64,000 nucleotides of DNA from an uncultured Planctomycetota bacterium. GTDB lineage: Bacteria; Planctomycetota; Planctomycetia; Isosphaerales; Isosphaeraceae. Position 1 is the first letter of the stretch, and each line of letters starts with the position of its first letter. Below, in pieces: positions 1 through 64,000 of the stretch. Under the pieces are notes generated by a model that saw nothing but the letters and a program-made list of their open reading frames with translations, had not been told where the DNA came from and did not search any database. Location of the stretch: positions 160,001 through 224,000 of the forward strand of contig CAWJTV010000039.1 in the NCBI GenBank assembly GCA_963845755.1. The letters run 5' to 3'. The position numbers were made by a program, and so were the translations under genes.

Positions 1-769
1 CGGCACGAGGAACGCCGTCAAGGGGAAGGCCATCTCGTTCGGATAGAACCGCTCTTGCGGTGCCCGGTCCTTCAGTTTATCCGACGCCTCGCGGACGCCG
101 ATGAGTGGGATTCCCAGGCCGTACTGGTTGAAGTCACGGTTCAAGCCGCTAACCTCGAAATCCGAGGCCAGGAGGATCTTGTGGATGTCGGAGGTCTGCC
201 AAGGTGAATCCTGGAGGACGATCTGCAACTTCTCCTCGCGGCCGTGGAACTTGAACGGGATGACCTTTCCCTCTTGCGGCTCGATGTGCCCCTTGGTCAT
301 GGCCGCGCAGGATCAGGTGGTCAACGCTCCCGTTATAGATCTCCATCGCCTGGCGATAGCGGGGATCGGACGGACTCCGGCCCTCGACCAGCACCGGGTT
401 GGTCTCAAAGAGGTAGTCGTGCGCGTAGGCCGCCGCGTCGAGGAACCGATCGAGGGCCTGGGGCTTGCGCCATCGGTCCAGCCGGCGACCCTCGATCCAG
501 GAGAGCTCGGCCAGCGCATAGACCAGCTCGGCCTCGGGCCGACGCTGGGCGAGTTTCTCGATCCGCAGCAGCGTGTTGTTCACATCGCGCCGGTAGTCGC
601 GCTCCAGGTCGTATCGCTTGAGCGTCTCGAGGGTTCGCTCGGTCGGCCGGTCCAATGACGCGACGCTCCGATAGGACGCAGTCGCGCGGTCGCCGCGGCT
701 CGCCTGAATCTCGATGTCCGACCAGCCCAGCAGGGCCGAGACCATGACGGTGAGTTGTGCCATCGGCAT
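1..769 (-). CDS. Probable alpha/beta-hydrolase-family exported protein, N-terminal part (runs off window start; frameshift near 300)
   Basis: ORF 149..832 (ALAELSWIEG...FLDAAAYAHDYLF...DPRYRQAMEIYN) continues in another frame as ...QYGLGIPLIGVR...FYPNEMAFPLTAFL, resembling planctomycete esterase/lipase-like proteins; AAGGAG RBS before ATG 769. Confidence 0.55.
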
Positions 770-898
770 GCCGGGTCGCTCCTTTGACCCCCCGACGGGG
801 CATCGATCGGCCTCCGTGCGCGATTCGGTCACAAATCATGCCGACGAAGCCCGACGGGGTCAATCCCGATCGCGAGATCGCGACGATCGACCCGCGCG

Positions 899-1261
899 TT
901 AATATCCATCCCCGCGGAGGCCCCGGGCCACGTCCCGGCGGCCGGCTTCATAGCCATCATGGTAGCCCCGATCGAACCACTGCTCGCGGATCTCTTCCTC
1001 CCAGACCTCCATGCGCACCTCATGGTCCTCCGGCGTCGTCGCGCCAGTCCAGCGGATGAGCTGGGCCAGGCGCTCCATCTGCCGGGCCAGGAATTCGCCC
1101 GTGGCCGTCCGCCGAGCGCGGAAGGCGACCGTCTCCTGAGCGATGACCTCGGCCAGGGTCAGCGTCGAGTCGTCCCGTGGCGGCGGTGCGCGATCGAGCC
1201 GGAATGCATCCGTGGTGATCGTCACGCTTTCGCAGGTCGTGGGAAGAGTCGAAGCGATCAT
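899..1261 (-). CDS. Hypothetical protein (120 aa)
   Basis: ATG 1261 overlaps the upstream stop (ATGA); AAGGAG RBS; MIASTLPTT...GYHDGYEAGRRD. Confidence 0.65.
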   Translation of the reverse strand: MIASTLPTTCESVTITTDAFRLDRAPPPRDDSTLTLAEVIAQETVAFRARRTATGEFLARQMERLAQLIRWTGATTPEDHEVRMEVWEEEIREQWFDRGYHDGYEAGRRDVARGLRGDGY

Positions 1262-1593
1262 CGCGCCACTCCTTTGCGGTCCAGCAGGCCGAACGCGACC
1301 ATCGCCTTGATGTGCTTGCAGCCCTCGGGGTCGATGCCGTCTCGGCGAAAGATGAAGTCGGGGCAGTCGCAGGTCAGGCCGTGCACCGTGAGGGCGGCGT
1401 CGTACCCCGTCCCGTCGGTCTTGGTCAGCCGATACGCCTTCAACGCCGCGGATCCGTCCGCCCGGTTCGGATTGACCCGATAGTCCATGCCATTGATGGC
1501 AATCGTCAACCGGCAGACCGCGCGGGCCGGTCGAAGCGCCCTCGGCCGTGGCTCCGCAGAGTGAATCGTCGTCTGTGTGGCAACATCGGTCAT
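1258..1593 (-). CDS. SWIM zinc-finger protein
   Basis: CDCPDF...CKH motif (CxC-x-CxH); AAGGAG RBS at 1601-1606. Confidence 0.75.
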   Translation of the reverse strand: MTDVATQTTIHSAEPRPRALRPARAVCRLTIAINGMDYRVNPNRADGSAALKAYRLTKTDGTGYDAALTVHGLTCDCPDFIFRRDGIDPEGCKHIKAMVAFGLLDRKGVAR

Positions 1594-1659
1594 GGGTGTG
1601 CTCCTTCCCCTTGCAAGGCGGTCCACCGACCTGATCCTCGTTGAGGGACGATGGTTTTC

Positions 1660-1702
1660 TGTACTTCCGTACATTATACCAGGATGGCCGCGTGGGGATC
1701 AA
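1660..1702 (-). promoter_or_regulatory. Sigma70-type promoter with overlapping palindromic operator
   Basis: Minus strand TTGATC-18nt-TATAAT immediately followed by TGTAC-GGAA-GTACA. Confidence 0.55.
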
Positions 1703-1851
1703 CCGTTTTTCGGGAATCGCGGCGACTTCGATCCGAGCCGAGAGCTCAGATCAGCTATTCATCTTCTTCACTCTCTGGATTTTTCGTGGATTTCGTGGTT
1801 GAACTCTTCCAGGGAGAAGGGTCAAGAGCTGTGAGGGTCCGGGTCGTTTAC

Positions 1852-1991
1852 AGTCGTCCTCCGTAGGATCCCTGCCGCCGTGCCGCACCTCTGGGGATTC
1901 CGAATTCCGGATTCGAGATTCCGGATTCCCGGATCATTCCCCTTCGGGAATCGGGAATCCCGATTGGGTTGCGGCCGAAGGCCGCGTTAGG
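1852..1991. repeat. Intergenic repeat element with GGATTCC-type heptamers, copy 1
   Basis: Inverted near-copy at 5124-5275; ends in GGTTGCGGCCGAAGGCCGCGTTAGG. Confidence 0.85.
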
Positions 1992-1996
1992 CGCTC

Positions 1997-3291
1997 TTAG
2001 ATTCTGAGCAATACCCCATTCCCGGTATTCCGCGTATTCCGCACCAGGGCGAACACCGCGATCGCCGCGAGGACAGGCGCCGCGCTCGCCCCGAGCAAGA
2101 TGGGCTCAAAAGAATACTTGTCGGTGACCACTCCGATGGTGTACGTCACCGCGATCGTCACGAAGCCCGTGACCGTCCCCGCGAGCCCACTCACCGTGGC
2201 CACGGACCCGCTCTCGAACAGATCCGACGGCAACGTCAGGAAGACGGTGGCGCAGGCCGCATAGCCGAGCGTCGCCAGCCCGAATTCGGCGATCAGCAGC
2301 CAGAGCCGCGTGGTGTAAACCGCCGGTATCATGAGCAGCATCAGTGGGCCGCAGATGAGGAAGATGATCCTTCGCGGCCCCCACACTCCACCCCCGATGA
2401 ATGAAGTAGCTGGACAGGCCACCGCCCACGAAGTTCCCCAGATCCGCGCAAAGGAACGGAATCCAGAAGCCCAGGAGCGTGTCCTCGAGGTGGAACCCGC
2501 GGCTCGCCAGAAAAAGGGCGAACCAATCGGCGACCAGAAACCAGTATGGATCGAGAATCGCTTTCGCCAGGACAACGCCCCAGGTCTGCCGGTAGCGCAC
2601 GAGACTCGACACCGGGGCGCGTCGGGCGCCAGGGTCTCAGCTCCGCCCGAGCGCCCCTGAGAATCATGGCCCGCTCGGAATCGCTGATGTGGGGATGATC
2701 CTCCGGCCGGTGATACGTCGCCATCCAGGCGAGTAGCCAGAGAAACCCCAGCGCACCCGTGATCAGAAACGCGGGACGCCAGGTGCCGAACACGTGAAAG
2801 AGCCACACCACGAGCACCGGCGCAACGGCCGCTCCGATCGCCGAGCCGCTATCGAACAGCGCCACCGCGATGCCACGTTCTCGAGCCGGAAACCATTCCG
2901 AGACGGCCTTGGTCGCGGCGGGCCAGTTCGCCGCCTCGCCGGCGCCCAACAAGAACCGGAACGTGCAAAAGCTCCCGAGGCCATTGGCCAACGATGTCAG
3001 CATGGCCATCACCGAATACCACGCCACCGCAATGCCCAAGCCGCTCCGGGTGCCCAGCACATCGACCAGGCGACCCCCGATGAGCTGCACGACGGCATAC
3101 GAGACGCGAAACGCGATCACGATCAAGGCGAAATCTCTGTTGGTCCAGTGATATTCGGCCTTCAGGTAGGGCGCCAGCACGTTGAGCGTCTGTCGATCGA
3201 TGTAATTGATGACGGTGGAGGCAAAGAGCAACCCTCCGATCCACCAGCGCAAACCCGGAACCTCGAAACGAGGAGAGCGAGAGTGCCTCAC
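1997..3291 (-). CDS. MFS transporter, hexuronate (ExuT/ACS) family; frameshifted near 2600-2660 and 2370
   Basis: [47 protein letters not shown]-terminal helices in adjacent frames. Confidence 0.85.
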
Positions 3292-3362
3292 AGGGGATCT
3301 CCGGGAGGGCCGGGTGGCCGGAAGGCTGGATTATCCTTCCGGGGACTCGGCGTGGCTGAAAA

Positions 3363-3424
3363 GCTGTTTCAAAACGGGGACAGGCACCTCGAAGACTCGG
3401 AGCCAGTCCCCGTTTTGAAACAGC
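3363..3424. repeat. REP-like palindrome GTTTCAAAACGGGGAC...GTCCCCGTTTTGAAAC, copy 1
   Basis: Perfect terminal inverted arms; further copies at 61755 and 63181. Confidence 0.9.
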
Positions 3425-3433
3425 CTGTTATGG

Positions 3434-4204
3434 TCACGCCGAGGCGGCGGTCTGGGCGGCCGTCCAGGCGAGGTACTGGTGAATCACGTCCTCGACGGGC
3501 CCGTCGGCGACGAGCTGGCCGTGCTGGATCCACAGGCCCCGCGTGCAGAACTCGCGCAGGGCGTTGAGGTCGTGGGAGACGAGGATCAGGGCGTGGGTTC
3601 GCTGGACGAGGTTGTGGAGCCGTGCGCGGGCCTTCTCCAGGAATGCGGCGTCGCCGACGCCCAGCGCCTCGTCGATGAGCAAGATATCCGGATTGACCTC
3701 GGTGGCGATGGCGAAGGCCAGCCGCATGTACATCCCGCTGGAGTAGTACTTCAGGGGCATCTCGGCGAACTCGCGCAACCCGGTGAACTCGTAGATCCCG
3801 GCCGCCTTTTCGAGCATCTCGCTCCGGCTGAACCCGAGCATGGCGCCGTTGAACACGATGTTGTCGGCGCCGGAGAGCTCCGGATTGAAGCCGGCGCCCA
3901 TCTCGATCAGGGGGGCGACGCTCCCGCGGATCGACACCCGTCCCGAAGTGGGCGGATAGATCCGCGCCAGCAGGCGCAGGAGCGTGCTCTTGCCGGCGCC
4001 GTTGCCGCCGATCACGCCGACCCGCTCCCCCTTGACGATATTCAAGGTGATGTGGCTCAGCGCCCAGAACTCGGACCGCGGTCCCAGCGACTCGCGGCGC
4101 AGGACCAGGTCGAGCACCGCCCGCTTGAGCGAATACTGCTTATCGGCGTAGTTCACGAAGCGGAGCGAGACATCGTTCAGCTCGATCAGCGGGGACGCGG
4201 TCGT
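3434..4204 (-). CDS. wzt: Polysaccharide ABC exporter ATP-binding subunit (Wzt/TagH family)
   Basis: Walker A GGNGAGKS, YSSGMYMRLAFA signature, LLIDE; start codon uncertain. Confidence 0.9.
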   Translation of the reverse strand, partial: TTASPLIELNDVSLRFVNYADKQYSLKRAVLDLVLRRESLGPRSEFWALSHITLNIVKGERVGVIGGNGAGKSTLLRLLARIYPPTSGRVSIRGSVAPLIEMGAGFNPELSGADNIVFNGAMLGFSRSEMLEKAAGIYEFTGLREFAEMPLKYYSSGMYMRLAFAIATEVNPDILLIDEALGVGDAAFLEKARARLHNLVQRTHALILVSHDLNALREFCTRGLWIQHGQLVADGPVEDVIHQYLAWTAAQTAASA

Positions 4205-4236
4205 GGGATGCTGCTGCGCGGGTGCCCCGCCGCCGA

Positions 4237-5109
4237 TCAGAGTCGGAAGACCATCTTGTCTTCGTGCGACTTGAATATGGCATAACCGACTCCCAGGCTG
4301 GCCGCCGCGATCGCGGCCGACATCGACCACAGCCCCAAACCGGGCCATTGTCCCGCGTACAACACGTCGTGGAACAGCTCGATAAAGTAGTAGGCCGGAT
4401 TGAGCCAGAAGATCCACTGGGCATTGTCCGGAAAACGGCTCGTCGGATAGAGGATGGGCGTGAGGAAATACCAGGCCTGCAAGAACACGGAGATCAGATG
4501 GCCGCAGTCGCGATAGAACGTGTTGGCCGTCGCGACGATCAGGCTCAGGCCCAGCGTGAAGATCGCGAACAGGGCGATCACGACCGGCAACGCCAGCATC
4601 GACCACGAGGGGAGCGCCCCGAGCGGCAACAGCATCAGGAACATCGCACCCAGCGAGAAGACGAAGGTCACCAGGGCGATCAGCACCCGAGACAACGGGA
4701 AAACCAGCTTCGGGATGTAGATCTTCCGGATCAGTCCCTCGTTGGCGATGATGCACATGGCACTGTCGTTGAGGCTGACGCTCAGGAGGCTCCAGGGGAC
4801 CATCCCGGCCAGCAGGAACAGCGTAAAGTGCGGGTCGTCCGTCTTGAGCAGATGGGAGAAGACCAGGGAAAGCGTGGCCAGCATCAAGAGCGGGTTGAGC
4901 AGCGTCCAGAAGAACCCGAGGATGGACCGCTGGTAGCGGACGCGCAGCTCCTGGACGACCATGTTCTGGACGACCGGCCAGAACCGCACGAGTTGAAGGC
5001 GATCCTCGGCCAGCCGCGCCCTCCAGAGGCTCGGCCCGCGCGGCGTCGGCGGCGGCGGAAAGAACTCCGCGTGCGGCACCCTGGCACCGGGGCTCGTGCG
5101 AACATCCAT
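4237..5109 (-). CDS. wzm: Polysaccharide ABC exporter permease (Wzm family)
   Basis: ELRVRYQRSILGFFWTLLNP, YFLTPILYP, WLNP; next to wzt. Confidence 0.9.
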   Translation of the reverse strand: MDVRTSPGARVPHAEFFPPPPTPRGPSLWRARLAEDRLQLVRFWPVVQNMVVQELRVRYQRSILGFFWTLLNPLLMLATLSLVFSHLLKTDDPHFTLFLLAGMVPWSLLSVSLNDSAMCIIANEGLIRKIYIPKLVFPLSRVLIALVTFVFSLGAMFLMLLPLGALPSWSMLALPVVIALFAIFTLGLSLIVATANTFYRDCGHLISVFLQAWYFLTPILYPTSRFPDNAQWIFWLNPAYYFIELFHDVLYAGQWPGLGLWSMSAAIAAASLGVGYAIFKSHEDKMVFRL

Positions 5110-5123
5110 ATCCGAAAGGATCC

Positions 5124-5275
5124 CCTAACGCGGCCTTCGGCCGCAACCCAATCGGGATTCCCGATTCGAGATTCCGGATTCCCGAAGGGGAAGGATCCGG
5201 GAATCCGGAATCGCGAATCCGGAATTCGGAATCCCCAGATGCGCGCACGGCGCAGGGATCCTACGGAGGACGACT
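5124..5275. repeat. Intergenic repeat element, copy 2 (inverted relative to 1852-1991)
   Basis: CCTAACGCGGCCTTCGGCCGCAACC...CAGGGATCCTACGGAGGACGACT. Confidence 0.85.
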
Positions 5276-5400
5276 CTACATCCCACCGCATCGAGCCCGA
5301 TCGGGATTCGACCCGACCCTGACCGCGCGGCGAGGCATCTTACGGACAAGGCCCGCTTCACGGAAGGTCAACCCGCGCGATCGGCGGACGCCTCTCGCGA

Positions 5401-7285
5401 TCAATCGCTATCCGGCTGCCGGGAGACGGTTCGGACGCCGATCCGGGTCGCCAACCGGATCTTCTGACGGCCGGGCAGCGCCTTGATGTACTGGGATCGC
5501 AACGCGCCCAGCCATCGCATTTCGCGCCCCTCGTAACTTACGATGACCTGGGTGAGTACGGGACCGGGGCAAGCTAGGGCGCGCTGGATACCCTGGAGTA
5601 CATCGGCATTACTGGCGATCTGGTTGAAGGTCAAGCCGACCGACTGGGCGAATGCCGCGAAGTCGATGCGGGCGATGTCGGTGGCGGTGGTGCGGCGGTA
5701 GACGGGCTCCTGGAGCATCTGCATGTAGTGATAGGCGCCATCGTCGAAGACGAAGAACTTGACCGGCAGGCCGGCCCGGGCGGCCGTGGACATCTCGATG
5801 GCCGACATCAGGAAGCAGCCGTCGCCCGTGACGCAGACGACCTGACGATCCGGGCAGACTCGCTGCGCGCCGAGGGCCGCCGGGATCGCCCAGCCCATGC
5901 TCTGGTTGTTCGCCGGGGTGAAGTAACGGCGCGGGGACTGGACCTCGATGGTTTCGGACGCCCAGTGAGTGGATGCGGTCACGTCAACGAATATCAGCTC
6001 CTCGGGACCCAGCCCGGTCCGCAAGTTCCCGAGGAAGAACAGCGGGTCCACGCACGGCTCGACCCGGACCGTGACCGCCTCACACCGGTCGAACCTGCCG
6101 CCACTTGTGGATATCCTGCCAGAGTTTAGGGCAGGGGGGGCGTCGGATCGCACCGCCGTCGGCGAGGAGCCGGTCGAGGAAGATGCGGGCATCGGCACAG
6201 AGGCATACATGCGTGGGCACGTTTCGGCCGAGGTTCTGCGGGTTGATGTCAACGTGGATCAACGTCCCCGGCTGAGGGATGGCGTAGTTGGCCGTCGAGA
6301 CCTCGCTGTAGCGGACGCCGATGGCCAGCACGAGATCGACGTCGCGGAACGCCGCCTCGGCGGCGCGGGTCCCTTGCCGGCCATATCCCCAGCCGACGGC
6401 CAGGGGATGCGCATCGGGGATGCACCCCTTGCCGCTGACCGACGTGGCCACAGGCGCCTGGAGGAGCTCGGCGACCGCGGCCAGTGCGGGGGCGGCCTCG
6501 ATGCACCCCAGGCCCGCGTAGATCCCGACTCGCCGCCGACGGTCGGCCAGATGGGCGAGGGCCTGGCTATAGGCGGCCTCGTCGAAGGGCACGGGATAGG
6601 GCGGGGGAACCGGCTGGTCGTAGTCCCAAACCTCTTGATACAGGGGATACGGAATGATCACCGCGGCCGGTCCCGGCTCGCCCGATCGGGCCAGCCGGAA
6701 CGCCTGGAAGAGGGCGCCGGGGATCTCGGCCTGGTGCCGGACCTCGATCAGACCCTTGACGACCGGTCGCACGATGGCGGCATTGGCCAGCCCGTGCACC
6801 TGGCCGACGGGCGCGTGGGCCGAGCGATCGATGTCGGTAATGATGCCGACGACCGGGATGCTATCGTAGAGCGCCTCGCCGAGGCCGGTCATGGCGTTGG
6901 TCAGTCCGGGGCCGGGCACGACGGCGAAGGCACCCACTGCGCCGGTGGCGCGCGAGGCGGCGTCGGCCATCACGCTGGCCGAGAATTCGTGCGCGACCAG
7001 CAGATAGGGGACCCGGCGGGCCTTCAGGGCATCCCACAGCTCGTTGTTCTGGGCGCCGGGGATGCCGAAGACGCAGGGGACACACTCGCAGGCCAGTGCG
7101 GCGGCGACCGCCTGGGCACCGGTCATCTTGCCCTGTACGCCCGAGCGTTTTACGAATCGGCCCAGCTCGACCGGGCCGGCCCGCGCCGTCGCGGGCGGTC
7201 CCCCGGCGAGCGCCGCCACGGTCGCGATCGCCCCCGCCGCGCCGCCTGCGCCCAGGATTTCCCGCCGGTTGACCTGCGGTGACAC
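5401..7285 (-). CDS. Thiamine diphosphate-dependent enzyme (acetolactate synthase large-subunit-like) with twin-arginine leader; frameshift near 6085
   Basis: VFGIPGAQN, HEFSASVMA, VPGPGLTN, GDGCF ThDP motif; N-terminus NRREILG. Confidence 0.85.
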
Positions 7286-7440
7286 GGGGTGATGCCTCCT
7301 TGCCGGCTCGGGTCAGCCTCTCCGTCCTGCGCCGGCCGGTTCCGTCGCGAGAATGCTGTCTCTTTAACCGTCCCCATCGGCCGTGTCTGGTAGGTTTCAC
7401 CCACCCGACAAGGCTCGGATGCCATCCTCGGCCCGTCTCT

Positions 7441-7725
7441 TAGAGCGCTTTACCGATGGGTTGCGCACGCAAACAGCGGATCTTCTGCGGCCTGAAGGGC
7501 CGCCGGAGCCCAGCCCGGGGTGGAAACCCCGGGACTCGGTCGCACCGCCCCGACGGGTGCACCCTGAAGGGGTGCTGGCGGGGGTCTCCTGCGGCCCTAC
7601 AGGCCGCTCGGATGCGGGTTTGCTGTCGGACCCCGGGTTTCACCCGGGGCTGGGCTCCGGCGGCCTTTCAGGCCGCAGATGATCGGCTAGCCTCGTGTGC
7701 GCAACGCAAGCGTGATGCGCTCTAA
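7441..7725. repeat. Long nested palindromic repeat (CCTGAAGGGC...CCTTTCAGG family)
   Basis: TTAGAGCGC...GCGCTCTAA termini and an internal ~45-bp inverted arm pair. Confidence 0.8.
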
Positions 7726-7926
7726 CCGTCTCGATCGGTCGGTCGGTTCGCAAGGCTGCCGTGAGGATATCGGCGGGCCGACGGCGACTCCTTCGCCCGG
7801 GGACGCCCCCTTTCGAGCCGGATCGCCCGGCGACGACCGGATCATCCGCACAATTGGCCTCAACCGGCAGGATCCCAGCCGCCGGGTCGGTGGCGCAGAA
7901 TCGGATATTCCGGGATCCGGGATCGT

Positions 7927-8817
7927 TCAGGCGACGACGCAATCGCGGCCGTCGCGCTTGGCTTGATAGAGCCGCTCGTCGGCCCGCTTGATCAACTCCA
8001 GGGGGGACACGACATCGTTCCCCTGGATCGAGGCCACCCCCAGGCTGATCGTGACCTCGTACTCGCGACCCTCGAAGATGAACGGCTGTCTCTTCACGGT
8101 CCGTCGGAGTTGATCGGACAGTGCGGCTGCCGTGGCCTGGTCCGCTTCGGTCAGGACCGCCACGAATTCCTCGCCGCCGTAGCGGGCCAGCAGATCGTCC
8201 TTGCAGATCTCCGACCGGAGGCGGCCTGCCAGTTCGCGCAACGTCAGGTCTCCGGCCAGGTGGCCCATCGTGTCGTTGATCGACTTGAAGTGATCGATAT
8301 CGAAGAGGATCAGGGCCAGCGGTCGGCTGTACCGCGCCGAGCGGTCGATCTCCCGCTGGAGGTAGTCCAACAAGTAGCGCTTGTTGTACAGGCCGGTCAG
8401 GGCGTCGAGGATCGCCAGCCGGTACAGCTCCTCGTGGTATTCGGCCTCAACATTGCCGCCGGCCAGGAAACGATACAGGCAGTTGCCGACGCGGACGTAG
8501 TCGCCATCGGCCAGGGGAGTCCGACGCGCGGGCGTGTCGTTGACGAAGGACCCGTTGGTGCTGTCCAGGTCCGTGACGAGATAACCGTCGATGTCCAGGT
8601 CGAACCGCACATGGCGGCGCGAGACCGAGTGATCGACCACGGTGATATCACAGTCATCGCCGCGGCCCAGGACGATCGTTTCGTTCCCCAGGAGGTGGCG
8701 GGTGCCCATGGCCAACCCGGTCGGGTAAATATGGACCAGGCAGGCATTCCTGCAGGTTCGGGATAGAGGTCGCTTCGACTCGACCTGCTGCGTCACAGGC
8801 TGGATTCTCATGGCCAT
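7927..8817 (-). CDS. FHA-domain diguanylate cyclase
   Basis: FHA (LGR...SVSRRH...DLDSTNGSFVN) plus GGDEF (DALTGLYN, DIDHFKSIND, RYGGEEF). Confidence 0.95.
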   Translation of the reverse strand: MAMRIQPVTQQVESKRPLSRTCRNACLVHIYPTGLAMGTRHLLGNETIVLGRGDDCDITVVDHSVSRRHVRFDLDIDGYLVTDLDSTNGSFVNDTPARRTPLADGDYVRVGNCLYRFLAGGNVEAEYHEELYRLAILDALTGLYNKRYLLDYLQREIDRSARYSRPLALILFDIDHFKSINDTMGHLAGDLTLRELAGRLRSEICKDDLLARYGGEEFVAVLTEADQATAAALSDQLRRTVKRQPFIFEGREYEVTISLGVASIQGNDVVSPLELIKRADERLYQAKRDGRDCVVA

Positions 8818-8921
8818 CCCTCACACCCAACGGCCGATGCGGAACGCTTCCCTCCGGATGACCGACCGATCGAGCCCAGTGATTGTGGTGTCCCCACCCA
8901 AGTCTAGATCATGAGTGGCGA

Positions 8922-10607
8922 TCAACGGCGGGGATAATGGGGAGAGTAACCACTTTCCGGGGCGTGGAGGGCGAACCAGACCGATTCCCCAACCCCGCGC
9001 GCCTCGATGGAATAGATCCGTTCTCGGGTGCGGAAGAAGGCGTCGATGACGGCCCGATCCCACTGGCGATCCCGGCCGAGGGCCAGGTTCTGTTCAATCT
9101 GCTCGCGTGCCAGCGGGGCCCGGTAGGGACGGGCCGTGCTCATGGCATCATAGCTGTCCGCGACCGCCAGGATCCGCGCCAGCAGGGGGATCGATTCCCC
9201 TTTCAGGCCGTGGGGATATCCCGTGCCGTCATAGCGCTCGTGGTGAGAAAGGACCGAAGGCAACAGGTGGGAAATCCCGCCGAAACCCTCGAGGATCCGG
9301 CATCCGATCAGGACGTGCTGGGTGATCTGCAAGAATTCCTCGGACGTGAGCGACCCGCGCTTGCCGAGGACGGAATCGGCGACGCCGATCTTGCCGATGT
9401 CGTGGAGCAGGCCGGCGAGGTAGACGTCCCCCAACTCCGCCTCGGGCAGACCCAGCTCGCGAGCCAGCTCGACGGCGACCCGCGCCACGCGTTCGCTGTG
9501 GCCGCACGTGTACGGATCCTTGGCGTCGATGGCCGCGGTCAGGGAGCGGACCAGCCCCGCGAAGAGGTCCTGGACCTGGGATTGACGGCGCGCGCTGCGC
9601 GCGTGCAGTCCCAGCAGCGACGCGAAGGGCCTCAGGAGGGCCAGGTCGATGCGACGGAAGGGGACGATGGCCGGGCCATTGCTGCGAGGCGGATAAGGCG
9701 CGGTGGCGGGTCGTTCGGCTCCCGCGGCCGGCCCGTCCCGTTCCGGCGATCGATCCGAGGGGGCTTCTTCGTTCTTGTTCAGGGCGATCAGCCAGCCGCC
9801 GGCGTTCTTGTCAACGACGGACAGGGCCATCAGGCTGATGATCCCCGGGAACCGATCTCCCAGTCCGCTCAGCGGGGCCTCGTTGAGGATCAGGTATCCC
9901 GAGGGATCCCACTCGGGGTTTCGCGCGATCCATCGAGCCAGCTCGCGGCTATCCCGGGCGGAGGGACGGCGGGCTCCCTGGATGACGACCGTTTCGCTCT
10001 CCTGCGATGGCACCCAGATCAGAGTCTCCGCGCGAAGCAGGGCCGCGGCTCGCCGAAGGATGCGGTCCGGATCGGTGCTCGATATCCCGGGGCTTCCCAG
10101 GCTGGTCAGGAGGTCGGTCAGCTCCCGAGACCCCTCCAGGAGGGTCTTGAGCTGCTGAGCGTGGAGCGGGTCGCTCCGGTGCGGCATCATCGAGCCGCCC
10201 GTGAACGATAACCGGGAGTGGACCGCCTGGAGCCATTTCTGGATGCGTGCCTGCTCCAGACGAGCGGCCTGAGCGGTTCGGGCCAGGGCGGGGAGGTCGC
10301 CGATCGCAACCAGCGTCGTCCCATCGGCCTCCTGGATCGGCAGCACCAGCCGAAAGCACTCGACGCTCCTGAGGCTGACATGGGGTCGTCCCTCGGCGGC
10401 GATCGCCAGGATTTCCGGCGAGACGCCTGGCTGGGGCGCGGCCGGCGATCCGCTCGCATCCCCGTCGCCGAGTGGCTCTCCGGTCGAGCCATCGTAGAAC
10501 GAGAAGGGCGTGGAGAACTCTTCATGCAGGGCCAGGGATAGCGCCTTGACGCGATCGTCCGTGATCGTGCGGCGGTCCCGGACAACGGGGTTACGGAGCC
10601 CTAACAT
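8922..10607 (-). CDS. HD-GYP c-di-GMP phosphodiesterase
   Basis: DAKDPYTCGHSERV, LLHDIGKIG, HHERYDGTGYP, ILAVADSYDAM; true end may be 8821 via a frameshift. Confidence 0.9.
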   Translation of the reverse strand: MLGLRNPVVRDRRTITDDRVKALSLALHEEFSTPFSFYDGSTGEPLGDGDASGSPAAPQPGVSPEILAIAAEGRPHVSLRSVECFRLVLPIQEADGTTLVAIGDLPALARTAQAARLEQARIQKWLQAVHSRLSFTGGSMMPHRSDPLHAQQLKTLLEGSRELTDLLTSLGSPGISSTDPDRILRRAAALLRAETLIWVPSQESETVVIQGARRPSARDSRELARWIARNPEWDPSGYLILNEAPLSGLGDRFPGIISLMALSVVDKNAGGWLIALNKNEEAPSDRSPERDGPAAGAERPATAPYPPRSNGPAIVPFRRIDLALLRPFASLLGLHARSARRQSQVQDLFAGLVRSLTAAIDAKDPYTCGHSERVARVAVELARELGLPEAELGDVYLAGLLHDIGKIGVADSVLGKRGSLTSEEFLQITQHVLIGCRILEGFGGISHLLPSVLSHHERYDGTGYPHGLKGESIPLLARILAVADSYDAMSTARPYRAPLAREQIEQNLALGRDRQWDRAVIDAFFRTRERIYSIEARGVGESVWFALHAPESGYSPHYPRR

Positions 10608-10638
10608 CTTGATTTCCCGAACAGATTGGTCGCCGGTG

Positions 10639-13600
10639 TCACGGCTGGGGTGGAGAAGGGGTTGAGGCTCCGGCCACATCCTCGGAGTCCGTCCCGAGCG
10701 ATTTCGCCTTTGCCATCCGTCGCGAAAACCGGGGATCCCGCCGGAGCACGGCCAGGTCGGGATCTTCATCGGCCCTCGGCCCGGAGCCGAGGGACCAGGC
10801 CCGTTCCAGGAGATCGAACGCCTGGTCGAGGGCACGAGGAGACGGGGCGGCTTCCGCCGCCCGGGCCGCGACGCACGCGGCCGCATAGAGCGTCTCGCCG
10901 GACCCGGGCTCGCGGTCCAGGCACCAGTTGATATCCCGGGTGGCACGGTCCCAATGGCCCTGTCGGGACAAGACCACCGCCCGATAGCGCCGGGCCTCGA
11001 TGAAACCCGGGTTCGCCGCCAGGGCCTGGTCGAAGGATCGACTGGCCGAGGCCAGTTCCCCGCGATTCATGGCCAGCATCGCGCGGCCATAGTGGGCCTG
11101 GGGCTGTTGAGGATCCTTGCGGAGCACTTCGTCGAAGGCGGCCTGCGCCCGCTCGGGCAGGCGAGCGGACACGGCGAAGCCGTAAGTCCAGTTGATGCGG
11201 ATGCGCCGGGTCGGATTCCGGCACCATCGCGAACGCCTGGCGGAACGCCGCGTCGGCCTCGGCGTGTCGCCCCACCCCCTCCAGGGCGAGGCCCCGGCCG
11301 GCGACGATCGCGGCGTCAGCCGGCCCGTCGAGGGCGAGGGCCCGGTCGAAATCGATCAGCGCCGGCCCATACTGCCGGAGCTCCACCCGGGCGAGGGCGC
11401 GATTCGCCAGGGCGGCCACGAACCCGGGGTCGCATTTCAGGGCAGCCGTGTAGTCGTTGATGGCGTCGCCCTTCATCCCCATGCGGTCCAGGACGGCGCC
11501 CCGATTGAAATGACCCCAGGGGTGCTCCGGCCACAGGCCAGTGCAGGTGCCGAAATCGCCGAGTGCCTGGGCATACTCGCCCAGTTCCAGGTGGCAGATC
11601 CCTCTCTGGAGGGCGGACCAGTAATGCCGCGGTTGGAGGTTCAGGGCCTCGTCCAGCTCAGCGATGGCCCTGCGGTATCCGTCGCCGCCTCCCCGCCGTG
11701 CGTAGGAGATCGCCAGGAGATAATGGTCCTGGGCGCTCGTGGCCGGGATCGTGTCGGCCCGGTCCCGGGCGGCCCTGGCTGGCTCGGTCTTGCCGAGCTG
11801 GCTCCAGTAACTGGCGCGGTCGACCCAGAGCGCCTTGGAGGGTTCCAGGCCGTGGATCGCCTCGGCCTCGTCGAGCAGTGCGAGCGAGCGGACCAGCGTT
11901 GGCCGATCGCCCGGGGCCAGGCGGACGCGGGCCCCCGCCAGGAGCAGGAGCAACTCGCGATGGTCCTCGGCGACCTGTCGGCGATCCTCCGGCGCCAGCC
12001 GCCCCCAGTCCGGATGCGCCTCGTCGAGCCGGCCGTCCGGGGACCGGTACAGGGCCAGCGTCTGCTCGCAGACGGCGATCCCCTGATGCAGGTGATTGCG
12101 ATGTCCCAGGATCGTGTTGACCAGGCATAAGGCGCGGATCGTGCCGGCGTCGTGGGCGCGCTTCCGTCCCTCGGCCTGGGCCTGCCCCAGTCGCGTGCTG
12201 GCCTCGGCCAGGTGCGATTGGGCGCCGATCAGCGCCACGCCGGCGACCAGGAGGGCCGCCAGCGCCGCCCCGAAGACGGAACCCGATGTCATCAGCCGCG
12301 GATGGCGACGGAAGAACTTTCGAATCCGATCCACCCGGCTCAATTCCGGGGCATATCTCAGCGGGCGGTCGTCCAGGAAGCGGCGCAGGTCGTCGGCCAG
12401 ATGGTCGCCCTGCTGATAGCGCCGCGCGGGATCGGGGTCGAGGCATTTACGGACGATGCTCTCCAGGCTCCAGGGGACATCCCGCCGGACCTGCCGCAAG
12501 GAGGGGGCTTTCTTGTTGCGCTCGACGGCCATCGTCTCGATCTGGGTGGTGAGGGCCGAATAGCTGGCACCCTGTTCGAACAGGCGCTCGCCGGTCACCA
12601 TCTCGGCCAGGACCAGGCCGAACGAGTACAGGTCCGACCGCCGATCGACGCTCCGGATCAGTTCCGAGGTGCGGTGCAGGAGGGCGGCGAGATGTTCGGG
12701 GGCCGCGTAGGCCACCGTCCCGCCGAGGATGGCGACGGTGTTGTCGGATGCCATCTCCTGGGCCACGTTGAAGTCCAGCAGGAATGGCTGCCCCTCGGCG
12801 CTGAGCAAGATGTTCGACGGCTTGATGTCCCGGTGGAGGATCCCCCGCTGATGGGCGTGATGGAGTCCCTCGGCCAGTTGGGCCGCGATCCACGCGACCG
12901 CCTTGTAGTAGCTTAGCCCGCGCAGGAAGGCCAGGAGGGCTTGCGCCTCCGGCGGCGGCTCCTGGGCGGACGGTCCGGACCGATCGACGCTCCCCGGCTG
13001 TTGGCTCACCGCCGTCGGCAACATCGGGGAGCCGATCGACTCGAGGGCCTCGACCAGTTGCGCGCCGTGGATCGGCGGCACCTGCCCATCCCAGAGCCGT
13101 TCCAGGACGCTGGAGAGGGTCGCGCCGCCGAAATAGGGCATGCAGACCGCCCGGAGGCCGGCTTCCTGATCCTCGTGGACCGAGAAGATCGGTACGATGT
13201 TGGTGTGCTGCAACCGGGCCAGGGTCTGGTGCTCGGTCCCTTCGGTGGCGGAGATCTTCAGGACCACGGGGCGACAGGCCAGGTCGCACTGCTCGGCGAG
13301 GTACACGCTGGCGAAGGCGCCGCGGCCCAGTTGATGGCGGAGGCGGAAGCCGAAGAGTTCCTCCCCCTCGGCGACGAGCCGCATCAGTCGTTCCTGGGTC
13401 CGTCTCCTCGCGCCCATCGTGCGGATGAGGTCCTGGTGCCGCACCAGGGTGCCCAGCATGCGGGCGTCCTCGGGTACGCGGTCCTGGCCGTCGTCCGGGC
13501 GAGGCGCCTGCCCCGGCTTCCGACGCAGGAAGACCTCCGCGACGAGCTGGCTGGCGACCCCCGTGTCGGTCGCGGGGTCGACCGGCCTGGGCTCGAGGTC

Positions 13601-13696
13601 ATGTTCTGGCGGAGGCGTGGCCTCCGCGGCGTCGGGCTCGGAGGACCGCATCCTCCAGGTCTGCGTGTGATCCGCCCGTGCCGATCGTTCGCTCAT
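10639..13696 (-). CDS. Membrane Ser/Thr protein kinase with TPR repeats; frameshift near 11200
   Basis: LGRGAFASVY, VVLK, HRDIKPSN, DFN, GGTVAYAAPE; hydrophobic segment then TPRs; ATG overlaps upstream stop. Confidence 0.9.
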
Positions 13697-16600
13697 GCCT
13701 CGACCCTCCTCATCGCCGCGGGCCGGTGCCGTCGCAGGATCATGCCCGGCCTGGCACAACTCCGCCTCTCCACGCGGCGTCCATCCCGGTGGACGAGCCC
13801 GCGACATCGCGCGTATACCGCCAGGGCGACACCGGTGAATGCGAGGATCAAGCCCCGGGTCCGCTCCCCATCGGACTCGCTCGGCGGCTCGGATTGGGCG
13901 TCGCTCGGCTTCGCGTCACTCGGGGGCGTGCTCGACTGCGCCTCGCCTCGGGGTTCAGGGATCGGGAACGGCTGTCCTTCGACCTCCCCGATCCCGGCGG
14001 CGAGCCGCCATCGAGAGCTCCCCGATCCCGGCGGCGAGCGCCATCGAGCGCTTCCCCAGGCGAGCCAACAGCACTCCACAATCCGGAACCGCGATCGTCG
14101 GGTACTTGACCGGCCCGGGTTCGCTGGGAGTCGCAGCGACCTCCTGGCCCGGTTCGAGCCAGCTCAACGAGGTGCTCACGACGATCAGTCCGGCCATCGC
14201 GGCAGACTGCGAGGCGGACGTGTTCGACAGGGCGAGTTGAGCCGTGGCCGTCGAGGCGAAGCTCGGGGCGACCACGCCGCCCATCGGGCTGGCGGCCAGG
14301 GCGACCACGTCCGTGGAGGTCACGCCGTAGGTAAGCGGGTCACCCTGGAGCTGGGGCGGGATCGCGATCGCGAGAACGGCCGAACTCGGCGCGATCGTCG
14401 AGGGATCGGTGCCGGTGGACGGGGGATCGACGGGGGACGGGCCCGTCACCGGCGGCGGAATCACCGGCGGCGGAATCACCGGCGGCGGCGGGGTCGGAGA
14501 CGTGGGAGGCGCGACGCTACTGAGCTGGATCGCGACCGCGGGTGCCGAGCCCGAGACCAAGGGCGGCGCGTTGTCGTTCTCCGAGCTGAAGGTCAGGCTG
14601 ACCTGGTAGGAGATGTTGGCCGCCTGCTGCTGGTTCCAACCGGATACCGTGAGTTGATAGGTCCCGGGGGCGAGATCGCCATACATCAGCGTCCCGCCGA
14701 ACGAGTTCATCACCACGCTCTGCCCCGAAGCATCGGTCAACGACAAAGCGGCCACCGCGGGCAGGTTATCGCCCGAAAGCGTGAACGTGTAATTCTCGCT
14801 CATGAGGACCTGGAACTGGTACGCGTCCTGCGTATCCAGAGGTGCCTGGCTGGGGTCCTGGCTGAAATCGCGCGTGATGGTGACCCCGGCCGCGAGCTCG
14901 TTCGGGAAGAGGACACCAAGGTCCTGGGGCTGGCCGTTGTCGTCGTTGAACGGCTGGGCGCTCCACTCCAGGGGGTTCCCGTCGGTCCCGCGCGGGGGCG
15001 CGTTGACGGTGAACGGGACCACGTAGTCGCCGCTCGGGTCGTTGCCGACGAGCGGATTCCCGCCCAGGTCGGTCAGCCCGGCGGCTCCGGAGAGGTGGAG
15101 CTGGTAATCGCCGTTGGGCAACGCGTCGAGCATGACGAACGTGGCCTGATTGGTCGCGGAGTCGTAGGACTCGAAGCGCGGGAGGTACTTGGTCCCGTCG
15201 GCCGCCTCGACGTAGATTCCCGAGATGTTGTCCTGGGAGGTCACCTGGTATGTCTCGTAGGCCAGTTGCGCGATGTTCATCGGCTCGTCGAACGTGACGG
15301 TCAGTTGCGACGGGGGCTGGGTGAGGGTCGCCCCGGGGCTCGGGGTGGTCGTGACGACATGGGGGGGATTGGGGGCCGGTTGGACAAGCAGATTCAGGAC
15401 GTAAGGGCCCGTGCTCGAACCGAGCGAACCGCTGTGCGAGACGGTGGGGTCGAACAGGCCGGGGGTCCCGGGAGGGAGGCCCTCCAGGGGCGAAGGTGTG
15501 TTCGAGCCGCTGGCGACGGCGACGTAATAATCGCCCGCCGTCAGGCTCGCGAACAGGGCGGAGTCGGTGTACAGCGGCGTCGAGAACCCGTCGGTCGTCG
15601 TCGCGGGATCGTAGGTATTGTTATCGCCCGCGACGAACTGGAGGCTGTTATCAACGGGATCGAGTTTGAACAGGCTGACTCCGGGATCCAGCGGCGAGCC
15701 GATGCGACCGGCGAAGACCTCCGCCACCATCGCGTAATTCCCGGTCCCGGTAATGGTGAAATGATACATGTCCACCTGGTTGCCGGGGTTGCTGGGATCG
15801 TAGGGCCAGTTGAAACTTGACGGATCGGGGAAATTGGCGGGGTTGTAGAACGGGTCGTCGCCGATCGTGCCGGCGACCTGCACCAGTCGGCCCGAGGTCA
15901 GGTTGCCCAGGTCCTGGGCGGTGGCCGCGGTGTCGTCGACCGGGGCGTCGGCGCCGGTGCGGCCCTCGATCCCGTCGACCTGGAACGGGATCGTGATGTC
16001 CTGGCCCTGGGGATGGGCGGCATCGGCCCCGAGGTCGTTCCCCGAGGGGTCGGCAAGTGCCGGCGAGCCGTTCGACGCTCTGGCCGGTGAGGAGCACCTC
16101 GTAATAGCCGGGGGCCAGGGGGCTGGCCGGGAAGAGTTGCAGCTCGTTGACGCCCTCGTAGTGCAGGATGACTCCGGAAGAATCGCCGCCCCACGGGGGC
16201 AAATCCTCGACCGCCGAGGGGAAGTTGACCGACCCCAGGGAGACCTGCTGACCGTCCTGGTCGAAGGCTCCATCAGGGCTGTAGACCAACTGCACCGTCT
16301 GGCCGTTGAGTACGGTCCAGGGATCGAGTGGACCGCTCATTTCGATCCGGATCGCCAGCGGCGATGCGCTCAGGATGGCGCCGGGTGCCGGATCGCTGGT
16401 CAACACCTGCGGGCCGGTGGCCGGCGCGAGCCCGGCATCGGAGACGAGGAGGCTGAGGACGAAATCGCCAGTGCTCCCCGGGAGGCCGCTGCCGGCCAGG
16501 AGTGGGTTGAAATGAAGGTTGCCGTCGCCGCTGACGGCCAGATAGTACGTCCCGATGCCCAGCAGTTCATTGAACGAGGCGACGCCGCCATCGGTCTTGC

Positions 16601-17270
16601 CATCGACCTGCGCCAGCAGGCGATGGCCGTCCGGGTCGTAGGGGTCCCCGAAATCGTAGGGGTCGTTGTTGAACAGGCTGATGACCCCGTTGAACGACGA
16701 GGACGGCTGCTGTCGCATGAGCTCGAAGTTGACGCGGGCGGGGCCATCGAGCGTGAAACTGTACCATTCCACGTCGACGGCGCCCTGGGGACCGTTGCCG
16801 ATGGAGCCGTACTCCTGAAGCCCCGTGCCGGTGCTGAGATGCCCCAGGTCGATGGCCTGGTCCAGGGTCTCGTTGGGCAGTTCGGCCGGTCCGATGAGGG
16901 GGCTTGTTCCGAGGGGCGCCGCCATCAGGCTCCTCGACTCGAGCCGCTCGAATCGCAGCCGCGCGGCGTTCCGGCGCGATGGCCACGGCCTCGATGAGAG
17001 TCGAAATCCTCGCAGACCGCCCGGTTTTGACACTCCTCGCTCAACACCACCGCCGGTTGCCTCCTCGTTCCCACGCTCCGCGTGGGAATGCCGTCTGGGA
17101 CGCTCCGCGTCCTCTTCCCGGACGGAGACCAACGACGCGACGCGGAGCGTCGAACCCGGCATTCCCACGCTCCGCGTGGGAACGAGAGTGGGCCGCCTTC
17201 TTCCCGTGGTGGTGTTCGGCGAGGAGTGTCCCGGTTTTCGCTCGATTGCAACCACCGGTGATGGCCTCAT
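13693..17270 (-). CDS. Large surface protein with LExRxLL-type motif, PPC/Ig-like domains and C-terminal membrane anchor; frameshifts near 16070 and 14000-14080
   Basis: RLRFERLESRSLMA; DVEWYSFTL and VDMYHFTIT PPC-like repeats; Pro-rich linker; GLILAFTGVALAVY plus basic tail; alternative GTG start 17033. Confidence 0.75.
17064..17186. repeat. REP-like palindromic element CTCGTTCCCACGCTCCGCGTGGGAA...
   Basis: 123-bp element with terminal inverted repeats; partial copy near 62203. Confidence 0.85.
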
Positions 17271-17415
17271 AATCGGCTGCCTTTAACTCGGATTCCTGGC
17301 GAGAAGACCGGGAGAATTCGGTGCGATCGGGGCATCGCGTTGGGGTCGGATCGGGATGTTAATCCGCGGCCTCGCGACCGGGGACCACCCCGAGCGGTCC
17401 CCGTCCGTCGCCGCT

Positions 17416-19512
17416 TTAGACCTGGATCGTGATCGGGTCGACCGCGATGCTGAAGACGCCGGCCTGGTTGACGGCCTCGAAGGAGAGCCGATGGCGACCC
17501 GGCGTGAGTGCGGGGCTGCTGAACGACCAATTCCCCGCGGAATTGACCGAGGCGATCCCGATGATCAGGCCGTCCTCGATCACCACCACCTGGGAGTTCG
17601 CCGTCGCGGTCCCGCTCAAGCTGGGCGTGGCGACGGTATTGAAGGACCCATCGGGGTTGGTGCTGAGGATGCTGGCGGCCGTGAGGCTCGCGCTCGAGAC
17701 GGTCGCGGCCGGCGCCGACCAGGGCGGCGGGAGCAGGCTCACGGAGTAAGTCGCCGAGGGGCCGCTCACGCTGCCGGCGACGTCGGTCGCCTGGGCCGTG
17801 ATGGCGTAGGTGCCGCCGATGCCGAGGCTGGCCAGGGGGGTAGAGAAGTTCCAATCCCCATCCGCATTGGTCGTGGTGCTGCCGATCGCCGTCGATCCCC
17901 AGTAGAACGTGACCTGACTATAGGGTTGTGCGGTGCCGAACGCGAACGGATTGGCCGAGGTGGTGGTGATCGTGGTGCCCGTCATCGTGCCGGGGCTGAT
18001 GCCCGTGACAATCGGCGCCGGCGTCGGCGCGGTGTCGATCATCACCGCATAGGGAAGCGAGAAGGGGCTGACATTGCCGTACGGGTCGGTCGCCGTGGCG
18101 GTGATGGCGTAGGTGCCGTCGGGGAGGGCCGTCCCCGTGTTGTTGAACGTCCAGGTGTTGCTGCTGTTGGCCGTCGTCGTGCCGATGGGGGACCCGTTGT
18201 CGTACACCGTGACGGTCTCGCCGCTGAGCGCGGTGCCCGAGATGGAGATCCGGTTGACGTCGGTGATGCCGTCGCTGTTGCTGAGGCCATTGTCGGGGCC
18301 GATGCCCGTGATGGCCGGCGTCGAGCCGGACAGGCCGAATCCGTACTGCGCCTGCCCGCCCCCCGCGTGCAGCGGGGTGCCGTTCGGATAGGCGATGATC
18401 GGCGAGGCCTCCGTGGGCGGGGTCGTGCCGTTGAAGCTCAGGCCCAGGGCATAATCGCCCGTGCTGAAGACGGACGTGTCGGCGCCCTGCACCTCGATGT
18501 AGTATCGCTGGCCGGCGACGGCATTGGGGAGGGTCACGTTGAGCGTCGTGCCGTACTGGCCGAGGCCATTGGCCGAGCCGACGATCGTCTGCATGTCGGA
18601 GGCGTAGACCGTTACCTTCGGCGACAGCAGGCTCAGGCCCTGGCTCTGCACCGAGACCTCCATCGGGCCGGACATCCCCGCCGGCGTGTCCACGCTGAAG
18701 AATTCCGGCTGGCCGAGGTTGGCGATGTCGAGGTTGTAGGCCAGGGCGGTGAGTGTGCTCGGGTTGATCAGGCTGTCCAGGTTGGCCGCCGTGAGGACAG
18801 TGGCGTTGAGGCCGGCGTAGGCGTCCGGAGCCCGCGCCCCGCCGTAGAGGCTATCGATGCCGACGATGTCGTCGGCCGCCAGGCCCTTCTTGATGCCGTT
18901 GTAGACCGGATACATGGCGTTGCTGGCGGAGGTGCTGCTCTCGCCCAGGCCCAGCGCGTGGCCGAACTCGTGCATCGCCACGGTGGCCAGGTCGTACGTC
19001 TGACCGATGTTCCAGGCCGCGCCGGTGTTGAACTCCATGTCGCCGGCGATCGAGAAGTTGTTGATCGACGGCGGCAGGTTGGTCCAGGCCAGGGTCGAGC
19101 TCTCGAAGTTATAGCCGCCGATGCGGATGTCGCCCATGCCGGGGTCGCCCTCCTGGTAGTTGCCGCCGCCCTCCGGCGCCCCGTCGTCCGGGACGACGAC
19201 GAGGTTGATGTTGGTCTGCTTGGCCCAGACCTGCGCGGCCTGGAGGATCTGATTCTCCCAGCGTCCGGCCAGATAGGGGTTCTTGTTGAAGGTCGAGAAC
19301 AGGTTGCTGGTCGTGCCGTTGCCAAGGCTGGTCCCATCCGGCATGAAGCTGATCGTGACGACCTGGGGGTTTATCCAGGCACCGCCGGTGGCCGAGTAGA
19401 GCACGACTCGGGACTCGAGCTGCTCGAGTCCAGGCCGGCTTCTCCGAGACTGAGGGCGCTGGGCCGAGCGAGCCGCCATCCGCTTTTCGAACCAACGTTG
19501 AAGCGATTTCAC
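17416..19512 (-). CDS. Matrixin (M10)-like metalloprotease with C-terminal Ig-like repeats
   Basis: LEQLESRVVLY; GDIRIGG; DLATVAMHEFGHALGLGES...AMYP Met-turn; ATATDPYGNVS and AQATDVAGSVS Ig repeats. Confidence 0.85.
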   Translation of the reverse strand: MKSLQRWFEKRMAARSAQRPQSRRSRPGLEQLESRVVLYSATGGAWINPQVVTISFMPDGTSLGNGTTSNLFSTFNKNPYLAGRWENQILQAAQVWAKQTNINLVVVPDDGAPEGGGNYQEGDPGMGDIRIGGYNFESSTLAWTNLPPSINNFSIAGDMEFNTGAAWNIGQTYDLATVAMHEFGHALGLGESSTSASNAMYPVYNGIKKGLAADDIVGIDSLYGGARAPDAYAGLNATVLTAANLDSLINPSTLTALAYNLDIANLGQPEFFSVDTPAGMSGPMEVSVQSQGLSLLSPKVTVYASDMQTIVGSANGLGQYGTTLNVTLPNAVAGQRYYIEVQGADTSVFSTGDYALGLSFNGTTPPTEASPIIAYPNGTPLHAGGGQAQYGFGLSGSTPAITGIGPDNGLSNSDGITDVNRISISGTALSGETVTVYDNGSPIGTTTANSSNTWTFNNTGTALPDGTYAITATATDPYGNVSPFSLPYAVMIDTAPTPAPIVTGISPGTMTGTTITTTSANPFAFGTAQPYSQVTFYWGSTAIGSTTTNADGDWNFSTPLASLGIGGTYAITAQATDVAGSVSGPSATYSVSLLPPPWSAPAATVSSASLTAASILSTNPDGSFNTVATPSLSGTATANSQVVVIEDGLIIGIASVNSAGNWSFSSPALTPGRHRLSFEAVNQAGVFSIAVDPITIQV

Positions 19513-19842
19513 GACATCCCCCGATGTGATGGTGGATTCGGGCTGAGGACTTGACCGAGCTCGCAAGCGGCGACCGGGAACCATTCCTTGGCCGGGCCGA
19601 TGACAGACATCGGCGGGCGGAGGACTGCCGTCCGGCCGAGTGCGAGGCGTCCCCGTGATGGAGAACGACCGGCGTGTGATCCCCGGACCGGACTACGTCC
19701 ACACACGCGACGATCGTGATTCAGGGAGGAGACGACGGGCTTCACCGGAACAGCCTTCTGGTCTCAGGTCACCGAGCCGAGGGGTGGACGACGAACCGTT
19801 CAACCGGATTCGTCCACGAAACGCCCTTGCTTGCTGCTCAGT

Positions 19843-19935
19843 CCTTCGGCAACCTGGCAAGCCGAGAGACGTTGAAAGGCTCTCGGCCCCATGGCTTTGC
19901 GTCCCCGCCTTACGACGGGTTTGCCCGTGCGAAAG
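19843..19935 (-). ncRNA. Cyclic di-GMP-I (GEMM-I) riboswitch
   Basis: Minus strand: CUUUCGCACG-GGCAAA-CCCGUC-GUAA-GGCGGG-GACGCAAAGCC...GCCGAGAG/CUCUCGGC...GCCAGGUUGCCGAAGG; all hallmark motifs and a GNRA loop. Confidence 0.9.
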
Positions 19936-21976
19936 ATGTGGAGATAAGGGTAATCCTCATCCTCACTCCAACCCTAGCCCCCCAACCGGGCGCCGTCCGG
20001 CTCCGTTGAGCGGACACACCGACGCGTCGCGGTAACGCAACACGACCTTGCGCGGATCCGCCTCGAAAGGCGGCCGGGCGGGCGAAGCGAGCCTCGTCGG
20101 AGACCCGGTTCATCGGCCCGGCTTCATGGGGATTCCTCCGCGCGCGCCAGACCTCAATGTGGCCGAATCGGGCTTCGAGGCGATAGTGCTTCCGGATGAC
20201 CTCGGTCAGGCGTGCGAGGTTGAGATGCGACGGGTATTTGTGCGAGTCGGGCGCCCAAACGACGATCGCATCGCTGGACCGCTCGAGCACGGCGGCAAAC
20301 TCGGGCTCCAGGTCGATATGGACCATCAACATCCAGCAGATTCCCGACTCGGCGAGGAAGGGAGACAGCCTCGCCGCCGGCCCGTTGATCGCGGGGAAGG
20401 GCGCCTCCTTCAAGACGTTGGCCACGGGCGTCGTGGGGCTGGTCGTCGCCCGGAGATGGATCAAGACGCGCCGGTAGTCGTCCCACGAGTACCAGCGGCC
20501 GTAGAGGAGCCCGAACCAGTTGGCGCTCCCCGGCGGGCTCCAGGTCGGCAGCATCTCGCCGCGCACCAGGGACCCGAGGGCACTGCGGGTTGCGTTGACG
20601 TCGCAGTAACGGGGGAGTCCCTGGCTCATCTCGGTGATCAGCGCGAGCAGGGCGATCAGACGCAGCATCGGGGCAATCTTCGCGCGGTCCGCGATCCAGG
20701 CCATGGGTGTCGCCAAGGCGACCGTGCTGACGAGCATCTGAGGAAGGAGCAGGTAATAATGCTGGACCGGATGAATCGAGCGATAAAGCAACGCCGCCGC
20801 CAGCGCCAGCGCCCAGGTCGCGGCCCGGCGGCGAGACGCGCCTCGAGTCGAGAACAGGACCAGGATCAGCAGCCCGCTCACGATCAGGGTCGGCGGCTCT
20901 TGGAACTGGACGGCGATGACTTGCGCGAAGGTCGCGGTATCAGCCCGGTGGTACGGACCTCCGTAGGCGGCGATCCTCAGCCCGCGCACCAGGTCATCGG
21001 CGATGCCGGCGATCACCAGGGGCGAAAAGGCGAGGGCGGTGAACGTCGCGAAGGCGAGGGTCCACTCCGCGAGGGATCGGATGAAACCCGCGCGAGGGCC
21101 GGTTCCCGCCGGCTCGGTGTCCGGTCGCGCGATCCCCTCGGCGATCGCCGCGAAGAAGGCCGGCAGGAATAGCAGCACGTGGGGACGGATCGTCAGGGCG
21201 ATGGCGGCCAGCAGGGCCGAGACGATCCGGCTCGTCCGGCCCGGCCACGCCTGGAGAATCAGGAGGCCCAGGACCACGCACAGGCTCGCGTGCCAGTCGC
21301 GCTCGGCGACCGTCTGATAGTCGAGGTTCAGATAGAAGGTCAAGAACGCCAGATAGGCCGCAACGCCGGCGAAGCGACCGCCCAGGCATCGCCGGCTCCA
21401 GGCGGCCAGCGTCACGCCCAGGAGCACCAGCGCGGCGGCGTCGACGGCGTAGAGCGCCCAGGTCTGGCCCCATCCGGCCACGCGTCCCAGGAGCCAGAAC
21501 AGATAAATGGCACCCGGGAAGTTGTAGCCGCGGATGTCGCGATAGGGCAGGATGCCGGCATCCCACGACTGGGCGATGGTGGCGAAGGTGTCGGAATCGC
21601 GAAACCACGGCCAGAACAGGTAATGTGGCACCCACGTCGCCAGCAACCCCACGCAGGCCGCGACGATGGCGATCGTCAGACCGCCGGCCATCGCGGTCGC
21701 CGCCAGGCGGTCCAGCCCATCCAGCCCCCAGCGCAGGGGATCGGCCGTCGGCCGGCCGGCCTCGCGACGACCGGCCAGCAGCCGGCCGACCGCGTAGATC
21801 GCCGCCAGCCCCAGGAGGTTCCGCGCGAGCCAACGTACGCGCAGCTCCTGCGGAAAGTACCACAGGATGTCCGTGGCCGTTATCCACAGGACGACCACGA
21901 CCGTCCCCGCCAGCGCCAGCCCCGCGAACACCAGGACCCGCCGAGTGGCCGCAAGGACCCCGTCCCGACCGGCCAT
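19910..21976 (-). CDS. Polytopic membrane protein, ArnT/PMT-like (GT-C) glycosyltransferase
   Basis: WFRDSDTFATIA...LPYRDIRGYNFPG, AERDW, many TM helices; 3' end may be over-extended. Confidence 0.65.
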   Translation of the reverse strand: MAGRDGVLAATRRVLVFAGLALAGTVVVVLWITATDILWYFPQELRVRWLARNLLGLAAIYAVGRLLAGRREAGRPTADPLRWGLDGLDRLAATAMAGGLTIAIVAACVGLLATWVPHYLFWPWFRDSDTFATIAQSWDAGILPYRDIRGYNFPGAIYLFWLLGRVAGWGQTWALYAVDAAALVLLGVTLAAWSRRCLGGRFAGVAAYLAFLTFYLNLDYQTVAERDWHASLCVVLGLLILQAWPGRTSRIVSALLAAIALTIRPHVLLFLPAFFAAIAEGIARPDTEPAGTGPRAGFIRSLAEWTLAFATFTALAFSPLVIAGIADDLVRGLRIAAYGGPYHRADTATFAQVIAVQFQEPPTLIVSGLLILVLFSTRGASRRRAATWALALAAALLYRSIHPVQHYYLLLPQMLVSTVALATPMAWIADRAKIAPMLRLIALLALITEMSQGLPRYCDVNATRSALGSLVRGEMLPTWSPPGSANWFGLLYGRWYSWDDYRRVLIHLRATTSPTTPVANVLKEAPFPAINGPAARLSPFLAESGICWMLMVHIDLEPEFAAVLERSSDAIVVWAPDSHKYPSHLNLARLTEVIRKHYRLEARFGHIEVWRARRNPHEAGPMNRVSDEARFARPAAFRGGSAQGRVALPRRVGVSAQRSRTAPGWGARVGVRMRITLISTSFARANPS

Positions 21977-22174
21977 GACTCCACTCCGAATCCGAGGATC
22001 GTCCGCCCTTCCACCCTTCGGCCATTCTCCCGAGGACGCAGCACACGCCCCGCGCCGGGTTTCCTGCGGGCGTTCCCAGTGTAGCATGGCTGCCCGGAAA
22101 ACGTCCGGCGTCGCCGGTCCATCCGGCGAGGTCATGGACTCGCTCGGGTCGATCCGACGATCCTCCTCAACATC

Positions 22175-22203
22175 TTGACAGCCGACCCGTGTCGCGCTAT
22201 ACT
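22175..22203 (+). promoter_or_regulatory. Near-consensus sigma70 promoter
   Basis: TTGACA-17nt-TATACT upstream of the Uma2 gene. Confidence 0.7.
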
Positions 22204-22334
22204 AAACCTTTGAACACTATCCCGAGTTTGCCCCTGACGCCTTGCCACATGCCCCGCCGGGTGGATGCCGGACCGAGACGAGAGACGCTGCCTCGAGGGA
22301 GATCCCGCCAATGATGTTTGTCGGAGTGAGATCC

Positions 22335-22943
22335 ATGACCGCGCCCTCTGTCGATCCACCGAAGGTCCCGCCGAGCTCGAGCCTGGGGTCCGCCCTGTAT
22401 CGGTTGACGGTCCGTCAGTATGACCGGATGGTCGATGACGGCACGATCGGCGAGGGTGAGCGTGTCGAGTTGATCGAGGGACTGCTCGTGGCCAAGACCG
22501 GCCGGAATCGTCCCAGTATCGTGGCCGGCAACAAGGGGCTGCGGATCCTCTGGCGGATCGTCCCGCCCGGCTGGCACGTGGCCAAGGGTGTCCCGATCGT
22601 CGCCTCGGACTGGAGCAAGCCGGCGGCGGACCTGGCGGTGATCCGCGGGGTGGTCGAGGATTACGACGAGCGGGCGGTGACGGCCCAGGACGTGGCCCTG
22701 GTGGTGGAGATCGCCGATACGCGCGTGCCGGCCGATCGGACGGACCTGACCCGCGTCTTTGCCGCGGCCGGCATCCCGGTCTACTGGATCGTCAACCTGG
22801 CCGAGGGGCAAATCGAGGTCTGGTCCGACCCGCGACGGGAGGGCTATCAATCCCAGCAGGTGCTCGGGCGCGGGCAGGACGTGCCGGTCGTGGTCGCGGG
22901 GGGCGAGGCCAGTTGGATCGCCGTGGCCGACATCCTCCCCTGA
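22335..22943 (+). CDS. Uma2 family (DUF820) endonuclease-fold protein
   Basis: RLTVRQYDRM, RVELIEG, LVVEIAD, AAGIPVYWIVNL. Confidence 0.9.
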   Translation: MTAPSVDPPKVPPSSSLGSALYRLTVRQYDRMVDDGTIGEGERVELIEGLLVAKTGRNRPSIVAGNKGLRILWRIVPPGWHVAKGVPIVASDWSKPAADLAVIRGVVEDYDERAVTAQDVALVVEIADTRVPADRTDLTRVFAAAGIPVYWIVNLAEGQIEVWSDPRREGYQSQQVLGRGQDVPVVVAGGEASWIAVADILP

Positions 22944-23137
22944 CCGGTTGCGTGAGGCGCCCTGGCGAGGCCCCGTTGGGCGCTCGGTGAGCACCGAATT
23001 CCCGCGTCAAATCAATGGGTGCTCACGGAGCACCCTACAACCCCACCGCGGCGGATCGTAGAATCGAGCGAGTTCGACCGGGAGGGACGCCGGCCCGCGG
23101 AGGCTGCGCGGCCGGTCGTGGCGCGAGCGAGAGGCTC

Positions 23138-24622
23138 ATGATGAGCAACAATCTGACGGACCTGGTCGATCGGTTCGCCGGGCGGGAGGTCATCGTCCTC
23201 GGCGAGGCCATGCTCGACGCGTACCTCTCGGGAACCGGCGCGCGGCTCGGTCGCGAGGCGCCCGTGCCGATCGTCACCGTCGACGAGCGCCGCGAAGCGC
23301 CCGGCGGTGCGGCGAACACGGCCGTCAATGTCCACACCCTCGGCGCCCGCGTGCGGTTCCTCTCGGTCGTGGGGGCGGATTCCGAAGGAGACCGGCTCCG
23401 CCGGCTCCTCCAGGGACGGGGGATCGCGACCGACGAGATCCGGGAAGACCCCACGCGGCGGACCCTCGTCAAGACCCGGGTGAGCATGGCATCGCAGCTC
23501 CTCCTCCGGTTCGACGAGGGGACCACAGGACCGGTCGACGCGGTCGTCGAGCAGGGGCTGATCGATCGGTTGGTCGAGCTGTTCCCGCTGAGCGACGCGG
23601 TGGTGATCTCCGACTTCCGATACGGCATCCTGACGCCGCACGTGATCGCCGCACTGGCGCGCCTCCAGCGCGACCACCGGCGGGTGGTCGTCGCCGATTC
23701 GAAGGACCTGGCGGTTTATCGCGAAGTGGGCCTGACGGTCGCGAAGGCGAACTATGAGGAGGCGGTCCGGCTGATCGGGACAGCGTCGATCGATCGCGGC
23801 GGCCCGCGCGTCGAGCGGATGGCCGCCGAGGGCTCGCGGATCCTCGAGGTGACGGGGGCACGGATTGCGGCGGTCACGCTGGACACCGAGGGCGCGCTGG
23901 TCTTCGAGCGCGATCGGCCCCCGTATCGGACGTATTCCCGCGCGGCGCAGCATTCGCGGGCCGCGGGTGCCGGCAACGCGTTCCTCGCCGCGATGGCGCT
24001 GGGCCTGGCGGCCGGCGCCGATACGACGGCCGCCGCGGAGCTCGCCTCGGCTGCCGCCGCGGTCGTCGTCGGCCGGGAAGGGACGGTTTCCTGCTCGGCC
24101 GATGACCTCCGCGACCAGGTCGCCGCCGGCGATAAGCTGGTCTCGAATCGGGCTCGCCTGGCGGAGCTGCGCGATTCTCATCGACGCGCCGGCCGGCGGG
24201 TGGTCTTCACCAACGGGTGCTTCGACATCCTCCATCGCGGCCACATCACCTACCTGAGCCGCGCCAAGGCGCTGGGCGACATCCTGATCGTCGGCGTCAA
24301 CTCGGATGAGGGCATCCGTCGCCTCAAGGGCCCCAGCCGGCCCATCAACACGCTCGAGGATCGGATCCAGGTCCTCGCCGCGTTGAGCTGCATCGACCAC
24401 GTCATCCCCTTCGACGAGGATACGCCCTGCCAGCTCGTCGAGGTCGTACGCCCGGACATCTTCGTCAAAGGGGGCGACTATACCCGCGACCGCTTGCCCG
24501 AAGCCGACCTGGTCGAGTCGGTCGGCGGCGTCGTTCAGATCCTCCCGTTCATCGCCGATCGCTCGACGACCGACATCATCGAGCGGATCCGCCGATCCGG
24601 CCACGACGCGCCGGACGAATGA
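23138..24622 (+). CDS. hldE: Bifunctional heptose 7-phosphate kinase / heptose 1-phosphate adenylyltransferase
   Basis: REAPVP, GGAANTA, VISDF PfkB domain; FTNGCFDILHRGH, GVNSD, VKGGDY, RSTT. Confidence 0.9.
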   Translation: MMSNNLTDLVDRFAGREVIVLGEAMLDAYLSGTGARLGREAPVPIVTVDERREAPGGAANTAVNVHTLGARVRFLSVVGADSEGDRLRRLLQGRGIATDEIREDPTRRTLVKTRVSMASQLLLRFDEGTTGPVDAVVEQGLIDRLVELFPLSDAVVISDFRYGILTPHVIAALARLQRDHRRVVVADSKDLAVYREVGLTVAKANYEEAVRLIGTASIDRGGPRVERMAAEGSRILEVTGARIAAVTLDTEGALVFERDRPPYRTYSRAAQHSRAAGAGNAFLAAMALGLAAGADTTAAAELASAAAAVVVGREGTVSCSADDLRDQVAAGDKLVSNRARLAELRDSHRRAGRRVVFTNGCFDILHRGHITYLSRAKALGDILIVGVNSDEGIRRLKGPSRPINTLEDRIQVLAALSCIDHVIPFDEDTPCQLVEVVRPDIFVKGGDYTRDRLPEADLVESVGGVVQILPFIADRSTTDIIERIRRSGHDAPDE

Positions 24623-24863
24623 CCGAATTTGAGATGCTTGATTCCCAAATGTCGCTGAATCTGGAATTCGGCTGTCGTTCGCCTCACGAGGGATGGTCTC
24701 CCTATCTCCTTGCGGGGAAATTGCTTGTCGTGACGAGGTCCGCGAGTCCAACATTTCGTGACAATTGAGCTTGCCCGCGAATCGAATTCACAACACAATA
24801 AACGTCTGGCATCGGCAACAACCACCCTCAGAGCGAAACCATGTTCAAGGAAGGACATGCTGA

Positions 24864-25482
24864 ATGCGGCGATTGACCACACTCTGGCTCCCGCTCCTAA
24901 TGACTCCTCTGATCGCCCTGAGCTTCGCACGAACGGTCAGGGCGGACCCGATCTCCTACGCGTACTCCTCATCGGGCGATGTCGGCTCCGCGGCGAGCAA
25001 CCCCGTCGGGAACTTCACCCTCAATGCGATCAATGGAAGCCTGCTCGGCCCCGGCTCTCTCGAGCTCGCGACCTTCCAGGCACCGACCGTGCCCACCGGG
25101 GCCACGCTGACGTTCACAAACATGCCTTTTTTTATCAGCGTGGATTTCCACTCGGATTCCCAGAATAGCAACACCTCGGATCTGACCATCCAGGGTGTGA
25201 TCAACGGCAGCATCACGGGAACGACCTCCGCCGATGTCGTGGCGACGGCGACGTCCATCCAGGCCACCGGAATGAATGCGCCTCCCGTTTTCCCTGGGTT
25301 CCTTCAACGTCATGACGCCTCAGACGCTCGCTCCCAGCGGGATCGACGGCGGGATGACCACCCTGATCGGACAGGTGTCAGCCATGGCGGTCCCGGAGCC
25401 GACCGCACTGGCCTTCCTCGGGATTCTCGCCGTGAGCGCCGCTCTCCGATCGGGCATTCGACGGATCCAGCGGCGGAGCTGA
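24864..25482 (+). CDS. PEP-CTERM sorting-domain protein; frameshift near 25290
   Basis: Signal peptide ending VRA-DPI; C-terminal VPEPTALAFLGILAV...RRIQRRS. Confidence 0.85.
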
Positions 25483-25763
25483 CAAGCCGGATCGTGACGC
25501 ATTCCGGGGCCGCTCATCGTCCCCTGAGTCGGCCGAGAGATCGGGTCGTCGGATCGGTGTCGACCGATCCCGGTGCGGATGGCGGTGCACTGGCGATTTC
25601 CCGCCCGCGGCCGGGTGAGCCGACCGGACCAATCCGGCTGAGGCCGTCCTCGCCACGGCGCGCCGTGGCGGGCGCATGCCCGTTTTCGTCTTGTGTCGAC
25701 CACGCGGCCCGGTACACAATCCAGTTGGTTTGGCAATTGCTGAATCCTCGATGAATCGGGCCC

Positions 25764-27863
25764 GTGATGGCGTTCGAGCGATTGGGGAACTCCATGTGCC
25801 ACGCACCGGTAGTTTGCTGCATTCTGGTTGTCGCGTTCACCGCGGTCGTACCCTTTCTGACGACCGGGCGCGGCCTGTACGGAGACCTTCTCTCGGACGA
25901 CGACACCGAGAAGTCGCAGCCGCGGCAATGGGACGACGCGACGCTTCGCGGATGGCTTCGTGATGCGGTCGGTGAAGTGGTCGCGGTACAGGACAAACTT
26001 GCCGACCTGCACCGTTCCACAGCCTTCGACATGCTGGCCAACGCGCAGGCGAGCGTCGGTGATGCGGAAGGTGCGCGGGCCACGCGCGAGTTGGCCGTTA
26101 AGGCAAGTCTCTCGAAGCCAGCCGATGGTTACGAGGGTCTCAAGACCCGAGCCTTCGACCTGGCGCGTGCGAACCAGACGAGCGAGGCCGCGCGCAGCTT
26201 ACCAGGATGCCGTCCGAATCGCGCTCGACGTGAATCAGGTCGATCCGCCGCACGGAAGGCCCTTCAACCTTTACCTCCTCCTGTCAGACGGCCGGTCGTT
26301 AGCCGACATCCTCAATCGGGCCAAGGACCCGGAGGCGGCGCGGCAGGTCCTGCTACAGGCCCGTGCCGCGGCCGAGGACAAGATTCGCGGGAGGGTGGAG
26401 TGGGCCTTCAATCCCATCCGCGAGCAGGTCCGCATGGGCGACATCGCCGGCGCCCGTGCGTCGATTGATGCCGTCGCGCCGCAGATCAACGCGCTGGGCG
26501 ACCCGATCCGTCGCCTCTACGGGCTGAAGGACATGGCGGCCGTGCGCTGGCTGGTGGCCGACAAGGAGACCGCCCGCGCCCTTTGCAAGACAGCCCTCGA
26601 GTTCGGCCGCTCCCTCCCGGGCGACGTCCGCGAACGGTCCTATCCGATGCACCTGCCGATGCTGATGCTCGCGACGGTCGAGGATTACGAGGGCGCATTC
26701 CGCATTATCGGGGAGGTTCCGGAGAGCCTCAGGCTTTGGGCCCTCAGCCAGGTCGTCGAGTCGATCGGCCACAGGGCCGGGGTGGACCGCTACCAGATGG
26801 AGCCGGCGTTCGATTCGGCCATCGATCGCGAGACCGCAAAGAACGCGGCTCCGGACCGCCGCGAAGGTCAACCAGGCGCTCCTGGTCAAGGCGGAACCCG
26901 TCGTCGCGATTGAAGGAGATCGTTACCACAGCGCTGCGACGATCGTGGAGCTTCAGGCGCGGCTGAATGACTTCGAGGGCGCGCGGGCCACCATCGAAGG
27001 GCTCGCCAAGTTGCGCGATAGCAAGGCGGCGAGCGCGCGGGCCAAGGGACTGGTCGAGCTCGCCCTTGCGGAAGCCAAAGCGGGCCGGTGCGACGAGTCC
27101 AACGCCGACTTCCAGGCCGCGCTCGTCGCCGCCGACTCCCTGCCCGAGCGCGGCGAGCAATGGCGCGGCTCTCGCGAACGCCGGACAACGTATCCGCGAG
27201 ACGAGGCCATCAGCGCCGTCGTCGTGTCGCGCGCCGAGCTGGGAGACGTTGATCGGGCGATCGAGACGGCCGGGCGCATCCACGATCCGGTCCGCAAGGC
27301 CGATGCGCTCGCTTCGGCCTCGCGCAAGGAGTCGCGTGAACGACTCGGCTGGGGCGTTGGTTCTGGCCAAGACCCCCGGCCACGGGTTCCCGGCGATCCC
27401 ACGGCTCATCGAAATCGCGGACGACCAGTTTCGTACGGGTGACCTCGCCGCCGCCCGAGCAACCCTGACCTTCGCCTTGAAAGAAGCGACGGACACCATG
27501 GAAAGGCATCCCCAGGACCCGACGATTCCGCCCTACGGGGAGCCACCGTCGCTCAGGGATCGGCCGTTTGCCGAAGGACCTGAACGTGCGGTTCAACAGC
27601 ACGTCAACGCCGAATTCGAGCTGGCGAGGGTCCGAGCAAGGCTGGGTGACATCGCCGGTGCGCAACGAGCGTTCGAGAACGTCCACAACGAGCGCCGGCT
27701 GGTACAACTGCGAGACGAACTCCTGGTTGCCCAGTTCTGGGCCGGCGACGCGCCGGGCGCCTTCGCAATGGCATTCCAGCGCACCTCCCCAGGGGAGCGC
27801 GTGGTTGCCATTCAAGAGCTGTGTCGGGCGATCCGGCGCCTCAAAGAGACGCTACGACCTTGA
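25764..27863 (+). CDS. Exported alpha-helical repeat (TPR-like) protein, several frameshifts
   Basis: Consecutive ORFs with repeated GDxxGARA motifs; N-terminal hydrophobic segment. Confidence 0.6.
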
Positions 27864-27925
27864 AATGCACCGGCGACGCCACCACGGAGCCCGCGGTCCT
27901 CGCCGCCGTGCCGCCAGTTCATCGA

Positions 27926-30469
27926 TCACAGTCCGCCCTTGAGGGGCAGGTCGCCGAGCGCGTCGCCATTGGCCTTGAACCCACCGCCGTCGACGTCCAC
28001 GAAGATCGGGTTCGAGACGGCCACGGGCCGGTCGTTGGCGTGGTCGGGACCCATGACCTCGCCCAGCTTCGACCGTTCGCCGATGGCCGCGACGATCACG
28101 TGCGTATCCCGGTCGAGCGCCAGCGCGATCTCCCGGTCGAACTTCAACGTCGCGGCCGAGAATGGATCGGGCGTAGCACCCCGCAAGAAGTTCAGCGCCT
28201 CGGCCGGCCGGCCGTTGAGGAAGACCTGGACACGATCCACGTCGAACCAGTTGGGGCACTGGACGCGGACCCGCAAGGTTGCCTTCCCGCCTGGGACGGC
28301 CAGGTCATTGCCAGGGATTGCCAGACCTCCCGCGGCATCGGCAGAACGCAGTTCGACTTCCAGGAACGGCCCGCTCGACAGGACCATGTGCCCGCGCTCG
28401 GCGGCGTGGACCACGTCGAGCGTCCGGACCTCGGCAGGATCATCCGTCGGACTCTTCACGTAATTCCGCAGGAAGCCCGACCCGTGGAAGTTGTAGTGCG
28501 CGTCCGTATTGACCACGCCGGGGATGCGCCGGCCGAGATTGAGGAGCTGCAGCCAGTTGACGATCGTGTTATTCCGCGACCGGCCGCGGAACTCCACGGT
28601 CGGTGCGGCGAAGATCGTGTCGAGCGGGTGGACCTCGATGACGTCCATGTGGCCGAACATGCCGCTGAAGCCCGAATCCGGCTTGCCATCGCCATTGCGG
28701 TCATGGAACATCCAGCCGATGTCGGGGTGGTTGACCTGGACGAGTTTTTCGCTGCCGCCGTCCCAGAGAGCCAGCCGCGCGATCTGGATCGCGGGGTCGT
28801 CGTCGGGCGTCGGGCCGCCTCCATTTTGAGTGCGGGGCCGCAAGGCCAGCGGGAAGGCGTTCTGGTGATTCAGCGGTAGGGGTTCGTTGGTCAGTTCGAT
28901 TCCGACGCAGGTCGCCATCCGTCGCTCGGCCCCCAGCCGCTTCAGGTGCGGCTCATAGGTCGAGAGGCGGTTGTGCTCCGTGCAAGGGGCGAACTCGACG
29001 TGCTCGCAAAGGAGGTTCAACACCCGCCCGAGCTGGCTCGAGGTGTTGTCGCCCGACGGGCTGGAATGGCTGTGAAAGTCGGTGCTGATCCATCCCTCCG
29101 TCTTCACCGAGCGGACCAGCTTCGCCTCCAAAGGCGTTTCCTTACCACGCTTCACATCAATTCGCGTGAACACTGCGTCATACTCGGGCCCATAACTGAT
29201 GATCACGTCGTAAGAACCGGGGCCTAGCTCGCGCCGGAAGCGGCCGTCGTGGCTGTAGTAGACGTTGCGGACCGCGATCTCGCCGCTATCGGGCCCGAAG
29301 TCGGGGCTCTCCGTGCCGTCCCGGCCGATGAACTGGACTTTGCACGGGATGGGTCTGCCGGCGGCGTCGGTGATCCGCGCCGCGACCGCCGCGGCCTCGG
29401 GCAGCTCGACGGACAGCGCGTCCGGCGCATCGGGCCCGACCTCGACGGACTTCGTGCCTCGCCCGAGTGCCGAGACGGTCAGCGTTCCGGACGCATCACC
29501 GGCCGTCAGCGTCATCTGACCCGAGTGGTCCGTGCGGCCCCAGGAAACCCGTTGGCCGCCGCGCGCCATCGCGACGTCGGCCCCGACGACCGGCCGGCCC
29601 GCCGTATCTTTCACCGAGAGGCGAACGGGATGGTCAGCCTTCCCGGCCAGCCGGTCGGCGACCCGGCGGACGTCGAAGAGATTGGCTCCGGGAATGATCC
29701 GCCGCGTGAGCCGATAGGACTCGCCGGGCGCCAGCCGGACAACCACCTTGCCATCGTGATTCCGGTAGCGGAGCAGGAGTTGACGCGCGTTGCCACCGAG
29801 GATTTCATGCCCATCGGCGGCCACGCCGTATGCCTGGCCGAAATGCTTGTCATAGGCCCAGAACAGGCTGGCTGGCTGGTCGGGCCCGTGCTCGAAAGTA
29901 CGGTCGGCGCGGATCGCATCGAGTAACTCGGCGTCGAGCGGGGCCCCGCCGCGGTTGGCGAACATCGTGGTCACCATCAGGAAGGGTTGACCGTCCTCGA
30001 GCGTATAGGCCACCTCGACATCCGGCGTCTGATCGCGCGGGGAGGCGACCAGCTTCAGCGTGACCTTCCGAGCCCGGACGAACACGCGGTCCAGCTCGGC
30101 CGTTTCGTAGGTCGTGGGCGCCTCGACTTCGATCCCGGCGAACTTCAGGTCGCGGGAGGATGCCCCGGGGTAGAAGGCCGAAAGCTGGTCGCTCTGGACG
30201 TCGCGGCGCGTCAGGTCGATCAGGCATCCGCCGACGTTGCGGACCGTCATGTTCGCGTTCCGGCCCTGCATCGGGTGCGCGATCACGGCGACGAGCTGGT
30301 CGTTGGCCATCGCGAAGTCGCCGTAGATGCCGTCAACCTCCTTCCCTTGCGGGATGTACCGGTCCCAGGTCTGCGGGGAGAGCGCGACCAGATCGGCGGC
30401 CCTCGTCGGTGCGATCAACACGCACAACAGCAAGGGGACGTAGATTGTCTTGAGGATGATCCGGGTCAT
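27926..30469 (-). CDS. CehA/McbA-family (PHP-type) metallohydrolase, secreted
   Basis: Signal peptide; DFHSHSSPSGD, CTEHN, VNHP, NTDAH, SNPIFVD. Confidence 0.85.
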   Translation of the reverse strand: MTRIILKTIYVPLLLCVLIAPTRAADLVALSPQTWDRYIPQGKEVDGIYGDFAMANDQLVAVIAHPMQGRNANMTVRNVGGCLIDLTRRDVQSDQLSAFYPGASSRDLKFAGIEVEAPTTYETAELDRVFVRARKVTLKLVASPRDQTPDVEVAYTLEDGQPFLMVTTMFANRGGAPLDAELLDAIRADRTFEHGPDQPASLFWAYDKHFGQAYGVAADGHEILGGNARQLLLRYRNHDGKVVVRLAPGESYRLTRRIIPGANLFDVRRVADRLAGKADHPVRLSVKDTAGRPVVGADVAMARGGQRVSWGRTDHSGQMTLTAGDASGTLTVSALGRGTKSVEVGPDAPDALSVELPEAAAVAARITDAAGRPIPCKVQFIGRDGTESPDFGPDSGEIAVRNVYYSHDGRFRRELGPGSYDVIISYGPEYDAVFTRIDVKRGKETPLEAKLVRSVKTEGWISTDFHSHSSPSGDNTSSQLGRVLNLLCEHVEFAPCTEHNRLSTYEPHLKRLGAERRMATCVGIELTNEPLPLNHQNAFPLALRPRTQNGGGPTPDDDPAIQIARLALWDGGSEKLVQVNHPDIGWMFHDRNGDGKPDSGFSGMFGHMDVIEVHPLDTIFAAPTVEFRGRSRNNTIVNWLQLLNLGRRIPGVVNTDAHYNFHGSGFLRNYVKSPTDDPAEVRTLDVVHAAERGHMVLSSGPFLEVELRSADAAGGLAIPGNDLAVPGGKATLRVRVQCPNWFDVDRVQVFLNGRPAEALNFLRGATPDPFSAATLKFDREIALALDRDTHVIVAAIGERSKLGEVMGPDHANDRPVAVSNPIFVDVDGGGFKANGDALGDLPLKGGL

Positions 30470-30506
30470 GAACGGTTCCTCTGGGATGAGTCTGCTGCCG
30501 GGCGGC

Positions 30507-31654
30507 TCATTGCTCAATGCGAAGCTCGTGATGAGAAAGCGTCTCGAAACCGTCGGGGGTGATCAGGTAGTTCCGCTCGAATCGCATGCCGCCCTCTCCC
30601 TCGATATAGAGACCCGGCTCGATGGCGACGACGTCGCCCGCAACGAGGGTATCGGTGCTCTCGGGGACGAAGTAGGGTGGCTCGGGGTGCCCGAGGCCCA
30701 GTCCGTGGCCCGAGTGGGTCGGGAACGCGTGGTCGAGTCCCAGGGACGCGAAATGACCACGGACGGCCGCGTCGACGTCGCGGGCGGCCGTGCCGGGCCT
30801 CAGCCGGCCCTCGCCCGCGCGCATGGCATCCAGACACGCCTCGAACAGCACGCGCTGGCGGGCCGTCGGCCCGCCGCCGACGGCGAACGTGTTGGTGAAA
30901 TCCCCCCGGTATCCATCGACGATCACCGAGAAGTCGAGCAGGAGCAGGTCGCCCGGCTCGATCGTCCGCGACGTCGGCGGCCCGCCCTTCTCGCGCTCGC
31001 ACCGCGGTCCCGAGGCGAAGTCGCCATAGACGATGACCGGCTCGCTTGCCGCCAGGGCGGCGGCTCGATGGACGATCAGGCAGGCGTCCAGCTCGGTCAT
31101 GCCCGGGCGGACCTCCGCCAGGGCCGCGGCCTGGGCCGCCTCGCCGGCGCGCATCGATCGGCGCAGGGTATCGATCTCGTCCGGGTCTTTCGCCCGTCGC
31201 AAGGGGCGGATCAGCGGGCCGATGTCGACCAGCTCGAGGTCCTTGCGAGACGCGCGAAGGCCCTCGACCAGCCCTGCCGGGACGCACGACAGCTCGACGC
31301 CCACTCTCCGCCCCCGAACCTTCGCCAACCGATCCACCGCCGTCGCGACGAGCTGGCCCCGGCGATACGGGGCCGAGTGGTTGCCGTCGTACCAGACGGG
31401 GGCCACCCGTTCCTCGACGATCGCCGTGTCGAGGAACGGCCCAAGCATCGCATCAGCGATCAGGGTCGCGCGCGCCCCGGCTCCAGCAGCAACAACGCCC
31501 CCGACTCGACCGTCCGGAACACGAACGGCGAAGGGACGTAGTTGGCGAAATAAATCAGGTGCGACGGGTCCCCGATCACCAGGGCGTCGCACTCCGACGG
31601 CAACGCCTTCCAGAGCCGCTCCCGACGCGCGGCGCATCCCTCGGCGGTCAACAT
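30507..31654 (-). CDS. M24 Xaa-Pro aminopeptidase family; frameshift near 31490
   Basis: LLDFS...GYRGDFTNT, HSGHGLG, AIEPGLY, GGMRFE. Confidence 0.9.
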
Positions 31655-31674
31655 CGTTTCGAATCTCCTCGTCA

Positions 31675-31750
31675 TTCAATTTTCAGGTTTCGGTTTTCAA
31701 TTTTTATGTTCATTGTGTGAACATTGAATAAAATTAAAAACTGAAACTTT
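31675..31750. repeat. AT-rich heptamer-like inverted repeat tract
   Basis: TTTTCAG/TTTTCAA units mirrored by AAAACTG/AAAATTA. Confidence 0.55.
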
Positions 31751-31779
31751 TTCCTGGCGCCGATCCACGGAGCGCGGGA

Positions 31780-32862
31780 TCATCGCTGCACGCGTGCCGA
31801 GCCGCCTTTGGCCAGCGCCTCGACCTCCTCGAGCCGGGCCATGGTGACGTCACCGGGGAAGGTGGTCAGGAGTGCGCCGTGGGCCCAGCCGAGTCGGAGC
31901 GATTCCTCGGGAGATCGACCGGAGATCAGGCCGTAGATCAACCCGGCGGCGAACCCATCGCCGCCGCCGATGCGGTCGACGACGTCGAGCTCGCAAGTCG
32001 GGCTGACGTAGCGCTGGCCGTCGAGCCACAAGACGGCCGCCCAGTCGTGCCGGTTGGTCGAGTGCACCTCGCGCAAGGTCGTCGCAACGAGCTTGATGTT
32101 GGGATGTTGCTCGACCACCAGGTCGATCAGGCCGAAGAACGCGTCGGGGTCGAGCTTCGACTTGGTGTGGACGTCCGGGCCGGTGATCCCGAGTCCCTTT
32201 TGAAGGTCTTCCTCGTTCCCGATCAGGGCGTCGAGATTGCCGGCGATGGTCTTGATGACCTGTTGGCCCCGCTCGGCACCGCCGACGGACGCCCAGAGCT
32301 TCGCCCGGTAGTTCAGGTCGAACGAGGTGATCGCGCCGGCGGCCTTGGCCGCCTGCATGCCCTCGATGATCAGCGGGGCGGTCGTCTGGGACAGCGATGC
32401 GAAGATCCCGCCGGAGTGGAACCAGCGCACCCCGCGGCCGAAGAGCCCCGCCCAGTCGAAATCGCCCGGCTTGAGCAACGCACCGGCCTCGTTCGACCGG
32501 TTGTAGAAGACCACCGGAGGACGCACTCCCGCGCCCCGGTCGCTATAGACCGTCGCCATGTTCGGCCCGCGCACCCCATCGTGTTCAAACCACTTGTAGT
32601 GCGGGATGACGCCGGTCTCGCGCACTCGTCCCTGGATCAACTCGCCGATCGGGTACTTGACCATCGCCGTCGCGATGCCGGTCCGCAGGCCGAAGCAATC
32701 CGACAGATTCGCCGCGACGTTGTACTCACCGCCGGAGACGTGGATCTCCATCGATCGCGCCTTGCGGAACGGGATGATCCCCGGATCCAGCCGATGGACC
32801 AAGGCTCCGAGGGACAAAAAATCCAGGTCGCACAAATCCTTGCGAATCGCTAAGCCGCTCAT
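31780..32862 (-). CDS. kdgK: PfkB sugar kinase, 2-keto-3-deoxygluconate kinase
   Basis: GGEYNVA, WFHSGGIF, SFDLNYR, GNEED, DRIGGGDGF. Confidence 0.85.
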   Translation of the reverse strand: MSGLAIRKDLCDLDFLSLGALVHRLDPGIIPFRKARSMEIHVSGGEYNVAANLSDCFGLRTGIATAMVKYPIGELIQGRVRETGVIPHYKWFEHDGVRGPNMATVYSDRGAGVRPPVVFYNRSNEAGALLKPGDFDWAGLFGRGVRWFHSGGIFASLSQTTAPLIIEGMQAAKAAGAITSFDLNYRAKLWASVGGAERGQQVIKTIAGNLDALIGNEEDLQKGLGITGPDVHTKSKLDPDAFFGLIDLVVEQHPNIKLVATTLREVHSTNRHDWAAVLWLDGQRYVSPTCELDVVDRIGGGDGFAAGLIYGLISGRSPEESLRLGWAHGALLTTFPGDVTMARLEEVEALAKGGSARVQR

Positions 32863-32888
32863 GGTGATCGCTTCGCTCCAGTGTTCCA

Positions 32889-32982
32889 TGTCCCAAGCCG
32901 ACTGCTTGACGCCAATCTTTCAGGGGCAGATGCCATGTTGATAATGGCCAGTGCTACGTGTCCCAAGCCGACTGTTTGACGC
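32889..32982. repeat. 24-bp direct repeat pair TGTCCCAAGCCGACTGYTTGACGC
   Basis: Copies at 32889-32912 and 32959-32982, one mismatch. Confidence 0.85.
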
Positions 32983-33104
32983 GGCTCGGCCGCAACTCGT
33001 GAGAGAGTACCCGTTCACGAGTCGAGGGTTACAAGCGTACAGAATGGTGCCGAGCCGCGAGCATACTTCGAAGGTGTGTCGGTCGATCCGACTTACGCGC
33101 GTCT

Positions 33105-33202
33105 CCAGAACGACTGCGTTCACCTGGCGGGGCCTCCTGCAAAGACGATGCGCCGCGCAAAACCTGGATGGCGGCCCCGTCAGGTGCAACGCTTGGTTAG
33201 AC
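33105..33202 (-). mobile_element. Integron attC site 1
   Basis: GTCTAAC-CAAGC-GTTGCACCTGAC...CAGGTGAAC-GCAGTC-GTTCTGG; extrahelical-base geometry; 15 bp after the dynamin stop. Confidence 0.9.
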
Positions 33203-33217
33203 CCCATTACCGCCCCT

Positions 33218-35469
33218 TTACGCCGGCACCTCCGCAAGAACCGAAGTCATCTCGTTACCGAGTTGCTCGATCTGCTCGATGGTGTCTCTGAAGCGGCGCG
33301 ATCGATCTTCAATACCCTTCTTCCGCGTGCTGAATTCGCCCTCGACCCCCTGCGTCATGATAACCTCAAGCGCAGGTCGGTATTTACTATGCAAGACCTC
33401 CAAGAGTCGGCTCTCAATCTGCTGCATGTTGTTGATGATGATCGGGAAGATCTCGTGGGTAATCCCCTCGTGATACTGGCGAACCTTATCGATGTAGTGT
33501 TGGGTCAAGGTTGAGCGAATGGCCTTCGTCTTGCCGTCGAGATCACCTGGATTGATGGCCTGGCTGGCGTTTCGGAGGTTTTCAAATCCCATGCGGGCCG
33601 CGGCCTCCAATCCGTCCAAGATCTCATTTCCGCCGCGGCCGAAGAAGGATTTGGGTTTGTAGAGGAGCGACGCGTCGAGTTCAGCGGCCTTGGTCATCAC
33701 AACGCCGTCAATGCGGTCGGCGAAGGAGCTGCTCTCGTCGTTAATTACCTCCTCGAAGGGAGCGAGAACCTGGGAGTTGTAATTCACGTCCTCACGGATC
33801 GGTTGCAGGGCGTTATGGACCCGCTTGACCAAATCGGCGAAAACCTCATCGACCTGATTTCGGACGATGAGGCGGAAATTCCTTTTCAGCATCGTGTTGA
33901 GGTTGTCCACGATGCGCATTTCGATTTCGAAGTGGTAGGGATATTTGCGCAATTCACGCCCGGCGATGATTTCCTTGTAAATCTCGTAGGCGTCTGTTTC
34001 GGGGCCACTTTCGATCTTCGAGCGGAGCTTATCTACGAGTTCCTTAGTCTGTTGCCGCAAGAGTTCGCTGCGCTTGACCGCAACTTCATTGCGAAGCTCA
34101 CGTAGCTGCTTAACAAGTTCTATCTTCCGGTCCTCGCATCGCTCGTCAACCCGTTGGCGCGAAACTTCTCTCTCCTGACGCCTGAGGTCGCCATTCAGCA
34201 GTGTATCGTCGGCCTCTTTGGCCCGACGAAGGTGGTGGGGCAAGGGATCGCAGAAGTTGGACCGCGCATTCTCATAAGCCGAGCGCAACGTGGTCCTGCG
34301 CAACCGCTCGTTCAGGAAGCACAGAACCTGCTCTTGAAGCATCGGGACTTGGCTTTCGCAAAGCGCGGTCTGATGGCTGCCGCCGTAGCGGGTACCTAGT
34401 GCGTCCTCGTAGTCCTTTACGTGCCGCTGCAGTGCAAGGTCTCGCGGCGATTCGCCGCCAGACGCCAGATGGGCCAACAGGCCGTGGAGCGCGTTCGTGC
34501 GGAACGACTGGAAGCCATTGGGGATGGCGAATCCTCGCATCTTGCTCTCGAAGTCCGTCACCGTCTGGCGCTGCTGCTCAGCTGAGAGCGAGTCCCACCG
34601 ATTGAGTACCCAGAACGTCTTTTCCGCGATGCGGCTCTCCCCGGAGCGCACGAGTTCGACAATTTCAATTTCATCCTTATCGAAGAGGCGAGTCGCCATC
34701 AGGACGAATACGAGCGGCGTGTGCTTCCTCTTTGACGAACCGAAACGTGATGTCTCGGTGGCGTGGATTCGGGACGCTGATGCCGGGCAGGTCAACGAGG
34801 ACAACGTCTTCGGGTAGTTGCGACTTCTGGATTTTGAGAACGACTCGATCGAGGAACATCGCTTCGGTTTCGTCACGAATCTTGTCCTGAGCCTCGGAAA
34901 TACTGGTCGTGGCGACGCGGCCGCGTAGATCGACTTGCGCGCGACCGCCGTTGCTCCTGATAAGCCTGGAACTGGTCTACAAGCCGGCGGCCACGGCCTT
35001 CGGAAGCGAGCGGCCTAACCTTTTCCAACAGCGATGAGTAGGGCTCGGTGGCCAGTTCAGGCACTTGGAACAGCGACGCGATTTCGGCCCGGTAAAGATC
35101 GCCAAGTTTTTCGACCTCGGCCTCGTTCAGATAGTGGAGTTCGGCGCTCTCCGCTTCCGAGGCCGTGCGGACGAACGTCGGGACAGCGGTTGTTACCTTC
35201 GTTGACTCGGGCAGCAAGTATCGGCCAAGGAAGGCATTGACCAGTGACGACTTCCCGGCGCTGAACCCACCCACGAAGGCGATGGTGAGATCGGGGTTCC
35301 GTAGCCGGACACTCTCCCGATCCAAGAGCAGCATCTTCTGCCGCACATCCACGGGCAGACCGTTGATGAACAGCGGGTCGCGGGACGCCAGGTCGTCGCG
35401 TATCTCGCGCAGCCGGTCCATCCTCATTAGGAGTTGCTGACGGCGTTCCTGATACGTGGCTGGCTTCAT
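33218..35469 (-). CDS. Bacterial dynamin-like GTPase (gene cassette); frameshifts near 34900 and 34700
   Basis: G1 GGFSAGKS, G2 TTAVPT, G3 DLPG, G4 NRWD; long helical C-terminus. Confidence 0.85.
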
Positions 35470-35518
35470 CGCGATTGTGCTCCCGCGGTTGCGAGTCTTT
35501 CCGTCGGCGGCTCTTGGG

Positions 35519-35617
35519 TGCTAACGACTGCGTTCACTTGCCGCGGCCGGCTTCAATGACAGGGTGTCGCGCGAAACCAAGACACGGGCTGCGGTCAGGT
35601 GCAACGCTTGGTTCGAC
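35519..35617 (-). mobile_element. Integron attC site 2
   Basis: GTCGAAC-CAAGC-GTTGCACCTGAC...AAGTGAAC-GCAGTC-GTTAGCA; same family as attC 1. Confidence 0.9.
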
Positions 35618-35642
35618 CTTGCACTGCCCCCCGGACACGAGA

Positions 35643-35765
35643 TTACTTCGGAGGCGGCCCGCTGGGAGGCGGAGGCCTGTCCTTATTCCCATCCTTGCAG
35701 CCGCTGGCTGCGGTCGCCAGTACCAAGCAGCAGGCCACGACGATAAAGGCGAGAACATTCTTCAC
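35643..35765 (-). CDS. Small putative lipoprotein (40 aa)
   Basis: GTG start, MKNVLAFIVVACCLVLATAASG-C lipobox-like, Pro-rich tail; GAGG RBS; ends just before attC 2. Confidence 0.55.
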   Translation of the reverse strand: MKNVLAFIVVACCLVLATAASGCKDGNKDRPPPPSGPPPK

Positions 35766-35791
35766 AGGTTGAGCCTCTCTCAAGAAACTCG

Positions 35792-36981
35792 TCAGTTGCA
35801 TACCGGTTGAGGGCTTCCCTTGAGCCATCCGCTGACCCGCTCACGCACATTTCTGTCGAGAGACCCATACCACGCTTGTGCGGTAAACTCTCCTATATAT
35901 GATCCCGCAAAATACCCAGAGGCCCCGCCAATCGCACCACCAACGATGCCACCAGCCGGCACAGTAGCCCACGCCCAAGGTCCACCGAATGTGCCCAGCC
36001 ACGCGCCGAACGCTGCCCCCGCCCATGCACCAGCAATCCCCGCACCGCTACGGGCGAGCGCGATGACGAACTCTTGTTGAGAGACCTTTCCAAGCCGGTA
36101 GTCGCGGACATGACCGTAGACTTCGTAGGCGTCCATCGCGACGGCCACTACAACGGCGACTCGACCGGCTGCGCGGACCAAACCTCGGCGTGTGCCACGC
36201 AACGCTTGCTTTTCTTCCAGCAATACGAGTTGCGTGCAGCTGAGCCGATCAAACGCCCGCGTTGGCGAACTAGCACTCAACCAGCTTCCCATCCTCGCTT
36301 GACGGAGCTGGTCGAGCTGCGACAGGTGGCGCATCGCCCAAGTTTGGGACGCCGGCTGTGTTGCGCGGTTGGAAACTCGATTGAACAGGCGCTCAATTGA
36401 CATGGGACCGGCACGCTCGGCCATGCTGACTGGGTCTCGGATCGTGTACTTGCCAGTGCGGAGGTTGACATCGTGGACCTCTCCCAGCCGCTCCAGGGGA
36501 ATGCCTTCTGCTTTGCGGAAGCGGAAAATTTCCCCTGCCAACTTCCGTCCTTGCTCACCGCTCGCGCAAGCGCGCCGCGTAATCGGTCGGCGAGCCATTC
36601 GCGCGACATCTGGGTGCCGACGCGAGTCTGACCAAGGTGCGGCTTACTGCTGCCATAGTGGGTTTTCACTTCGATCAGACGAAGGTCGGCGACAGACCCG
36701 GCGGCGGATCGCTTTACGGCCACAAGGTCGATCCCCTGGTTTCCGGGCAGCTTCATGTCGATGACTTCGTAGCCGCGCAGCCGCAGGGAGCCGCCGGCGA
36801 GGCTTTCGCCGAAACGTCCCACTCCCTGCCGCCAAACTCCGGCGGTGCGTACGGGGTGAGCCGCGACGAGAGGATGATCCACCGGGCTGGTGACAGGGGC
36901 CACGATGCCTTGGGCTTTGACCGGCGCGCCGTGGACTATCACCAACAAGCCAGCCGCGATCCAGGCCACATATCTGGTCAT
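35792..36981 (-). CDS. Signal-peptide protein with PD-(D/E)XK nuclease-like domain and C-terminal glycine-zipper hydrophobic region; frameshift near 36580
   Basis: FGE...GNQGIDLV...LIEVK...TQMSREW; GAGIAGAWAGAAFGAWLG...GGIVGGAIGG. Confidence 0.6.
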
Positions 36982-38094
36982 GGTTGATACTCCCGGAGGA
37001 TGCGGAGCTTGGTCGCTTCCACTTTATCATCCTTCGAGCAGTCCTCGAACAACATCTTCCAGACCTCGGTGAAGCGTTGCCCGACGTACGGAGCGAGCCG
37101 GGTTTCGTCGACGACGGCAAGACTTCTCAACTTGTCGAGGGCGCTTCCTCCGCTTTTTTCAACCTTGTCCACGCGGTCAAGCCCCAGCGGTTGTAGTTCC
37201 ATTCCCGCAGCTGCGCCAGCCGGTTCAGGTGCCTGTCTGCGCCGCCATCCTCATTATCCTTGATCGCGGCTTCGACACCGCCCTCCAAGTACGGTGTCAT
37301 ATCGCGGCTGATTCGTTGCCCCTCGACGACAAGCGCGAGGATTTCCTCGTTGACCTTGTGGATTTCGTCAAGAGCGACGTTGGCCCGTTTCTTGTTGAAC
37401 TCGTGGACTTTCCAGGCCCAAGCCAGGATTCTCGGCCTGCAATCCTCCTGGTACAGTGCAATCAGCACGTCCTTCTGGACCTCCTCGTAGCGATCTTTCA
37501 CGGCCTTCCAGCGGTTCCAGAAGTTCTCCTCGTCCTTGGGCTTCATCGCTGTTGAAGCGGCGCGCCGTGCCTGGCTGCCGAGTTCTGCTTCGACCTCGTG
37601 CAATAGGCGGGCTCTTGCGAAGTTGGGCAGCTTCGCCCGACGTGCCGCGGTCAGCAGGTTTTCTGCCTCCGCGAGCGGGTCTTCCGGGTTTGTCACTTTC
37701 TTGCCGGCAAAGAGTTCGTCTCCTACTTGGGTGTGGGCTGCACGCGCTCCTTGAGCCGTGCGAGGGGAAGGAAGGGGATCAAGTTGGCAGCGCGCTGATG
37801 AATGTCCTGAGCGAGCGGCAGGGCTTCATCGTTCGCATCCTTGCCTGCTTTCCGAACGAATTCCAGGCTCGTGTCGAAGACCTTCTCATCGCCGGGGCCA
37901 ACCCGCATGGCCGCCAGTAAGGCATCGTACGCATTCTGCATGTCGGCGGCGTCAATGTGCGACTTCGCAACAGCCAACTCCGCGGAAGCATCCTTCGGGG
38001 CGTGTGGGTGTAGCAAGGCTGCGACGCCGATGCTGGTCGGCGCACAGACCACGCTGGTGAGGATCAGCGACCATAGCGGGACTGGGCGTTTCAT
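36978..38094 (-). CDS. Membrane-anchored alpha-helical hypothetical protein; frameshifted
   Basis: ORFs 37723..38094, 37127..37696 and 36978..37202 join; N-terminal TM; stop overlaps next ATG (ATGA). Confidence 0.6.
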
Positions 38095-38269
38095 GAAGCT
38101 TACTTTGTGGGCGACCTTGTGATTCTCTCACGAAAACGCATTTATGGCTCGTCGGGGAATCGTGTGGGTGATTCTTGCGGCCTTCTCCCAAATGCCCGCC
38201 GTGTAGGCGGATGGCTATGCTCGCTCGCCAGCCGGCGGAGCCATTCGCAGCCGCGGGCAGCGGTCTCCT

Positions 38270-38290
38270 AGAGAACGAACTCGTTACTGT
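38270..38290 (-). mobile_element. Putative attI-like simple site at the head of the cassette array
   Basis: AGTAAC-GAGTTC-GTTCTCT has the same AAC-6nt-GTT spacing as the attC right ends; GTTC pairs with GAAC of attC 2 R''. Confidence 0.45.
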
Positions 38291-38457
38291 TGTTCGAACC
38301 TCGCAAGCAGCAACAACGGACTTTCGTTCCCCCGGGGCGGCGCAGTTCGCGGCAAGTTTGCGACGGGGTCAAGCGTGCGAATCTCCCTGAAAAACAGGGC
38401 TTTTCGAGCCTGCCCGAGCCCTACGTTACCCACACGATTCCGCGAAGAACCGCATTT

Positions 38458-38486
38458 ATAATAATGGGCCAAAGTTTGCAGGTCAA
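38458..38486 (-). promoter_or_regulatory. Pc-like sigma70 promoter facing the cassettes
   Basis: TTGACC-17nt-TATTAT on the minus strand. Confidence 0.55.
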
Positions 38487-38770
38487 TCAGCGAACTTCCC
38501 AATGACTCAGTCGGTTAGGGCGATTTCAGCGCGCGTACTGCATAAACATTAGTTGTGCAGCCCGCAGCTCGACCGCTCAACCTTGTGACAGGAGTTTGAA
38601 CAACCTCATCAGGCTTGGCCTTGGAGCGGTCTTGCACGCTTCGGTCCGACGACACCGAAGCGCCTTCCGAGTTTGCCTCTGGCCCTCTGGCGGATGTATC
38701 GGCTTCCATGCGGCCGTACCTTTTCGCTGCTGAACGACTGCCTCCATCGATCCGTGAACGCGCATGTGAG

Positions 38771-38832
38771 GAATTCAATATTTAAAAATTCAAAAATATT
38801 TTTATATTTAATTCAAAATCTTGTTTTGAATC
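38771..38832. repeat. AT-rich low-complexity tract
   Basis: AATTCAA/AATATTT units in a GC-rich genome, downstream of the gdh stop. Confidence 0.5.
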
Positions 38833-38887
38833 TCGTATCGAGAATCCCCCATACCTGCGGTGTTCAGGGGCTCTGCGCGGGAAGACT

Positions 38888-40014
38888 CTACGTTGAGGCG
38901 ACGTCAACAAAGACCTTAAGCGCCTTGTTCTCCTCGAGGAGATGCATCATCTCGTTGTACTGATCCAGGCCGTCGAACGGGATGCGTGAGGATCCGCTCG
39001 GTGACGGCCGGATAGGTCGAGCTCGCCGTGCGACAGGGCCTGGATGCCCAGCTCGAAGTGCCGGCGGTTGCCGTTGACGCTCGAGACCAGCAGCTTGTTG
39101 CCGAGGACCCATTCGATGTTGATCTTGGCGGCGTCAAGGGTCATCTCGTGCTTGCCGCCGGTGATGCTCGTCCAGATCAGGGCCCCGTTGTGCGCGAGGA
39201 CTTCCATCGAGCGGAAACAGACCTCGGCGTTGCCGGTCGCCTCGAAGATGAGGTCGGGCTTGCCGACCTGCTTCGCCAGCTCCGGGAGGGAGGTTTGCTT
39301 GGTGCTGATGTATTTGGCACCATACGCCTCGACGATCTCGGACTTGCGATGCGGCCCGGGTTTGGTGGCCAGGGTGAAGACTTCCATCCCGCGGAGCTTG
39401 AGCATCATCGTGGCGAGCAGGCCGATCTGTCCGGCCCCCATGACGAACGCGCGCCGGGGGTTCCAGACCTGGAGCCGCTGCTGGGCCAGGAATGCCTGCT
39501 CGATCGCCTTGGCGCAGACGCTCGCCGGCTCGGCCAGGACGCCGAGATGCTTGAGGTTCTGCGGGACCTTGACGATGTACTCGGCGTCGTCCACGAACGA
39601 CTCGGTCAGGTAACCGTGGCAGAGGTTGATCCCGCGCTCGTAGTAGACTTCCTCGCTGGTGATGTCATTCCGCCCGATCAGGTCGTAGATCGACCCGCCC
39701 GGCCGCCGGACCGTGCAGGAGACATAGTCGCCGGGCTTGACCTCGGTCACCTTGTCCCCGACCTCGACGACCTGGCCGAAGCTCTCATGCCCGATGACGA
39801 GGTGCTCGCCACCGGGTGGGGCATTGCCATAGAGCGCCTCGTTGATCTCGCGGTCGGTGGCATCCACGCCGATCTGGAGCACCTTCACCAGCACGGCCCG
39901 TCCCTCGGGGATGCGGCAGACGTGCGGATGGGGCTGATCGGTCAGCTTCGGTGCCGGGATCTCGCGGAGATGGACGCTGTTCGGCTTGCCCGGCAGGACG
40001 GCAACGGCTTTCAT
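38888..40014 (-). CDS. Zn-dependent (MDR) glucose 1-dehydrogenase; frameshift near 39020
   Basis: [37 protein letters not shown]...SVNG. Confidence 0.85.
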
Positions 40015-40098
40015 GGGAATCGTCGCGGCCGGGACCCGCGCCCGTCAGCGCGGGAGGAGCCGCGTCCTCGCATGGGGAAAAAGGAGCACCCCGTGACC

Positions 40099-41250
40099 TC
40101 ACGGGGCGGAGAACTTGTAGATCGTCGTCTGGGTGTAGGTCGATCCGGGCCTCAGGACGATCGGGGCGAAACTGGGGTGGTTGATCGCGTCGGGAAAGTG
40201 CTGGGCTTCCAGGCAGAACGCCTGATGCTTCCGGTACACGGCGCCGCCTTTGCCCTTGAAGTCGTTCAGGAAGTTGCTGGTGTAGAGCTGCACGCCAGGC
40301 TCGGTGGTGAACATCTCCAGGGTCCGGCCGCTCTTCGGGTCGCGGACCCTTGCGGCGAAGGCCGGCGACTTCGTGTCCGGGCGGATCACGTAGTTGTCGT
40401 CGTATCCCACGGGGTTCGCCTTGATCTGGTCGAACCGCGCGCCGATGGCCATCGGGGTCGTGAAGTCCAGGGGCGTCCCCTTCACGGACCTCAGCTCACC
40501 GGTCGGGATGAGGGTCTCGTCCGAGGGCGTGTACTGGTCGGCCGCCATCATCAGTTCGTGATCGAGGATCGTCCCGGAATCATGACCGGCCAGGTTGAAG
40601 TAGCTGTGATTCGTGAGGTTGACCGCCGTCGGCTTGTCGGTCGTGGCCGAGTATTCGATCTTGATCGCGTCGTCGGGGGTCAGGGTGTAGGTCACGGTGG
40701 TAGACAGGTTCCCCGGAAACCCTTCTTCCCCATCCGGGCTGAGGTACGTCATTTTGACGGCCGGTCCGCCGGGCCCCGAGACCTCCTCGCCCTTCCAGAC
40801 CTTCTTATCGAACCCCTTCAAGCCCCCGTGCAAGGTATTCGGCCCATTGTTCAGAGCCAACTTGTACTCCTGGCCATCGATGGTGAACCGCCCCTTGGCG
40901 ATCCGGTTGGCGACCCGGCCGGTAATCGCGCCGAAGTGTGGGTGAGCAGCGAGGTACGCCTCAAGCGAATTGCAGCCCAGCACCACATCGGCCGTCTTCC
41001 CCTGACGATCCGGCACGTGCAGCTCCGTGATGATCCCGCCATAGGTCATCACCTTCATCGTGATCCGGCCGTTGGTCAAGACGTACAACTCGACCGGTGT
41101 CCCGTCCGGCGTTTTCCCGAATTCCATCCGCTCCACGCTCCTTCCACTCTTGGGCTCCGTGCTGACTCGCCCGTCGGCCGCCTTCGCGATCGCCCACGGC
41201 ATCCCCAGTATGGCCGTGGCCAGCCCGATCCACTTGGTGTACTTCCGCAT
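40099..41250 (-). CDS. galM: Aldose 1-epimerase (mutarotase) with signal peptide
   Basis: GRVANRI, LHGG, NLTNHSYFNL, GYDDN, CLEAQHFPD. Confidence 0.93.
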   Translation of the reverse strand: MRKYTKWIGLATAILGMPWAIAKAADGRVSTEPKSGRSVERMEFGKTPDGTPVELYVLTNGRITMKVMTYGGIITELHVPDRQGKTADVVLGCNSLEAYLAAHPHFGAITGRVANRIAKGRFTIDGQEYKLALNNGPNTLHGGLKGFDKKVWKGEEVSGPGGPAVKMTYLSPDGEEGFPGNLSTTVTYTLTPDDAIKIEYSATTDKPTAVNLTNHSYFNLAGHDSGTILDHELMMAADQYTPSDETLIPTGELRSVKGTPLDFTTPMAIGARFDQIKANPVGYDDNYVIRPDTKSPAFAARVRDPKSGRTLEMFTTEPGVQLYTSNFLNDFKGKGGAVYRKHQAFCLEAQHFPDAINHPSFAPIVLRPGSTYTQTTIYKFSAP

Positions 41251-41515
41251 CGGTAAATTCCCCCTTTGGACCATCACTGAAGATACCCCAGTCTTCGGGG
41301 ATAGCCAGTAGGCTCTGGGGAAAAGTGGTGGTTAGCCACAATGTCGTTGAATTAACCGTAAACTATGCCGAGGACACAGTGTCGATGTCTTCGCGCTTTG
41401 ACTGGGCAGGCGTCCAATCGGTTAGGCACGGAAGCGACCGTGTGCCGGGTCACGGGCTTTGACCCTGATGCTAAAGTTCTCCATAGCCTGTTCCTCACAG
41501 ATGCCTGCGGCGGCA

Positions 41516-41541
41516 GTAAATCAAACGACCGTTTGCTTTAC
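41516..41541. repeat. Palindromic site family B, copy 1 (GTAAATCAAAC-GACC-GTTTGCTTTAC)
   Basis: Related copies at 42095 and 44553. Confidence 0.7.
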
Positions 41542-41555
41542 AAATTGGCGAAATC

Positions 41556-41963
41556 TTATTGGATAGCTCGTGCTCCCCTGGCTGGCGTCCGGATCGCGGG
41601 AGGGGGAGGCGGTGCCGGTCTGCGTGGAGCCGGTGGACCGGGACCAGCCCATGTGCTGACGATTTCATGATGTATGGATAATGAATCACGTTGCGGATCA
41701 GTGCAACGACATTTCCAAGTGCCGGGCCATGGCTGACCGAGGAGGGTTCGCCAATATCGAGGCCAGAACGGCGATTGACAGAATGTGCCGATGCTCGGTG
41801 GATAGCTTTCCCCCGGCGGAGCTTTGAGGGCCCAAGAGTGGTGAAGCCACGAGTGTTGCGGATCGTGTTCGATGCGATATGCCGTGACCGCCATCCATAT
41901 CATGACGGCCGCACCGGGCACCACGAGCATCCACCGCCGAATCGTCATCCTTGGGATTCGCAA
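41556..41963 (-). CDS. Small planctomycete-type membrane protein (MRIPRMTIRRWM leader)
   Basis: Basic leader plus one TM helix. Confidence 0.6.
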   Translation of the reverse strand: MRIPRMTIRRWMLVVPGAAVMIWMAVTAYRIEHDPQHSWLHHSWALKAPPGESYPPSIGTFCQSPFWPRYWRTLLGQPWPGTWKCRCTDPQRDSLSIHHEIVSTWAGPGPPAPRRPAPPPPPAIRTPARGARAIQ

Positions 41964-42094
41964 GTTGTCAGCACTCCGTCTGATTTCTTCTGTCCGATGA
42001 TCCCGGCAACCGAGGCCGACAGACCTATGGATGCTACCGACGACTGAGGGTGGCGTCTATCTGAGGGCGATGGCAAGCAAGCCTTGATTCTTGA

Positions 42095-42120
42095 GCAAAC
42101 CAAACGTTCGTTTCCTTTGC
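42095..42120. repeat. Palindromic site family B, copy 2 (GCAAACCAAAC-GTTC-GTTTCCTTTGC)
   Basis: Same length and symmetry as 41516. Confidence 0.6.
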
Positions 42121-42435
42121 GCACATTAGTACAGTAAAATAACCCGTCCGCAAAGGGGGTAACTTTACTCGCTGCTCGCTGTCAATTGGGGTGTCGATGT
42201 TCAGTAGCGGCTATGCCTTACCGATCCGGTCAGTTGGCAGCGAATGGACGTCTCGGGCCTGGTGCGGCATTTGTCGTGGCGCGGTATCATGTGCGGATGA
42301 GGATCACCCGGACTCTGAACGCCTGACGATCGTCGGAGGGATGGCTTACAATTGTCCGATGTGTAAAGGGTGAATATCCCTTTCGTATCAACGAAATCCG
42401 AGGCGTCGTTTCGGAACTTACGTCGAATCCCTAGT

Positions 42436-42465
42436 GTAAAGCCTCATTTAGAACTCAGACTTTCC
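42436..42465. repeat. Palindromic site family A, copy 1 (GTAAAGCCTCA-TTTAGAAC-TCAGACTTTCC)
   Basis: 11-8-11 arms similar to 43097 and 44145. Confidence 0.6.
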
Positions 42466-42522
42466 AACTTCACGACCGGCCTGTCGCCTGGGCTCATTGA
42501 TTCAGACGAGCGAGGTGCTTGC

Positions 42523-43062
42523 GTGGAGAAGCGCACATGGGCCTCTGTCACGGGCGATCCGTGTAGTTGCGGGTTCCTGGAACGAGCCGCAGATGACCCG
42601 AACCTGCCCATCCGATTTGACCCATTGGTGGGCGAGTACCACTTTGAATTCCCCAGTCCGTGCGCCGGGGAGGCCTGCCCTGAAGCCAAGGCGCAGCTCA
42701 CGATCTACCACTGCCCGTTCTGCGGAGGCGCCGCCCCGCCCTCCAAGAGGGATACCCTGTTCACTAACATCTCGGACCAGGACGCGGCGCGGCTGTACCG
42801 GCTGTTCGAGGGGATGGACACGCTTGAAGAAGTGGTCCGTGCTCTGGGGCCGCCGGACGATGACATGGAGCGGGGACTGACGGTGAGGGAACCGGAGAAG
42901 GAGGGCAAGCCTCCGACATTACGGACCTATCGGACCCTGCGCTACACTCGGCTATCGGACAATGCCGATGTTGAGGCATATGCCGATCCGGCCAAGGGCA
43001 ACGTACAGGTCGCGCTGGTGGGCAAGTACATCGGGCCGCCCATCGAACAAGCGCCAGACTAA
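42523..43062 (+). CDS. Hypothetical protein with Cys motifs (CSCG, YHCPFCGG)
   Basis: GTG start after GAGGTG RBS; clean ORF. Confidence 0.7.
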   Translation: MEKRTWASVTGDPCSCGFLERAADDPNLPIRFDPLVGEYHFEFPSPCAGEACPEAKAQLTIYHCPFCGGAAPPSKRDTLFTNISDQDAARLYRLFEGMDTLEEVVRALGPPDDDMERGLTVREPEKEGKPPTLRTYRTLRYTRLSDNADVEAYADPAKGNVQVALVGKYIGPPIEQAPD

Positions 43063-43096
43063 CGGGCTCCCCAGCAACCCGTCCACCACGAGGGAC

Positions 43097-43126
43097 GGAA
43101 ACGGTGATTCATAGTTGAGACTTACC
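43097..43126. repeat. Palindromic site family A, copy 2 (GGAAACGGTGA-TTCATAGT-TGAGACTTACC)
   Basis: 21 bp identical to 44151-44171. Confidence 0.85.
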
Positions 43127-43244
43127 ACCGGGCTCCGGTCCGGCCACGAAGCGCAAGCGGTGATCCAGAAACGAGGCTTGACAGCCTCCTGGCTATACGA
43201 TTGCTTCGGGTGAAGTTCAAGGTGCGGCGGAGGCATGGAACGCA

Positions 43245-44135
43245 ATGATGGACGACTCGGGGATGATTGTGGCCCAGTGGCTCTACGCGTCAGTCGAGCA
43301 TTTCGACGAGACGAAAGACCGGCCAAAAGGGATTAGCGGCATCCTGGCCATCGATCCCGATGGAGGCGATTGGCGGTTGGTCGCTGAGCGTAGGCGGATA
43401 AGCAATCTGCGGCTCACTCGTGATGGGGAGACTCTCGCGTTCCTGGAGGACCAGCCGGACCCGAACCTCTGGATTCTCGGCCGTCAATTCGGCTCTGTAC
43501 CCAAGCTGGTGACCCGTCTTATCGGGTTTGCCTCCTTCGTCTGGTCGAGCACGGGCGAGGAGTTCTTCGTCACTCTCAGAGGTCCGGCTGCCCGCCAGGC
43601 AGGTCGGGAAGGGGCCTGGCGCGTCGATACGAGCGGCTCGAATTGGAGACGACTCCTCCTCCAAGAGAGCGAACGGGTTCAAGATTGCTCGCCGGACGGC
43701 CAATGGCTTCTGACCAGTTCCTTCGGCTCCCCGAGGATCAAGATCGTCCGCCCAGACGAGACCGACTTGCGAGACCTGACCGGGCCGGGAGAGAAATGCA
43801 TTCGACCGCGCTTCTCGCCGGATGGGAGCCGCATCGTCTATGCGTCGCCGACAGACCACGGCGAGTCGCTCTGGGTGTTGGATTTGGGCAGGTGGGAACG
43901 CCGGCTGCTCCGGCCCGAATCCCAGGTCACGATCGTGGCGTCTTGGTCACCGGACGGCTCGCGGCTCGCGCTGAAATTGGTGGATTGCGTCTATGACGAT
44001 CGCGGTAAGCTGACGGTACCGAGCAACGACCTATCTCGGATGAGGCCACGGATCGAGATCATGGACGCGGACGGGGGTGGCCGCCGTCCGCTCAATCTGC
44101 CGCCAGGCAGGATTCTCCTCGGAGATTGGCGCTGA
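43245..44135 (+). CDS. TolB-like beta-propeller (PD40 repeat) protein
   Basis: CSPDGQWL, PRFSPDGSRIVY, SWSPDGSRLA, DWR end. Confidence 0.85.
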   Translation: MMDDSGMIVAQWLYASVEHFDETKDRPKGISGILAIDPDGGDWRLVAERRRISNLRLTRDGETLAFLEDQPDPNLWILGRQFGSVPKLVTRLIGFASFVWSSTGEEFFVTLRGPAARQAGREGAWRVDTSGSNWRRLLLQESERVQDCSPDGQWLLTSSFGSPRIKIVRPDETDLRDLTGPGEKCIRPRFSPDGSRIVYASPTDHGESLWVLDLGRWERRLLRPESQVTIVASWSPDGSRLALKLVDCVYDDRGKLTVPSNDLSRMRPRIEIMDADGGGRRPLNLPPGRILLGDWR

Positions 44136-44144
44136 GTGACAAGT

Positions 44145-44174
44145 AGAAAGGGTGATTCATAGTTGAGACTTTCC
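44145..44174. repeat. Palindromic site family A, copy 3 (AGAAAGGGTGA-TTCATAGT-TGAGACTTTCC)
   Basis: 9 bp after the upstream stop, directly followed by AGGAG RBS and ATG. Confidence 0.85.
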
Positions 44175-44185
44175 AGGAGCGAGCC

Positions 44186-44494
44186 ATGCGACTACCCCGC
44201 GTGAGGTGTACCCTGCGGTCGATCATGATCGCACTGGGGATCTTGGCCTTGCTCCTGGGAACGGAACGGCTTCTGTTTCATTATGCGGTGAGCCTGGTGG
44301 CATCACATAATGATTATCTCTGGAACGAGGCGGTAACCGTCTGGGTGACCCTGAACATCGCGCTGTCTCTCCCCATCGGGCTGTCAGCCGCCATTGTCCG
44401 GGCCGCAACGAAAGACCAGGCCGAGGCACGTAGAGCGCATCGGGTGAACCATAGGTCACCCTTTCCATTCCCGGCGGCGACTCGGCCGCGCTGA
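44186..44494 (+). CDS. Small two-TM membrane protein (MRLPRVRCTLRSIMI leader)
   Basis: AGGAG RBS; two hydrophobic segments. Confidence 0.7.
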   Translation: MRLPRVRCTLRSIMIALGILALLLGTERLLFHYAVSLVASHNDYLWNEAVTVWVTLNIALSLPIGLSAAIVRAATKDQAEARRAHRVNHRSPFPFPAATRPR

Positions 44495-44552
44495 GGTCGA
44501 GGAGCTGACACCCCCGCGTAGCTCCTATCCGCATGACCACCTCTGCTCGGTG

Positions 44553-44578
44553 GTAAATCAAACGAGGGTTTACCTTAC
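44553..44578. repeat. Palindromic site family B, copy 3 (GTAAATCAAAC-GAGG-GTTTACCTTAC)
   Basis: First 13 bp identical to 41516. Confidence 0.7.
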
Positions 44579-45033
44579 ATATGGGCCGCCGCCCACGCCG
44601 GGTCGGTTTTCCCCGGCTCTTGGTGTAAAGCAATTCGGTAAAGAAATCAAAGTAAGTATCCACGAAGCTACGACGGGTTTCTTGACTATTGCAATGGCGG
44701 GGGGCAGGGCGTGAGCTGGCGGAACGGATGAAGCTGCGGGCGAGCGGTCGCTGAACGTCGCCATTGCGGCAGAATGTGAATTTCGATGGACTGAGCTGCC
44801 GTCGATCACGCAGTCTGGCGTCACATTCCGGACGAATCGGCACTCTTGTGATACCGATCGGGAAATCAGAGCCATCTTCGATCGTCTGGAGGGAGCCACC
44901 CGAGCTGTCGTCGATCCTGGCCTCTCCTTCTGAAGCGCATGTCTCAGACCGTTTCATCTTTTGTCTTGTTCTCAACAAGGCGATAGACTCACAAATCAGC
45001 GTCTCCTTCGCCTTTTGATCACGCTCGAGGAGG

Positions 45034-45661
45034 ATGGTAGGGCATCCTCCTCGAGCTTTCCCTTGGGAGCAGTACCTCCCGTGGGCGCCGGTCAGGGTAC
45101 GCCAAAGCACGGCACTTCGGCCAGAGGGCGCCGACCGCGCCCGCGGATTTGTTTCCGCAAGGGGTGTGGACGCAAGTATCAGCCCCGCCGCTGGAACCAG
45201 CGCTACTGCCAGGACCCGCAATGTCAGCGGGAGGTCCACCGCTGGCAGGCAGCGCGCCGGCAAGCCCGACATCGCCAGCACGCCCAGGCCAGAGCCCAGC
45301 ATGCCCAGGCGGAAAAAGCGCGCCGTCAGCGAGCGAAGTCTGCGTCCCAGACCATTGAGAGCTCAGAAGTTACGCCGGCGCGTGGTCACGCAGCAGAAGA
45401 TTTTTTTCTCCGCCGTTATGCGATCGGCCGGGCTGCCATGAGCACCCCGTGAGCTCGCCCCGCAACCCCGCCCGCTACTGCGGCCCTGCCTGCCGGCAGG
45501 CCGTTCGCAATGTCCAGGACCGGGAACGCAAGTGGCTTTCCCGCGGCACCTCGGATGGGCGGAAGAAGCGCGCCATCGAGTACCAGGCCGCACGAAGGCG
45601 CCGCATCGTTCGATCAGGCCATCTCACCAACTCGGCACCATCGCGACCACCTCCCCAATGA
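45034..45661 (+). CDS. IS-borne Cys-rich basic hypothetical protein (frame change at T7 run near 45400; start uncertain)
   Basis: CFRKGC...YCQDPQC then CDRPGC...YCGPAC. Confidence 0.45.
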
Positions 45662-45756
45662 CGGTCCTCCCCAGGCGGCGCCGGTCGTCACTTATCGCGT
45701 GGCCATCCGCCGCGCTGGTTTGCTGGAGCCGGTGGTTTTCCCTCAGGAGTTCCAGC

Positions 45757-46166
45757 ATGCCTGCGACACCCATCCTCGTCCCCGCGCGACTGCGGCGTCC
45801 CCCCAGACCGGTTGGTCCTGGGTCGACCGTCGCTTCGTGCGCGAGCACGCCGCGCACCTCTCCCGCGACGCCGTGCTGCTGTACTTCACCCTCTGTGCCG
45901 TGGCCGACAAGCACGGGTTGTCGTTCTATGGCGACGCCACCATGGCCGCCATGGTGCGGATGAACTTGCCGGCCCTGATGGCCGCCCGTGAGGAATTGCT
46001 CGCCCGCGATCTCATCGCCCATGAGACGCGTTTCACTCAGGTGCTCTCCCTGCCGCCAGCCGGCCAACGCCGCGGTGAGTCCGGCGGAGGACTGATGTCT
46101 CTGGGCGAGATCTTGCGCCAGGCCGCCGCACTCCCTCAGCTCGACGACGAAAGGAGCCTGCCATGA
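45757..46166 (+). CDS. IS-borne winged-helix-like protein; frameshift near 45800
   Basis: WSWVDRRF...LLYFTLCAVADKHGLSFYGD...QVLSL; AGGAG RBS; stop overlaps istA ATG. Confidence 0.7.
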
Positions 46167-47674
46167 ACGTCGGTTTGTGGGCGGAGATCCGCCGCCTGGC
46201 CGAGATCGACAAGCTCTCCACCCGGGCCATTGCGCGACGACTCCACTGCGCCCGGCGGACCGTGACCGCGGCCCTCCAGCGGGATCATCCCTCGCGCCCC
46301 CCCGTGCACGCCGCGCCAGTCTTTTGGACCCGTACAAGGCCAAGATCAACGCCTTGGTGGAAAAGTGTCCCGAACTCTCGGCGGTGCGAATCCGCGAGGA
46401 GATCGCCCGCGGGCCCGACGGTTATACCGGCAGTACGATCCTCGTGCGTCGCTATCTCCGGACCATCCGCCCGGCTCGCGGACGGATCTACCAGGAGGTC
46501 CATTACGAGCCGGCCCAGGCCATGCAGGTGGACTGGGGCGAGTGCGGTCACGTCCAACTCGGGACCACGACCCGCAAGGTCTCGGTCTTCGTGGCCGTGC
46601 TCTGCTACAGCCGCCTGATGTTCATCGAGTTCACGCTGTCGCAGCGCAAGGCCGAGTTCTATCGCGGCGTGGTGCACGCCCTGGAGTTCTTCGGCGGCAG
46701 TCCCCGCGCCCTGATCGTCAACAACTTGAAAGCCGCCGTCCTCAACGGCTCGGGCCGCACCGCCTGTTTCCATCCCGAGTTCCTGGCGCTGTGCGGTCAC
46801 TTCTGCCTGCAGCCGATCGCTTGCGAACGACGCGACCCGGAATCCAAAGGGATCGTCGAGGGGGCCGTGCGCGTACGTCAAGCACAACGCCTTGGCCGGC
46901 CGTGGGGCGGAGCTGACGGGCTTCGAGGACTACCTGGCTCTGGCACCACTGTGGCGTGACCAGGTGGCCAACGTGCGGCTCCATGAGACGACCAAAGAGC
47001 GGCCGGTCGATCGCTTCCTGCGTGAGCGCCCGCGGCTGCGCCCGTTGCCGGCGATCCCGTTGGACACCGACGAGGTCGTGGCCGCGGTCGTCAGTCCCCA
47101 TGCGCGGGTCGAGTTCGACGGCAACCGCTATTCGACACCGCCGAAGTTCGCTCGCCGGGCGGTCACGATCCGCGCCGACCGCGACGCGGTCCGCGTCCTC
47201 CACGAGGGTCAGGTGCTGACCCAGCATGTCCGTTGCTACCAGCGGGGACAGTTGATGGTCCGGCCGGACCATCGCACTGCCGCGCTGGCCCTGGGCCGTC
47301 GGGCTCGGAGCACCGCGCTGGAACAGACGTTTGACGCGTTGGGGCCCGAGGCACGCCAGTTCCACCTCGGCCTGCGGCGTCAGCCGATCAAGACCGGCGT
47401 TCACCTGCGTCGCTTACTCGGCCTGGCCCAACTCTACGGGGCCACCGAACTGCTCTCCGCCATCGCGGAGGCCCTGGAACTGGCGATCTACGATGCTGCG
47501 GCGGTCGAGAACCTCCTGTTGGCCCAACGGCGACGGCGGCAACTCCCGACCCCCACGTTGCCCACGCCCCGGCGGCGCGAATTGATCGATGAGATCGAAC
47601 TGGAACCGGCCGATCCCAGCTTCTACGATCGCTTCTGCACTCACACCGCGGAGGACGCTCATGGCACGACGTGA
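46163..47674 (+). CDS. istA: IS21 transposase IstA; frameshifts near 46300 and 46870
   Basis: N-terminal HTH, QVDWG, LCYSR, ESKGIVE, FDGNRYS. Confidence 0.9.
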
Positions 47675-48431
47675 GGACAATCTCCAGACCCGATTGGACC
47701 GCGATCTGGCCGAATTGAAGTTGCCCGAGATCGCCAAAGCCTACCGCGAAGTGCTGGATGACGCCGCGCGCAAGGGGAGCTCGATGCTGGAAGTCCTGGC
47801 GACTCTGATCGGCCTGGAGCAAGCCGCCCGTCAGCAACGCGCCCTCCAGCGGCGGCTGTGCGAGGCCCGGCTGCCCAAGTTGAAAACCCTGGCCGAATAT
47901 GATTTCACCTTTCCCAAGCGGATTCCCAAGGCAACGATCCTGCGGTTGTTCGACTGCGACTTCATCCCCCGCCATGGCTGCGCCGTGCTGATCGGCCCGA
48001 CCGGAACCGGAAAGTCGCATCTCCTCACGGCGTTGGGTTACACGGCGGCCGAGCGCGGCTACTCGGTCCGCCATACACGGGTCGTGGACATGATCAATCA
48101 TCTCACCACGGCCCAGATCAACGGTCTGCTGGGCAAGGCGCTCAAGACCTACGTCCGTCCCAGTCTGCTCCTGCTCGATGAGCTGGGCTATCTGCCCATC
48201 GACAAGCGCGGGGCCGATCTGTTGTTCCAGGTGGTCGCGGCCCGTTATGAATCCGGATCGATCGTCCTATCGACGAATCGACCCTTCCGGGAATGGGGCG
48301 CCCTGTTCGACGTGGACAACACCCTGGCCACGGCCTTGATCGACCGGCTGATGCATCACGGGGAGGCACTGGTGATTCAAGGAGATAGCTATCGGATGAG
48401 AGACAAAGATTCTGATTCGACCAGCGCGTGA
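47661..48431 (+). CDS. istB: IS21 helper ATPase IstB
   Basis: GPTGTGKS, LLLDELGY, LSTN, DRLMHH, GDSYR. Confidence 0.95.
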   Translation: MARREDNLQTRLDRDLAELKLPEIAKAYREVLDDAARKGSSMLEVLATLIGLEQAARQQRALQRRLCEARLPKLKTLAEYDFTFPKRIPKATILRLFDCDFIPRHGCAVLIGPTGTGKSHLLTALGYTAAERGYSVRHTRVVDMINHLTTAQINGLLGKALKTYVRPSLLLLDELGYLPIDKRGADLLFQVVAARYESGSIVLSTNRPFREWGALFDVDNTLATALIDRLMHHGEALVIQGDSYRMRDKDSDSTSA

Positions 48432-48923
48432 ATCGGCGCGGCGCGTCCACGTCCGGAGCGGGTATTCCCCGCGAAGTGAGCATCCTTTGGCGTTAGTGAC
48501 CGGGATGTCCAGCCCACCCTTGAGCCAGCCCGGCGATCCTGCCGGGCTGTTGGTTCAAGCGGCCGGTTCCTTGAACAGCGGGCTCGCGTCGGCCCCAGGC
48601 CCTGGTCCAGGATCCGCCAGCAGCTCCAAGTAGGGGCTTCGTCTTGGCGACCTGGTCATCCTGTGGTGGCCCGCGGCGGTCCACGGCGAGTGAATTGGCG
48701 GTGGTCCCGTCCCCAACGTCGGACTCACGGAGCAGGAACGCCTGGCCGGTCCGTCCGCGTCTCGCGACGTCACGACACAGATTGAGACCGACCTCACTCC
48801 GCGCATTTGACCGCGTGCCGAGCGGCGTGGCCGCATGCGCCGATCGTCTTGGACCTCACTCGAGCGCCCCTTGTGGCTCCGTCTTCACGATCAAAAGTGG
48901 CTCTCATTTCCAGATCGGTCCCA

Positions 48924-49279
48924 CTCTTGCTACTCTGCAAGAGCTTGCGGCTCAAGGCGCCGCAAATTAGCCCGATCGTCGCGACGACGAACGAGAAGAT
49001 GGCCAGCTTAAGGATTGAGGCGTAGGTGTTCGGATGAAGGGTGTCGGGCAGATCGAATATACGCTTGATCATATGGGCGGATGGGAGGCCGATCCACATT
49101 CCTGCCGTCGCAAGCCACCCCTGCCACCCCCATTTTGCACCGGCCGCGAGTGTCACGGCCAAGAGCGAGGTGACGATGATGATGGGGCTGACCTCGCCCG
49201 AGAATGCGAAGTTATCCACCAGGGCAATGCCCAGCCCGACAGCGAGGCCGATCCACAGCCGCGTGCTCATCAGATGCAT
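48924..49279 (-). CDS. Small multi-TM membrane protein, interrupted near its 3' end by the IS
   Basis: Frame rejoins across the target duplication as ...LQSSKSADSSGM* with stop at 44821-44823. Confidence 0.7.
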
Positions 49280-49404
49280 TTGATTATTCCTGAGATTGAC
49301 TTCGACACATCGAAAAAGGGATGGCGATGTGCCAGCCACTCTAATTAACTTTGCATTGCAAAGCAATATCGCAGGCCGAAACTTGTCATCCGATTATCGC
49401 GTGA

Positions 49405-49797
49405 TTGCACGCAGTCGTCTTGGTTGTAGGCGGCCCGCTGAAGGAACCGCTGACGGGCTATCACGTCGCGTTCATGTCGCAGGTATCGCAGTCGGTGGCG
49501 TGCACCGGCCTGCACCGGCTGGTGCAACGCTGCTGTCGCTGGCTGCGGATGACCCGCGACCGGGTCGGTTCGGACGAATTGCGACTAACATACGAATATA
49601 TGTCGATGATTCTGAGAGCCCGGAGGGCGGGCGTGACGGAGGCGTTGAGGCCGCTACAGGAGGCGGGGGTGGTGCGGTCGCATCGTGGCCGGATCACGAT
49701 CCTGGACGGAGCGGGTCTGGAAGCTCGTGCGTGCGAGTACTATTTCGTGGTGCGGGATGAATACGATCAACTGCTGGGCGACGCCTGGCATGCGTGA
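49405..49797 (+). pseudogene. Crp/Fnr-family regulator, C-terminal HTH fragment only
   Basis: QSVACTGLHRLVQRCCRWL...RRAGVTEAL...RGRITILD...ACEYY; cNMP domain absent. Confidence 0.75.
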
Positions 49798-50032
49798 CCA
49801 CTCGTTCTGAGATCAATCACGAATGCGATGTCATGTGTAGCGACTCGCAAACATCCGAGGGCGGAATCGCCAAGAGGGCTGTTCGCCGGGTGCAATTCAC
49901 ATTCCCAATCTGCATGGATTTTGAGAGACCGTGACTAAATGGCGGTGTGCCGTTTGCATGGATGGTTCGGCTTGGGCCTGTCGATTTTGGGCGGCAGCCT
50001 GCACGATCACCACAACCGAGGGAGAGGGTGGC

Positions 50033-50353
50033 ATGGCACACGAGCAATATCGAAGCTGCATCGAAGCATGTGTGACTTGTGCACAGGCGTGTGAGCACTG
50101 CGGGGATGCCTGCATCGGGCACGCGGAAATGGCCGGATGTGTCCGCACCTGCCGCGACTGTGCGGCGCTGTGCTGGACGTGCTCCGGTTCCATGAGCCGG
50201 GGTTCGGCCCTGGCGGCGGCGATCTGCCGGGTCTGTGCCGAGGCGTGCGACCAGTGTGCGGTCGAGTGCTCGAAGCACCAGGCCGAGCACTGTCGGCGGT
50301 GTGCGGAGGCGTGCCGCCGCTGTGCCGAAGAATGCCGGAAGATGGCGGCGTGA
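50033..50353 (+). CDS. Four-helix-bundle Cys-rich copper storage protein (DUF326/Csp3-like)
   Basis: Repeated CxxxCxxC; HCRRCAEACRRCAEECRKMA. Confidence 0.9.
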   Translation: MAHEQYRSCIEACVTCAQACEHCGDACIGHAEMAGCVRTCRDCAALCWTCSGSMSRGSALAAAICRVCAEACDQCAVECSKHQAEHCRRCAEACRRCAEECRKMAA

Positions 50354-50399
50354 GCGGGCGACCGTGAGGAGGCTATTGCTGAATCCGTGGAGTGCCGAT

Positions 50400-51843
50400 A
50401 TGAACTCGATTCCACAATCCGAAACCGCTGCCTTGGTCATCGGCGCCGGTCCCGTCGGACTGACGATGGCCTGCGAACTGCTCCGTTACGGCATTCCCTG
50501 CCTTGTCATCGAACAGAATGAGGGGCCTCATCGACGTCTTGAAGTCGCGTGGTGGTGCGGTCGAATGGCGAACGCATCTGACCGGCCTCCAGGGCGATGA
50601 ATGTGTCCGCGCAACGCTTAGCGGTCCGGACGGGACGGAGCAAACCGTGCGCACACGCTGGCTCATCGGGTGCGACGGGGCACGGAGTACCGTTCGCCAC
50701 GAGTTGAACCTCCCGTTCCAGGGAGCGGAGTACGAGGAGACCTTCTATTTGGCCGATGTCCGGATCGACTGGGAGCAGCCCGACGACGAGGCCACAGTGA
50801 TCCTCGACAAGGAAATCCAGGTCGGCGCCTTCCCGCTACCGGAGCCGGGGCGCTGGCGACTCGTTGACGCGCGCGCGACGATCGGTACTGATGATCCTCC
50901 GCTGGCCGTCGAGCGCCTCCAAGGCCTGCTCAACTCCCACGGATTCCCGAACGCTCGCGTCAGCGACCCGGTCTGGGTCTCGTCCTTTCGCATTCACCGC
51001 CGCGTCGTCGATCGGTTTCGCGTCGGGAGCTGCCTGGTAGCCGGAGACGCGGCGCACATCCATAGCCCCGCGGGAGGGCAGGGCATGAACACCGGCATTC
51101 AGGAGGCGTGCAATCTCGCCTGGAAGCTCGGATTGGTTCACGCCGGCGTGGCGCGCGACCCCGAAGGGTTGCTGGATTCCTACGACGCCGAGCGGCGACC
51201 GATCGCCTTGGACGTCCTGCGGGGGACCGATCTGGCCACGCGAGCCGTCACCCTGCGCAATCCTTTGCTGGAATCACTCCGCAATCGACTCGCGTCGTTC
51301 CTGAGCGAATTCGATTTCGTCCGGCAACGGGTTTCGGTGGGAATCTCTGAGCTTGGGGTCAACTACCGAAGGAGCCCTATCGTCGCCGAGGACCGCCCCG
51401 GCGCCATGGGCCTTCACGCCTTTCCCGGCCCCCGGGCCGGCGATCGCGTCCCCGATGTCGCACTCGACCCGGCGGCGAACGATGGTACGGCGCGGCTGTT
51501 CGACCGCCTGCGGGGCACGGGCCACCACCTTCTGCTCTTCGAGGGGGACCGTCCCTCGGCGGACGTCCATGAGAAGCTCGGCGCCCTGGCGCGGCAGGTC
51601 TGCGACCGCGCGGGCGCGTGGATCGAGCCACAGCTCGTGATCGGCGCGGCAAGCAGGCCGGCGTCGCTCTCCTGGGATGGCCGAGTCGTTCTGGACGTCG
51701 ACCGGTCCCTCCATCACCGCTTCGGCGCCGGTGCAGCTTGTCTGTACCTCACGCGTCCGGACGGCTATGTCGGCTACCGGAGCGAGGCCGTCGACGCGGA
51801 ACGGCTCTGGGCGTACCTCGATCGAATCTTCGTCACGGGTTGA
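50400..51843 (+). pseudogene. FAD-dependent monooxygenase with internal deletion and frameshift near 50527
   Basis: GAGPVG, IGCDGARS, AGDAAHIHSPAGGQGMNTG, RPDGYV; the segment normally following the dinucleotide-binding motif is missing. Confidence 0.75.
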
Positions 51844-51908
51844 GGAAGTCCATACACACCCACTGTCCTGCGGCGTGGTCACCCGCGCCGATTCTCAGGT
51901 CGTCGCTG

Positions 51909-53088
51909 TCAAATGTCCGGGCTTTCCCCTTCGGCGGTGGCCTGAACGGCTGGGTGTGGCTCGGATCGCACGATGCGAATCCCGATCTTCCTCGCGCGAC
52001 CTCGGCGTCTTCCTCCTTGCGGATGAAATACACCTCGGTGGTGCGGATATCGCTGTGGCCGGCGAATTCGCGCACTTCGAGCATCGTCGCGCCATTGCGG
52101 ATGGCGTCGTTGATGGCCGTCTTGCATAAGCTATGGATGCCGATGCCGCGGCTACCCAGCCGCCTGGGATCGATGCCCGCCGCCTCGCAGTATTTCTTGA
52201 CCAGCCGCCAGGGAGTCTTGCGGTCGAGGTGCCGCCGCACCAAGCCGCTGCTGTCCGGCGTCATCGGCCGGAAGAGGGTTCCCTCCCGGTCATCCTTGAT
52301 ACCGGCCTGCGCGACGTAGGCCAGGACCGGCCGGGCGGCGTCGAGCAGGATTTTCCGTCGCTTACGGTTCCGCTTCTCGGTGACATGGAGGTAGTGATCG
52401 ACACCGTCGGTCTCCAGGTGGTCGAACGCAGGCTCCGGTGACCGCCGACACCCGGCACCCCGTCAAAAAGAACACGCTCAACATCGCCAGGTCGCGGATG
52501 CCTTGCAGTGTGTCGGTCGGGATGGCCTCCAGCAGGGCCACGGCCTGCTTCTGGGTGAGGGAAGGGGTGGAGTTCTTCTGAACGCCGGCGGCCTTGACGG
52601 CGGCAATGTCCTGGGCGCTCTCCCAGGAAATCAGCCCCTTGGCGGCGAGTTGCTGGTAGGCACCGCGGAGTACGGACAGGCGTCGGGCGATGGTGGCGGT
52701 GGTCATGCCGGCTTCGTGCAGGGCTCGTTTATAAAACTTCACATGATCGGCGGTGACGATTAAGGGTGCCACCCCCTGGGCCTGTATCTGCCGGAAAAAT
52801 TCCGTAAGGTCGCGATGGTACGCCTTGACCGAGTGATTCGACGGTAGCGCGTCGCAGATCCAGGGCACCAGGGCGGCGGTCAGAGCCTGCCCCGCATTGG
52901 TTGAGGGGGTCACTTCCGGTGGCTTCCAGGGCGCGGGCGAGGAAGGCTTGGACTTTGTCCGCGGCCGGGGCGTCGCCCTCGAGGAAGTCGCTGCGCTCCG
53001 GCACGAGGGGAGGGCGGCGCGGTGCCGCCTCGGCCTGCGGTAAGGGGAGGGTCGGGAGCGTGGGTGAGGGGATGGAGTCCATGGGCAT
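51909..53088 (-). pseudogene. Tyrosine recombinase (XerD-like, not IntI); several frameshifts, HxxR reads HSLC
   Basis: SAM-like N-terminus (TIARRLSVLR), TGCRVS, TEKRN, GIHSLCKT, AGHSDIRTTEVY. Confidence 0.8.
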
Positions 53089-53497
53089 AATGTCACCGGA
53101 TAAAAGGTAGGGACGTAAAGCAGATTCTGTCCCTTCCTGCCGAGCCGCCCCAAAGGTCAGGACGCCGCGCCCACACAGGCGATTAGGATCAATGCCCGAG
53201 GGTCCTTACGGCGCGATCGGAGGTGAGAATCGGGTGGGAGGTGCTTCTAGGTCGTCGGGTCCGCTCGGTCCCCGATCGGACATCACCCGTCGGTACGACT
53301 GCAGAAACGCGACTGCACCCACTGGGCGGTTGCGCCTTGCATCGGCGGGCATGAACTCGCAAGAATTGAGAACTACAGATCTTCAGGCCGGTATGTTTGG
53401 ATGCAAAAGTGGGGGATTGCGGTCGCCTATCCCGTCACACGTCCATCAACTCATCCGACGGAGCGAGAAATCCCGCGGAGCAATCAGGAAGTCCTCC

Positions 53498-56349
53498 ATG
53501 CGCGAGTCAACTGATCCGGCCCAAGGAACACCTGCTCTTCCTCCCGCCCCGCGGGCGGACCGTTGCGAGGACGCGGACTCTGCGGCACCCTCGCCACTCC
53601 CGTCCGTCGAATCGACGATCACGGATGCCGAGATTGTTGACAGGACGCAGGTATTGCCCCTTGCAACCGTGTTCGCGGAGACCGGGCCCTCTCAGGATGC
53701 GCACGACACGCCCTCCTCCGAGATCCGGTCGGGCCCCCAGTCCGAGAGGGCGGCCAAAGATGGGCAGGGCCAGCTCCGCGGCCATCCCTCCGGGATCGCC
53801 GGTTACGAGATCCTCGGTGTGCTGGGGCAAGGGGCCATGGGGATCGTCTACAAGGCCCGCCAACGCGGATTGAAGCGGGTGGTCGCCCTCAAGATGGTCC
53901 CCTCGGGACATTACTGCGGCTCGGCGGAACTGACCCGGTTCCGCCTCGAGGCGTGGACTGTGGCCGAGCTCCAGCATCCCAACATCGTCCAGATCTACGA
54001 GGTCGGCGAGGAGAGCGGCCATCAGTTCTTCTCGCTCGAATACGTCGAGGGCGGCAGCCTGGCCAGGAAGATCGACGCCACGCCGCAGCCGCCGATGGAA
54101 GCGGCGCGCCTGGTCCGCGTGCTGGCCGACGCCATGGAATACGCCCACTGCCGCGGCATCATCCACCGCGACCTGAAGCCCGCCAACATCTTGCTGACGG
54201 CCGACGGCATGCCCAAGATCAGCGACTTCGGGCTGGCCAAGCGGCTCGCCGACGACGACGGGCAGACGGTATTGGGTTCGATCCTGGGCTCGCCCGGCTT
54301 CATGGCCCCCGAGCAGGCCGAGGGTCGGAACTTCGAGGTCGGTCCCCGCTGCGACGTCTACGGGCTGGGGGCCATCCTTTACAACCTTCTGACGGGGCGG
54401 CCACCCTTCCGGGCCGCGTCGGTGCTGGAAACGCTCGAACTGGTCAAGACTCAGGAGCCCATCACACCGTCGCAGTTCCAGCCGAAGCTCACGCGTGACC
54501 TGGAGACGATCTGCCTGAAGTGCCTCCAGAAGGATCCCGCGTTGCGGTACGCCACCGCGGGCGACCTGGCCGCGGACCTCCACCGCTTCGAGGCCGGTGA
54601 GCCGATCGTGGCGCGGCCCGTCCACCGCGCCGAGCGCCTCTGGCGGTGGTCCCGACGCAACCCGCGCGCCGCGGCCGTAAGTGGGGCGATTGTCCTGCTG
54701 GTCGTCGGCTGGGCGGTGACCTCGACGGTGCTCTATCGACGGGCCAGGGCCAGCCAGCAGGCCGCTGTCCTCGCGGCCGCGGATGCCCGACGTCATGAGG
54801 CCATCGCCTTCGAGAACGCCATAGCAGCCCGGCGCAGTGCCGAGCAGGCCCAGCGCAACGCCGACCTCGCCCGCCGCCGCGAGGAGGCCGCGACGACGAC
54901 GGCCCAGAACGCCATTACCCGGATGATCCACCTGGGCAACCAGCTCCTGGGCCGGCTCAGGGCCAGGCACGACCCGCCCCAGACCGAGACCCAATGGCTC
55001 GGACTCCGCGAGGACCTGATCGCCCTCATGACCAAGGAGACGGTCGCCATGGCGCAGCAGATCGAGAGCCAGGAGATCGTCTCGTTCGCCGTGGTCGCCA
55101 CGCATCAGCAGTTGGGCGACCTGCTCCGGAACCTCGGCCAGGGCGAGGATGCGCGGCGGCAGTTCCAACGCGCCTGCGAGTTGCTCGACCGGATTGTCGC
55201 CGCCCAGCCCGGTAATGACGTCGCGCGGGCCAATCTCGGCGTGATGGTCCAGCGGCTCGGCGAGATGGCCCTGAACCTCGACGGCGACGCTGCAGGGCGC
55301 TCGGCGAATTCCAGCGTAGCTGGGACCTTCAGCAGCAGATCGCCGAACATCCTCGCAGCGGATTCTACAAAGACGAGGACAACCACCGCCTGCTCTCACA
55401 CGCCGCGATCAAGCAAGGCTTCGCCGAGCTCGGACTCGGACACCCCGCCGAGGCCCGCGACCGATTCCAGGCCGCGTGGGAGCATCGCACCGCCTGGTTG
55501 AAGGCCAAACCTCAAGATGCCGCGGTTTTCAGCTACCTGTCGCAAGCCGAGCTCTGGCTGGGTGTCGCTTCCAGCCACCTCGATGACTGGCCGGCCGCGC
55601 GTCCGCACTTCGATCGGGCCCTCGAGATCTGCCAGGACCTGTCTCGTCGTTTCCCGACCCAGTTCTCCTTCCGCGGAGACCTCGCAGAGGTGCATGGCGC
55701 ATACGCCGAGGCGCTCGAGCGCCTCGGGAAGGATGATGAGGCCGAGCAGGCCAATCTCCGATCGCTACAATGCGCCGAGGAAGCACTGGTTCAAGACCAG
55801 CAGGGCACGGCGCCTCGATCGCTCATCGCCGCGGCTCACGAGCGGCTCGCCGCGATCGCCCTCCTCCGCAACCGGCCGGCGGAGGCCGAGAAACACCGGC
55901 GCACGGCACTCGAGATCCGTACGGACCTGGCGAAAGTCGAACCCCACAATCTGCCGCGACAGGCCATGTTCGCGCTGGCCCTGGCGCACTGCGGTCGCCG
56001 GGATGAGGCGAGGGGCAAGGCCGAGGAACTCCTCCACACGGCGGCGGACCGCCCCGCCATCCTGCTCCCCCTGGCACGCACCTACGCCGCATGCGCGACG
56101 AGCGATCCCGATCGCCGCCGCGACCTGTCGCGGATGATCGATGCGCTCAATGCCGCGATCGATCACGGCTACCGCGATGCGCTCGCCATACGGACCGACC
56201 CCGACCTTACTCCCTTCCTGACCGAACCGGCCTTTCGGGCGTCCTCGATGGCCTCAAGGCGAAACGGTAGATCGGACGGACGCCGTTTCCCCCCTGTCCG
56301 GGATGAAAAGCCTGCGGTTACAGTGATGGGGATTTCGGCGTTCTGGTGA
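53498..56349 (+). CDS. Ser/Thr protein kinase with TM helix and TPR-like C-terminus; frameshifts near 55300 and 56240
   Basis: LGQGAMGIVY, VALK, HRDLKPAN, DFGLAK, APE; DPDL tail motif. Confidence 0.9.
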
Positions 56350-56409
56350 AGTCGATCACGCGTTTTCGGCCGTCAGGTGGATGTCTTGGAACAGTGCTGG
56401 GAGGATGAA

Positions 56410-56718
56410 ATGGCGGCGGTAACCGTCGAGGTTCCCAACGACGCGTTCTCCGCATTGCGGCGCTCGCCGAAGAAGTTTGCCCAGGACATGTGGATCGCCG
56501 CGGCCATCCCGTGGTATCACCAGCGACTGATCTCCCAGGGGAAGGCCGCTGCCATAGCCGGCCTGAGCCGCAGAGAGTTCCTGATGGCGCTGTCCCATGC
56601 CAAGGTGGAAGCCAGCGAGGTTGACATCGAGGAAATGATGGAGGAGGTTGAACGTGATCTCCAGGCGCGTCGTGAACGCCTCGCCCCTGATCTTCCTGAC
56701 CGAAGTGGGGCTCCTTGA
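56410..56718 (+). CDS. UPF0175 family putative antitoxin
   Basis: WYHQRLISQGKAAAIAGLSRREFL. Confidence 0.85.
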   Translation: MAAVTVEVPNDAFSALRRSPKKFAQDMWIAAAIPWYHQRLISQGKAAAIAGLSRREFLMALSHAKVEASEVDIEEMMEEVERDLQARRERLAPDLPDRSGAP

Positions 56719-56800
56719 GGTCTTGCATCCGCCGGGTGTCCTCGTTCTGGTGCCCGACGTGGTCCTGGTCGAGATCAATAGTCTTGCCCCTTGCCCCCAA
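56654..56800 (+). pseudogene. DUF3368/PIN-like toxin, N-terminal fragment
   Basis: VVNASPLIFL...LVPDVVLVEI then homology appears lost. Confidence 0.7.
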
Positions 56801-57302
56801 CGATCCGTCGATTCAGGCCGTTCGGTTCACACTCCTCGGCTGGGCCGCCGCTGGCATCGTACGTATTGCGTTCACCGGGCTTCCCGCGGATGCGCCCGAT
56901 CGCACGAAGAGCCCGACGCAGGTTGATGAGCGCCGGGCAATTGAGGTGCAAGGCTGCCACGGTCGCTCGGCCCGTCGCGTTGCGCCCCTCGATACGCAGG
57001 AGGTCTGGGCTCCAGGCGAAGTGGCGCGACCATTGCTGACGGCGCGGGTTGAACAGGGGGACGGTTCGCCCGGTTTGTGGATCGTGCGCCTGCGTTTTGG
57101 CATACTTGTGGCCGTTACACGCCGGGCACGCCCAGGCCAGCTCGTCCGCGGTGCTCCCCGCGCCGAGCATCCGGGGCAGGACATGCTCACAGACAAACGG
57201 GGCGCACGAATAACTCGCGGGATGCCGGCAGTATTCGCAGTGGTCGCCGGCGCGGTCGCGCACCTGGCGCCGGACTGGCCGCGGGATCGCCTCATGCGCC
57301 AT
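56775..57302 (-). CDS. HNH endonuclease
   Basis: CEYC...EHVLP...LAWACPACNGHK...LFNPRRQQWSRHF. Confidence 0.9.
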   Translation of the reverse strand: MAHEAIPRPVRRQVRDRAGDHCEYCRHPASYSCAPFVCEHVLPRMLGAGSTADELAWACPACNGHKYAKTQAHDPQTGRTVPLFNPRRQQWSRHFAWSPDLLRIEGRNATGRATVAALHLNCPALINLRRALRAIGRIRGKPGERNTYDASGGPAEECEPNGLNRRIVGGKGQDY

Positions 57303-57690
57303 TCTTAGGGCCTTCGCAGCCGATTTCCGTCTTCACGGCCTGCACCGATTTCCCCTGGCGGCGCGCCAGCTCCGCCAGGGCCTCGGCCCGCGCGGCGTCG
57401 AGCCGCTGGACTTCCTGTGACAGGGTTTGGTACTCGGCCAACTCGTTCCGGGTCAGAAGTCCGCGCTCGCTCCTGGCGATGAGTCTCTTGAGACGCCGCT
57501 CCGCCGCCGCCGGCAGCCGGACCTTGGCGGCCCGGGCCAAAGTCGCCTCGTCAGACCCCTCATTCCCGTTTTCTGCGCGGCGCACGGCCAGGCGGCGCTC
57601 GAACTCGCGCCGCTGCGCGGGTGAGAGGCGATCGACCGCATCGAGGAGCTGTTCCAGGCTGAGCGGGTCGGGTGCCGGCGGCGCGGCCAT
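57292..57690 (-). CDS. Hypothetical helical protein coupled to HNH (putative antitoxin)
   Basis: AGGAGG RBS; overlaps HNH start; RAEALAELARRQG. Confidence 0.7.
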   Translation of the reverse strand: MAAPPAPDPLSLEQLLDAVDRLSPAQRREFERRLAVRRAENGNEGSDEATLARAAKVRLPAAAERRLKRLIARSERGLLTRNELAEYQTLSQEVQRLDAARAEALAELARRQGKSVQAVKTEIGCEGPKNGA

Positions 57691-57764
57691 GACGATTCCT
57701 CCTTCACTACCCGGCGATCTTACACGACCCCCGCTGCCGTGTGAACTCCAGCACTTGCCGCGAT

Positions 57765-57903
57765 CCCAACAACGCATCCTCCGCACTGCGGCGCTCGCCG
57801 AAGGAGTTTGCCGAGGACATGCGGAACGCCGCGGCTATCCCGTGGTATCACCAGCGACTGATCTCCCAGGGGAAGGCTGCCGTGATCGCTAGCCCGAGCC
57901 GCG
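57765..57903 (+). pseudogene. Degenerate partial duplicate of the UPF0175 gene
   Basis: Near-copy of 56433-56571, sharing ATCCCGTGGTATCACCAGCGACTGATCTCCCAGGGGAAGGC. Confidence 0.8.
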
Positions 57904-57987
57904 CGTCCACCGTCGTGAGACCGTGGTCACAGGCTCGGGATCAATTCGGAGTGTCAACTCTTGGGCACGAAGTTTCGTTTTGTGACA

Positions 57988-60900
57988 TTAACGGTTCCCA
58001 ACACTATTTCCCCGCCGGATCGGCTGGTTCGAGATCGCGACCTGATCGATCGCCAGGTCTTGAATCATCGCGCCGGACGGCGACTCGTCATCGAGGGCGC
58101 CCAGGATTTCATCGACCGCGAGGTCCGAAGAGACCGTTGCGGAACCAGACGTCGCCTTCTGGACCGTCTGCCTCAGCGCAGCCGATGTGCTGGGATTGAA
58201 GCTCGTGTCCCCGCCGTAGACGGCCTTGATCGTGAAGGTGCCGACCGCCAACGTCGATGTCGTGAAGCTGGCGATGCCGTTGTTGAGCGTGTCCATGCCC
58301 AGAATCGTCGAGCCGGCGTAAAAGCTGACCGTGCCCGTGGGAGTTCCACTCCCCGGCGCCACGACGTTGATCATGGCGGTGAACGTCACCGGCTGGCCGA
58401 CGCTCGACGGGTTGGCCGAGGAGACCCCCGTCGCCGTCGTGGTGGCCTGTTTCACCTTCTGGGTCAGGCCAGGAGAGGTCGAGCCGGTGAAGTCGGTGTC
58501 GCCGTTGTAAACCGCCGTGATCGCGTGTGAGCCGACGACAAGACTTGAGGTGGCGAACGTCGTCTGATCGGCGCCGTTGACGACCGAGAGCGTGCCGCCG
58601 CCGAGCATCGTCGAGCCGTCGTAGAAGGCGACGGTTCCGGTCGGTGTCCCACTCCCCGGTGACTTCGCCGACACCGTGGCCGTGAACGTCACCGTCTCGC
58701 CGAATTCGGATGGGTTCGCCGACGAGGACAGCTTGGTGGTCGTCGCGTCCAGGTTGACCGTCTGCGTCAGGGCCGCCGAGTCGCTGGTCAGGAAGTTGCC
58801 ATCGCCGCTGTAACTCACCGTGATCGTGTGCGTGGCGACCGCCAGTGCCGTCGTGCTGAAGGTCGCTTTCCCTCCACTGAGCCCGACCGTGGTCAGGACC
58901 GTCGAGCCGTCCAGGATCGTCACGGTGCCGGTTGGTGTACCGCCGCCCGGCGACGCGGCCTTGACCGTGGTCGTGAACGTGACGGACTGGCCGAAGACGG
59001 ACGGGTCCTTGGAGGACGTTACGGTCGTCGTCGTCGCGTCCGGGTTGACCATCTCCGTCACGGTGGCAGAGGTACTGGTCCCGTAGTTCGGATCCCCGCT
59101 GTAAACGGCGGAGATCGGGTGTGAGCCCACCGACAGGGCGCCCGTCTTGAAGCTCGCCGTCTTTCCGCTGAGCGCGACCGTGGCCAGGACGGTCGAGCCG
59201 TCCAGGAAGGTGATGGATCCTGTCGGTGTCCCGCCGCCCGGGGGTACCACGGACACGGTCGCCGTCAGGTTGACCGACTGACCCCAGACCGATGGGTTGG
59301 CCGATGAGCTGAGGGTCACGGTCGTGGTGTCCGAGCTGACGACCTGGGTCAGGCTAGATGATGAGCTCGTGGCGAAGCTGGCATCGCCGGCGTAGACGAC
59401 CAAGATCGCGTGCGACCCGATCGTCAGTCCGGTCGTCCTGAACGTGGCTTTTCCGCCGCCGAGCGTGGCGGTCCCCAGGCTGGTCGAACCATCATAGAAA
59501 GTGACCGTGCCCGTGGGCGTGCCTTTGTTGGGCGGTGTCGGTTTCACCGTGGCCGTGAAGGTCACGGACTGACCGAAGGCCGATGGATTCGCCGAGGATG
59601 TGAGGCTCGTCGTGCTGCTCTCCTCGGCCCCGAGCACGACGGTACCGCTCGTGTAAGTCGGCTCAAAGGCGACGGGCCCGGCGATCGCCGACTCGTCGAT
59701 GGTCGAGAACGGACCGTTGAAGGGGTTGGCGTTGACCATCGTGAAGGTCTGGCCCAGGGTCGGCGTGAAGCCATTGATCAGGCCGAGGATCAGGCTGCCG
59801 CCGACCGTCGCGGACCCGCTCACGTCGAGCTGATCGTACTGGGTGCCGGCCGTCGTGCCGCCCAGTTCGATGTTGAGGCTGCCTGTGGCCGTCTGGGTGT
59901 AGTTGCCATTGATGGAGAGCAACCCGGCTGCGCCGGCGCCGCCGGGGATGACCTGGCCGCCGCTGTTGACGTTGGCATTGATCGTTCCGGAGCCGGTGAG
60001 AACGCCTGCGTTGATATCGAGGTCGCCGCCGAGGATGTCTCCCCCATTGAGGACGGTGGCACCCGCGGTCTGGATGTAATTGTCGATGCCGAGGTTGGTT
60101 GCGGACGCCACGGTCACCGTCCCCGAATTCGCGGCATCCGTCAGGTCGAGCTCGCCCTGCTGGACATCGACCGAGCCGGTGTTGCTGAACGGGACTTCGA
60201 TGTCGAAGTAGTCGTTGCCGACCGCGGTCACGGAGCCGGTGAAGCTGCCCGCATTGTTGAAGGCCACCGCCGAGCCGTCGCCCGCGACGATCCCGCCGTA
60301 GCTGGTGCCCACCACGGTGAGGCTCGCACCGGCCAGGTTGTTAATCACGGCGCCGGCCTCGAGCGCGGTACTGATCCCATTGTCCCCGGAGAGGTCCCAG
60401 GTCGCCGCGCCGTAGTTATTGAGCGTCGTCCCGTCGAGCGTGAGCGGGGGCTGAACACCCTGAGGACCCGTCGCGAAGATCGCCATCCCGCCGTAGGCGT
60501 CCACCGATGGGACGCCGAGGATCGAGCCCCCGTGGAGCGTCAGGAGCCCATTGGCCACGAAGCTGTCGGTGCCGTCCAGATTGGCAAGCGGGTCGAGCGT
60601 CACCGCCCCGATGGTCAGCGTCACCGGTCCGCCCGCCGCCGGGGCGAAGCTCACCGTGCCATCCACCTCCAGCGACGAGCCCAGGGCGACGGCGCCCGTG
60701 AACGTGGTCTCGACGGCATCGGTGTCGCCGGCGACGCTGTAGCTCCCCTCCACGGTGCAGTCGGAGAGAGCCACCGACCCCTGCGATGAAATCGCCGAGT
60801 CCGTCGTCAAGATCTGGCCGTCGATCTCCAGGCTGGTCCCGGCGGCGCCGGTGAACGTCCCGCCGCTGACCGTCGAGCCGTCGCCGCCGAGGACGAACGA

Positions 60901-61734
60901 CCCCTGCTGGACGGAGACCGAGCCGACGTCGGACTGCGTGAAGGTCGGCTCGATGAACGTCTCCCCGATGTTGCCCGCCGGCTGGATCAGCGCCCCCTCG
61001 TTGTCGAAGAAGGTGCCCGAGCCGTCGCTGGTGATCTGGCCGGCGGTCGCGTAGGGGAAGTCGGTCGGGAAGGTGAAGCGGCCCGTCGCCTGGTTGTCGA
61101 TCCCGGCCTCGTCCTCCAGCGCCAGGCTGAAGCTGCAGCAGCCGGCGGCGAGCGAGAGCGACGCGGCGCCGGCGTTCTCCAGCACGACGCCGTCGAGGGT
61201 CGCGGTATTCCCGGCATCGAGGCTGACCTGGAGCGCCGCGCCGTCGGCGATGTCGAGCGCCCCGAGGCCCGCGATTGTCCCTCCAGTCCAGGTCATCGTT
61301 CCGCTGATCGTGAGGTTCCCCGCCGTGCTCAACATCGCGTTGCCGAGCGTGAAGCTGCCGGCGATCGACGAGGACGTGTTGAGCGCCAGCGCGCCGTCCG
61401 AGATGTCGAGGGCCGAATCGCTCGACGAGATCGTCAGACTGTTGATCGAGTCGGAGGCGGACGAGGAATGCGTGACCATGATGCCGGGCAGATCGATGAC
61501 CACGTCGTCGGTCGGGCCGGGCAGCACGCCCGTATCCCAGTTCGACGGCGTATCCCAGTCGCCGCCATCTGGGTTGATCCAGGTCACCGTCGAGAGCAAG
61601 GTCCGGCCTTCCAGGATCTCCGCGCGCGGTCGGAGGCGCCGCGTTGCGTTGCGGGCCGATCGGCGGCCGCCCTTCGTGGGCCTGGGCGGCCGGAAGCCCG
61701 GTATTCTCTCGTCAACTCTCCGGTGCGAAGCCAT
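57988..61734 (-). CDS. Large secreted protein with beta-helix-like region and five bacterial Ig-like repeats
   Basis: LEGRTLLS motif, GDWDTPSNW, repeated SSANPSxxGQSVTFTATV...PTGTVTFxDG...YSGD. Confidence 0.9.
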   Translation of the reverse strand: MASHRRVDERIPGFRPPRPTKGGRRSARNATRRLRPRAEILEGRTLLSTVTWINPDGGDWDTPSNWDTGVLPGPTDDVVIDLPGIMVTHSSSASDSINSLTISSSDSALDISDGALALNTSSSIAGSFTLGNAMLSTAGNLTISGTMTWTGGTIAGLGALDIADGAALQVSLDAGNTATLDGVVLENAGAASLSLAAGCCSFSLALEDEAGIDNQATGRFTFPTDFPYATAGQITSDGSGTFFDNEGALIQPAGNIGETFIEPTFTQSDVGSVSVQQGSFVLGGDGSTVSGGTFTGAAGTSLEIDGQILTTDSAISSQGSVALSDCTVEGSYSVAGDTDAVETTFTGAVALGSSLEVDGTVSFAPAAGGPVTLTIGAVTLDPLANLDGTDSFVANGLLTLHGGSILGVPSVDAYGGMAIFATGPQGVQPPLTLDGTTLNNYGAATWDLSGDNGISTALEAGAVINNLAGASLTVVGTSYGGIVAGDGSAVAFNNAGSFTGSVTAVGNDYFDIEVPFSNTGSVDVQQGELDLTDAANSGTVTVASATNLGIDNYIQTAGATVLNGGDILGGDLDINAGVLTGSGTINANVNSGGQVIPGGAGAAGLLSINGNYTQTATGSLNIELGGTTAGTQYDQLDVSGSATVGGSLILGLINGFTPTLGQTFTMVNANPFNGPFSTIDESAIAGPVAFEPTYTSGTVVLGAEESSTTSLTSSANPSAFGQSVTFTATVKPTPPNKGTPTGTVTFYDGSTSLGTATLGGGKATFRTTGLTIGSHAILVVYAGDASFATSSSSSLTQVVSSDTTTVTLSSSANPSVWGQSVNLTATVSVVPPGGGTPTGSITFLDGSTVLATVALSGKTASFKTGALSVGSHPISAVYSGDPNYGTSTSATVTEMVNPDATTTTVTSSKDPSVFGQSVTFTTTVKAASPGGGTPTGTVTILDGSTVLTTVGLSGGKATFSTTALAVATHTITVSYSGDGNFLTSDSAALTQTVNLDATTTKLSSSANPSEFGETVTFTATVSAKSPGSGTPTGTVAFYDGSTMLGGGTLSVVNGADQTTFATSSLVVGSHAITAVYNGDTDFTGSTSPGLTQKVKQATTTATGVSSANPSSVGQPVTFTAMINVVAPGSGTPTGTVSFYAGSTILGMDTLNNGIASFTTSTLAVGTFTIKAVYGGDTSFNPSTSAALRQTVQKATSGSATVSSDLAVDEILGALDDESPSGAMIQDLAIDQVAISNQPIRRGNSVGNR

Positions 61735-61754
61735 GAAGAAGATCCTTACAAGTT

Positions 61755-61808
61755 GTTTCAAAACGGGGACTGGCTACGAGTCTTCGAGGTGCCTGTCCCC
61801 TTTGAAAC
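61755..61808. repeat. REP-like palindrome, copy 2
   Basis: Reverse-orientation copy of 3363-3424. Confidence 0.85.
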
Positions 61809-62202
61809 GGCCTCTTAACAAGGTGGCGCGTCGAGGAATCAATCGCCCATTGACTTTCGCCGAGGCGGTTTTTTCAGAGGAATCGTGGTCGATTCATGAC
61901 GGATTCGACCGGCGACGAGCCTTTCGCCGGCCAGGACCGGTTCTCTCCTGCAACGATCCGAATTCGGAATCCGATCTCGCCGCGGTGGCTCTCCGGCTTG
62001 ACTCCGCCGATCGGTCGGCCAGCTCTCATGGCGAGGCGCGGACGCCGATCAGCGCCGGCACGCCAGCGGCCACGACCTCAGATCCTTCAAGGGAAGAGAT
62101 GCACGAGATGAGGAAACCTATCGCGGATTCCCCAAGATTTTTGAGACTGTCGCAAGAGGACCGGGTTCTCCGCCGAGGGAGTCTCGGTGGGCCCATGGGA
62201 TC

Positions 62203-62653
62203 CTCGTTCCCACGCTCCCGCGTGGGAACGTCCGCCGGCGACGCTCCGCGTCGTCCGGTCCCGCGGGCCGCGGGGAACGCTGACGAAATAAACTCCCGAT
62301 ATTCTGGGGGACATCTCGGTCGGTCCTGGGAAGTTCTTTCGTCAGCGCTCCAAGGCGTCGCACAACAATGCCCAGGGTCGCCGGAGGCGCAGCCTGGGCA
62401 CCGATCACCAAACCTCAGCGCACCCCAAGGGGTTTCTCGGGTGTGGCCGCATGGCGGAACCTCCTTGGGGTGCTGGCGAATTCCAAGTAACGGGAAATCC
62501 GACGTCGCACGCCGACCCGGGGTGAGCCTCCGCCGACCCTGGGCTCGATTGTGTAACGCTCGGCGTAAGGACTTTCTCACTCGAGATCATGAATCGTCCA
62601 CGGGAGGGACTCCCTCCGCGGACCCCCTGGGGTTGCGGCTCGGCCGCGCCAGG
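62203..62653. repeat. Composite degenerate repeat cluster
   Basis: Half copy of the 17064 element, CCCAGGGTCG/CGACCCTGGG arms, and a GGTTGCGGCTCGGCCGCGCCAGG end resembling the 1852 family. Confidence 0.6.
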
Positions 62654-62886
62654 TGTTGATGAATTGTAGCCTATTATGGGATCAAGATCGGTCGCTGGAA
62701 TTCCTTATTTGACCCGAGAGGACGGACAACGCGCCCGTCGTGAGCTCGAGGTGACTGCCTGGCCTCAAGCCAGTTCATTGCGCATTAACTCCCTATAAGA
62801 ATGAAATTGGTCGATATCCAGTACCGAATCATATGATTTGGCACAACGGGTCAGAAAAAAATTTCAGAAAAACCAGGACGACCCTC

Positions 62887-62914
62887 TTGCATTCGCGGGG
62901 ACGCTCGGCATAGT
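62887..62914 (+). promoter_or_regulatory. Possible sigma70 promoter with upstream A-tracts
   Basis: TTGCAT-16nt-CATAGT. Confidence 0.35.
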
Positions 62915-63180
62915 AAGGAGTTGTTTCACGAGGCCGAACCGGTGAGACTAGGGACGCGGATGGATCGGACAACGCCGTGTTGAGAGCGGCGACTGTCGAT
63001 CTCATCCTCCCGAACTCGGACGGCCTGGTCCTTTCCCGATGATTCTAGCGATTCGCACCCTGACATCCCGGCGCTGAGGAACCGCGCCATGGACCGCGGC
63101 CAGTCCCTTCCGGAGGGAGCGGGTTCGCCGCGAGGGATCCCGTGCGCCTACGACCTGGGCGATCGAACTCCTTACACGCT

Positions 63181-63236
63181 GTTTCAAAACGGGGACTGGC
63201 TCCGAGTCTTCGAGGTGCCTGTCCCCCTTTTGAAAC
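63181..63236. repeat. REP-like palindrome, copy 3
   Basis: Near-identical to 61755. Confidence 0.85.
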
Positions 63237-63301
63237 CACCTTTTACGCGCGTCGCGGGAGGATGGTCGAGGTCCGCGCGTGGGGATCCGGGGGACCGCAT
63301 C

Positions 63302-64000
63302 ATGTCGCGCATCCGTCTGAGTTTCGCCCAGCGTCGCCGTCGTGCCTTGATGGTCAGGCCGATCCTCCTCAGTTTGGAAGCGCGAAACGCGGTTACGCCC
63401 ATGGGAGCGGCCTCGCTTGGCCTTGGAACGCTTGGCGTCATGCATGCAAACGGGGGGGGGTAGTGCTCTGATCCGATCCGCCTCCGGCATTGCGGCGAGT
63501 TCTCCGGCGGGAGGGAGGAACCTGCTCGATGGTGCCCAGCGGCAGACCCTCGACTCAGCCCGCGATCGATGGGCCACGCGGATCGCCGACGGCGCGCCAG
63601 GAAGCCAGGGCTCGGGGGGTGTTCTTCCGGACGTCCCGGCGATCGCGAGTCCGAAGGTGAGTGGATCCTCAACGGCCGATGACGCCACAAACCTCAGCGG
63701 AATGCTCGGCAAAGGCTCCGATCGGCCTGCGCAGCCCACCGGTATCTCGGCGCCGTGGAAGCCGGATCAGCGCGGTTGGGTGCCGGCGGCGGCGCCTTGC
63801 CACCGCGCGGTGGGTCGGGGAGCATCGCGGCGGGGGTCGCCCTCGCCACGGCGAAATCGGCCGCAACGACCCGTCCCGCGGCAGCCAACCCCACCTCAGC
63901 CGGCTCCTCGGCAGCCTCCTCGGCGCTGCTCTCCACGCTCGGGCTCAACTCCGTCACCTCGCAGGCAGTGACGACCGTCAGCCGCAACGCCCTGGCCACC
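63302..64000 (+). CDS. N-terminus of a large secreted protein (LExR motif); frameshifted at a G-run; runs off window end
   Basis: MSRIRLSFAQRRRRALMVRPILLSLEARNAVTP then low-complexity Ala/Ser/Gly sequence; possible upstream start 63089. Confidence 0.55.

Follow-up and report, generated by a model that had tools for sequence, protein, structure and literature searches.

A c-di-GMP-I riboswitch and a conserved matrixin-like, kinase and c-di-GMP enzyme gene set in Isosphaeraceae

A c-di-GMP-I aptamer followed by five minus-strand genes occupies positions 7927 to 19935 of the window (the whole stretch of 64,000 nucleotides analysed). Pfam matches and open reading frames assign these genes, in 5'->3' order, to a matrixin-like protein with Ig repeats, an anchored PPC/Ig protein, a kinase with TPR, an HD-GYP protein and an FHA-GGDEF protein. 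The features are as follows.

19970..19977, minus strand: possible promoter element of the -10 type, inferred from a conserved motif just 5' of the leader
19940..19963, minus strand: weakly conserved 5' hairpin preceding the aptamer (6 consensus pairs, changes mostly one-sided)
19844..19935, minus strand: c-di-GMP-I aptamer with canonical G/A/C pocket (RF03167, 62.8 bits; RF01051, 66.2 bits)
17416..19512, minus strand: matrixin-like (M10 fold) protein with PPC-like domain and Ig repeats (PF00413, Big_13)
about 13693..17255, minus strand: PPC-like/Big_5 repeat protein with DVUA0089 family domains (Pfam; NF038127 in an intact orthologue)
17029..17230, no strand assigned: 202-nt MITE with 11-nt terminal inverted repeats and an 8-nt target duplication
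10639..13696, minus strand: Hanks-type Ser/Thr kinase with TPR (Pfam Pkinase, TPR)
12221..12277, minus strand: predicted transmembrane helix of the kinase, residues 474-492 (Kyte-Doolittle 19-mer mean 2.45)
8922..10607, minus strand: HD-GYP phosphodiesterase with PocR/GAF-like N-terminal region (HD_5)
7927..8817, minus strand: DgcB-type tail-FHA-GGDEF diguanylate cyclase (FHA and GGDEF; best PDB match 6hbz)
8782..8793, minus strand: Thr9-x-x-Val12 of the cyclase tail, predicted phosphorylation site and ligand of its own FHA domain (tail motif; DgcB precedent, PMC6733907)

The intergenic gaps in gene order are 160, -4, 31 and 104 nt. The PPC and kinase genes overlap by ATGA at 13696-13693, a junction nearly identical in the intact G105 copy, and ATGA or GTGA overlaps are frequent between anchored-protein and kinase genes of the family loci. 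The original prediction had described a c-di-GMP-I riboswitch ahead of five co-oriented genes and a kinase coupled to the PPC protein by ATGA, and both descriptions are borne out by the Rfam scores, the Pfam calls and the G105 junction. The intrinsic terminator scan found none on the minus strand inside the five-gene set; terminator and sigma-70 scans performed at chance level. The membrane-protein gene upstream (19910-22135) and the TPP-enzyme gene downstream were not seen at the other loci examined and lie outside the module.

The aptamer, with its score set against a gathering cut-off of 35 bits, is the sole RF01051 match in G000, the genome to which the window belongs, which answers in the affirmative the covariance-model search proposed with the original prediction. 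The best Rfam score went to the model of the c-di-GMP-I-GGC variant, RF03167 (cut-off 59), matched at 19844-19934; the variant label was rejected on one pocket nucleotide, which is A in the window and in the RF01051 consensus but G in the GGC consensus. The window and 19 of the 20 family aptamers listed share the pocket nucleotides G, A and C, which we take to be G20, A47 and C92 as placed on the window aptamer; in L061 the third of them is U. Roles of these three nucleotides in the ligand pocket are described in PMC5888326. The motif at 19970..19977 is near-invariant in 11 of 12 aligned leaders and occurs three times in G000 in its extended form; the sigma-70 scan did not pick it up. No U-tract terminator was found at the leader by the terminator scan, and folding of 11 leaders with and without a locked aptamer gave no consistent direction of ribosome-site accessibility. 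The matrixin gene has a GTG start with a conserved ribosome-binding site upstream, and the riboswitch lies immediately 5' of this gene in 19 of 21 family matches. The riboswitch very probably binds c-di-GMP and regulates the matrixin gene.

The matrixin-like protein carries the planctomycete ExLExR export motif and the zinc motif HExxHxxGxxE. It was modelled with a pLDDT of 83 (56 in the loop behind the zinc motif), and the closest folds are karilysin and MMPs. Metzincins are defined by the motif HExxHxxG/NxxH/D, in which the third zinc ligand is His or Asp (PMC11674741). Among 40 rows this position is Glu in 24, including the window copy, His in 12, Gln in 2 and Asp in 2. Assignment to the metzincins (M10) by the third ligand was thus rejected, and as Glu replaces His/Asp the protein is filed only as matrixin-like. 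Shared with metzincins in the window copy are the MMP-like fold, HExxH and the Met-turn Met, which is Glu in 6 of the 40 rows. The surface proteolysis of the original prediction is weakened by the missing His/Asp third ligand. Glu can act as a zinc ligand. By analogy with Clostridioides difficile PPEP-1, the matrixin may clip the anchored protein (shedding or trimming) and so close the loop, a step that we propose tentatively, at somewhat less than an even chance. It could instead be a surface protein that binds a metal or ligand and docks onto the anchored protein as adhesin or co-receptor, not as a protease, with the other parts of the circuit unchanged. The Glu or Gln ligand and Met-turn Glu of many copies, the low-confidence loop behind the motif and the single matrixin-anchored-protein fusion (P0058) speak for such a role; we consider it unlikely, as none of the 27 aligned copies departs from HExxH or its catalytic Glu, 14 of the 40 rows and 11 of the 15 older paralogues retain His/Asp, and the fold matches karilysin and MMPs. 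Three cassettes (L005, L035, L036) lack the matrixin.

The PPC-like protein has an export motif, a long low-complexity stalk and a C-terminal hydrophobic-plus-basic anchor, the last present in 96 of 111 homologues of at least 950 aa. An N-terminal RRxxxExLExRxL motif is visible in both this protein and the matrixin; against PF07595 the former scored 17.4 (cut-off 25.5) and the latter gave no match. Since the planctomycete export motif has been described for cell-surface proteins (PMC8567305), the folded part of the anchored protein and the TPR part of the kinase may differ in compartment. The Pro-rich stalk is not conserved and is Gly/Ser-rich in many copies; a PPEP-1-like Pro-Pro cleavage site was rejected as a family feature because of this variation. 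The source of one member of the anchored-protein family, P0098, names it as belonging to Tautonia plasticadhaerens, a cultured species that might serve as a host for genetics.

In the window, the PPC gene changes reading frame twice, near 16075 and between 13870 and 14100, and so occupies three frames; the kinase gene occupies two, with one break near 11190. These three breaks and the MITE were absent from the original prediction. The MITE adds 70 codons without a frame change at the 5' end of the PPC-like gene, which encodes the N-terminal region, has two further copies in G000 with 98.5% identity and was not found at the relatives' loci searched. Genome-wide, we counted 12 frame switches in 22,940 aligned residues of 47 loci, or 0.17 per kb, so that about two are expected in 11 kb and three were observed. 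As this count fits the error rate of the assembly, the three frameshifts are probably assembly errors. The copies of relatives are intact, with open frames of 1,132-1,329 aa, and the G015 kinase orthologue is intact with 1,023 aa. With two of its genes disturbed by three frameshifts and a recent MITE insertion, the window copy of a real family system might nevertheless be decaying and non-working, and HD-GYP remnants in L016 and L017 indicate that parts of the module do decay. This is very improbable given that the number of frameshifts agrees with the genome-wide rate, that the MITE leaves the frame open and that all catalytic motifs are retained; a relative's contig is also one base shorter at 16071, a weak point with only 14 letters on one side. 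Three DNA sequencing runs contained short pieces of relatives only, none spanning the gene set.

All active-site motifs of the kinase are present in the window (Gly loop, catalytic Lys, HRDxKPxN, Mg-binding Asp and APE), with DFN in place of DFG in all copies. The HRD motif was found in 38 of 45 ORF rows, six of the misses being frameshift fragments. The kinase has a single predicted membrane helix, which reaches a Kyte-Doolittle value of 1.6 in 37 of 39 pattern-matched kinase ORFs, and its TPR array, with six conserved Cys, is predicted to be extracytoplasmic. It is encoded directly 3' of the anchored-protein gene in 32 of 33 family loci, the remaining one ending at a contig edge. That the two proteins form one sensing unit has, in our view, slightly better than an even chance. 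Genome G000 contains about 276 kinase-like loci. In a quick, unfinished tree search with midpoint root, from which L039 and L071 were left out, one kinase clade (SH-aLRT 99) has the cyclase downstream in 19 of 19 cases and its sister set in 0 of 12.

The cyclase matches PDB 6hbz over residues 26-292 (E 9e-50), and its GGEEF active site and FHA residues G-R, S-x-x-H and T-N-G are intact. All 19 cassette cyclases have T-x-x-V/I in the tail. The Glu(-2) and Ser(+1) of the DgcB tail are lacking. The inhibitory site reads CKDD in the window as opposed to RxxD in DgcB, Arg being replaced by Cys; among 16 readable orthologues this Arg is present in eight and missing in eight, and its lack is a regulatory difference that does not define the tail-FHA-GGDEF architecture. 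The 2019 paper on DgcB (PMC6733907) showed activation by tail phosphorylation, stated that the responsible kinase had not been identified, and reports a kinase-tail-FHA-GGDEF fusion from Sorangium. From this precedent and the matching sequence features it is highly likely that tail phosphorylation switches the window cyclase too, in line with the phosphorylation-tuned cyclase originally proposed. The HD-GYP protein has intact HD, HHExxDGxGYP and RxYR motifs, which compare with the signature HD, HHExh(D/N)GxGYP and RxY(K/R) given in bioRxiv 2021.11.05.467447; assignment of its N-terminal region as PocR/GAF-like comes from ESM Atlas features (score 0.96) and is a lead.

Because all 19 kinases of the clade have the cyclase downstream, the neighbouring kinase is a good candidate for the cyclase's kinase, and we think it likely to be the one that phosphorylates the tail. 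The genes could also be co-regulated while the kinase acts on the HD-GYP protein or the cytoplasmic tail of the anchored protein and another kinase phosphorylates the cyclase. Linkage of the kinase family to HD-GYP genes is much more widespread than its linkage to the cyclase, stand-alone cyclases occur, and, by eye, several HD-GYP partners of cyclase-less kinases start Ser-Thr-hydrophobic, although that of the window does not. We nonetheless regard this division of substrates as improbable: the family's cyclase orthologues are linked exclusively to one kinase clade, 12 of that clade's 19 loci retain the cyclase but have lost HD-GYP or have it truncated, and another lineage shows a second cyclase-kinase linkage in rearranged form.

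All five full-length genes are present in 6 of 33 family loci; HD-GYP is lacking in 10 and the cyclase in 11. The output gene after the kinase is HD-GYP, cyclase or both. Pairing of kinase and cyclase is not obligate, as the kinase is accompanied by HD-GYP without a cyclase in eleven loci. In all 19 family genomes with a cyclase orthologue (E<=1e-60), this gene lies in the cassette, and a second cyclase lineage adjoins the anchored-protein/kinase pair divergently in L067, L093 and L095. In older paralogues the kinase is divergent from HD-GYP at 14 of 20 loci and the order matrixin-(PPC)-kinase occurs at 6 of 20, 14 of these loci having been chosen for matrixin-kinase proximity and six on the kinase alone (6/6 with HD-GYP); a CarH-like B12 regulator divergent from the protease gene occurs in older paralogues. 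The cyclase type is also found in five genomes of other families, complete or nearly so, of which 0/5 encode the anchored protein and 2/5 a kinase that is distant at best. In the class sample the count was 29 of 401 genomes, and a contig scan beyond it gave at least two loci; related genomes are non-independent samples, and neither the metagenome locus L084, which duplicates G015, nor L106, which looks error-rich, was counted as independent. The gene set is beyond chance, since its order recurs across genera and its parts stay together after rearrangement. The genes thus form one module conserved across the loci examined, as originally predicted; of the synteny expected with it, recurrence of the order holds and a fixed five-gene set does not. 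HD-GYP appears to be the older output of the kinase family, and cyclase and riboswitch look like later additions, a tentative order, the trees being quick, unfinished and midpoint-rooted.

The riboswitch tracks the matrixin gene rather than the operon. It lies 5' of a matrixin also in five rearranged cases (L067, two; L092; L093; L099), and in L067, L093 and L099 the matrixin so headed lies downstream of the anchored-protein/kinase pair or in divergent or convergent orientation to it; the cyclase is upstream or on the opposite strand in L067 and L093. Feedback on cyclase expression therefore cannot be the conserved core. The original prediction had the five genes on one transcript, with c-di-GMP feeding back through the riboswitch on cyclase, phosphodiesterase and kinase. 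Consistent with it are the single strand, the short gaps without a detected internal intrinsic terminator, the presence of the riboswitch in 13 of 15 cyclase loci with a visible matrixin vs 3 of 13 cyclase-less loci, and the absent inhibitory-site Arg, which leaves room for gene-level feedback. It seems rather unlikely all the same: the kinase (L067, L093, L099) and cyclase (L067, L093) are beyond reach in the rearranged loci, each tandem matrixin has its own riboswitch (L038/L080, L067), four cyclase cassettes have none (L004, L022, L035, L036), a translational switch would touch the first gene alone, and control of c-di-GMP enzymes by such riboswitches is rare according to a review (PMC6366702). 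Whole-operon feedback thus has partial support only.

Taking matrixin control as the riboswitch's role, we propose that the membrane Ser/Thr kinase forms a likely pair with the product of the gene immediately 5' of it, the predicted surface-anchored protein, and would phosphorylate the tail Thr of the DgcB-type cyclase, raising c-di-GMP; the riboswitch would read c-di-GMP and set the level of the likely exported matrixin-like protein, and the HD-GYP protein would reset the signal. This complete chain, from anchored protein and kinase through cyclase, c-di-GMP and riboswitch to the matrixin-like protein, is in our estimate evenly poised between right and wrong; the controlled process is probably attachment or remodelling of the surface matrix. 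A bolder, planctomycete-specific reading, doubtful when all its parts are taken jointly, is that an exported metalloprotease with an atypical Glu zinc site clips a membrane-anchored co-receptor and in this way switches a TPR receptor kinase, which would act on c-di-GMP via interchangeable HD-GYP or DgcB-type cyclase, the regulator of the protease gene (riboswitch or CarH-like) being interchangeable too. If true, shedding would control a route from a Ser/Thr kinase to c-di-GMP, and a DgcB-type cyclase would have its first cognate kinase. Planctomycetes have hundreds of Ser/Thr kinases, and to our knowledge nearly all are without known substrates. The cassette offers a candidate for the kinase missing from DgcB-type cyclases, and because it names one kinase, one threonine and one enzyme, the step from kinase to c-di-GMP is simply testable in vitro. 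For Isosphaeraceae the cassette also provides a first entry point into c-di-GMP control; the only riboswitches of this class found there head almost exclusively one protease-like gene. This combination of genes and riboswitch was not found in the literature searched.

In the LapA/LapG/LapD system of Pseudomonas fluorescens, c-di-GMP governs a protease that acts on a large surface protein. The window module would similarly place a protease on a large Ig-repeat surface protein under c-di-GMP, but at the RNA level and without a LapD receptor, a transglutaminase-like LapG or type I secretion genes. Karilysin (PDB 2xs4) resembles the matrixin-like protein in fold (TM-score 0.76 by target), HExxHxxG motif and the Met-turn Met of the window copy; the latter protein differs in its third ligand, planctomycete export motif and PPC and Ig domains. 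In Clostridioides difficile, a class I c-di-GMP riboswitch likewise heads the gene of a zinc protease, PPEP-1/ZmpI, beside genes of surface-anchored proteins (adhesins CD2831 and CD3246), as described in PMC6366702; compared with that account, the window protein is M10-fold, without a conserved Pro-Pro site or sortase, and its locus includes a kinase and c-di-GMP enzymes. Membership in the PPEP-1/adhesin system was rejected (other protease family, stalk not conserved), and the comparison is one of working principle only. As predicted for the window cyclase, the FHA domain of GarA/OdhI, with PknG/PknB, takes the protein's own N-terminal tail as ligand once this is phosphorylated (FHA matches; mechanism as cited in PMC6733907); theirs gates metabolic enzymes, that of the window would gate a cyclase. 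The full-length architecture of the window cyclase is shared with DgcB (Bd0742) of Bdellovibrio bacteriovorus (PDB 6hbz, 6hc0, 6hc1; PMC6733907), including a canonical FHA pocket, an N-terminal Thr with Val/Ile at +3 and GGEEF. It differs from DgcB in the tail and inhibitory-site residues given above, in having a phosphodiesterase and not a phosphatase as neighbour, and in its place behind a membrane kinase in a conserved cassette.

Rfam and domain searches recovered the riboswitch and all five co-oriented genes of the original prediction, including the ATGA overlap that couples the PPC protein gene to the kinase gene, and a covariance search bore out the c-di-GMP-I aptamer:

19844-19934, minus strand: c-di-GMP-I aptamer (Rfam, 62.8 bits with the GGC model, RF03167; 66.2 bits with the canonical model, RF01051)
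19512-17416, minus strand: matrixin-like/PPC/Ig gene, downstream of the aptamer
about 17255-13693, minus strand: PPC-like/Big_5 gene (product: the anchored protein), after the matrixin gene
17029-17230: MITE of 202 nt, target duplication 8 nt; it interrupts the first codons of the PPC-like gene without shifting the frame
13696-10639, minus strand: kinase-TPR gene, with ATGA overlap with the PPC-like gene
10607-8922, minus strand: HD-GYP gene, after the kinase gene
8817-7927, minus strand: FHA-GGDEF gene, last of the five

The gaps between the five genes are short, and a scan of the set's minus strand found no intrinsic terminator; in the window's lineage the riboswitch may also act on the genes behind the matrixin gene. 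In the window copy the PPC-like gene is spread over three frames and the kinase gene over two; both are uninterrupted in relatives. Aligned with relatives' proteins, the window's genome switches frame 12 times over 22,940 residues (47 loci), so that three in about 11 kb is the number predicted from assembly error. A base is missing at 16071 in one relative's contig (weak, 14 letters on one side). A TPP-dependent enzyme gene at 5401-7285 is also split over two frames, probably by another assembly frameshift. Two further copies of the MITE (98.5%) lie elsewhere in the genome, and its terminal-repeat family occupies 12 places (130 to 1,554 nt, 8-9-nt target duplications). An Acido-Lenti-1 match at 7475-7690 (37.9 bits, cut-off 37) lies inside a palindromic repeat found at about 49 loci of the genome and is probably a REP/MITE, not an sRNA gene. 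On the other side of the cassette, 19910-22135 encodes a multi-spanning membrane protein whose frame extends through the putative promoter into the aptamer start; it had no Pfam or NCBIfam match and was not seen in the other loci examined.

The aptamer is the only RF01051 match in the 14.3-Mb, 88%-complete genome. At the position occupied by G in the GGC consensus and by A in the canonical one, it carries A, which rules out the GGC variant and makes it an ordinary c-di-GMP type. Within the Isosphaeraceae, 19 of 121 genomes carry such riboswitches, and 19 of the 21 matches lie directly 5' of a matrixin gene. The riboswitch stays in front of the matrixin gene even in rearranged loci: L067 has a pair of matrixin genes, both headed by a riboswitch, which together with the cyclase gene point away from anchored protein and kinase; L093 has riboswitch and matrixin gene placed after the kinase, and in L099 they converge on it. 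The matrixin gene is therefore the riboswitch's conserved target. In L093 and L095 the cyclase gene diverges from the anchored-protein/kinase pair; the cyclases of these two loci and of L067 belong to a different branch from that of the window. Of the 15 cyclase loci in which a matrixin gene is visible, 13 have a riboswitch, versus 3 of 13 loci without cyclase; these counts come from related genomes and are given without a statistic. A comparison of leader folding gave no readable ON/OFF sign. At L076:6716-7270 and L077:14444-14761, the two riboswitches without a matrixin gene behind them precede small ORFs with what we take, by eye, to be PilZ-like motifs and without Pfam match; the next protein in L077 has weak RTX-like repeats. 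In both L067 riboswitches (4922-5089, 3212-3300) a long inserted repeat extends the P3 loop, and they still match Rfam; the aptamer of L061 (genome G143) has U at the position read as C92, possibly a specificity variant or a sequencing error.

The anchored protein is encoded by 26 of the 121 family genomes; a class-wide sample of 401 genomes yielded 29 with it, seven being strong matches in a second family. Across 33 mapped family loci, the predicted order was largely kept for matrixin, anchored protein, and kinase, while HD-GYP/cyclase content varied. The kinase directly follows the anchored protein in 32 loci (the other is cut by a contig end), and matrixin lies upstream in 28 of the 31 with visible upstream DNA. 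Downstream are a full HD-GYP plus cyclase (n = 6), truncated HD-GYP plus cyclase (n = 2), cyclase only (n = 10), HD-GYP only (n = 11), or neither (n = 2); two loci are cut. Genome G083 has all five genes, spread over two contigs, and the second cassette of the window's genome (L010) has neither cyclase nor riboswitch. P0058, a single record, fuses matrixin to the anchored protein and misses the second export motif.

The matrixin model folds like karilysin and MMPs and retains HExxH. Metzincins have His or Asp as third zinc ligand (PMC11674741), but the window protein has Glu; over 40 rows, in which one gene appears twice, the residue is Glu in 24, His in 12, Gln in 2, and Asp in 2. Matrixin and anchored protein share a motif described in PMC8567305 as a planctomycete export signal, and are predicted to be exported. 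The anchored protein model (pLDDT 81) has PPC-like sandwiches with an Ig-like domain between them, which resemble collagenase collagen-binding domains in local structure matches only. A stalk that varies between copies comes next, then a short anchor of the hydrophobic-plus-basic kind, which 96 of the 111 long homologues have. The kinase retains every catalytic motif, with DFN instead of DFG throughout the family; a single hydrophobic helix lies C-terminal to the catalytic domain, and six cysteines of the TPR part are conserved, which is consistent with a TPR part outside the cytoplasm. The HD-GYP carries the motifs listed in bioRxiv 2021.11.05.467447; the resemblance of its N-terminus to PocR/GAF domains is a lead. 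HD-GYPs partnering cyclase-less kinases (L021, L024, L025, L031, L034, L037, L038) start, by eye, with M-x-S-T-(V/I/L), possibly a kinase site.

The closest solved relative of the cyclase is Bdellovibrio DgcB (6hbz, residues 26-292). According to PMC6733907, the FHA domain of DgcB recognizes the protein's own tail through pThr14, with Val at +3, and the enzyme is activated when the tail is locked; the authors did not identify its kinase, and they report a kinase-tail-FHA-GGDEF fusion in Sorangium. The window cyclase likewise has the FHA pocket residues and a tail Thr9-Gln-Gln-Val12, but lacks the Glu(-2) and Ser(+1) of DgcB; T-x-x-V/I is present in 19/19 cassette cyclases. At its inhibitory site Cys takes the place of Arg, as it does in close relatives; 8 of the 16 copies that could be read retain Arg. 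Among these few and related loci, a complete HD-GYP accompanies 4 of the 8 cyclases lacking this Arg and 1 of the 8 that keep it. In a quick tree of the TPR region, 19 kinases, all with cyclase, form a clade (support 99) versus 12 without, and all 19 family genomes with cyclase orthologues (E<=1e-60) have them in the cassette; of two weaker matches, the one fetched lay outside a cassette. Five genomes of other families speak against an exclusive kinase-cyclase pair: they encode this cyclase type but neither the anchored protein nor a close kinase.

By profile search, 115 of the 121 family genomes encode a more distant matrixin and 92 a related kinase-TPR. In 20 fetched loci of these older paralogues, 14 chosen for matrixin-kinase closeness and six on the kinase alone, the kinase is divergent from an HD-GYP gene in 14, and matrixin, a short PPC protein, and kinase occur together in six. 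Seven add an ExeA-like ATPase, a polysaccharide tyrosine-kinase-like gene, and a CarH-like MerR/B12 regulator (NCBIfam matches below cut-offs), the last divergent from the matrixin gene. From this survey, the association of the kinase family, HD-GYP, and matrixin-PPC pair is family-wide, its genomic context suggests a role at the surface or in the matrix, and the regulator preceding the matrixin gene has been swapped between paralogue loci and riboswitch-bearing cassettes. A larger locus recurs in L115-L119, L121, and L122 (HD-GYP divergent from kinase-TPR; ExeA-like ATPase; tyrosine-kinase-like gene; unannotated protein of about 530-600 aa; CarH-like regulator divergent from matrixin and short PPC genes), with an Ala/Pro-rich repeat protein in some and PEP-CTERM genes beside one. 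The window's genome has further paralogue loci: L011 (C28), with kinase-TPR divergent from HD-GYP and an ECF sigma gene downstream, and L012 (C11), a run of three genes for a weak PEP-CTERM protein, matrixin, and a short PPC protein.

As read from the genomes, the cassette is a real, conserved, and modular kinase-to-c-di-GMP system whose circuit steps are predicted. Anchored protein and kinase are likely one sensing unit; the kinase likely phosphorylates Thr9, switching the cyclase on, signal reset would fall to the HD-GYP, and the riboswitch is predicted to make the matrixin gene respond to c-di-GMP. No description of the cassette was found in literature on planctomycete c-di-GMP riboswitches, FHA/GGDEF/kinase, or matrixin/kinase/HD-GYP (mostly titles and abstract starts, few subscription papers), including passages of PMC7159879 and PMC10482364, and a search for Isosphaeraceae with c-di-GMP, covering few subscription papers, returned nothing. 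Each part is of an already known kind. In C. difficile, ZmpI/PPEP-1 releases adhesins and is itself under a class I riboswitch (PMC6366702); by analogy, the matrixin may cut back the anchored protein or set it free, the likeness being a class I riboswitch ahead of a protease(-like) gene.

Follow-up and report, generated by a model that had tools for sequence, protein, structure and literature searches.

Serine invertase systems flip promoters or the alternative ends of one gene, and the pdif modules of Acinetobacter rely on XerCD tyrosine chemistry at 11-6-11 sites; according to partial accounts, the pdif modules carry genes between short recombination sites on which the enzyme acts in trans. 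Integrons and CALINs, as presented in part of PMC4889954, combine a promoter platform with a site in first position and promoter-poor one-gene cassettes, and many of their arrays are enzyme-less and have cassettes in common with other arrays. For the Bacteroidales, the accessible part of the report on rAID-1 describes arrays distinct from integrons, in which intergenic motifs are repeated and which have a dedicated 5′ XerD-like recombinase, a tyrosine enzyme (10.1101/471110). The breaks made by serine recombinases are staggered by 2 bp, and polarity is lost when the centre of the site is palindromic (PMC2475636, in part). Among them, the Tn3 and gamma-delta resolvases use a crossover site of about 30 bp together with accessory sites, and wild-type Tn3 resolvase is described, in the portion of PMC2602789 considered here, as accepting only supercoiled res × res substrates and giving the resolution product. 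Hin, Gin and Cin, Min of p15B and Mpi of Bacteroides are small serine recombinases with several sites, inverted end sites and possible action in trans (Min and Cin are named in the accessible parts of PMC6906374, Mpi in those of PMC9881135). In the literature searched, which comprised titles and abstract openings and few subscription journals, we found no description of a system such as the one discussed below.

In this study, we revisited a window of 64 000 nucleotides from an uncultured planctomycete of the Isosphaeraceae (positions 160001–224000 of contig C39 of the source genome, G000; L-numbers denote the compared loci from this genome and its relatives). We consider it likely that the array in this window, which has no enzyme gene, belongs to a cassette system run by a small serine recombinase of about 200–220 aa; what sequence comparison establishes is the anatomy of the sites, the exchange at their central 2 bp, the recurrence of cassettes, the linkage of the gene to the sites and the homology of the platform's core to the upstream site of the recombinase family. 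The original prediction had described an array with three 30-bp imperfect palindromes, at 42436, 43097 and 44145. These are real and lie where it had placed them, but the sites at 43153 and 44437 and the platform had been overlooked; no position in the window other than these five reaches 13 bits or more. All on the forward strand, the array consists of the platform, an AG-centred site, gene 1, an AT-centred site, a linker, an AG site, gene 2, an AT site, gene 3 and a final AT site, with distances of 661, 56, 992 and 292 bp from one site centre to the next. The conserved platform (42247–42435) is made up of a promoter-like element and a res-like accessory region: a predicted cassette promoter, GTGCGG-N17-TATCAT, at 42262–42290, and accessory half-sites at 42363–42421, with GTAAAG 73 nt ahead of the first site and an inverted half that ends 15 nt ahead of it. 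The attI-like crossover site of the platform follows at 42436–42465 (AG centre at 42450–42451) and precedes gene 1 (42523–43062), which encodes 179 aa with a weak match to DUF6980 below the cut-off. The AT site at 43097–43126 (centre 43111–43112), a 26-bp linker (43127–43152) and the AG site at 43153–43182 (centre 43167–43168; 33 bits) form a 56/57-bp AT-to-AG doublet, and the AG site is the start of the segment with gene 2 (43245–44135), a PD40/TolB-like beta-propeller of 296 aa. The next AT site, at 44145–44174 (centre 44159–44160), has no linker and abuts both the previous stop, which ends at 44135, and the next ribosome-binding site, AGGAG at 44175, just as had been claimed. It differs from site 43097 at 3 of 30 positions, and the single run of 21 identical bases noticed earlier spans positions 7–27. 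Gene 3 (44186–44494), a 102-aa ORF with a hydrophobic leader and no family, crosses in its reading frame the terminal AT site at 44437–44466 (centre 44451–44452), so that its last codons are supplied by the flank. Both halves of this site resemble left, gene-end halves placed head to head, and its right half is the same in contigs C6 and C12 of G000. The three genes are, as had been stated, co-oriented and unrelated.

The array is bracketed, together with a lone cassette-type gene, by three 26-bp hix-like palindromes with differing centres. The first (41516–41541, forward strand) is a 12-2-12 palindrome of a second family, of the Hin-like res/hix type, and is not a cassette site; this family is also found upstream of a gene for a 193-aa Hin-like resolvase in C6. 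The second lies at 42095–42120, forward strand, and homology of 98% to C6 begins inside it, at 42103. Flanked by these two and without a 30-bp site is a gene on the reverse strand (41556–41963), whose 135-aa product has the hydrophobic MRxPRMT-type leader that is common in cassette genes. The third palindrome (44553–44578) is contained in a conserved right flank with GTAAAG repeats (44467–44687, forward strand), which in C6 runs into the Hin-like resolvase gene; that gene is missing from the window. Toxin–antitoxin pairs are often found beside the 26-bp site at homologues of its linked Hin-like resolvase and several platforms come after such modules, so that res modules may carry arrays or be entered by them. 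An IS21-family element (IstA/IstB; 44849–48899, strand not assigned) adjoins the array and lies outside the system; it has two extra upstream ORFs, and its first 252 bases are identical in C40.

A weight matrix for the sites was seeded on the window, iterated and scored against the shuffled genome. Above the best shuffled-genome score there are 52 sites in the genome; at 20 bits or more the count is 68, grouped into 23 clusters, of which 16 have two or more sites (two shuffles gave 3 and 0); a chance origin of the sites is excluded. Clusters hold one to nine sites, and the motif recurs at many loci of the genome and its relatives with varying gene content, as the original prediction had led one to expect. 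The platform, with its leader of about 190 bp ahead of the first site, is present in the genome in 13 strong copies (12 of them seeds) and seven partial ones. It was found in 27 of 121 genomes of the family (26 of 120 relatives), mostly large MAGs, and matches to the pattern in other genomes belong to the Isosphaeraceae, Isosphaerales or Planctomycetota. The promoter-like pattern occurs in 43 of 47 full platforms; the copy in the window was not called by a generic sigma-70 scan, and a generic scan for promoters and terminators stayed at chance level. Upstream sequence divides the platforms into those behind a large-serine-recombinase element, those behind a 26-bp Hin-like res palindrome, as in the window, and those with other leaders; we read these upstream sequences as carriers. 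No Rfam match was obtained at E≤0.5. The locus set contains 20 AT-then-AG doublets at 57 nt, and a long doublet pattern run over 401 genomes of the class matched in only two, and even in G000 at one place, so that it is too strict to bound the range. A metagenome scan gave 16 contigs of 1–3 kb, which are too short for context. Runs of genes with an MRLPRMT-type leader and without an upstream 30-bp site occur in G000 on C19 (about 23100–29500), C40 (41184) and C47 (81775), and may represent arrays in decay or the cassettes of a different system. Just upstream of an IS-filled array in C6, there are three tandem tyrosine recombinase genes, RIT-like in arrangement (L001:10748–13962).

Where exchange takes place can be read from pairs of sites in which one flank is common and the other differs. 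We compared 21 such pairs (members overlap and platform pairs are included) after the removal of 16 duplicate loci. At positions 12–14, 10, 12 and 12 of the 21 pairs match, with a baseline of 0.47–0.54, and at positions 15–19 the counts are 21, 19, 19, 21 and 18, so the break in identity falls between positions 14 and 15. The central 2 bp are identical in 19 of the 21 pairs, the other two differing as AT versus AG, and the 8-bp spacer of the original prediction is identical in only four, which speaks against its proposal that matching spacers are required. These comparisons place the exchange at the central dinucleotide, and the 11-8-11 symmetry first proposed is better read as 14-2-14 with a centre of AG or AT. 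Among 169 sites, 99 are AG-centred, 54 AT-centred and 16 have another centre. AG sites have a marked polarity: an ORF starts only rightwards of 61, only leftwards of three, on both sides of seven and on neither side of 22 (n=93). Head-to-head junctions, that at 44437 among them, are mostly AT-centred. The orientation of junctions (AG: 16 tandem forward, two reverse and two convergent; AT: 11 tandem and four convergent) is only supportive, as the gene calls come from a rough hexamer caller.

That single-gene modules are exchanged at the sites, as had been proposed, is borne out by gene content that differs among loci and genomes. A homologue of gene 1 (79% nucleotide and 75% amino acid identity) is first behind the platform in another genome, L083, where it has other neighbours. 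A contig of 2576 nt from an independent soil run (X4/23) matches 43167–44165 with 58 differences, about 94%, and is unlike the window on both sides; its match starts exactly at 43167, which is position 15 of site 43153. A 481-bp unit is present on two contigs of G000, C12 and C39 (93%), with unrelated neighbours, another cassette, found in three genomes, has a different left half in each, and a further one follows the recombinase-side site in L078 but the platform in L132. The cargo consists of mixed, whole genes (LRR, TPR, redoxin, glyoxalase-like and one Imm5-like), and 21 of 32 cargo proteins are without a Pfam match. Regarding the 1048-bp circle predicted for the TolB-like gene, this figure is indeed the distance between two AT centres, but elsewhere the segment begins at 43153. 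Among the sequencing runs listed for this DNA none is of RNA, and all shares are ≤0.15. Contigs from four of eight runs, at a low depth at which absence cannot be shown, contain no circle junction or inverted isoform, and a joint of 42299 to 44432 in one contig has only 22 letters on its short side and is too weak to count.

The arrays agree with integrons and CALINs in every feature named above: co-oriented, promoter-poor one-gene cassettes stand behind a platform with a predicted promoter and a first-position site, many arrays are enzyme-less, and cassettes recur with differing neighbours. They differ in that there is no IntI and no conserved tyrosine recombinase upstream of the platforms, in that the linked serine recombinase lies downstream of the array and faces it, and in having two centre types and the capacity to grow from both ends. 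The arrays studied here also lack the attC hairpin, in line with the original prediction: the doublet at 43097–43182 folds into no stable hairpin on either strand and does no better than shuffles, and attC-like folding was rejected.

The candidate enzyme is a 200-aa protein with Resolvase and HTH_7 domains (PF00239, 120 bits; PF02796, 36 bits). Its catalytic motifs are intact (YxRVS and RLDRLGR, with the HTH at the C terminus), and S12 and R72–R78 are invariant in 18 rows. Its clade is supported at 100/97, and about 40 database clusters are found at ≥72%. Five of the six clade loci that include the 3′ end have an AG site of at least 13 bits 59–60 nt downstream of the gene, a count in which kin among the loci are not independent and the clade site of C29 had been in the training set of the matrix. 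Judging from the translation, many database forms of 219–220 aa end in residues that match the DNA just before the downstream site, and a half-site stands 66–67 nt before six of seven recombinase-side sites. Of 33 relatives at 49–65% identity across the class, 16 have a site that matches the matrix ahead of their own start. With two short L133 fragment matches dropped before the tiers were counted, resolvases below 49% identity have none upstream (0/33) or downstream (0/27), and random windows gave 3 in 4000. A GTAAAG half-site lies 69–76 nt before the upstream site in 15 of 18 related resolvase genes (background 2.2%), and the spacing of accessory half-sites differs by site type (72–73, 67 and 57 nt). 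As the related resolvases share the platform's site and half-site upstream of their genes, the core of the platform is homologous to the upstream site of the resolvase family and represents its res-like region.

Remnants of the gene or its flank were detected in eight of 61 loci (one 42-nt cross-match to a Hin-like gene was dropped), in all eight at the far end of the array and facing the platform; L214, fetched via the recombinase gene, has the same layout. Among the 53 loci without a remnant, 16 are contigs of 1–3 kb and four had been fetched for another gene. All six genomes with a recombinase match of at least 75%, obtained with a query taken from a platform locus, belong to the 27 of 121 genomes that have the platform. 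The window array has no recombinase gene, and an intact one was not found in G000 (87.9% complete), which has three fragments, on C29, C48 and C20; the C20 fragment retains the 3′ end of the gene and a decayed site, but is not accompanied by an array (L225:4700–4900). Array-linked copies are mostly broken, with one intact copy, L154, among the genomes searched, and searches of viral contigs, and of PLSDB plasmids at E≤1e-30, gave no small recombinase of this kind. In the wider family, two small serine recombinase genes stand in tandem at L164:751–1754. The enzyme has the Resolvase and HTH motifs, the central-dinucleotide exchange suggested by the flanks and the cognate site with accessory sites of a small serine recombinase, belongs to the same protein family as the Tn3 and gamma-delta resolvases, and has relatives with the site upstream of their own gene. 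It differs from these resolvases in that dozens of divergent crossover sites lie between unrelated genes and in that the gene has lost its upstream site and has a downstream one; a role in cointegrates is not evident.

We propose that the 30-bp sites are copies of the crossover site of the recombinase family, and that the platform is a res-like region, with accessory half-sites and crossover site, behind a promoter. A full element would read recombinase gene, AG site and cassettes in one direction, meeting cassettes, an AG site and the platform in the other. The enzyme would cut with a 2-bp stagger; AG centres would set direction, with genes pointing away from the promoter, and palindromic AT centres would permit both orientations and yield head-to-head meeting points. 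Direct repeats of AG × AG or AT × AT would excise circles (717, 1048 or 292 bp in the window) that re-enter at other sites, and inverted end sites would flip the array and change the promoter-proximal cassette. Arrays without the enzyme, such as that of the window, may be served in trans or be stranded. With confidence only a little better than even, we go further and suggest that a resolvase has here become the equivalent of an integron, its res site turned into a promoter-bearing capture platform, with an AG/AT code and action in trans. Degenerate copies of the crossover site would then have become the cassette ends, directional where AG and reversible where AT, at which whole genes would be integrated, excised and inverted across dozens of arrays in large genomes of soil planctomycetes. 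Of these steps, the capture of circles has the weakest footing, because wild-type Tn3 resolvase works only on supercoiled DNA with two full res sites, and the integration of a circle would be unusual for such an enzyme.

This step is absent from the main rival, in which the same enzyme carries out inversion and deletion only at multiple sites, in the manner of a shufflon or Min, and cassettes spread by transfer of whole elements and are then reshuffled or lost. In full elements, the two AG end sites are indeed inverted and the recombinase gene lies outside one of them; the closest solved structures are DNA invertases, and the cassette that changes sides between L078 and L132 also favours this reading. 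The window array itself has no inverted AG site. The arrays share with the serine invertase systems the small enzyme, the several sites, the inverted end sites and possible action in trans, but whole unrelated genes recur across loci and genomes, the sites are mostly direct repeats, and segments serving as alternative ends of one gene were not seen. This cargo, the variation in the number of sites per cluster, the unit common to C12 and C39 and the cassette with three different left halves speak against it, and we regard the rival as unlikely, if still worth weighing. A large serine recombinase, that of the C48 clade, would also fit the central 2-bp exchange, and the platform lies just downstream of it in eight loci, with unrelated upstream flanks where these were aligned. 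As the cassette integrase it is nevertheless improbable: three homologues at 79–82% and 24 at 48–56% are without platform and sites, the left end of the element is its own, IS-like and different from the 30-bp site, and four of the eight loci, in addition to C48, carry a remnant of the small recombinase at the far end. Elsewhere the platform comes after a Hin-like res site or a different leader, and the large enzyme looks like a carrier. Its IS-like element consists of a small ORF and a gene for 700 aa, has a sharp left end (L007:4268–6789 on C48; L124–L134) and carries the platform in one lineage; in L084, a miniature derivative, the left end is fused straight to the platform.

The original prediction itself, that of lox- or dif-like 11-8-11 sites with matching spacers used by a tyrosine recombinase in trans, draws on the size and inverted arms of the sites and on the spacer common to 43097 and 44145. 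The precedent of rAID-1 and a tyrosine integrase fragment beside the platform in C4 and C48 would also favour it. It is largely refuted by the crossover profile, since identity in the pairs breaks at the centre of the site and not at the edge of a spacer, and the enzyme linked to the sites belongs to the small serine recombinases. Tyrosine recombinases near the arrays are few and mostly unrelated to each other; the motif had been expected near one family of them, but none of the 43 PF00589 matches in G000 is consistently linked. The arrays also differ from rAID-1, as partly described, in having no 5′ XerD-like recombinase, and from pdif modules in having a promoter platform. A housekeeping dif site was rejected, the strict pattern being found in one of five high-completeness relatives and not in the other four. 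We give the tyrosine reading very little credence, and less still, next to none, to the idea that the sites are operators of transcription factors or inert dispersed repeats: they are palindromic and lie upstream of genes, but site centres are where homology between loci sets in and ends, the genes carried vary, and hybrid and head-to-head sites exist. The 193-aa Hin-like resolvase of C6 was likewise discarded as the enzyme, as its own site is of the 26-bp family and only one of 29 other homologue loci reached at least 14 bits, with a weak 14. The integrase fragment in C4 is C-terminal (L014:6156–6950) and adjoins, by eye, a putative selenocysteine tRNA; the fragment at C48 is related to it.

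The sites and the linked gene point to an enzyme of the resolvase type, and gene-collecting arrays would appear to have evolved twice. Integrons, rAID-1 and pdif modules are all tyrosine-based, and a resolvase-based system, if true, would mean that gene capture arose independently, through steps that are still readable in ordinary res-bearing relatives across the class. It would also mean that a small serine recombinase able to accept widely differing sites, and perhaps to integrate, occurs in nature; Tn3 resolvase does so only in part, after activating mutations, in the portion of PMC2602789 considered here. Such an enzyme would offer a test of how topological control relaxes and possibly a 200-aa tool for assembly. 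For the organisms themselves, comparison of the loci indicates that soil planctomycetes stack swappable one-gene units behind a shared predicted promoter in an integron-like manner. Eight of the 21 genes with the leader motif in G000 have a site upstream, and the arrays may account for part of the abundance of short orphan genes in such genomes.
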